Below are positions 1 through 30,341 of a DNA stretch of 30,341 bases, piece by piece (position 1 is the first letter of the stretch; every line of letters starts with the position of its first letter). Position numbers and translations under genes: made by a program. Origin of the DNA: Sumerlaeia bacterium. GTDB taxonomy: Bacteria > Sumerlaeota > Sumerlaeia > SLMS01 > JAHLLQ01. The stretch covers positions 1 to 30,341 of the forward strand of contig JAVJSW010000020.1 of assembly GCA_040219255.1 (NCBI GenBank). The letters are read 5' to 3'. The notes under the pieces are model-generated. The model was not told where the DNA came from, searched no databases, and saw only the letters and a program-made list of their open reading frames with translations.

Positions 1-139
1 TTCGTCGGGACCGGCCTTTGCCTCGGGCTTCCTTCAGACCCCGCCTCGCGGCGACGCCCTTGCCTCCGGCTACTTGTTCCGGTCGTTACGGCCAAGAGAG
101 GACTCTCACCTCCAAGAAGTCGCGCCATGCGTGGCGCAC
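1..139 (-). mobile_element. Group II intron (class IIC), 5' end/domain I; continues beyond the left edge of the window
   Basis: Minus strand from 139 reads GTGCGCCACGCATGGCGCG...GGAGGTGAGAGTCCTC...GTAGCCGGAGGCAAGGGCGTCGCCGCGAGGCGGGGTCTGAAGGAAGCCCGAGGCAAA. This has the GUGYG 5' splice consensus and IIC domain-I hallmarks (GTGAGAGTCC, GCAAGGG, TCTGAAGGAAGC). It starts right after a terminator hairpin plus T5, the known IIC target type. Confidence 0.9.
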
Positions 140-174
140 AAAAAGAGGGCACCGGCGAACCACCGGTGCCCCCC
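140..174 (-). terminator. Rho-independent terminator downstream of leuD; insertion target of the intron
   Basis: Minus strand GGGGGCACCGGT-GGTTC-GCCGGTGCCCTC-TTTTT, immediately followed by intron GTGCG. Confidence 0.85.
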
Positions 175-210
175 TGGGAAGGTGCGGTTTTCCGGTTCGC
201 CCGGGGCGGG

Positions 211-774
211 TTAAGCGGGAATCATTCCCTGGGTCTTGGCGTATTCGAAGACGTTGCCGGCTTCCAGAATGGGCAGGATCTCGCCCAACGGGTTGAGCTG
301 GATTTCCTCGCCGCTGGTCAGGTTCTTGAACACGCAGGTTTCGACGTTGATTTCCACTTCGTCGCCAGTGCGGACCTTGGCGCTGAAGCCTTCGAACGCT
401 TCGAAGGGAATCAGGTAACCGCCGTTGACGCAGTTGCGGAAGAAGATCCGCGCGTAGAATTCGGCGATCACACAGGTGGCGCCGGCTTCGGCGATGGACA
501 GGGGGGCGTGCTCGCGCGAGGAGCCGCAGCCGAAGTTCTTGCCGCCGATGACGACTTTGAACTCGCTCTTCATCTCGCCGTCCTTGACGAACGGGATGTT
601 GCCCTGGGGCAGACCGGCTTGGGCCGGGGGCACGCCGCACAGGCTGTACTTGCCGAACATCTTGCGCTCTTCCGGATCGGAAGGGTTGTAGGTCAGGTGC
701 TCCGCCGGAATGATCTGGTCCGTGTCGATGTCATTCCCCAGAACGTAGGCCAGGCCTTTGATCACTTTTTCCAT
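211..774 (-). CDS. leuD: 3-isopropylmalate dehydratase small subunit
   Basis: 187 aa with DIDTDQIIPA, GKNFGCGSSREHAP and YARIFFRNCVNGG aconitase swivel motifs; downstream of leuC. Confidence 0.93.
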   Translation of the reverse strand: MEKVIKGLAYVLGNDIDTDQIIPAEHLTYNPSDPEERKMFGKYSLCGVPPAQAGLPQGNIPFVKDGEMKSEFKVVIGGKNFGCGSSREHAPLSIAEAGATCVIAEFYARIFFRNCVNGGYLIPFEAFEGFSAKVRTGDEVEINVETCVFKNLTSGEEIQLNPLGEILPILEAGNVFEYAKTQGMIPA

Positions 775-834
775 AATAGCTCGATCTCTTCCGCGAAAAG
801 TCGGGGGGGGGGTTGAAGGGTGGTTCGGGACCGT

Positions 835-2004
835 TTACTGGCCCGTGATGTTGAATTCCGGTTCGACGGTTCGAACCTTGGACTCGACCGCGCCGGCGAG
901 GTTCACAAGCGCCTCGGCGAACTCCGCCAGCGTTTGCTCCTGGCGGGTGATCTGGGCGTCGCGGGTGCGGCTGCCCAGGAACGTCAACTCGATGCTGGCG
1001 CTGTCGAAAACGGCCATGTCGCGCTTGACCCGTTCGAGCGTTTCCTGACCGACCTCGTTCATGGTGCCTTCATAGCCCGATTCCTTGAAGGAATTGGCCA
1101 GGGCCACGATGCCTTCCTGGGCGCCGAGGGCGGCGCGATGGGCCTGATTCAGCAGTTCCTTGGCTTCCCGCTGGGCTTCCGTCTCGCCCGTCAGGGTCGA
1201 ATTGAGGCGACCCGGGACGCGCTCCTCGGGCAGCAGGATTTCGATCGGTTGCTTGCGCCGCTGGGCCAACATATCCCCCGCGCCCGCCGCATCCTGATAC
1301 ATGGTCTGGAGCGCCAGATGCTCCTCCGAGCTTCCAGCGAACGCTTCCTCGCGGCGCTTGGCCAATTCGGCCAGCAACAGCGCGTTCTGCTTTTCGCCTT
1401 CCACGTTCACGATGCGCAGATTGTCCATCCGCGATTCCAGCTCGGTTTTCGGAAAGCGGTACAGAAAGCGCGCGGTCTTGTCGATACCCCAGCTTTCCAC
1501 CTTGAACATCTGACCCGCCGGATAGAGCCGCGAACGGAACGTGACGTAGGCCGGTTTCCAGAAGTTTCCCGAACGGTTCAGCACCACCAGCTCGACCTCG
1601 ATCAACTCGGCCTCGGGCAGCATGCGGCGCGTGACGTCAAAGGGATAGAGTTCCGGAGCCGGGGGGGTGCCCCGGGGCAGTTCGTAGACCGGACCGACAA
1701 AGGCCGCTTCCGTATCCACTTTGGTGTCGGTGGGTAAATCGCCGGCGCGCAGCTTGGGAGGCCGGCGGCGCGGAGGCGGAGTTCCCGCCTCCGCGGATTC
1801 GGCGCCGCCCTCGGCCGCGCCAGTCGAGGCCCCGCCCCGCCGGGACAGACCGCTCAGGGGAGACGTGGACGCCGTGGTCTCGAGCACGCCGCCGCCGCCA
1901 AAGAGGGCGCCGCGCACCTCGGCCGGTTTCAGGATCACATAGGTGAACCCGCCGGCGAGGCAGAGAAGATTGAAGAGAACCAAAGTCCAGAGAAAGTTTT
2001 TCAC
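835..2004 (-). CDS. Hypothetical protein with N-terminal membrane anchor, lying between leuC and leuD
   Basis: 389-aa ORF, GTG start. Hydrophobic N-terminal helix (FLWTLVLFNLLCLAGGFTYVIL), G/S/A/P-rich linker, beta-rich middle, helical C-terminus. Co-oriented with and filling the gap between the leu genes. Confidence 0.75.
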   Translation of the reverse strand: MKNFLWTLVLFNLLCLAGGFTYVILKPAEVRGALFGGGGVLETTASTSPLSGLSRRGGASTGAAEGGAESAEAGTPPPRRRPPKLRAGDLPTDTKVDTEAAFVGPVYELPRGTPPAPELYPFDVTRRMLPEAELIEVELVVLNRSGNFWKPAYVTFRSRLYPAGQMFKVESWGIDKTARFLYRFPKTELESRMDNLRIVNVEGEKQNALLLAELAKRREEAFAGSSEEHLALQTMYQDAAGAGDMLAQRRKQPIEILLPEERVPGRLNSTLTGETEAQREAKELLNQAHRAALGAQEGIVALANSFKESGYEGTMNEVGQETLERVKRDMAVFDSASIELTFLGSRTRDAQITRQEQTLAEFAEALVNLAGAVESKVRTVEPEFNITGQ

Positions 2005-2063
2005 GGTCCGCCTTTACGCCGCCAGGCTGTATCGGAGCGCCCGGCCGCCGTGTTGGATCCTGC

Positions 2064-3437
2064 TTAGACCGCGGCGACGCTCATCACGTCGCGCGGGTCG
2101 GTGATCACGCCCCGGATCGCGCTGGCCGCCACGGTCAGTGGCGAAGCCAGGTAAACCTGGGACTGCTTATGGCCCATGCGGCCGGGGAAGTTGCGGTTCG
2201 TCGCCGAAATGCAGACTTCCTCCGCCGTATTCAGGCGGCCAAAGGTATCGGCCGGTCCGCCCAGGCAAGCCGAGCAGGACGCGCCGCCAATCTGAGCCCC
2301 GCAATCCAGGAAGATCTGACGAAGCGTCTTGCCTTCGTGGGTGTGGGTGTCAAGGGCGGCATCCACTTCCGTCGTGGCGGGCACCACGAAGGTCGGGATT
2401 TTCACTTCCTCGCCGTGGAGAATTCGGGCCGCGGCCACGAAGTCGCCGATTTTGCCGCCGGTGCAGCTTCCGATGTACGCGCGGGTCAGGGCCGTGCCCT
2501 TCACCTCGCGCACCGTGGCTTTGTTGTCGGGGCTGTGGGGCTTGGCCACCATCGGCTCCATCGTCGCCAGGTTATAGGTCTTCTCGAAGATGTACTTCGC
2601 GTCGGCGTCGCGGGTCACCGCTTCCCAGGTGTTGCGGGTGCCGGCCTTGCGGATGCGCTCGCTGATGTAGGCTTCCGTCACGGCGTCGGATTCGATGACG
2701 CCGTTCTTGCCGCCGGCCTCGATGACCATGTTGGTCAGGGTCATGCGCTCTTCGATGTTCAGGGACAGAACGCCCTCGCCGGCGAATTCCATGGCGCGGT
2801 AGGTGGCGCCGTCGCAGCCGATGTCGCCGATGATCGCCAGGATCATGTCCTTGGCCATCATCCACTCGGGCAGCTCGCCGTTGAAATTGAAGCGCATCGT
2901 CGGGGGGATCTTGACCCAGGTCTTGCCGGTGCCCAGGGCGAAGGCCGCGTCCGTGTTGCCGACGCCGGTGGCGAACATGCCGAAGGCGCCCGCCGTGCAG
3001 GTATGGCTGTCCGTGCCGAGCATCGTTTCGCCGGGACGCACATGGCCTTCCTCGGGCAGGGCAATGTGACACACGCCCTTATAGGACGTCTTGTTCGGGT
3101 CCGCGTAGGGGCTGGGCATGCCCTCTTCCTTCACGAATTCCGGGTCGTAGTAATACTTCAGGCCCTGCTCTTTGACGAAATCGCGCAGGATGCCGATGTT
3201 GCGATGGGCCTGGGGATTGGCCGTGAAGATGTAGTGATCGGGAATAATGACGACGCGGTCCTTGTCCCAAACCTTGGCGTCTTGGCCGAACTCGCGCTTG
3301 AAAATACCGATGGTGCCCGGGCCGCACACATCGTGCGTCATGAGCGTATCCACCGTGATCCAGACGTTTTCGCCCGGCGCGACGCGGTCGCGGCCCGCAT
3401 GACGAGCCAGGATCTTTTCCGTGAGGGTCATACCCAT
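2064..3437 (-). CDS. leuC: 3-isopropylmalate dehydratase large subunit (LeuC/homoaconitase family)
   Basis: Start moved to MGMTLTEKIL (AAGGGGA RBS upstream). Motifs: HDVCGP, IIPDH, GVCH, GTDSHTCTAGAFG, IGSCTGG, SCSACLG (Fe-S cysteines), TNRNFPGRMG, YLASP. Confidence 0.93.
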   Translation of the reverse strand: MGMTLTEKILARHAGRDRVAPGENVWITVDTLMTHDVCGPGTIGIFKREFGQDAKVWDKDRVVIIPDHYIFTANPQAHRNIGILRDFVKEQGLKYYYDPEFVKEEGMPSPYADPNKTSYKGVCHIALPEEGHVRPGETMLGTDSHTCTAGAFGMFATGVGNTDAAFALGTGKTWVKIPPTMRFNFNGELPEWMMAKDMILAIIGDIGCDGATYRAMEFAGEGVLSLNIEERMTLTNMVIEAGGKNGVIESDAVTEAYISERIRKAGTRNTWEAVTRDADAKYIFEKTYNLATMEPMVAKPHSPDNKATVREVKGTALTRAYIGSCTGGKIGDFVAAARILHGEEVKIPTFVVPATTEVDAALDTHTHEGKTLRQIFLDCGAQIGGASCSACLGGPADTFGRLNTAEEVCISATNRNFPGRMGHKQSQVYLASPLTVAASAIRGVITDPRDVMSVAAV

Positions 3438-3581
3438 CTTGCGTCGTCCCCTTAGAGAAGAATAATCGAAGCCCGGCGCGCGGCAAAAGAGACCCACGCG
3501 GTCCGGGGCCACGAAGTGTGCAATAAGAGGGCCAGCCCGCGCAAGGGGGGAGTGGCAGAATCGGCCGATTCCAGACTCGAT

Positions 3582-4667
3582 CTATTCAACCAAACGTTCC
3601 CGCCTGCGAGCGCGAAACCTCACACTCTCCCATGCCGCCACCGCTGCCGCCACCGCCACAGCCCCCCAGGAGCCCCAGGCCAAGGCGGCCGGCGAGATGA
3701 TTTCCGGCTTCGTGATATCGACAATCAAGACTGCTAGATAGACGACATAGGCGCATAAAAACAAGGCGGCTTCGGTCCGCGAAATCTCCCACCCCGACAG
3801 GAAAATCGGGAAACACACCACCGCCACCGCCAGCATCACCGGCAGGTGAAAGCCGATCACCTCGGCATCGACCGGGACGCCGCCGCCCGCAATCAGCGAC
3901 GACAGACCCAGCACGCCGAGCAGGTTGAAGACGTTGCTGCCGACGACGTTGCCGACGGCGATGTCGCGCTCGCCGCGGAAGGCGGCGACGATCGAGGTGG
4001 CCAATTCGGGCAGCGAGGTCCCCGCCGCGACGAGGGTCACGCCGATGACCATTTCACTGACCCCGAGAGCCCCGGCGAAGACCACCGCCGATTCGACCAT
4101 CCAGCCCGATCCGAGAACCAAAGCGCCGATACCGATGACGCACAAGCCAATCTGGACCAGCCAATGGTTCATGAAGCGGGGGCCGGCGCCAGTCGACTCC
4201 TCGCCGGCCAGGGGCTTGGGTTCGCGTTTGCTCTGCCAGATCAGAAAACCGGTATAGAGGAGGAGCAGCAGCAGCAGGGCGCCGCCCTCCCACTGGGCAA
4301 CCACGCTGCCGCTCCACGCGAAGAACGCGGCCAGGACCGACACCCCGATCATGACAGGCACGTCGAGCCGGATCAGTTGGCGCTGCACCGCCAGCGGCGT
4401 AATGATCCCCGCGATGCCCAGGATCGCCACGATGTTGAAGATGTTGCTGCCGACGATGTTTCCGAGAGTCAGGTCCGGTTGGTTGAGAAGACTGGCTTTG
4501 GCGCTGACAGCCATCTCGGGGGCGCTGGTGCCCCAGGCGACGATGGTGAGGCCGATAAGCAGGCTGGACATACCCAGCCGGCGGGCGAGGCCGCTGGCGC
4601 CGCGAACGAGCCATTCGGCTCCCAGGACGAGAATGACTAAACCGGCGATGAACTGAAGTATGACCAT
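3582..4667 (-). CDS. yrbG: Calcium/sodium antiporter (CaCA family, YrbG-like)
   Basis: 361 aa, multiple TM helices, two alpha repeats: GTSAPE...GNIVGSNIFN and GTSLPE...GNVVGSNVFN. Confidence 0.9.
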   Translation of the reverse strand: MVILQFIAGLVILVLGAEWLVRGASGLARRLGMSSLLIGLTIVAWGTSAPEMAVSAKASLLNQPDLTLGNIVGSNIFNIVAILGIAGIITPLAVQRQLIRLDVPVMIGVSVLAAFFAWSGSVVAQWEGGALLLLLLLYTGFLIWQSKREPKPLAGEESTGAGPRFMNHWLVQIGLCVIGIGALVLGSGWMVESAVVFAGALGVSEMVIGVTLVAAGTSLPELATSIVAAFRGERDIAVGNVVGSNVFNLLGVLGLSSLIAGGGVPVDAEVIGFHLPVMLAVAVVCFPIFLSGWEISRTEAALFLCAYVVYLAVLIVDITKPEIISPAALAWGSWGAVAVAAAVAAWESVRFRARRRERLVE

Positions 4668-4803
4668 GCGTGTCCCTTTTGCAACCTCGGCCTCAGACGG
4701 GTGGATTGCGGTGACGCAAATCCCGTGCGGGCGTCAGGGTTGGGGGCGGTATGTGCAGGAGCCGGGCCAGATTCGGAGGGTTGAGGTGGTGGGTGTTCGA
4801 AAA

Positions 4804-5048
4804 TCACCACAGAGTCACAGAGAGCACGGAGATTGTTGTTTTTACTTGGGTTGCGTGTTCGATCGGGAAGTGGGGCTAGTCTCTTGATAAAAGGGGGGGC
4901 AAGAGAGCGAGAATCACGAGTGATGGACGATTGGTGCAACCGCATAGAGCATTCATTTTATTGTGATTCCATGAGTATGGCTGGATTTCCCCACCCGGTT
5001 TCCCATGTACCTCTGTGAAACCTCCATCCTCTGCGATCTCTGTGGTTA
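4804..5048. repeat. Imperfect inverted-repeat element built from CACAGAG/CTCTGTG units (MITE/REP-like)
   Basis: Left arm TCACCACAGAGTCACAGAGAGCACGGAG (4804-4831). Right arm CTCTGTG...CTCTGCG..CTCTGTGGTTA (5011-5048). They enclose a lower-GC spacer. A related arm is at 23520-23549. Confidence 0.55.
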
Positions 5049-5114
5049 GCCCTTTCCCATTGAGCCCGGCGCCGCCTGCGGCTTGCTTCGGCGTGCGGAA
5101 TTCCGCCGGGCCTT

Positions 5115-7112
5115 ATGATCGACGCGCTTCCTTTTCTTTGCCTCGCCACGTTTTTCTTCACCGGTTGGACGTCGGCGGAGAATTGGCTGCGGCGTGATGC
5201 GTCGCTGTCGCGGGCCGAGCGTTGGGCCGCGGCGGCCACGTTCGTGCTCTTCGTCTGGGCGCTGCTGCTGATCGGGCTGGGGTTCCTGGGCCAGTTCGCG
5301 TACCTGCCGATCATTGGCGCCATTGCGGTTCTCAGCACCGCCGCGGCCGCCATCGGCGTCCGCCACCCGCACCCTCGCCCGATTGGCGAGCCTTCTCTCG
5401 GCCAAGTCCTGAGGAGCATCCATCCGTTCGCCTGGGGGATTTTCGCTCTGGCGGCGCTGGCGATGGCCAAGCAGCTTTGGCTTGGCTGGGTGCTGCCGAT
5501 TCAGTTCTTCGACGACTTGCATTACCATGTGCCGATCGCTGTGAACACGGTGCACGACGCCGGGTTCCGCGAACTGCCGGGCGCCAGCTTCTACGTGAAC
5601 AACTTCCCGCGGCTGGGCGAACTGTGGCAAGCGTTGGCGCTGCTGGCCTTTGGGGGTCTGCGGGCGGTGGATCTGGTGCAATGGCCTTTCGCGTGGCTGA
5701 CGGCGCTGGCGGTGTACGGGCTGGCGCGGCGTCTGGGGGCGGGGCCGAGCGCGGCGCTGGCGGGGGCGGCGCTGCCGATGCTGACGCCGCTGGTGCTTTA
5801 CCAATCGATGTCGGCGTACGTGGACTTGCAGGTGCACGGGTGGATCGTGCTGGCGGCAGCGGCGGTGATCGGAGGCCGCGCCGAGCCGGACCAGACCATT
5901 TCGCCCGGCCGCATCCTCTGGTTCTTCGCGGCCTGCGGCCTGGGCGTTTCGACCAAGTACAACGCCATCTATGCCGCGGTGGTGCTGGGGTTTGTGGCGC
6001 TGTGGTATTGGGGTGGGCGGAGCATGTTCAGCGGGGGACGGTGGCGCGTCACCTTGCTGGCGGCGCTGCTGTCGCTGGTCGTGGGCACGCCGTGGATGGT
6101 GCGCAACTGGGTCAACCACGGGTCGCCGACGTACCCGTTTTATGTCGAGCTGTTCGGCACGATGGTTTTCGAGGCGCCCTATGACCCGAGCGACATCGGC
6201 GAGGCCAAGCCCTGGGGCGAGATGCCCTTCGCCGATAAGTGGCTCGGGGCCTGGATCGGGCTGGATTGGGACACCTGGACGCGGTTTGGCCTGGTGGGGA
6301 TCGAGGCTACGGAGAACGACCGCGAGGAGCTGTTCGATCCCGCCCGCGCTATGACGCCCGACCGGCGCGACACAGGCTTTGGGCTGGTGTGGATCGTGGT
6401 GATCCTGCCGGGGTTGCTGGCCGGCTACATGGCCAGCCGCCTGCTGGCCGGGATGCCGCCCGGGCGCCGGCGGGCGTGGGTGGCGTTGCTGCTGGCGGTG
6501 GTGTTGATTTTCTGGCTCAGCCCCTCGTCCTGGAAACCGCGCTTCGCGCTTTTCACGATCTGGCTGGGGGCGGCGGGGGCGGCGGCGTTCTGGCCGATGG
6601 TGGCGCGGCGGCGGTCGCTGGCCCGGATTCTGGCGGGGGCGGTGCTGCTGGCGTGCCTGTTCGACGCGTACCTGGGGATTTGGCTCAATCGCGAGGCGGC
6701 GAAGAAACACCTCTGGCTCGACAGCGGCCGCCGCCTTCCCGTCGCCAGCGCCGAGTGGTTTTCCTGGGCCTCGCCGGACAACGCCTTCTACGAGGCCTAC
6801 GCCGAGATGGTGCGCCTCGCCGGGCCGGGCGAGCACGTGGCTGTCTATTCCCCAGGCACGGTCACCCTGACGGGATACCTGTACGACGCCGCGGGCAGCT
6901 ATCGCGTGTGGCCCATCGGCACCGAAATCGAGGGGCCGGAGCTGGCGCGCGAGGAGTTCCTGGCGCAGATCGAGGAGTCCGGCGCCCAATGGGTTTTCCT
7001 GACCAAGACTTTCGAGTCGCAAATCGGCCAGCGCTGGATCCGGCGCGAACGGCGGGCGAAACGCGTTTTCGAGAACGAGGCGGCGGAGATTTGGTCGTTC
7101 CGGACCGAATGA
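5115..7112 (+). CDS. Polytopic membrane protein, probable GT-C (ArnT/PMT-like) glycosyltransferase
   Basis: 665 aa with >10 hydrophobic segments. DDLHYH loop, GLGVSTKYN and PWMVRNW...GSPTYP motifs are typical of GT-C-like proteins; soluble C-terminal domain. Confidence 0.65.
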   Translation: MIDALPFLCLATFFFTGWTSAENWLRRDASLSRAERWAAAATFVLFVWALLLIGLGFLGQFAYLPIIGAIAVLSTAAAAIGVRHPHPRPIGEPSLGQVLRSIHPFAWGIFALAALAMAKQLWLGWVLPIQFFDDLHYHVPIAVNTVHDAGFRELPGASFYVNNFPRLGELWQALALLAFGGLRAVDLVQWPFAWLTALAVYGLARRLGAGPSAALAGAALPMLTPLVLYQSMSAYVDLQVHGWIVLAAAAVIGGRAEPDQTISPGRILWFFAACGLGVSTKYNAIYAAVVLGFVALWYWGGRSMFSGGRWRVTLLAALLSLVVGTPWMVRNWVNHGSPTYPFYVELFGTMVFEAPYDPSDIGEAKPWGEMPFADKWLGAWIGLDWDTWTRFGLVGIEATENDREELFDPARAMTPDRRDTGFGLVWIVVILPGLLAGYMASRLLAGMPPGRRRAWVALLLAVVLIFWLSPSSWKPRFALFTIWLGAAGAAAFWPMVARRRSLARILAGAVLLACLFDAYLGIWLNREAAKKHLWLDSGRRLPVASAEWFSWASPDNAFYEAYAEMVRLAGPGEHVAVYSPGTVTLTGYLYDAAGSYRVWPIGTEIEGPELAREEFLAQIEESGAQWVFLTKTFESQIGQRWIRRERRAKRVFENEAAEIWSFRTE

Positions 7113-7165
7113 ATCACGGGCCCGAAACGGGGCCATCGACCTGCGAAGTATGAGATTGAGGTTTG

Positions 7166-7645
7166 GGTGGAGAAGACTTGCGGGGGCGCCCCCGAGTTTT
7201 CCACAGGCCATGGGGAAAAGTTTCTGCTGAGCCCCTGTTTTTCCCCACTTGACAGGTTCTTATCCTCAAAGGATTCAATCGTCTGTCAAGTTTTCCACAA
7301 CCCCTGTGGGAAACTCTCGTCTGGGGAGAAGTCCTGTGGGGAAAAATTCCCCTGCGAGGCCCGTGCGCTCGTTCCAGGTCGCACGTAAGTCAAGTTTCGG
7401 GAACCGTGCGTAAGTTCTTCACAAACCCGCTGGGAATTCTCCACAGGCGCCTGTGTAAAAGGGGATAAGTTAAGCGTTCCGTGGGCTTTAAACAGGTTTT
7501 CCACAGGCTGTCCCCAGCGGATTCACCCCGCTTCCCCTTAACCCATCCCTCACAAACCCCGCCCCAGCCAGGACCTCCGCCGTTCCTCCCCAATTTCACA
7601 GGCCCTAATACGGATACTATAGCTGTTAAGATCCTGTTTAAAACC
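7166..7645. other. Probable chromosomal replication origin (oriC)
   Basis: Non-coding gap between convergent genes. Perfect TTWTNCACA boxes at 7197-7205, 7291-7299, 7497-7505 (+) and 7452-7460 (-). One-mismatch boxes at 7211-7219, 7239-7247, 7260-7268, 7305-7313, 7337-7345, 7415-7423, 7437-7445. Ends with TCCTCCCCA/AATTTCACA-GGCC-CTA ATA CGG ATA CTA and an AT-rich tract (7584-7643). Confidence 0.82.
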
Positions 7646-7723
7646 CTCGTAGGATTCGGCTTAGTCAAAGCGTCTCCTCGAACGCCCCAACCTCGTCGCC
7701 GAAAGGACTCAAACCAGCAACGG

Positions 7724-7753
7724 AAAGGCCCCCGGCGCGAACGCTAGGGGCCT
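7724..7753 (-). terminator. Hairpin, likely serB terminator
   Basis: Minus strand AGGCCCCTAGCG-TTCG-CGCCGGGGGCCT-TT, 46 nt past the serB stop; UUCG loop, short U tract. Confidence 0.55.
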
Positions 7754-7799
7754 GTGGTCTTCTTCGATATTGGCGCTCGATGGCGGCGGGGGGGGACCC

Positions 7800-8750
7800 T
7801 TACCGAAGTATCCGGATAGCTTTCGGGGCTTCGGGTTCGCCGGCGGAGACGAACTGATCGGCGGAGTAGCCTTGCAGGTAGAGCAGCGCCGTCAGGTCGG
7901 AGTGGTTGATCTGAAGATCGAGGCGGTGGCGCAGAAGGGATTTGGCGCGATAGGCCACGCCATAGCCCGCCGCGGTCAGCATGGACAGATCGTTGGCGCC
8001 GTCGCCGACGGCCATGGCGTCGTCCGGGTCGATCCCCAACTCGGCGGCGTGGCGGGCGAGGGCCTCGCCTTTCGAGTCGCGGTTGAGGATGGGATCGCGC
8101 ACGCCGGCGACGCGGCCGTCGGGGGTTTCTTCGAAGATGTTGGATTGGATGACATCGAAGCCGGCGAGGGTCTGGACGTGCTGGGCGAATTGGCGGAAAC
8201 CGCTGGTGACCAGGACGGTGCGGGCTCCATGGGCGCGCATGGTGTGTACCAGGGTGGCGGCGCCGGGGTTGCAGGCGATATCGGGCAACATATCGGCGAC
8301 ATGACTGAGCGGCAGGCCCTCGATCAGTGCCACGCGGGCGCGCAGGCTTTCGTTGTAATCCAGCTCTCCGGCCATGGCGCGGGTGGTGATATCGGCCACC
8401 TCGGCCTCCACACCGGCGAAAGCGGCGAGATCGTCGAGGCTTTCATGGGGGATGATGGTCGAGTCCATGTCGGCCAGCAGGAGGCGTTTGCGGCGGTTCT
8501 CGGCGGGAACGACGAAGACATCGACGGGGTTCTGGCCGAGGTGGGCGCGCATCTGTCGCATCAGGATGGCGGGGTCGCAATTGCCGGTAAGGGAAATCTC
8601 GACGGCTTGGCCGGCCTTGAGCCAGCGGGTCGCGCCGGCTTTCAGACCATGGCGGGTGGCGGCCAGGGAGGTACCCCGGACGATGGGCAGCGTCAAAGCC
8701 GGTTGGGCTTGGGCTGTGGTCAGGACGAGGAAAAACTGTTCGGTCTTCAT
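7800..8750 (-). CDS. serB: Phosphoserine phosphatase (HAD family)
   Basis: RRKRLLLADMDSTII (HAD motif I), ITTRAMAGELDYNESLRARVALIEG, LVTSGF, AVGDGANDLSML, DLTALLYLQGY. Start set at MKTEQ. Confidence 0.93.
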   Translation of the reverse strand: MKTEQFFLVLTTAQAQPALTLPIVRGTSLAATRHGLKAGATRWLKAGQAVEISLTGNCDPAILMRQMRAHLGQNPVDVFVVPAENRRKRLLLADMDSTIIPHESLDDLAAFAGVEAEVADITTRAMAGELDYNESLRARVALIEGLPLSHVADMLPDIACNPGAATLVHTMRAHGARTVLVTSGFRQFAQHVQTLAGFDVIQSNIFEETPDGRVAGVRDPILNRDSKGEALARHAAELGIDPDDAMAVGDGANDLSMLTAAGYGVAYRAKSLLRHRLDLQINHSDLTALLYLQGYSADQFVSAGEPEAPKAIRILR

Positions 8751-8813
8751 GGCGCGGACGGTGGGGACGGGGGAGGGGCCAGGGCAAGTGGGATCTGGCG
8801 GGTCCGCGAAAAT

Positions 8814-8842
8814 TTTATAGGATTCTTGCAAATCGTTGCCAA
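8814..8842 (-). promoter_or_regulatory. Candidate sigma70 promoter for serB
   Basis: Minus strand TTGGCA-17 nt-TATAAA in an AT-rich patch ~65 nt upstream of the ATG. Confidence 0.4.
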
Positions 8843-9012
8843 CAAGGAAGAAATGCCCCGTCCGGCCGGGTTCGAACCTTCAGGTCCTGCCCGCGTCCCA
8901 CTCTGGTCTTGAATTTCAGCAAGTGGGATGCGGTGGGCAGGCAGGCCACCTTGACAACTACGCCAGATCAGCGTCTTGTTGGTTATCCTCGACCTAACTT
9001 GGAGCTTTAACC

Positions 9013-12000
9013 ATGCGGAAGCGTTCTCTCCGAACCGCCTTTAGCGCCGTGTTCGCCGCTCTTATGTCGGTGTGTGCCGTACCGGCCCAAGCCGCGTGGC
9101 GGGAACTGCCGCTTCCGAAACTGGCCACCGACCGCGTTCTCTCGATTTCGTTTATCGACGACGACCGGGGCTTCGTCCTGACCGGGACCTTCGATTGGGA
9201 GCTGTATTACACCGGCGACAGCGGCGAAACGTGGGAGAAGCGCAGCGAGGGCGAGGACGTCGAGGCGTTCAGCCCGGTCGGCAAAATTCACTTTCTTGAC
9301 GAGAATACGGGGTTCTTCACGCCTGGTGATACCTTCAACTCCGTTCTGCTGAAAACGACCGACGGCGGCCGGACGTGGGAGGTGGTGGATACGCCCCTCA
9401 TGGGCACGTCCGATGATCCGGATGTCGAGAACATGTTCTGGGTCGATGCGATCACGGGCTGGATCAATGGCCGCGGTGAAACGGAAGAGGGCGATCGTTT
9501 TTCCCTGGCGCGGACGGAGGATGGCGGGGCGACTTGGACACCGGTGTTCTCGCTGATCCGGAACACGGCTTCGTCCATGTACTTCGACAAGGAAGGACTC
9601 GGCTGTTATGTTCTGGATTTTCCCGGCGGGATCGTGGTGTCGCGGGACGGTGGAACGAGTTGGACCATTCCCGCGTTCGACGAGATGGGTTCGCTGAAGG
9701 CGCTGCACTTTCGCGACAACCAGACCGGTTGGGCGGGGGGCGACGGAGGGGTGCTGCTGCGGACGACGAATGGTGGTCTCAACTGGCAATCGGCGGCCCC
9801 CGGCAACGTGGGCAGGGTCCAGGCGATCCTGGCTACCCGCGAAGGGCCGGTGTACGTCGGGACGTTCCAGGCGGGGGGCGGCCATTTCCTGATCACCGAC
9901 GACAACGGCATTACCTGGCGGCGCCAGAACACGCCGAAATACCCGGTGGCCGGCGGGGCTTCCTTCGTCAACGTTCAGACCATCATCCAGACACCAGGCG
10001 GTAAAATCCTGGCGGGGGGAGAGCGCCTTTTCGTTCGCGTCGAAGGCGACGAGCCCGTGATCAAGCCGGTGGTGCCGCCATCGGGGACACGAGGCGTCCG
10101 GTACGAATACACCTTCCGCACGCGGGGCGGGGTCGAGCCCATGACCTGGACATCGAGCCGGGATTTGCCTCCGGGGCTGTCGCTCGACGCGGCGACGGGC
10201 CGGGTCTCGGGGACGCCTACGAATGCGGCGCCTCCTTTCGACCTGACGGTGACGGACTCTGAGGGGCGGACGGATACGCTGGTTTCGGTTTCGATTCCGA
10301 TCCGGGGCGAGGTGCTCAGCTTTTTGGCCAGCGACCTGCCCGATGCGACGCACCGGCGGACCTATCGCGAGCCGCTGGCGATTGAGGGCGGCGTGCGGCC
10401 GTTTACCTTCCGGGTGCTCAATGGAGCGCTGCCGCGGGGCATGGACGTCGATTCCAATGGGATTCTGGCGGGCGCGCCGCAGGAACTGGGCGAATTCCAG
10501 TTCTCCATCGAAGTGACCGATTCGAACTCGATCCCGCAACGAATCACGCGCGAACTGAGCCTGACCGTGGGGCCCTCGCAGGAGTCGGGGTGGGACGTTC
10601 AGCACGCCCAGAACCGGATCACGTCGATTCACTTCTTTGACGATCAGAGCGGGTTGGCTACGAGCTGGAGCGGCGCCCTGATCCGGACGGACAACGGGGG
10701 CCGGACGTGGGACATCGAGGGGCGTGTGGAGGTCTTCAATTCCGAGATTTACGACGCTGCGTGGCACGGTGAGACGGGTCTGCTGGCGGCGAACGCGGGC
10801 ATCCATCGCACCACCGACCGGGGGCGGACCTTCGAGCTGACGGCGCAGGCGGACCAGGAACCGGTCGGATCGGTCGCGCCACTGGTGCGTTTCGCGCGCA
10901 ATGGGCTGGCATTCCTGCTGAACGACCGGTTGGTGCGTTCGGCGGACGACGGCCAGACATGGGCAGCAACCCAAACGCCAGCCGATTACACGGGCCAATT
11001 CTGGGACGTGGAGTTCATCGACGAAACGACGGGCTACGCGACGGGCGAATTCAAAGGCTTCTTCAAATCCACCGATGGGGGCTTGACGTGGCAGAGGGAG
11101 CCCATTGCCGGGCTCACCGATGACGACACGATCCCGAACGAAGTCTGGCTCTTCGGTCTGGAGGCCATCGGCGACAAGATTTGGGTGGGGGCGACTCTGG
11201 CGGAATTCGCCCAGGGCATCAAAGTCTATCGCACGGAAGACGCGGGCGAGACGTGGATCGAAGAAAGCGTGCTGCCGTCGTCCGGCGCGCCGATGGAGAT
11301 CGATTTCGCCGATGACGGCCTGCGCGGTTGGATGGGGGGATTCGGGCGTTCGCGCTTTTCCTATACGACCAATGGCGGCGACTCGTGGGGTGGTGCCAAC
11401 ACCTGGCGGAACGACGTGAACCCCACGGAGTTCACCTTCCTGGACGATGGGGTGACCGGCTGGGTGGTGCTGAACCAGGCTGGCCGGTCGGTGAACAATT
11501 CGTTGGCGGATATGCAGGGCACGATTTGGAAGACCACCGACGGCGGCCGGACGATGGAACGCCAGTTTGGTTTCGCCCTCGATTCCGAGGTGCTCTCGCA
11601 GGTGGGGCGCGAGTCCCAGGCCAACTATCCGGGGCCGAACCTGCTGGCGGTTTCCTTTCCCACGGACTCGGTGGGGTACGCGCTGGCGCTCGATCCGGTG
11701 TTCGAGTCGCTCAATACGGCCAATCTGCTGAAGACGACGACGGCCGGGGCGACATGGGAGTTTGTCACCGAGGTGCGCGGCGGTTCGCGCATTCTGTTCA
11801 CGACCGAGCAGCACGGGTGGCTCTATCATCCCGAGGACATCGGCAACCCCATCTATGAAACGCGCGATGGCGGCTTGAACTGGTTTCCCCGCATCGACAT
11901 CTACAGCGGCGGAACCTTCAACAAAATCCTGCCCAGCGTTGGCTGGGACGACATGGTGTTCCTGAACGATCAGGTGGGGTGGATTTCCGTGGCGGGGAGT

Positions 12001-13158
12001 GTGATCAAGACGACCGACAGCGGCCGCTCCTGGACCCGGACCGCGGCTGAGGACACCAGCGATCGCTATGGGTTGGAAATGGTCGATGCCCAAGTCGGCT
12101 GGCGTTACCGCATCGACGGTAGCGCCGTCGAAGTCACCACCGATGGCGCCGATTCCTTCACGCCGGTGACCTCGCCCACGTCGGATGCTCCTGTGCGCAT
12201 TCAAGCCTTCGCGGCGCTGGACGACCAGATCGCCTGGTTCGCCGGGGACGACGGCGTGACGGGCAAAACGACCGATGGCGGCGCGACCTGGGACGTGACC
12301 ACGCGGCTTTTCGGTGGCAGCGAAACGCACTGGGGCGTGATCGCGTTCCAGGATTGTCTCGGCGGCTTGATTGCCGGGACCAAACCACGCCAGGAGGGCA
12401 CCGACATCGGCACCCCGGTGCTGATTCAAACCATGACCGGCGATTTCGAGACCGCTCCCGTGACGACCTTTGGCGTGACGAACCACCGGATCCGCACCGC
12501 CGATTCGGTCGATTCGCTGAACATCTGGGCCTACGGCGATCTCGGATTCGGGACCAAGTTCGGGGCGGCGTCGGATGCGTTGGCAATCACGACACCGGAC
12601 CTGCTCGCGGGCGATCAGGGCGTCGCCTATCAGGGCCAGTTGACCGCGGCAAACGGCACGGGAACCCTGACGTGGCAGGTCTGCGGCGGGGCCCTGCCCG
12701 ATGGCATGACGCTCGAACCCGGCGGCGCGCTCAGCGGCACGCCCACCGAGGGCGGCCATTTCCGCTTCATCGCCGGCGTGGTGGACGAATCGGGCCAGAC
12801 AGCGGGGAGGCGCTACTTCCTGGCGATTCGCCCGGCGAACTCGCCCGAGATCACCACCGCCAGCCTGCCCGGCGGGATGCTCGGCGAACCGTACTCGCTG
12901 CCCCTCGAAGCCACCGGAGGCCAACCGCCCTACACCTGGCGCGTCGTCGAGGGCGACTTGCCGCGCGGTCTCGACCTCGTCAGCTTCGGAGGCCTCGGCG
13001 GCATCCCCTCCGTCCCCGGCGAATACCGCCTGACCCTGGAAGTCCGCGACGACGCCTCGCCCCAAGGCTTCGACCGCCAGCCTTTCGTTCTCACCATCGG
13101 CGGCATGACGACGCAGGACGTGGCGGCCGAGCCGGAGGTGGGGTGGGTGATGCGGTAG
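9013..13158 (+). CDS. Large secreted protein with YCF48/BNR (Asp-box) beta-propellers and putative Ig (He_PIG-like) domains
   Basis: Signal peptide ending AQA-A. About 18 T-x-D-G-G-x-T-W Asp-box repeats. Two pairs of Ig-like repeats (GG..PYTW....G.LP.GL.L...G.L.G.P). GGAG RBS. Confidence 0.85.
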   Translation: MRKRSLRTAFSAVFAALMSVCAVPAQAAWRELPLPKLATDRVLSISFIDDDRGFVLTGTFDWELYYTGDSGETWEKRSEGEDVEAFSPVGKIHFLDENTGFFTPGDTFNSVLLKTTDGGRTWEVVDTPLMGTSDDPDVENMFWVDAITGWINGRGETEEGDRFSLARTEDGGATWTPVFSLIRNTASSMYFDKEGLGCYVLDFPGGIVVSRDGGTSWTIPAFDEMGSLKALHFRDNQTGWAGGDGGVLLRTTNGGLNWQSAAPGNVGRVQAILATREGPVYVGTFQAGGGHFLITDDNGITWRRQNTPKYPVAGGASFVNVQTIIQTPGGKILAGGERLFVRVEGDEPVIKPVVPPSGTRGVRYEYTFRTRGGVEPMTWTSSRDLPPGLSLDAATGRVSGTPTNAAPPFDLTVTDSEGRTDTLVSVSIPIRGEVLSFLASDLPDATHRRTYREPLAIEGGVRPFTFRVLNGALPRGMDVDSNGILAGAPQELGEFQFSIEVTDSNSIPQRITRELSLTVGPSQESGWDVQHAQNRITSIHFFDDQSGLATSWSGALIRTDNGGRTWDIEGRVEVFNSEIYDAAWHGETGLLAANAGIHRTTDRGRTFELTAQADQEPVGSVAPLVRFARNGLAFLLNDRLVRSADDGQTWAATQTPADYTGQFWDVEFIDETTGYATGEFKGFFKSTDGGLTWQREPIAGLTDDDTIPNEVWLFGLEAIGDKIWVGATLAEFAQGIKVYRTEDAGETWIEESVLPSSGAPMEIDFADDGLRGWMGGFGRSRFSYTTNGGDSWGGANTWRNDVNPTEFTFLDDGVTGWVVLNQAGRSVNNSLADMQGTIWKTTDGGRTMERQFGFALDSEVLSQVGRESQANYPGPNLLAVSFPTDSVGYALALDPVFESLNTANLLKTTTAGATWEFVTEVRGGSRILFTTEQHGWLYHPEDIGNPIYETRDGGLNWFPRIDIYSGGTFNKILPSVGWDDMVFLNDQVGWISVAGSVIKTTDSGRSWTRTAAEDTSDRYGLEMVDAQVGWRYRIDGSAVEVTTDGADSFTPVTSPTSDAPVRIQAFAALDDQIAWFAGDDGVTGKTTDGGATWDVTTRLFGGSETHWGVIAFQDCLGGLIAGTKPRQEGTDIGTPVLIQTMTGDFETAPVTTFGVTNHRIRTADSVDSLNIWAYGDLGFGTKFGAASDALAITTPDLLAGDQGVAYQGQLTAANGTGTLTWQVCGGALPDGMTLEPGGALSGTPTEGGHFRFIAGVVDESGQTAGRRYFLAIRPANSPEITTASLPGGMLGEPYSLPLEATGGQPPYTWRVVEGDLPRGLDLVSFGGLGGIPSVPGEYRLTLEVRDDASPQGFDRQPFVLTIGGMTTQDVAAEPEVGWVMR

Positions 13159-13191
13159 GGGCGGACCGGCATTGACCCCGCGTTTTTCCTC

Positions 13192-13217
13192 AAGAAGAGA
13201 TAAAGCAATCTCTTCTT
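13192..13217. promoter_or_regulatory. Perfect 10-bp inverted repeat upstream of the PLD gene (operator or hairpin)
   Basis: AAGAAGAGAT-aaagca-ATCTCTTCTT, ending 31 nt before ATG 13249. Confidence 0.4.
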
Positions 13218-13248
13218 CGATCCAGAAACGGAAGCGGGTTCCCAACCG

Positions 13249-13983
13249 ATGGCGAAATTCCTGAATACTTCGGCGACAACTTATCACCTGGAGGAGCTGA
13301 TCAAGCAGGCCCGCGAGCGCCTGATTCTGATCAGCCCGTTCCTGCGATTTAACGAACGCATCCGTGAACTGCTCGAGGACCAGAACCGCCTCAAGATCGA
13401 CATCCGCGTCGTATACGGCAAGAGCGAGCTGCAACCGGAGGAAATCGCCTGGCTGAAATCGCTGGAGTTCGTGCGCTTGAGTTTCTGCAAGAACCTCCAC
13501 GCCAAGTGCTATCTCAACGAGCAGAAGGCCATCGTGACCTCGATGAACCTTTACGAGTTCTCGCAGGTGAACAACAACGAGATGGGCATCCTGATGGAGC
13601 GCGACGCGGACGGGCCACTGTTCCTGGAAACCTACCAGGAAGCGCAGCGCCTGATTCGCGTCAGCGAGGAAGTGAAACTGTCGGTGGAGCGGGTCTCGCC
13701 CGGACAGGAAGCGGCGACGGCCCCCGCCTCCGCCGCCGAGGAGGAGGACGAGGGCGATTCGGCCGGGCAGGCGGGCCAGTTCCTGTCCACAACGCGGCTG
13801 GCGAAGTCCCTCGACTTGAAGCCCAAGGATCTCTTCACCAAGCTTCAGGAGGCGGGCTGGATTGACCGCGCGGGGGATAAATGGGTCCTGACGGCGAAGG
13901 GCAAAGAGGCGGGGGGCGAGACGCGCTTCAGCCGCCAGTATGGAGAGTTCATCGTGTGGCCGACGGGGATCCGAGTGCCGTAG
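13249..13983 (+). CDS. Phospholipase D-family (single HxK) nuclease-like protein with C-terminal winged-HTH/antirepressor-like domain
   Basis: LILISPF, LHAKCYLNE (HxK), IVTSMN and NNNEMGI motifs. Acidic linker, then LSTTRLAKSLDLKPKDLFTKLQEAGWI...WVLTAKGKEAGG. Confidence 0.8.
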   Translation: MAKFLNTSATTYHLEELIKQARERLILISPFLRFNERIRELLEDQNRLKIDIRVVYGKSELQPEEIAWLKSLEFVRLSFCKNLHAKCYLNEQKAIVTSMNLYEFSQVNNNEMGILMERDADGPLFLETYQEAQRLIRVSEEVKLSVERVSPGQEAATAPASAAEEEDEGDSAGQAGQFLSTTRLAKSLDLKPKDLFTKLQEAGWIDRAGDKWVLTAKGKEAGGETRFSRQYGEFIVWPTGIRVP

Positions 13984-14078
13984 GGCACCTGTGAGGTTGC
14001 CTGAACGTTCCCCTGACCATCTTTGATCCGCACTTCGATAAACCCACGCTGCCGGTCCTCCTCGTCCGATGGGAGGGC

Positions 14079-14267
14079 TCACTTCCGGCCTTCGTCGCGG
14101 GCCGACAGAATTTCCGTCACGGTGGCGCCACCGCCTTGGGCGACGACCTCGTTTCTCAGCTCTCGGATTTGGGTCACGAAATCCAAAGCCTGTTGCCGCT
14201 GGTCTTGAGTTGTGTGCGAGCCGGTGCGCTCGCTGGTGCGGAGGGAGTCGTCCTTGTCTGCTTTCAT
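14079..14267 (-). CDS. Small protein resembling a type II antitoxin (orphan)
   Basis: 62 aa with AAGGAG RBS. C-terminus IRELRNEV...TVTEILSARDEGRK resembles the tails of VapB/Phd-like antitoxins. Confidence 0.5.
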   Translation of the reverse strand: MKADKDDSLRTSERTGSHTTQDQRQQALDFVTQIRELRNEVVAQGGGATVTEILSARDEGRK

Positions 14268-14334
14268 AGGAGTTGGCTCCTTCGCTCCTGGGGGATGGGC
14301 CAATTTACCCACGCCCCGCAGGCCGTCAAATCCC

Positions 14335-15327
14335 CTAAACCCGCCACCCCTCCAGCAGCCACTGCACCCGCGCCCGGCATTCGTCCACGGCGTTCCAGCC
14401 GCGATCCCAGCGGGGAGGCTGCATGCGGCGGGCGCGCGATTTCAGGAGGGCGAGGTCCACCAGCGCGTGGGCGTAGGCTCGGCGGTGGGTCCACCAGGGG
14501 GCCCAGGTGCCGCGGCGGCCTCGCCAGCGCGAGACGGCCCGCGGGTGGTCCGGCGGGATCAGGCCGTGGGCCGCTTCCTCGTGTAGTTCGTGCAGGATCA
14601 GGCGGCGCTCCCACCCGAGCGCCATCAGCAGCAGCGCCAGCAGCGCAAAGCCCGTGGCCGCCAGCAGCGCCATGCCGAGCAGCGAGCCGAAGCCCTTGGT
14701 CATCAGCTCGTCCAGAGAAGCCAGCGCGTTCCACGTCAGGTGGATCACCATGGCCAGCACCAGCGCCGGGGCGCTGTAAAAAACCGTCCCCACAATCCAC
14801 CGCCCGTGCATGTACGCCAGCCCCAGCGCCGCCCCCACCAGGGCCGTGTTCAGCGCGTGGAGCCCGGCGGTAAAGGTGGTGCGGATCACCACCGTGGCGG
14901 CCCACTCGCCGGTGCCGCCGTAGAGGTAGGCGTGTTCGAAATACATCAGGTTTTCGGAAATGGCGAATCCGATCCCGGCGCCCAGGCCGAACAGCGCTCC
15001 ATCGGCCAGCGTCCGCATCCGCCCCAGCGCCACGATGGGGATCAGGACCAGGGCCTTCCAGAATTCCTCGACCACGGGGGCCATGAAGACGGCGGTGAAG
15101 ACATCGAGTTTGCCGGCGGAGACGCGCCCCTCGACGGGCGCCAGGGTGATTTCGTAAGTCCAGATGGACGAGTATGCGGCGCCGATGGCCCCCCAGACGA
15201 TGACCGCCGCCAGCAGCGCCAGGCTCTTGCCCCCGAGCCGGTCCGCCACCAACGCCACAATCAACGCCGCCACGATGGGCAGCAGCGCGAAGACGACGGA
15301 CAGGATTTCGACGGCGAGGGTGGTCAT
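14335..15327 (-). CDS. PrsW-family intramembrane glutamic/metalloprotease
   Basis: APVVEEFWK, GFAISENLMY, LHA and IHLTWN motifs in a multi-TM protein with a cytoplasmic C-terminal extension. Confidence 0.88.
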   Translation of the reverse strand: MTTLAVEILSVVFALLPIVAALIVALVADRLGGKSLALLAAVIVWGAIGAAYSSIWTYEITLAPVEGRVSAGKLDVFTAVFMAPVVEEFWKALVLIPIVALGRMRTLADGALFGLGAGIGFAISENLMYFEHAYLYGGTGEWAATVVIRTTFTAGLHALNTALVGAALGLAYMHGRWIVGTVFYSAPALVLAMVIHLTWNALASLDELMTKGFGSLLGMALLAATGFALLALLLMALGWERRLILHELHEEAAHGLIPPDHPRAVSRWRGRRGTWAPWWTHRRAYAHALVDLALLKSRARRMQPPRWDRGWNAVDECRARVQWLLEGWRV

Positions 15328-15656
15328 GGGCGGGGCGAGAGGGCGGGTGAGTTAGGACATGTGAGGGAAGCGTGGGCAACGCTAGAAATTAAAGGGAATT
15401 TTTGCTTGCGCTCTAATCGTGAGAAAAAGAACCACCGAGCAATCCAAGTGAATTTACCCACTCAATGACGCTGCATGCCATGGGAAAAAACGAAAAGCAG
15501 ACGGCGATCGATCCCAGGTTCGCGATTTTTTCCCTTCGCGGGGATACCGCTCCCGGGCAACCGCCCAATGTGTTCAGGATCGCTTGGTGGCTGGACGAAT
15601 GGCGGAGACCGTTCCTCTCGTTCCTTAATACTCCTTGGAAGAGGAAGTGTCAGAAT

Positions 15657-16982
15657 ATGAGTTGTAAAGAACTTCGCCCGCCCATTGGCCCGCTCGTGGG
15701 GTTGCTTATCGCGTTTCTGTGTGCAAGTGTGGCGCGCTCGGAGGAAGACGATCAGGCCGCATTGAAGAAGATCTTTGAAACGATCATCGTGGAGTCGGAA
15801 ATCGATCCGACACCCATCTATGCGGAAATGCTCATCAGAAAGCACCAGCCCGCCTATACCCTCGATGATTTTCCCATTGAAGAGAACAAGCTCGCTGGCA
15901 ACGAACGAAGGTTTCGTCAAATGCTGGCCGAGCGCTTCTCGGTCAACTTTGAAATCGAGCCTTTGAACCAGTTCGAAGCGGTCAAAGTCTATCTCGAGGG
16001 TGGCCTTGAGCGCAAGGATCAGGCTCTCGTCGACGAGGAGCAATTCGCCGCTCTCCTGGCGACCGGAGATTTCAGTCAGCTCGAGTTCGAGAAATACTAC
16101 GAGGAAGGTTCAAAGACCACGGCCATACTTGACGTCGGACCGAACCAGCATCATCCGCAAGCGGTCATTTCTGGGATCGGCCTGGAAGTGCCTCCTGTCC
16201 GTCAGTTCGGTGGGTTCCTCACAAAACCTCAATATCTCCAGGGGCTGACCGGACTCCTGGATTCCTTCGAATTCATATCAGCAGAAACGGAATTGGGTAC
16301 GCGCATCGTGGCCCACCGACACGATATGACCCTGTCCACTATCGAAGTGCTCTTCGACTGGGAACTTTATCCAAAGTTGAAGCACATCACGCTGTTCGGG
16401 GCGCCTTCCATCGTCACGGAAGAGATCTCCTATGCCGATTATCGCGAAGTGAAGAAAGGGCTTAACTTGCCCTTTTACGTGAAGAGAACACGTTACGCTC
16501 CATCGCCCGATCCGCCGGCGCCCGGCGCCGAGTTGGATAAAGTGCCGCAAAAGATAAGCTACGTGGAAGAAATCTACGTGACGAAGCTGAACGTCGATGT
16601 GGCGCACGACGAGGACACCTTTGTCCCCGACCTGTATGCAGGAATACAGGTTTATGACGAATCCGGCGATGAAGTGAAGCAATACATTGTCCCGGGCAAG
16701 GTCGAGGAAAAGGACATCGCCATGGCTCAGAAGCAAATTCTGGCCATGGATGTGGAAACTGAAGAGGAAGTCGAGCCGAGTCGAGCGGAGCTGGCCAATT
16801 CGCCCACCGCGGGTCCGCCTCAGTCTGCTTCACTCGGCGAGGGCATGCGGCTTGCGTTGGAAGACCGGAAAACCTGGACAGGGCAAGTCACACGGCTCAT
16901 TCTCCTGCTGTCCATACCGCTTGTCCTGATTTCCACACTCCTCGCCTGGCGGAGGAAGAAACGAGCCTCCTCTCTTTCATAG
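15657..16982 (+). CDS. Hypothetical exported protein with C-terminal TM anchor
   Basis: Likely start MSCKELRPP with a signal peptide (VGLLIAFLCASVARS), acidic body, and C-terminal LILLLSIPLVLISTLLAW-RRKKR. Lower GC than the flanks. Confidence 0.7.
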   Translation: MSCKELRPPIGPLVGLLIAFLCASVARSEEDDQAALKKIFETIIVESEIDPTPIYAEMLIRKHQPAYTLDDFPIEENKLAGNERRFRQMLAERFSVNFEIEPLNQFEAVKVYLEGGLERKDQALVDEEQFAALLATGDFSQLEFEKYYEEGSKTTAILDVGPNQHHPQAVISGIGLEVPPVRQFGGFLTKPQYLQGLTGLLDSFEFISAETELGTRIVAHRHDMTLSTIEVLFDWELYPKLKHITLFGAPSIVTEEISYADYREVKKGLNLPFYVKRTRYAPSPDPPAPGAELDKVPQKISYVEEIYVTKLNVDVAHDEDTFVPDLYAGIQVYDESGDEVKQYIVPGKVEEKDIAMAQKQILAMDVETEEEVEPSRAELANSPTAGPPQSASLGEGMRLALEDRKTWTGQVTRLILLLSIPLVLISTLLAWRRKKRASSLS

Positions 16983-17038
16983 TGCCAGCTTCGGCCGCAA
17001 TCCCCCCAAGACGGGGGCGACGGCCGACGGCGGCTCGC

Positions 17039-17680
17039 TCAATCCTCGCTGTCGTCGTAGCCGTGGAGGCGTTCGAAGTACTCGGGGCCTTCCGTTTCGA
17101 GCAACCGAGCCACCTCCGGGTCCTGGGCTTGCAGGAAGAAATCGCCGCCTTGGCAGCCGATGGCGAAGGCGCTGCCGTAGAAGTCGTTGAAGGTGGTGTC
17201 CTGGAATTCGGCGAAATCGCCGTCGGCGGCATCGCTGAGATAAACCAGATCGGCGACGGCCCCCATCACATCGCGCATCAGGTCCTCGTCCTGCTCGCGT
17301 TCGCTGAAGCCGACGTAGGACTCGCCGTTTTCGTCGGAGAGCCGCACCAGCAGCGCGGCCGGCTGGGGGCGTTCGCGCTCCAGGAGGAGGCCGTATTCCA
17401 TACAGCTCATTTCGATGCGCTGGTCTTCCGCGGGGGATTGCAGACCGGGAAAGATGGCCTCGACCCGCGCCCGCACCCAGAGCGCGTCGAAGCGCATTTC
17501 GAGCAATTGGTAGAGGGGTTCGGGCACGACGTGGCCTTCGAGAACGGGTTCGAGGCCGTACTCGTCGGTGAGCGGGTCGGCGTCCAGGTCGAGCTTCACG
17601 GGCGTGATGGTCCACCCTTCGTGTTCGGCGGGCGGTGCGAGGGCTTTGGTGTAGGCGCCGTGGCGCGGGCGTGGGGACAT
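17039..17680 (-). CDS. Hypothetical acidic protein
   Basis: 213 aa from MSPRPRHG; GC3-biased codons, D/E-rich; no family recognised. Confidence 0.6.
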   Translation of the reverse strand: MSPRPRHGAYTKALAPPAEHEGWTITPVKLDLDADPLTDEYGLEPVLEGHVVPEPLYQLLEMRFDALWVRARVEAIFPGLQSPAEDQRIEMSCMEYGLLLERERPQPAALLVRLSDENGESYVGFSEREQDEDLMRDVMGAVADLVYLSDAADGDFAEFQDTTFNDFYGSAFAIGCQGGDFFLQAQDPEVARLLETEGPEYFERLHGYDDSED

Positions 17681-17879
17681 GGCGGGGCGGGGGGCCTCCT
17701 GGGCGGATGGGCTGGGCGAAGAAGAACGCCGGTGGGGGGGGCGGTGTGAAGGCGATTCTGGAGGTTGGGGTGGCGAAGGTGGCTTGCGGTGGATTCTCAA
17801 TTCTGTTGACAGAAGGGGGGTGGGGGGGTGGTAATTGTCATAAAAACCGCTCTCATTTCACCGCAGGAGAATCAAAAAC

Positions 17880-19733
17880 ATGATCGAGAGGACTTTTGTC
17901 CCATGGAAGCTCCCGTGGAGGGGGCTGCTGCTGGCGATGCTGGTTGGCTTCGCGTCCGTGACGCAGGCCACCGTCTGCGAAATTTCACCGGGCGCGACGC
18001 GCGCCGCGTCCCAGGATCTGGCCCGCGGCACGGCGTTCACCGTCGACAATCTGGAAACGCTCGAGTCGTTCTCGGTCGAGCTGGTTTTCCTGCTGGCTTC
18101 GGAGGCCGAGTTGACCTTTTTCCTGATCGAGCAGGATGGGAACGGCGACTGGTCTTATGTTTGGCAGGACACCCGCGTTGTGGTCAATGCGGGGCGCGCG
18201 TTTATCTCGTCCGGCCTGATCAATCAGGCCCTCGACCCCGGCGTTCAATACGCCGTGGGCGTGGGCTGGGATACCGACTATGTGCGGTATTTCTATGATC
18301 GCAACAGCGCCCCGATCGTGTTTTCGAACATCCCTGGCGTGATCGATGGCGGGTTACAGGGTGTCGGCAGCGATCCGGTGGCGGGCGGAGAAATCTTCCT
18401 AAGCACGACGACCTACTCGAGCCAGGTCTGCTTTGTCGATCCCACGCCCATCGTCTGCGAAACGGTGATCGGCAGCGAACCGGCCTCGAACACGCTGCTG
18501 GCCCGAGGTGCCGTCTTCGATGTGCAATCGACTCAGGAGCTGCGCCGCTTTTCGATGCCGCTCGATCTCTATGGCGCCACGACCGACCTGAATTTCTTCG
18601 TGCTGTCCGGCCCCACCGCCAGCGGTCCCTGGTCGTTGGTTACCAGCCATCAGCGCAGCGAAACGGGCAGCGGCCTTCTGAGCTACGAGTCCGACGCACT
18701 TGAGGTCCAACTCGCGCCCGGAACGTTCTACGTGGCGGGCATCGGCTGGGACAACGTCCAGGTCGGCTACACCTACTCGCCCGATCTGCTTCCCATCGCC
18801 TTTGGCACCGTTCCGGCCACCGTCCACAATGGATTCCAGGGCGTCGGTCCCAACCCGGTGGGCGGCGGCACCTTCAGTTCGCAATTCATCTATGGCATCA
18901 CGCTGTGCTTCTCCGATGTGGGTGTGAACCCGCCACTGCTGGATATCGACCCCAGCGACGCGTTCTTTGTTAAGACGAACGAGGGAACGGACGCGGCGAC
19001 GGAGACGCTGACGATCGCGAACCTGCGCGATGGCCTGATGAACTGGAGTGTCAGCACGCCGACGTCTTGGCTCTCGCTGACGCCCACCTCGGGCAGCAGC
19101 ACCGGCGAGGCGGACCCGGTCGACGTGGTCTTCGACACCGACGCACTGGCCCCTGGCTACTACCTGGGCGAGATCGTCATCACGTCTCCGGAAGCCTCGA
19201 ACAGTCCTCAGACGGTGCTGGTGGAATTGGAAATCGTCAGCCTGAGCCTCGGAAGCTGCGCTTCCATCCCTGGCCCGAACCGGGCCCAGGGCAGCGGAAT
19301 CTCTCGCGGCGCGGTCGTCGTGCCCAGCAACGACGTCATCCTGACCGACTTCGGTCTGGAGGTGATCGTCAACGACGGTCAGGCCGAGGGAACGTTCTTC
19401 GTCCTGCAACAAAGCGGTCCCGCCTGGACTCCCATCTGGACCGACACGCGCACCATCCTGGGCAAGGGCAAGCAATTGGCCAACTCCGGATATGTAGGCA
19501 TCCCGCTGACTTCTGGGGTGACCTACGCCGTTGGCCTCGCCTGGCCCAACGGCGAGACGATCTACTATCAGTACGATCGCAACGCGCCGCTGCCGGGGGG
19601 CTTGCCCCCGACCAACCTGACGCTGATCGGTGGTTTCCTTTATGGCGACACGGCCAATTACAACCTGGCCTTCAATGCCATCAGCTCGACAGTCTACGGT
19701 ATGGAAATCTGCACGATCCTGCCGCCGCCCTGA
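17880..19733 (+). CDS. Secreted protein with three Cys-bracketed beta-sandwich repeats and a BACON-like domain
   Basis: AGGAG RBS and signal peptide. Three homologous units (C...RG..F/V....L..F.......FF.L....W.......G.....S......L.PG..Y..G..W......Y...G.....G........Y...C). A BACON-like segment (NWSVSTPTSWLSLTPTSGSS) lies between units 2 and 3. Confidence 0.78.
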   Translation: MIERTFVPWKLPWRGLLLAMLVGFASVTQATVCEISPGATRAASQDLARGTAFTVDNLETLESFSVELVFLLASEAELTFFLIEQDGNGDWSYVWQDTRVVVNAGRAFISSGLINQALDPGVQYAVGVGWDTDYVRYFYDRNSAPIVFSNIPGVIDGGLQGVGSDPVAGGEIFLSTTTYSSQVCFVDPTPIVCETVIGSEPASNTLLARGAVFDVQSTQELRRFSMPLDLYGATTDLNFFVLSGPTASGPWSLVTSHQRSETGSGLLSYESDALEVQLAPGTFYVAGIGWDNVQVGYTYSPDLLPIAFGTVPATVHNGFQGVGPNPVGGGTFSSQFIYGITLCFSDVGVNPPLLDIDPSDAFFVKTNEGTDAATETLTIANLRDGLMNWSVSTPTSWLSLTPTSGSSTGEADPVDVVFDTDALAPGYYLGEIVITSPEASNSPQTVLVELEIVSLSLGSCASIPGPNRAQGSGISRGAVVVPSNDVILTDFGLEVIVNDGQAEGTFFVLQQSGPAWTPIWTDTRTILGKGKQLANSGYVGIPLTSGVTYAVGLAWPNGETIYYQYDRNAPLPGGLPPTNLTLIGGFLYGDTANYNLAFNAISSTVYGMEICTILPPP

Positions 19734-19792
19734 TGGCGACTCCGTCCCGAAAGCCTGATGTCGCGCACCCTCCCGGTGCGTGACTAACCCGC

Positions 19793-19851
19793 AAAGCGCC
19801 GCCCAGGCCCATTCCTCTGACCGAGGAAAGATCGCCCGGGCGGCGTTTTTT
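19793..19851 (+). terminator. Extended hairpin with T-tract, probable terminator
   Basis: AAAGCGCCGCCC.../...GGGCGGCGTTTTTT outer stem around an inner TTCCTC-TGACC-GAGGAA stem. Confidence 0.5.
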
Positions 19852-19954
19852 CGATTCTTCCCTGGAAATGCGAGCGGGGTTTGGTCCACGCTTGATGGGC
19901 TCGGGCGTTGGGGCCCGGATTTTGCCCGCTCTCCCCGCGGGCGACGAGGACTCG

Positions 19955-21160
19955 ATGGCGATGACTTCCGATCTGCTGATCACCACAAACCCGGCCAACG
20001 CGGCGTTTCAGATGCCCGCCGTGCGTCCCCCCGCGGACCCGCGCCCGGCGCTTCGCGCCATGACCCAGGAGGAAATCGTCGCGCTCCTGAAGGACAACGG
20101 CCAGCAGGCCTTTCGCGGCAAGCAGGTGTACCACTGGATTCAGAAAAAAGGCGCCGTGGATTTCGACGAGATGGGCAACATCCCGAAAGACCTGAAAGCC
20201 TGGCTCTCTGAAAACACGCGCTTCGGCGGCATGGAAGCCCTCGCCACCACACGCGAGAGCGCCGACGGCAGCGTCAAGTTCCTGTTCCGCCTGCGGGGCG
20301 GCCTCCACATCGAAAGCGTCCTCATGCCCGGCGTGACCCACGATCCGCTGAACATGACCCTCTGCGTCAGCAGCCAGGTCGGCTGCGCCGTCGACTGCAA
20401 GTTCTGCGTCACCGGCGCCAACGGTTTTTTCCGCAACATGTCGGCCGACGAAATCCTGGATCAGGCTCTCACGGCGCGGCGGTTTCTCGCCGAAAAGGAC
20501 GATGGCCGGCGCCTGCGCAACATCGTCTTCATGGGCATGGGAGAGCCCCTCCTGAACCCCGACAACGTGATCCGCGCGATCCGCCTGATGACCGACTCGG
20601 ACGGGATGGATCTCTCGGCGCGGCGCATCACGGTTTCCACGAGCGGCATCCTGCCTGGGCTGGAAGCCCTCGCCCAGGCCGACACCGGCGTTGGCCTCGC
20701 CATCAGCCTGAACGGCGTCACCCAGGCCGAGCGCGAGGCCGTGATGCCCATCACGCGGCGCTATCCGCTGAGCGACCTGCTGGCCGCGCTCAAACGCTAT
20801 CCGCTGCGCAATCGCGGCCGGATCACCTTCGAGTACGTGCTGCTCAAGGGGGTGAACGATTCCATCAAACACGCGCACCAGATGGCCAAGCTGCTCCACG
20901 GTATCCCCAGCAAAGTCAACGTCATCCCCTTCAACCCCGACCCGGCGCTACCCTTCGAACGGCCCGACCGCGAAGACGTCGAGGAATTCGCCACCGCCGT
21001 CGCCACCCACAACCTGACGGTCAGCGTGCGCTGGAGCAAAGCCCTCGATGTGGACGGCGCCTGCGGCCAACTCGCGGGCCAATACGCCATGAAGGACGCC
21101 AAAGGCACCCGCATGGTGATCCCGCGCTACGCCGAGGCAGCCCCCGTCGGCGAAGGCTAA
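19955..21160 (+). CDS. rlmN: 23S rRNA (adenine2503-C2)/tRNA methyltransferase, radical SAM
   Basis: FRGKQVYHW, IESVLMP, CVSSQVGCAVDCKFC (CxxxCxxC), NIVFMGMGEP, RRITVSTSG, FEYVLLKGVND, NVIPFN, GACGQL. Start 19955 or 19961 after GAGGA. Confidence 0.95.
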   Translation: MAMTSDLLITTNPANAAFQMPAVRPPADPRPALRAMTQEEIVALLKDNGQQAFRGKQVYHWIQKKGAVDFDEMGNIPKDLKAWLSENTRFGGMEALATTRESADGSVKFLFRLRGGLHIESVLMPGVTHDPLNMTLCVSSQVGCAVDCKFCVTGANGFFRNMSADEILDQALTARRFLAEKDDGRRLRNIVFMGMGEPLLNPDNVIRAIRLMTDSDGMDLSARRITVSTSGILPGLEALAQADTGVGLAISLNGVTQAEREAVMPITRRYPLSDLLAALKRYPLRNRGRITFEYVLLKGVNDSIKHAHQMAKLLHGIPSKVNVIPFNPDPALPFERPDREDVEEFATAVATHNLTVSVRWSKALDVDGACGQLAGQYAMKDAKGTRMVIPRYAEAAPVGEG

Positions 21161-21186
21161 CTCTCCCCAAGTCAGGAGCCCACACC

Positions 21187-21762
21187 ATGAGCATCGTCCA
21201 CGCCAAGTTCTCCCTCGCGGATTACCATCGGATGATCGACGCGGGGATTCTGGACCATCGCAAGGTGGAATTGATCGAGGGAGAAATCGTCGAAATGAGT
21301 CCGAGTGGCCCGCCCCATATTCGCGCCATTATGAACCTGCTCGAGGCCTTCGCCGGGCTCGTGGCCGCGCAGCACGCGTCGCTGCTTTGCCAGAGCGGTC
21401 TCGCCATTCCCGATCAGGACTCCTGCCCGGAACCCGATTTGGCGCTGGTGACCTATGGCCTGGGTCGCAGCGACAATGCCATCGAGGCCACGCAGGCCTT
21501 CGCCGTCATCGAAGTCGCCGACTCCACCCTCGCCACCGACCGCCGGGTTAAACTCCCCCTCTACGCCCGGGCCGGCATCGCCGAGTTCTGGATCGTGAAC
21601 TTGATCGACGACTGCATCGAGGTGTACCGCGCACCGGATCAGACATCGGGAACGTACAGCGAGAAACGTATTGTACGTCGCGGCGAGAGCGTTTGCCTCC
21701 TGGCCTTTCCTGATTTCGAGGTCGCCGGCTCGGCCATTCTGCCCCGCAAGGAGGCGCCCTGA
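21187..21762 (+). CDS. Uma2/DUF820 family PD-(D/E)XK endonuclease-like protein, copy 1
   Basis: VELIEGEIVEMSP..P.H, PEPD, IEVADST...DR.VKLPLYARAGIAEFWIVNL; AGGAG RBS. Confidence 0.92.
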   Translation: MSIVHAKFSLADYHRMIDAGILDHRKVELIEGEIVEMSPSGPPHIRAIMNLLEAFAGLVAAQHASLLCQSGLAIPDQDSCPEPDLALVTYGLGRSDNAIEATQAFAVIEVADSTLATDRRVKLPLYARAGIAEFWIVNLIDDCIEVYRAPDQTSGTYSEKRIVRRGESVCLLAFPDFEVAGSAILPRKEAP

Positions 21763-22354
21763 CCATGACCACGCTGACCAGGACCGCCAAGTTCTCCCTC
21801 GCGGATTACCACCGGATGATCGACGCGGGAATTCTGGACCATCGCAAGGTGGAGTTGATCGAGGGAGAAATCGTTGAAATGAGCCCGAGCGGAGACCCGC
21901 ATTACTTCTCGATTTGGGACATGCTGATTCTGTTTCAGGAGCATGTTCCCCAGCAAGGCTTTGTCACCGTATCGCAATCACCGATCGCACTGCCCAAGCA
22001 AGATTCCGAGCCCGAACCCGATTTTTACGTCGCACGAAAGGTCCTGCCGGGACGCCAGACAAAGCCGACCCCGGAAAGCCTCGTCCTTGTCGTCGAAGTG
22101 TCGGAATCGACCCTCGCCTATGACCGCCGGGTCAAACTCCCCCTCTACGCCCGGGCGGGCATCGCCGAGTTCTGGATCGTGAACTTGATCGACGACTGCA
22201 TCGAGGTGTACCGCAGCCCCGATCAGACATCCGGCACCTACGCCGAGAAACGTGTCGTCGCCCGCGGCGAATCCATCCACCCCCTCGCCTTCCCGGACTT
22301 CGAAGTTCACGCCTCCGCCATTCTGCCCCGCAAGGAGGCGCCCTGACCATGACC
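21733..22354 (+). repeat. Identical 38-bp direct repeat at Uma2 gene junctions (21733-21770 and 22317-22354)
   Basis: GCCATTCTGCCCCGCAAGGAGGCGCCCTGACCATGACC occurs twice, 584 bp apart. Confidence 0.9.
21765..22346 (+). CDS. Uma2/DUF820 family protein, copy 2
   Basis: Same motifs (EPEPD, VEVSEST, DRRVKLPLYA). RBS AAGGAGG is embedded in the end of copy 1. Confidence 0.92.
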   Translation: MTTLTRTAKFSLADYHRMIDAGILDHRKVELIEGEIVEMSPSGDPHYFSIWDMLILFQEHVPQQGFVTVSQSPIALPKQDSEPEPDFYVARKVLPGRQTKPTPESLVLVVEVSESTLAYDRRVKLPLYARAGIAEFWIVNLIDDCIEVYRSPDQTSGTYAEKRVVARGESIHPLAFPDFEVHASAILPRKEAP

Positions 22355-22933
22355 GTTGCTGCGACGCGGGCGCGATTTGGCGTCCAGGACTACTACAAAA
22401 TGATCGAGGCCGGGGTCTTTGAAGACCGGCGGGTGGAGTTGCTGGATGGAGAAATCGTCGAAATGAGCCCGAGCGAGAACCCCCACCACTTCACCGTCCA
22501 CCGCATTGCCCGGCTGTTTCGGGCGCTCGAGGCGCGGCACGGGCTTTACACTTTTGTCCAAAGCCCCTTCGCGATCCCCGATCAAGCCTCCGAACCCGAG
22601 CCCGACCTCTATGTGACGCGCGCTTCGCTCCTCGACCAGGCAGAGCAGAAGGCCGGGCCGCAGGACGTGCTGCTCCTGATCGAAGTTGCCGATTCCTCCC
22701 TGCGCAAAGACCGCATGGACAAGCTCCCCCTCTACGCCCGCGCCGGCATCGCCGAGTTCTGGATCGTGAACCTGGCCGAGGACTGCATCGAGGTGTACCG
22801 CTCGCCGGACCAAGCTATGGGGGTTTACGGTGAAGAGCGCATCATCGCCCGCGGGGAGGCAATTTGTCCTAAGGCTTTCCCTGAATTCTCGGTCGCCGCG
22901 AACGTCATCCTGCCCAACAGAGGAGACGAGTAA
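22349..22933 (+). CDS. Uma2/DUF820 family protein, copy 3
   Basis: VELLDGEIVEMSP, EPEPD, IEVADSS, DRMDKLPLYA. Confidence 0.92.
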   Translation: MTVAATRARFGVQDYYKMIEAGVFEDRRVELLDGEIVEMSPSENPHHFTVHRIARLFRALEARHGLYTFVQSPFAIPDQASEPEPDLYVTRASLLDQAEQKAGPQDVLLLIEVADSSLRKDRMDKLPLYARAGIAEFWIVNLAEDCIEVYRSPDQAMGVYGEERIIARGEAICPKAFPEFSVAANVILPNRGDE

Positions 22934-22935
22934 CG

Positions 22936-23517
22936 ATGTCCACCCTGACAAAGACCGCCCTTTTCTCCCTTTCCGATTATTATCTGATGATCGATGCGGG
23001 GATTCTGGAGAACCGAAAAGTCGAGTTGATCAAGGGAGAAATCGTCGAAATGAGCCCGAGCGGAAATCTCCACTACCTGACGATTGGCCGCATCGCGGCG
23101 CTGTTCATCCCGCTCACCGCCAAGCACGGCTTGATCGGCTATCAGCAATCCGGCCTCGCCATCCCGGAACTCGACTCCGAGCCGGAGCCGGATTTTTACC
23201 TCATTTCTCAGACGATCCTCGATGGCGAAGTCAAAGCCGAGCCGGAACAAGCCTTCCTGGTTGTCGAAGTCGCCGACTCCTCTCTGCGCAAAGACCGCAT
23301 GGTTAAACTCCCCCTCTACGCCCGGGCCGGCATCGCCGAGTTTTGGATCGTGAACTTGGCCGAGGACTGCATCGAAGTGTACCGCGTCCCGGACCGTGCG
23401 GCGGGAGCCTATGGCGATCAGAAATCCTATCGCCGGGGTGATCGGTTCGCGCTGCTTGCATTTCCCGATTTCGAGGTGGCGGCGGATGCGGTTCTGCCGC
23501 GCAGCCCCCAAGCCTGA
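22936..23517 (+). CDS. Uma2/DUF820 family protein, copy 4
   Basis: VELIKGEIVEMSP, EPEPD, VEVADSS, DRMVKLPLYA. Confidence 0.92.
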   Translation: MSTLTKTALFSLSDYYLMIDAGILENRKVELIKGEIVEMSPSGNLHYLTIGRIAALFIPLTAKHGLIGYQQSGLAIPELDSEPEPDFYLISQTILDGEVKAEPEQAFLVVEVADSSLRKDRMVKLPLYARAGIAEFWIVNLAEDCIEVYRVPDRAAGAYGDQKSYRRGDRFALLAFPDFEVAADAVLPRSPQA

Positions 23518-23519
23518 AC

Positions 23520-23549
23520 CTCGATGTCCTCGGTGGCTCGGTGGTGAAA
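23520..23549. repeat. Single arm of the CACAGAG-type short repeat
   Basis: Reverse complement TCACCACCGAGCCACCGAGGACATCGAG matches 4804-4831 at 21/28 nt. Confidence 0.5.
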
Positions 23550-23665
23550 TCCCAACGTTCCCCCATTGCCACGCGGCGCGCGTTGGGGTTTGTGGTGGAG
23601 GTTGGCTGGCCCGATGACCAGCAAGTGTCTGAAAACCACCCCGAGAATTCCCCTTTCTTTCGATT

Positions 23666-24538
23666 ATGAGCACCTCCTCCGCTTCCGCCGCCAAGACCGC
23701 CGTTCTTCGTCTCAATTGCCCCGACCGCCCCGGGATCGTGCATGCGGTGTCGGGTTTTATCGCCGAGCGCGGCGGCAATATCCTGACCAGTCAGCAGCAC
23801 TGCGAAGAACTCGGTCAGCGGTTTTTCATGCGCGTGCACTTCGATTGCAGCGCCGCCACCGTCACGCGCCATCAAGTGCGCGAGGACCTCGCCGCCCTCG
23901 CCGCCAAATACGAAATGGACGCCACGCTGAATTTCGCCGACGAGCGCAAGCGCATGGCCATCATGGTGTCCAAGGCCGACCATTGCCTCTACGACCTGCT
24001 GCTGCGGCATCAATACGGCGAACTGCTGGTCGATGTGGCCTGCGTCGTGTCGAACCATCTCGATCTGGAACATGTCGCCGGCAACTTCCGCGTCCCCTTT
24101 TTCTACATCCCCATGGCCAAGGAGCAGAAGGTTGAGGGCGAGGCGCGCCAGCAGGAAATTTTCCGCCAGCACCACATCGATTTTCTGGTCATGGCGCGGT
24201 ACATGCAGATTTTGTCGGGCGAATTCTGCGCCTTCTGGAAAAACCGCGTCATCAACGTGCACCACGGTCTCCTGCCGGCGTTCAAAGGCGCCAAGCCGTA
24301 CCACCAGGCCTATGCCCGCGGGGTGAAGCTGATCGGCGCCACGGCGCATTACGCCACCGAGGACCTGGACGACGGCCCCATCATCGCCCAGCAGGCCCTG
24401 CCGGTGACGCACAGCCACAGCGTCCAGGACATGATCGCCCTGGGCCGCGAGGCGGAAAAACGCGCCCTGGCCGAAGCCGTGCGCGCCCACGCCGAAGACC
24501 GGATTCTGGTCTATGAAGACCGGACGATCGTGTTCTAA
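23666..24538 (+). CDS. purU: Formyltetrahydrofolate deformylase
   Basis: ACT domain CPDRPGIVHAVS, FFMRV, VSKADHCLYDLL, VVSNH, MARYMQILS, INVHHGLLPAFKGAKPYHQAYARGVKLIGATAHY...LDDGPII. Confidence 0.96.
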   Translation: MSTSSASAAKTAVLRLNCPDRPGIVHAVSGFIAERGGNILTSQQHCEELGQRFFMRVHFDCSAATVTRHQVREDLAALAAKYEMDATLNFADERKRMAIMVSKADHCLYDLLLRHQYGELLVDVACVVSNHLDLEHVAGNFRVPFFYIPMAKEQKVEGEARQQEIFRQHHIDFLVMARYMQILSGEFCAFWKNRVINVHHGLLPAFKGAKPYHQAYARGVKLIGATAHYATEDLDDGPIIAQQALPVTHSHSVQDMIALGREAEKRALAEAVRAHAEDRILVYEDRTIVF

Positions 24539-24990
24539 GGGACGCTTGGGAGTGTGTGCAGTGATCGGGTTCATGGGTGTGGGCTCCTGGGCGAGGGGTT
24601 CGGGTGACTTCTGAGAAGAACCCTCTCACAGGCGCCGCCGTTTGTCCCCTCATGTGGAGCTTACGGGACAAGATAGACAAGATACACTTACGAGACTTGT
24701 GGAGCTTAGGCGAGTCGCGGTGCGCAAGCTTTGCTTGCCCAAGGGTCGGCGGCACCGAGTTTGGCGGGATTCACATTCTGTGAACACCCAGCGGTCGTGG
24801 ACCGGCAGCTTGCAATTCCCCTGAACGAAGCTTTGCCGATCTTTCCGAGCGTATGTGAGGAAGCGCTCGCCTTGGCTTCGGAAGTTGCTGGAAAGTCCTC
24901 CGCAAATCTGAGGGAGCACTTGGCGGAGTCGTTTGATCGGCGGGGCGAGCGGCTTCGCCAATCCATAACGCCAGAAGCAACAGCTTCCTT

Positions 24991-25812
24991 TCAGTACGGC
25001 GCCTGTCGCCGGTCAAATGTCATCCCATTGAAATCATACAGCAATTTAGGCTTCAGGCCGTCGTCGGCTTTGGGAAGGGGGGCACGATAGAGGCAGCCGC
25101 CTTGCGCCCACACGAGGGACTTTCGCTCGGCGTCCCAGTCGGCCCATTCCCAGTTGGGGCAGGGGATCGAGGCGATGTCCGGATCTTGGCTGAAGAGGGT
25201 GTGGTCTTCATAATCGATCAGTTTCCCCGGGATGGAGTTGGCGGGAAACTCCTTTTGCAGGACCCAGCGGTCCGAGAGCTTCTTGCCGTAGGAGGTGAGG
25301 CCTGTCCGTGAGCGAATCACTTCCCAGCCGTTCCGAGCCAACGTGATCCCATAGACTCCAGCGCAACCGCCGGCACTGAGAACGACGGCATCATCCGGCT
25401 CCCGTAGAAAATGGCCGCTCTCACGGATCACCACATCGCAATCCAGGCTGTCTTTATTAAACCAGAAGGTCTTGTTTGTAGTAAAGATCCCTCCGCCATT
25501 CCAGGTGTCTCCGTCGGGTTTGCGAAACACGGTGAGCGCCTTCAGTTCTGGAACGCGTGCAATGGCCGTCCAGGAGCCACGAAAAGCATGGCGGGCAAAG
25601 TAGATCCAATGCTTTCCGTCGGGCGAAATGCTGCCGCGCATGCCGTAAATCCGTCCGCGAAAGGAATCGCCGGAGATAAAGGAGTCGTCGCCGCGGTTCC
25701 AGCCGAAGGTGGTGTGGCGCTGTGACGGCCCGCGCCGCACCACCACCGCCATCGGCGATTCCGAAGCGAGCAAAACGTGAAGGCGAGCGGGTACGGATTC
25801 GGGCGGAGACAT
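24991..25812 (-). CDS. Conserved-looking hypothetical protein (Trp-rich, beta-propeller-like)
   Basis: Start MSPPESVPARLHVLLASESPMAVVVRRGPS; ISPDGKHWIYFA, TWNGGGIF, WEWADWD, LLYDFNGM. Lower GC than the flanks. Confidence 0.7.
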   Translation of the reverse strand: MSPPESVPARLHVLLASESPMAVVVRRGPSQRHTTFGWNRGDDSFISGDSFRGRIYGMRGSISPDGKHWIYFARHAFRGSWTAIARVPELKALTVFRKPDGDTWNGGGIFTTNKTFWFNKDSLDCDVVIRESGHFLREPDDAVVLSAGGCAGVYGITLARNGWEVIRSRTGLTSYGKKLSDRWVLQKEFPANSIPGKLIDYEDHTLFSQDPDIASIPCPNWEWADWDAERKSLVWAQGGCLYRAPLPKADDGLKPKLLYDFNGMTFDRRQAPY

Positions 25813-25993
25813 AGCCTGCCTGCGGATGATCTCTATCCCGAACCTGCAAGGGGGCAAAGAACGGTGGGCAACGAGTGCCTTGGCCAAGGACTTGAGTACA
25901 AGCGTTTCCTCAAGGGAGCGGCGGTGGAAGTCTGGAGCGGGCGCTCCTTCAAGTCCCGCTTGGCGATGAATCGCTATCGGTTCAACCACAGAT

Positions 25994-26770
25994 TCACGAC
26001 AGGCGCTTCGTATCGTTCAGCGACCAATCGTAATCCATCGCTTTGATGTCCGTCTTTGGCGTCACGTTGGACGCCAGATCGCTGGGCAGATAGGGCGTCA
26101 GGAACCGCACCAGGGCGTCGTCGGTGCCGCCGAAGTCTTCCTGGAAATGGGTGAAGATCCAGGACACGCGCAGGTCGCCATCGGGTTCGAGCCGGGCGCC
26201 TTTCTGCTCGTTCGCGAGCCACGCATGCATTTGCTCGTCCAGTTGGGCGCCGAGGTGGCTGGCCGTGTAGGCTTCGCGGCGCAGGTCGGGGCAACTGACC
26301 GATGCGCAATTGATGGCAGCGTGGATGCGGGGTTCGCCCATAGGGCGCAGGATCGAGTGCTCGATCTCGTCGAGCGTCACCTCGCGGCCGCCCACGGTTC
26401 CAGCGGGGCGTTTCCACACCGGTTTGAACAGCGATCCGATGTCGCGGATGCTCTCGACCGGGTATTCTTTTAGGACAACTTCAATGGCCAGAATGTTGTA
26501 CGCGTTGATCCAGTAGGCCAACCGGGCGTCGCGTTCGGCCGGTTCCGGGTCCGTGGCCAGCTTCGACAGGAGCAGACTCCAGCGCGGATCGGACTTGATC
26601 GCCGCGTAATCCACCGCCACGAGGGGCACGCCATCGATGGCGCCCTCGCGGGTGTGGTCCTTCAGCATGGCGGTCCAGGTGTCCGCCAGCGTGCGGCGCG
26701 GCGGGATGTCCTGGGCCGGGGCGGCCATGGCAAAGGCCAGGAGCAAAAAAAGAAGAACGAAGCGTAGCAT
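25994..26770 (-). CDS. DUF547 domain secreted protein
   Basis: Signal peptide; VDYAAI, LAYWINAYN, TLDEIEHSILR, EPRIHAAINCASVSCPDL, S.IF..F.EDF, YDWSLN. Confidence 0.88.
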   Translation of the reverse strand: MLRFVLLFLLLAFAMAAPAQDIPPRRTLADTWTAMLKDHTREGAIDGVPLVAVDYAAIKSDPRWSLLLSKLATDPEPAERDARLAYWINAYNILAIEVVLKEYPVESIRDIGSLFKPVWKRPAGTVGGREVTLDEIEHSILRPMGEPRIHAAINCASVSCPDLRREAYTASHLGAQLDEQMHAWLANEQKGARLEPDGDLRVSWIFTHFQEDFGGTDDALVRFLTPYLPSDLASNVTPKTDIKAMDYDWSLNDTKRLS

Positions 26771-26905
26771 GGAAACCGACCGATCGGTGCGAAATTCGGC
26801 GGCGCGGGAAGTACCGCCGGGTCCTTTGACAAGGCCGGCGGAGAAAAGGATCCCGCCCCCCTACGGAAAAGCCGATGACCGCGCCGCGCCGCATTTTGAC
26901 AGGCC

Positions 26906-28720
26906 TCACCGATAACGGCTCGCCTGCACCTCGAACATCTCGGCGTAAATCCCGCCCCGCGCCACCAATTCGTCGTGCGATCCCTCCTCGGCCACGCGCC
27001 CCTCGTGCAGCACATAAATGCGATCGGCGATGCGGACCGACGAGAGGCGATGGCTGATCAGGAGGGCGGCGCGGCCCCGCAGCAGCTCGCGGGCGCGGGC
27101 GAAGAGTTCGGCTTCGGCGCGTGGGTCCAGGGCGCTGCTCGGTTCGTCCAGGACGATGACCTGGGCGTCCTCGCGCAGGAACGCCCGGGCGAGAGCCACC
27201 TTCTGCCATTGGCCCAGGCTCAGCTCGGCGCCGTCCTCCAGGTACTTGCCCAGTGGCGTGTCGTAGCCCCTCGGCAGCCCCCGCAGCACCGGGTCGGCGC
27301 CCGAGTCGCGGGCGGCGGCGGCGATGCGCTCGGCGGGCGGCGGGGGTTCGAGGCCTTCGCCGATGGCGATGTTCTCCGCCGCCGTCATGTCGTAACGGAC
27401 AAAGTCCTGCGTCACGGCCCCGAACAGGCGCCTCAACGGCACCGGGTCGTAGGCCGGGAGCGGCTCGCCGTCCAGGGTGACGCGCCCCTCTTGAGGGTCG
27501 TAAAGCCGCGCCAGGAGGCGGGCCACGGTGGATTTGCCGGCGCCGTTTTCGCCCACCAGGGCCACGATCTCCCCCGGCCCGACGCGGAGGCTGGCGCCAT
27601 CGAGGGCGAAGCGAGTGCTGCCCGGATAGCGAAAGCGCACGTCCTCCAGCGCCAGGCCCCGCGCCATCGGCCTGGGCACCGGCAGCGGGCTAGCGGGGCG
27701 GCGGATGCGCGGTTCCTGCGCCAGGAAATCGCGGAACAACGCCAGGAAGAGTTGGTTTTCATAAAGCATGGCCCCGCCCCGCAGCAGGTCCGCCAGCGAG
27801 GTCTGGCCCCGCTGGATCGCCCCCAGCACCAGCACCAGGGTGCCCAGCGTGATGGCCCCCGCGGCGGTATCGCGCACCGCCCACCAGAGGAGGGCGAAGA
27901 CCACGGCGACGGCCGCGAGCTGGGCCGCGAAGTCGGCCGCCGCGCGCCGGCCGTGGAGCGACAAGCGCTCGCGGAAGAGCTGGCGCCGCAGGGTTCGGAA
28001 CCGCTCGGCGAAGGTCCCGCCCAGGCCGTACAGGCGCACCTCCTGGGCATAGCGCGTCAGCCGCAGCAGCATGTCGTAGTAATCCGCCCGGCGTTCCGTG
28101 GCGGCTTGCCGCCGCGCCAGATCGTAGCCCCGCCGCGAGTACCACAGCCGAACCGCCAGCCCCGGCACCCCCGCCAACGCCAGCAGCGGCACCGCCTCCC
28201 ATCGCCATTGCCCGATCAGCACCGCCAGGCCGGCCACCGTGATGCCCGTGCGGGCGGTCTGGGCCAGCCCCGTCACGATCTGCAGGGGTTTCGTCAGGGC
28301 CTGGGTCTGGGCCAGGCGCAGATTGTCGAAATGGGCGGGGTCTTCGAAGAAGGCCAGGTCGAGCGCCACCGACTGGGCGTGGACCCGCGCGCAGAGATCG
28401 TCGGTGACGAAGTGGGCCTGGGCCTGCTGCACCACACCCGCCAGCGCCGACACCAGGAAGCCGGCCGCCAGCACGCCCGCCAGCGCGGCAAGCAGCAGGC
28501 CGGCGCGCGGCGCCTCGCCGCCCTCAATGGCCCGCGTCAGCTCGTCCACCAGCAGTTTCGCCAGCGCCAGCGCCGCCAGGGGCAGGAGGCCCTGGAGCAG
28601 GAGCAGAGCGCCATTGGCGAGAAAGAGGCGGGGCGCGGGACGCCAGACGAGGCGGATCGCGTAAAGCAGGGAATAAAAAAAACGCTTCCCTTTTGGGGAA
28701 GCGGAAAAAAGTGAGGTCAT
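26906..28720 (-). CDS. ABC exporter, fused permease/ATPase, probable RiPP (lasso peptide) transporter
   Basis: N-terminal TM domain, Walker A GENGAGKST, Q-loop, signature LSLGQWQK, Walker B IVLDEPSS, ISHRLS. Starts 42 nt after the precursor stop. Confidence 0.9.
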   Translation of the reverse strand: MTSLFSASPKGKRFFYSLLYAIRLVWRPAPRLFLANGALLLLQGLLPLAALALAKLLVDELTRAIEGGEAPRAGLLLAALAGVLAAGFLVSALAGVVQQAQAHFVTDDLCARVHAQSVALDLAFFEDPAHFDNLRLAQTQALTKPLQIVTGLAQTARTGITVAGLAVLIGQWRWEAVPLLALAGVPGLAVRLWYSRRGYDLARRQAATERRADYYDMLLRLTRYAQEVRLYGLGGTFAERFRTLRRQLFRERLSLHGRRAAADFAAQLAAVAVVFALLWWAVRDTAAGAITLGTLVLVLGAIQRGQTSLADLLRGGAMLYENQLFLALFRDFLAQEPRIRRPASPLPVPRPMARGLALEDVRFRYPGSTRFALDGASLRVGPGEIVALVGENGAGKSTVARLLARLYDPQEGRVTLDGEPLPAYDPVPLRRLFGAVTQDFVRYDMTAAENIAIGEGLEPPPPAERIAAAARDSGADPVLRGLPRGYDTPLGKYLEDGAELSLGQWQKVALARAFLREDAQVIVLDEPSSALDPRAEAELFARARELLRGRAALLISHRLSSVRIADRIYVLHEGRVAEEGSHDELVARGGIYAEMFEVQASRYR

Positions 28721-28762
28721 GGCGCGGGGACGTTCAGCGGGGATTGCCTCCGCCGGTGCGGC

Positions 28763-28936
28763 TTAGCTGGTGATATCGCCCAGCGGATCGGGATCCGTTG
28801 GGTCGATGGGGGTCCCGATCGGCACGTCGATCTTGGTCCGGTTGTTGTTCATCATCGTCAGCTCAGCCACGTTCCCATGCTTCACGAGAATGGGAGCTGC
28901 GTAGGCCTTCTTGGCAGTGGCTTCGGGGGTATTCAT
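28763..28936 (-). CDS. Lasso-type RiPP precursor 1 (57 aa; not in ORF track)
   Basis: Translated by hand: MNTPEATAKKAYAAPILVKHGNVAELTM|MNNNRTKIDVPIGTPIDPTDPDPLGDITS*. Leader Y-17, P-14, L-12, G-8, T-2; Asp at core position 9. Confidence 0.85.
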   Translation of the reverse strand: MNTPEATAKKAYAAPILVKHGNVAELTMMNNNRTKIDVPIGTPIDPTDPDPLGDITS

Positions 28937-29222
28937 GTGGACACCGTTCGTTTGGGGTATCGTTACGAGCGATTATTTACGGAATTTCACGGAGGAGTGT
29001 AAAGCGGGAAAAATGTCATGCCACAACTGGCGCGCATTTTTCCCGGAAACTCCGCGAAAAAATCCCAACGCATCCCAATCGGGGACGCGCTTCGCCTAAC
29101 GATTACGCCTCAGACGGCGTCCTTGTCAACCGGGCAATGCCCCGGCGGCGTTCACAAAACTTGGAATCCGGCACCTCGCTCGTCTTCTCCGGCGGAGACA
29201 CGCCGGCTTCTTGTCACGAATC

Positions 29223-29301
29223 GCGACCCTCCCCTTTCGGGGGGGGCTGCGGGTCGCTGGGAAAAACGGGTCGGGGTTCGCTTTGCGGGGAAAGCCCCGC
29301 A
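29223..29301 (-). terminator. Two hairpins downstream of precursor 2 (stabiliser or attenuating terminator)
   Basis: TGCGGGG-CTTT-CCCCGCA (29284-29301) and GCGACCC..CCCC-GAAA-GGGG.GGGTCGC (29223-29257). Confidence 0.45.
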
Positions 29302-29309
29302 GGCGCGGT

Positions 29310-29483
29310 TCAACTGGTGATATCGCCGAGCGGATCCGGAGAGTCGAGGTCGATGGGCGTACCCACGGGCACGTCGACCTTCGTTCGGTTATTGTTCATC
29401 CTCGTCAACTCGGCGATCTTGCCGTGCTTCAGGAGAACGGGAGCCCGGTAGGCTTTTTTGAGGGGTGCTTGGAGAGTCTTCAT
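29310..29483 (-). CDS. Lasso-type RiPP precursor 2 (57 aa)
   Basis: C-terminal part of track ORF 29310..29879: MKTLQAPLKKAYRAPVLLKHGKIAELTR|MNNNRTKVDVPVGTPIDLDSPDPLGDITS*. Same length and leader motif as precursor 1. Confidence 0.85.
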   Translation of the reverse strand: MKTLQAPLKKAYRAPVLLKHGKIAELTRMNNNRTKVDVPVGTPIDLDSPDPLGDITS

Positions 29484-29902
29484 TTCGACACCATCCAGGG
29501 TGGGCATCGGGACTACGAAAAATCGTGGAATTTTCGGCTCATGCTCTATGGGAGAAGTGCGCAAATCGCCGGGCCTGCGCCCCTCGATACGGCACTCCTC
29601 AGCCAAACGTTCTACCAGAAGCCACCGTCCCCACCAAGAAGAATCGCCTTTCTCGTCTAAGCCCATCGTTCTCAAGAACCCGCGAGCCCCCATGGGGCGA
29701 TGCGAAAAAAGGGACGTTTTTTTTGCAATTTTCCACCCGCTCCGGCGTCTATAGTAGGTGAAGGGAGTCCGCCGGAGAAAAGTCTCACGGCTGCTCAGCG
29801 GCGTGTGGATTTCGCCGGTGGACTCGCAACCTGTCTTGTAACATCCGCCGCTTTCGGGCGTCATGACACCGAACGGCACTTCTCCCGGAAGGAGATCTCC
29901 CT

Positions 29903-30341
29903 ATGACACGCCGCGGCCCTCGGGCCTTCACCCTCATCGAACTTCTCATCACTGTCGCCATCATCGCCATTCTGGCGGCCATCGCCGTGCCCAACTTTCT
30001 CGAAGCCCAAACCCGCGCCAAGGTCAGCCGCGTCAAGAACGACCTGCGCACCCTGGCCACCAGCATCGAAGCCTACACCGTCGACAACAACCGCCCGCCC
30101 TACGATGGCGAGCCGGGCACCGATCATTATGGCTGGGCCTCGATCTTCGCCCAGGTCACCACGCCGGTCGCCTACCTGACCACCATCCCGACCGATGTTT
30201 TCCAGGACGACGGCCTGCCCGACGCCGCCCGCCCGGGCCAGAGCAACTACGTCAACGGCCGCCACTCCTACGATTACGCCACGGCCTACTGGGAGGACCT
30301 TGACGGGATCGCTGGCAAGGTCCTAGATCGGAAGAGCACAC
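29903..30341 (+). CDS. Prepilin-type N-terminal cleavage/methylation domain protein (partial, runs off window)
   Basis: GGAAGGAG RBS; MTRRGPRA|FTLIELLITVAIIAILAAIAVPNFLEAQTRAKVSRVKNDLRTLATSIEAYTVDNN...VTTPVAYLTTIPTDVF. No stop before the edge. Confidence 0.9.
   Translation, partial: MTRRGPRAFTLIELLITVAIIAILAAIAVPNFLEAQTRAKVSRVKNDLRTLATSIEAYTVDNNRPPYDGEPGTDHYGWASIFAQVTTPVAYLTTIPTDVFQDDGLPDAARPGQSNYVNGRHSYDYATAYWEDLDGIAGKVLDRKST

What the first reader, a model, noticed from the sequence alone, without database searches (positions are those of the whole stretch)
26906..29483. Twin lasso-type RiPP precursors with an unusual Met1/Asp9 core, next to an ABC exporter
Seen: two 57-aa minus-strand ORFs (28763-28936, 29310-29483) whose cores match at 24/29 aa and leaders at 17/28 aa, followed 42 nt later by a fused ABC exporter. 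Established: YxxPxL (RRE-binding) plus G-8 and T-2 is the lasso leader signature, and the ring closes between residue 1 and Asp/Glu 7-9. Inference: a 9-residue Met1-Asp9 macrolactam with a 20-aa Pro/Asp-rich tail. Residue 1 is usually Gly, Cys, Ser or Ala, so Met is atypical, and the core has no aromatic plug residue. This is plausibly an uncharacterised RiPP family from a poorly sampled phylum.
Basis: partly seen in the sequence, partly recalled or inferred. Interest (0 to 1): 0.88.

Follow-up and report, generated by a model that had tools for sequence, protein, structure and literature searches.

The report
Twin lasso-peptide precursors, enzymes encoded elsewhere
Two small neighbouring genes encode precursors of a knotted "lasso" peptide of a known, phosphate-decorated type and sit beside their export pump, while the enzymes that should mature them lie at three other places in the genome, an arrangement that ordinary genome mining would overlook.

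Summary
Both peptides pass NCBIfam's lasso leader model NF033521. They belong to a family of about 50 unannotated peptides with an invariant Thr(-2), Asp at core position 8 or 9 (51 of 52) and a C-terminal Ser (44 of 52). In a Rivularia genome a homologue lies inside a complete paeninodin-type lasso cluster: B1, B2, cyclase, HPr-kinase-like kinase, NTP-transferase and ABC exporter. Seven of 8 further cyanobacterial loci also have the cyclase adjacent. The window holds no maturation enzyme. The genome has exactly one of each on other contigs: a cyclase (C68), B1 plus NTP-transferase (C13), and a B2 domain fused to a YfhO-like membrane protein plus the kinase (C49). All of them are unusually GC-rich. 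This is therefore a new member of the known kinase-associated lasso class, not a new RiPP family. Met1 fits a family in which residue 1 is variable. The missing plug may be replaced by C-terminal phospho-glycosylation, which is inferred. The dispersed layout is the notable feature. No product or transcript was shown.

The parts
29310..29483 (-). Precursor B, 57 aa plus stop. Leader is 29400-29483 (aa 1-28, with Y12-x-x-P15-x-L17, G21, T27). Core is 29313-29399 (Met29 to Ser57, Asp37 = core residue 9).
   Evidence: NF033521 scores 19.2 bits (cut-off 19) and NF033528 28.1 bits (cut-off 33).
28763..28936 (-). Precursor A, 57 aa plus stop. Leader is 28853-28936, core 28766-28852 (MNNNRTKID ring segment, Pro/Asp-rich tail, C-terminal Ser57).
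   Evidence: NF033521 scores 25.0 bits (cut-off 19) and NF033528 31.1 bits (cut-off 33). dN/dS against B is 0.21.
26906..28720 (-). Fused (TMD + NBD) ABC exporter, 604 aa, with no peptidase domain. It is the presumed exporter and self-protection pump (the 'D' gene).
   Evidence: It is 42.6% identical over 591 aa (E 7.5e-139) to the ABC gene inside the Rivularia lasso cluster and is that gene's best match in this genome. It is 36% identical to the ABC gene in metagenome locus L054 and 38-53% identical to the one in G009. GC is 71.5%, the 99.8th percentile of 1.8-kb windows.
29067..29091 (-). Terminator-like hairpin plus T-run between precursor B and precursor A.
   Evidence: The fold is -16.4 kcal/mol with z -1.76, and 11 of 200 shuffles fold as well. 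This is weak.
28673..28703 (-). Strong hairpin (8-bp stem) followed by T8, lying inside codons 6-16 of the ABC gene. It is a candidate attenuator that would give more precursor mRNA than exporter mRNA.
   Evidence: The fold is -14.1 kcal/mol with z -4.58, and 0 of 200 shuffles fold as well. The function is inferred.

Best explanation
The two ORFs are duplicated precursors of a class II lasso peptide of the kinase/NTP-transferase-associated (paeninodin-like) kind, transcribed ahead of their dedicated ABC exporter.

Proposed pathway. Every step is inferred from homology; none was shown for this organism.
1. The RRE protein B1 (C13:34343-34660) binds the YxxPxL leader.
2. The B2 cysteine-protease domain cuts after residue 28, two residues past Thr27. 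This domain is residues about 705-853 of an 853-aa YfhO-like membrane protein at C49:45740-48301.
3. The Asn-synthetase-like cyclase (C68:194870-196705) joins the new Met29 amino group to the Asp37 side chain, giving a 9-residue macrolactam with a 20-residue tail.
4. The HPr-kinase-like kinase (C49:44838-45731) phosphorylates the C-terminal Ser57.
5. The PF14907 NTP-transferase (C13:33259-34359) may add sugar to the phosphate.
6. The ABC pump exports the product.

The bulky C-terminal decoration, rather than an aromatic side chain, would keep the tail threaded. The pathway genes were probably acquired together and now sit in four separate places, so maturation works in trans.
For: Leader: both peptides pass NF033521. 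Their best whole-peptide hit is NF033528 'lasso_cyano', aligned over residues 9-37.

Family: a scan of 1.84 billion representative proteins and a profile search gave 54 short relatives, of which 52 could be parsed. Thr(-2) is fixed in these by the parsing rule. Asp is at core position 9 in 42 and at position 8 in 9, and is absent in 1, a double-leader oddity. C-terminal Ser occurs in 44 of 52. Residue 1 takes 12 different values. A D-V-P-x-G-T-P motif follows the ring. These peptides are related to each other, so the counts are not independent.

Context elsewhere: the Rivularia locus L018 has B1 (NF033536 82.6 bits, cut-off 80), B2 (98 bits, cut-off 33), a cyclase (NF033535 962 bits, cut-off 525), the precursor (NF033528 35.3 bits, cut-off 33), two kinases, an NTP-transferase and an ABC exporter. 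Seven of 8 further cyanobacterial loci have the cyclase beside a leader-homologous precursor. Every precursor read in those 8 loci has Asp at core position 9, except one of the three in L111, where it is at position 10, and residue 1 is variable.

Own genome: there is one PF13471/NF033537 domain (87.6 bits, cut-off 33) with Cys784 and His818 conserved. There is one lasso-type cyclase, whose best family is NF033535 at 307.8 bits. It has SGGLDS, lacks the N-terminal Cys, and groups with lasso cyclases at 100/100 support. There is one B1 that is 46-49% identical to Rivularia B1. The kinase lies directly downstream of the B2 gene. No other lasso-leader peptide was found in the genome.

Link between loci: the ABC gene, the cyclase and the NTP-transferase each fall at or above the 99.8th GC percentile. 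B1, B2 and the kinase are at 67.9-68.7% GC against a genome value of 63.6%. The cyclase has no orthologue in 40 relatives apart from true lasso cyclases in one of them.

Parallel case: a same-family genome, G009, also has precursor + ABC on one contig and kinase-B1-B2 on another.

Selection: dN/dS is 0.21.

Predicted B1-precursor complex: weak support only. Score 0.57, best of 3 controls 0.01. The mark was reached by 58 of 80 solved complexes and 2 of 110 mismatched pairs. At 0.60 or under it was reached by only 7 of those 80 and by both mismatches that passed. The runs agree in at least 96% of contacts, and the partner's pLDDT is at least 54. Lasso RRE-leader complexes have been solved, so the pass may reflect likeness only.

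Literature: the C-terminal Ser of paeninodin and pseudomycoidin is phosphorylated by the HprK-like kinase, PsmN adds hexose, and the authors suggest the bulky group may help hold the thread (PMC6993621 passages; PMC8498205 passages).
Against: - No maturation enzyme lies in the 30-kb contig. Co-localisation is the usual rule.
- The cyclase sits on a very long branch (1.87) and scores well below NF033535's cut-off (307.8 against 525). The B1 is below its cut-off (60.2 against 80). Either could be diverged or serve another substrate.
- B2 is in frame with a conserved membrane-protein gene that lacks B2 in all 10 same-family genomes. The fusion has no counterpart among 5.8 billion proteins. It could be a stop-codon loss or an assembly error, and the protease may be misplaced.
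- Both peptides miss the NF033528 cut-off.
- Among the closest (DVPxG-type) relatives outside this genome, only 1 of 9 loci has a clear cyclase next to it. One has a weak Asn-synthase-like hit, 3 are cut or too short, and 4 have none within the stretch read, about 12 to 20 kb of each locus.
- The tail has no bulky residue, and a 9-membered ring normally needs one.
- No transcript or product data exist.
- The assembly is a 92%-complete MAG in 83 contigs, so true distances between the loci are unknown for C20 and C13.
Confidence: 0.6

Rival explanations
1. The peptides are matured without macrolactam formation. They would be leader-cleaved, phosphorylated (and perhaps glycosylated) linear peptides, like the linear polyphosphorylated peptides (LPPs) described in 2026. 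The leader would be removed by the signal-peptidase-I/PqqD fusion protein on contig C42, or by B2. The conserved Asp-Val-Pro-x-Gly-Thr-Pro would then be a recognition motif, not a ring acceptor.
For: - The genome encodes a 245-aa S24/SpI-like peptidase fused to a PqqD domain (TIGR04353 35.3 bits, cut-off 35; TIGR02228 39.3 bits, below its cut-off) that has no precursor of its own nearby.
- LPP clusters share the HprK-like kinase, the NTP-transferase, an MsbA-like pump and a YxxP leader with the same Tyr-to-Thr spacing (PMC13381572, sections 6, 7 and 9 read).
- Several relatives in this phylum have B1-B2-precursor-kinase-NTP-transferase clusters with no cyclase in the stretch read.
- The tail has no plug.
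Against: - LPPs are phosphorylated on Ser3 of the core. Here core residue 3 is Asn, and the conserved Ser is C-terminal, as in lasso peptides.
- The LPP motif YxxPxVLxHQxIxFETxxS is only partly matched.
- The Asp keeps a distance of 8 or 9 from the cut site in 51 of 52 members, which is the range a lasso ring allows.
- Homologous precursors lie beside true cyclases in 8 loci.
- The genome keeps an accessory, intact lasso-type cyclase that has no other candidate substrate.
Confidence: 0.15
2. The locus is a stranded remnant. A once-compact lasso cluster was broken up, and the precursors and pump are no longer matured, or the pump has been kept only for immunity or another export task.
For: - The pathway is split over four contigs.
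- The cyclase sits on a long branch.
- The B2 is fused to an unrelated conserved gene.
- No close relative of the precursors was found in 40 related genomes with the two-peptide profile.
- Orphan precursors without nearby enzymes also occur in Motilibacter (L106, L107) and in one cyanobacterium (L114).
Against: - All seven genes are open and full length.
- The catalytic Cys and His of B2 and the SGGLDS motif of the cyclase are kept.
- Both precursor copies have been held under purifying selection over a long divergence (dS 0.89, dN/dS 0.21), although part of that could predate the break-up.
- The kinase start overlaps the B2 stop as in an operon.
- The precursor + pump module recurs in a same-family genome.
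Confidence: 0.15
3. Another RRE-dependent enzyme set of the genome modifies these peptides, so the product is not a lasso. The candidate is the C37 cluster: PqqD, a P-loop kinase-like protein, PF14907 and a PqqD-radical-SAM/SPASM protein.
For: The C37 cluster has two PqqD domains and a radical SAM/SPASM enzyme, and no precursor was recognised beside it.
Against: - The core has no Cys or other usual rSAM/SPASM cross-link partner pattern.
- The C37 proteins are not the homologues of the enzymes next to related precursors: Rivularia B1, kinase and NTP-transferase hit C13, C49 and C73, not C37.
- My motif scan would miss a non-lasso leader next to C37.
Confidence: 0.05

Closest known systems
Paeninodin (Paenibacillus dendritiformis) and pseudomycoidin (Bacillus pseudomycoides): phosphorylated or phospho-glycosylated class II lasso peptides. 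Cluster genes are A, C, B1, B2, K (HprK-like), N (NTP-transferase, pseudomycoidin only) and D.
   Same: - The same gene set is present in the genome: A x2, D, C, B1, B2 domain, K and N.
- Ring from residue 1 to an acidic residue at position 9.
- Pro/Asp-rich tail.
- C-terminal Ser, which is the phosphorylation site in both characterised peptides (PMC6993621; PMC8498205).
   Different: - The genes are in four unlinked places instead of one cluster.
- The leader has YxxP, whereas paeninodin-like Bacillota leaders have WxxP (PMC13381572 section 9).
- Residue 1 is Met rather than Ala.
- There is no aromatic residue in the tail.
- B2 is fused to a YfhO-like membrane protein.
- Sequence similarity to these two peptides themselves was not measured here, because their sequences were not fetched.
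NCBIfam NF033528 'lasso_cyano' precursors with NF033535 'lass_lactam_cya' cyclases (cyanobacterial lasso clusters, bioinformatic families; e.g. Rivularia locus L018)
   Same: - These are the best-scoring families for both the precursor and the cyclase.
- Rivularia precursor: leader, Asp acceptor, DVPIGTP motif and a C-terminal '...DITGS' resembling the window's '...GDITS'.
- ABC pump 42.6% identical and B1 46-49% identical.
   Different: - The window peptides (31.1 and 28.1 bits) and the cyclase (307.8 bits) fall below the curated cut-offs (33 and 525).
- Ring of 9 residues against 8 in Rivularia.
- Different phylum.
- Dispersed against compact layout.
Linear polyphosphorylated peptides (LPP; Popov et al. 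2026, PMC13381572)
   Same: - YxxP leader bound by a discrete RRE.
- HprK-like kinase, PF14907-type NTP-transferase and MsbA-like pump.
- The genome even has an SpI-like peptidase fused to an RRE.
   Different: LPPs have no cyclase, are cut after Thr(-1) by the SpI-like peptidase and are phosphorylated on core Ser3. Here core residue 3 is Asn, the conserved Ser is C-terminal, Asp8/9 is invariant and a lasso cyclase is present.

Membership tests
Lasso peptide precursor (RiPP class; NCBIfam NF033521 leader domain) | Leader with Y/WxxPx(L/V/I/F/A), Gly near -8 and penultimate Thr (-2) | tested here: met
   Y12, P15, L17, G21 and T27 are present in both copies. NF033521 scores 25.0 and 19.2 bits against a cut-off of 19. 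The motif definition is taken from PMC13381572 section 6 and the PMC10368454 abstract.
Lasso peptide precursor | Asp or Glu at core position 7-9 to accept the isopeptide bond | tested here: met
   Asp37 is core residue 9 in both copies. Asp is at position 8 or 9 in 51 of 52 family members.
Lasso peptide precursor | Encoded beside a lasso cyclase (C) and leader peptidase (B, or B1 + B2) | tested here: not met
   There is no such gene in the 30,341-bp contig. Single copies exist on contigs C68, C13 and C49. Homologous precursors elsewhere do lie beside C, B1 and B2.
Lasso peptide precursor | Product has an N-terminal macrolactam with a threaded tail | not testable with these tools
   This needs mass spectrometry, NMR, or carboxypeptidase and heat tests on an expressed product.
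NCBIfam NF033528 lasso_cyano | Whole-peptide score at or above the curated cut-off of 33 bits | tested here: not met
   Scores are 31.1 and 28.1 bits. The Rivularia homologue scores 35.3. This is a near miss, so the peptides are filed as neighbours of the family, not members.
Paeninodin-like (kinase-associated, C-terminally phosphorylated) lasso peptides | C-terminal Ser on the core, plus an HprK-like kinase in the pathway | tested here: met
   Ser57 is the last residue in both copies, and 44 of 52 family members end in Ser. The kinase homologue at C49:44838-45731 is 31-35% identical to the two Rivularia cluster kinases and scores 24.8 bits on TIGR04352, well below the cut-off of 200, as do the Rivularia kinases. 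The kinase is not adjacent to the precursors. Phosphorylation itself was not tested.
Lasso cyclase (NF033535 / Asn-synthetase-like, no glutaminase Cys) | Asn-synthase fold with SGGxDS, loss of the N-terminal Cys, and clustering with known lasso cyclases | tested here: inconclusive
   PF00733 scores 131.5 bits. NF033535 is the best family at 307.8 bits but lies below the cut-off of 525. SGGLDS is present and there is no MCG start. In the tree the protein joins lasso cyclases at 100/100 support, but on a branch of length 1.87, which the tool flags as unsure.
Lasso B2 leader peptidase (NF033537 / PF13471) | Transglutaminase-like core with catalytic Cys and His | tested here: met
   NF033537 scores 87.6 bits (cut-off 33) and PF13471 70.1 bits (cut-off 26). 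Cys784 and His818 are invariant in an alignment of 8 B2 sequences. The third triad residue could not be placed. The domain is fused to a YfhO-like protein, which is atypical.
Linear polyphosphorylated peptides (LPP) | Leader motif ending ...FETxxS with phospho-acceptor Ser3, an SpI-like leader peptidase in the cluster, and no cyclase | tested here: not met
   Core residue 3 is Asn. No SpI gene is in the window. A cyclase is present in the genome. An SpI-PqqD fusion does exist on C42.

The most novel reading that the evidence does not exclude
A complete lasso pathway operates entirely in trans from four unlinked loci: precursors + pump, cyclase alone, RRE + NTP-transferase, and a membrane-tethered B2 protease + kinase. 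It would make a plug-less Met1-Asp9 lasso whose thread is held only by a C-terminal phospho-sugar stopper. Unlinked precursor + pump modules and cyclase-less B1-B2-kinase modules recur in this small phylum, and orphan precursors occur in Motilibacter and a cyanobacterium. Dispersed lasso pathways may therefore be a regular, systematically overlooked arrangement, because mining tools rely on co-localisation.
Probability: 0.3. Interest if true: 0.6.

Novelty: new member of a known kind. Interest (0 to 1): 0.42.

Why it matters
The finding places the twin peptides in a recognised class, the kinase/NTP-transferase-decorated lasso peptides, so the high first-stage novelty claim does not hold.

Three points remain useful.
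1. No paper describing a member of the D-V-P-x-G-T-P / C-terminal-Ser branch turned up in four full-text searches. Where a source gives a name, all relatives are called 'hypothetical protein'.
2. Residue 1 is hypervariable across the branch, which suggests cyclases with unusually relaxed N-terminal specificity. That would interest peptide engineers.
3. The pathway is scattered over four loci that share a GC signature. This is a concrete test case for trans-acting RiPP maturation and for how much co-localisation-based mining misses.

If the plug-less core stays threaded only through its C-terminal decoration, it would directly test the idea raised for pseudomycoidin.

Tried and rejected
- Chance ORFs were rejected: the pair is under purifying selection and has about 50 relatives.
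- I looked for a maturation enzyme hidden in the window. The 258-aa neighbour is DUF547, with about 50%-identical orthologues in 9 of 20 relatives. None of the 7 loci read has an ABC homologue within 1.5 kb. The 332-aa neighbour has no Pfam or NCBIfam hit. The ten other large window ORFs that were scanned are housekeeping genes or have no hit.
- An assembly or binning artefact as the cause of the dispersal was not supported. The cyclase and the B2 + kinase genes lie more than 40 kb inside contigs of 338 and 241 kb. All four contigs fit the bin's tetranucleotide profile (r at least 0.991). C20 and C13 are short, however, so their true neighbours are unknown.
- A word-based homologue search with peptide A alone found only the window's own two peptides. 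A two-peptide profile found nothing convincing in 40 relatives. The 14-row profile later found homologues in 7 of 75 phylum genomes, this one included.
It was repeated with a 5-row alignment.
- The sigma-70 promoter scan found 0 sites in 26500-30341. This is not informative for this phylum.
- The hairpin after the ABC stop (26851-26868) is no better than shuffles (z +1.01) and was dropped.
- Expression: no RNA holder was listed for 26906-29600. One DNA run holds 0.29 of the words.
- Supplementary files of PMC13381572 and PMC6993621 were not seen. Their cluster tables may list related precursors.
- The C73 NTP-transferase homologue and the ORFs upstream of B1 on C13 (no family hits) were not pursued.

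Full report
**Observation.**
The window is a whole contig (G000:C20, 30,341 bp) that ends in an Illumina adapter. On the minus strand lie ORF B (29310-29483), ORF A (28763-28936) and a 604-aa ABC gene (26906-28720), whose ATG is 42 nt after the stop of A. A and B are 57 aa each. Their leaders (1-28) share 17 of 28 residues and their cores (29-57) share 24 of 29. Both carry Y12-x-x-P15-x-L17, G21, T27, Met29 and Asp37, and both end in Ser57.

DNA similarity between the copies covers only the coding part plus about 25 nt upstream and 35 nt downstream. dS is 0.89 and dN/dS is 0.21, or 0.145 for the core alone. So this is an old duplication with both copies kept as coding sequence.

**What the peptides are.**
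Both pass NCBIfam's lasso leader domain NF033521 (25.0 and 19.2 bits, cut-off 19). Both score just under NF033528 'lasso_cyano' (31.1 and 28.1 bits, cut-off 33). Pfam has nothing.

A word-based search with A found only the window's own pair. An exhaustive HMMER scan of 1.84 billion representatives with the two-row profile gave 17 hits at E up to 0.001, of which 13 besides the window's own peptide were short peptides. A profile of 14 of the short peptides then gave 51 proteins. Of the 54 short proteins in hand, 52 could be parsed with the leader rule; the other two are N-terminally cut. Among those 52:
- Asp is at core position 9 in 42 and at position 8 in 9. It is missing in one, a peptide with two leaders.
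- The last residue is Ser in 44.
- Residue 1 is N, T, S, Q, G, K, A, M, H, L, E or R.
- D-V-P-x-G-T-P follows the ring.

These peptides are related to one another, so the counts describe a family rather than independent events. Where a source names any of them, the name is 'hypothetical protein'. Met at position 1 is peculiar to the window's pair, but a variable residue 1 is the rule in the family.

**Context of relatives.**
A pattern scan of one genome per species confirmed three loci among 277 pattern matches.
- In a Rivularia MAG (L018) the 51-aa homologue (NF033528 35.3 bits, above cut-off; core QGGGNNTD-VPIGTPV...DITGS) lies in a full cluster. The cluster has a cyclase (NF033535 962 bits), B2 (98 bits), B1 (NF033536 82.6 bits), two HprK-like kinases, a PF14907-type NTP-transferase, an ABC pump and a second cyclase.
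- A Rhodothermales contig (L019) has two tandem precursors, a kinase and an NTP-transferase, and is cut upstream.
- Motilibacter deserti (L020) has an RRE, two precursors and a 417-aa protein with only a faint Asn-synthase hit.
- A metagenome scan confirmed 2 of 87 pattern matches. L054 has precursor, kinase, ABC and NTP-transferase and is cut upstream. L055 is too short to read.
- In the order of the Rivularia genome, 9 of 201 genomes have a profile hit. Of the 8 further loci fetched, 7 have a lasso cyclase beside the precursor(s). Six of those 7 also have B1, all 7 have the kinase, and 6 have the pump. Every precursor read in the 8 loci has Asp9, except one of the three in L111 (Asp10), and residue 1 is variable. 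One locus (L114) is an orphan precursor.
- Two more Motilibacter precursors (L106, L107) have no detectable enzyme within about 10 kb.

The family is therefore tied to true lasso machinery, and unlinked precursors do recur.

**The rest of the pathway in this genome.**
The window has no cyclase, B protein or RRE. The assembly is 92% complete in 83 contigs. It holds the following.
- One PF13471/NF033537 B2 domain. It forms the C-terminal 150 residues of an 853-aa YfhO-like membrane protein on C49.
- One lasso-type Asn-synthetase homologue on C68, flanked by a pilT-like gene and aroC. The other two PF00733 hits are AsnB on C70 and a 30-bit fragment on C12.
- Four PqqD domains. The one on C13 is the homologue of Rivularia B1 (46-49% identity) and is followed by a PF14907 gene.

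tblastn of the Rivularia proteins onto the genome places the kinase directly downstream of the B2 gene, with overlapping stop and start. It also shows the window's ABC gene to be the best match of the cluster pump (42.6% identity, E 7.5e-139).

B2 keeps Cys784 and His818. The cyclase has SGGLDS, lacks the glutaminase Cys, and joins the lasso cyclases with 100/100 support, though on a long branch. A genome-wide motif scan and tblastn found no other lasso-leader peptide. There is thus one set of enzymes and one pair of substrates.

**Are the four loci one system?**
- The ABC gene (71.5% GC), the cyclase (72.5%) and the NTP-transferase (72.5%) each lie at or above the 99.8th percentile of 5,820 windows of 1.8 kb (mean 63.6%, sd 3.3).
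- B1, B2 and the kinase are at 67.9-68.7% GC. The direct neighbours of the cyclase are at 60.6% and 67.4%.
- The cyclase has no orthologue in 40 relatives. The only strong hits there (E 2.8e-61 and 1.9e-59) are true lasso cyclases of one genome; three further hits are weak (E 5.0e-26 to 7.3e-21).
- The YfhO-like part has about 50%-identical orthologues in all 10 same-family genomes, and these end where B2 begins. So B2 and the kinase were inserted right behind a core gene.
- The fusion has no counterpart of similar length among 5.8 billion proteins.
- All four contigs fit the bin's tetranucleotide profile.

I read this as one acquired pathway now dispersed. This is an inference from composition and phyletic pattern.

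A parallel exists in a same-family genome. G009 has a DVPxG-type precursor ending in Ser, followed by an ABC gene 38-53% identical to the window's and by an NTP-transferase fragment. Its kinase-B1-B2 genes are on another contig. That genome is only 83% complete and is in 770 contigs.

**Mechanism.**
By homology with paeninodin and pseudomycoidin:
1. B1 binds the leader.
2. B2 cuts two residues after Thr27.
3. The cyclase links Met29-NH2 to Asp37.
4. The kinase phosphorylates Ser57.
5. The NTP-transferase may add hexose.
6. The pump exports the product.

The literature read supports the chemistry of the class. The C-terminal Ser is phosphorylated by PadeK/PsmK. PsmN is needed for hexose on the phosphate. 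The authors suggest the bulky group may help keep the thread (PMC6993621 passages). Phosphorylation occurs on the precursor before folding (PMC8498205 figure legend).

A predicted B1-precursor complex gave weak support only. The score was 0.57 against a best control of 0.01. The mark was reached by 58 of 80 solved complexes and 2 of 110 mismatched pairs. At 0.60 or under it was reached by only 7 of those 80 and by both mismatches that passed. The runs agree in at least 96% of contacts, and the partner's pLDDT is at least 54. Similar complexes have been solved, so the model may be drawing on memory.

An 8-bp hairpin with a T8 run inside codons 6-16 of the pump gene (-14.1 kcal/mol, z -4.58, 0 of 200 shuffles) could attenuate read-through from the precursor. 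This too is inferred.

**Rivals.**
- Linear polyphosphorylated peptides, described in 2026, are the main alternative. They share the YxxP leader, kinase, NTP-transferase and pump, but use a signal-peptidase-like leader peptidase, have no cyclase and are phosphorylated on Ser3 (PMC13381572 sections 6, 7 and 9). The genome does carry an SpI-like/PqqD fusion on C42 with no precursor nearby. Against this reading, core residue 3 here is Asn, the conserved Ser is terminal, Asp8/9 is invariant and a cyclase is present.
- A stranded, inactive remnant cannot be excluded. Dispersal, the long cyclase branch and the odd B2 fusion favour it. Intact genes, conserved catalytic residues and purifying selection argue against it.
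- The C37 cluster (PqqD, a P-loop kinase-like protein, PF14907 and a PqqD-rSAM/SPASM protein) is a remote candidate.

**Novelty and verdict.**
The class is known, and NCBI's annotation pipeline would already name both ORFs from NF033521. The peptides are new members of an uncharacterised branch of that class. The dispersed gene layout and the membrane-fused B2 are unusual but unproven in function. Four literature searches turned up no description of this branch or of a fully dispersed lasso pathway. In the papers read, a B-less cyanobacterial cluster is mentioned (PMC6993621). A search listing shows a paper on a citrulline-modified lasso peptide that contains the phrase 'elsewhere in the genome' (PMC12971885, listing only); I did not read what that phrase refers to there. 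Supplements were closed.

Interest is moderate (0.42). Confidence in the stated mechanism is 0.6. The narrower claim, that these are lasso-family precursors by homology, I hold at about 0.85.

Noticed in passing
window 30325-30341: The contig ends in an Illumina adapter core. The same motif in reverse complement sits at the first bases of contigs C4 and C33. This is untrimmed adapter in the assembly, and it cuts a prepilin-type gene (29903-30340, +).
   Followed up: partly
G000:C49:45740-48301 (L009:7741-10302, -): The lasso B2 protease domain is in frame at the end of a YfhO-like polytopic membrane protein. Orthologues of that protein in 10 of 10 same-family genomes lack the domain. No protein of similar length with this architecture was found among 5.8 billion. 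It may be a true membrane-tethered leader peptidase, a lost stop codon or an assembly error.
   Followed up: partly
L040 (G005:C272), L041 (G009:C110), L042 (G004:C59), L043 (G010:C201), L080 (G043:C407): Related genomes carry compact modules with B1, B2 and the kinase in all five loci, and no lasso cyclase in the stretch read. A precursor-like ORF was seen in three of them (L040, L043, L080) and the NTP-transferase in three (L040, L043, L080). The same-family cores read (G005, G010) are short (11-13 residues) with a conserved P-S-D-(I/V) motif and tails of 3-5 residues. In G005, G010 and G043 the only Asn-synthase homologues found keep the N-terminal Cys-Gly of true asparagine synthases. G004 has a cyclase-like fragment at a contig edge. 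These may be cyclase-in-trans systems or a B2-processed linear phosphopeptide type.
   Followed up: partly
G000:C42:240560-241297 (L011:8561-9298, +): A 245-aa fusion of an S24/archaeal-type signal peptidase I domain with a PqqD RRE domain, next to uvrC, with no precursor recognised nearby. It resembles a fused form of the LppS + LppB pair of the 2026 LPP paper.
   Followed up: partly
G000:C37:66078-73412 (L013:8079-15413, -): Another RRE-centred cluster: a C25 peptidase (944 aa), PqqD (128 aa), a P-loop kinase-like protein (365 aa), PF14907 (472 aa) and a PqqD-radical SAM-SPASM protein (462 aa). No precursor was identified.
   Followed up: no
window 28673-28703 (-): A terminator-like hairpin with a T8 run lies inside the first 16 codons of the ABC gene and is flanked upstream by T6. 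No alternative ATG, GTG or TTG start exists just downstream.
   Followed up: partly
L106 (G077:C235), L107 (G077:C254), L114 (G125:C140): Family-type precursors stand alone, with no lasso enzyme detectable by tblastn within about 10 kb, in Motilibacter deserti (two loci) and in one cyanobacterium.
   Followed up: partly
protein P0009 (69 aa): A peptide with two consecutive lasso-type leaders (…KKPYNTPKLIKHGTIEQIT… then …KKPYQTPILIKHGTIEHIT…) before a short Cys-containing core.
   Followed up: no
window 21187-23517 (+): Four tandem ORFs of 191-194 aa. The first is a PF05685 Uma2-family putative endonuclease. The other three were not scanned.
   Followed up: no
window 9007-14082 (-), 5046-7211 (-), 15465-16982 (+): Large ORFs of 1691, 721 and 505 aa with no Pfam hit at E up to 1e-5. 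In a 64% GC genome some long frames may be spurious.
   Followed up: no
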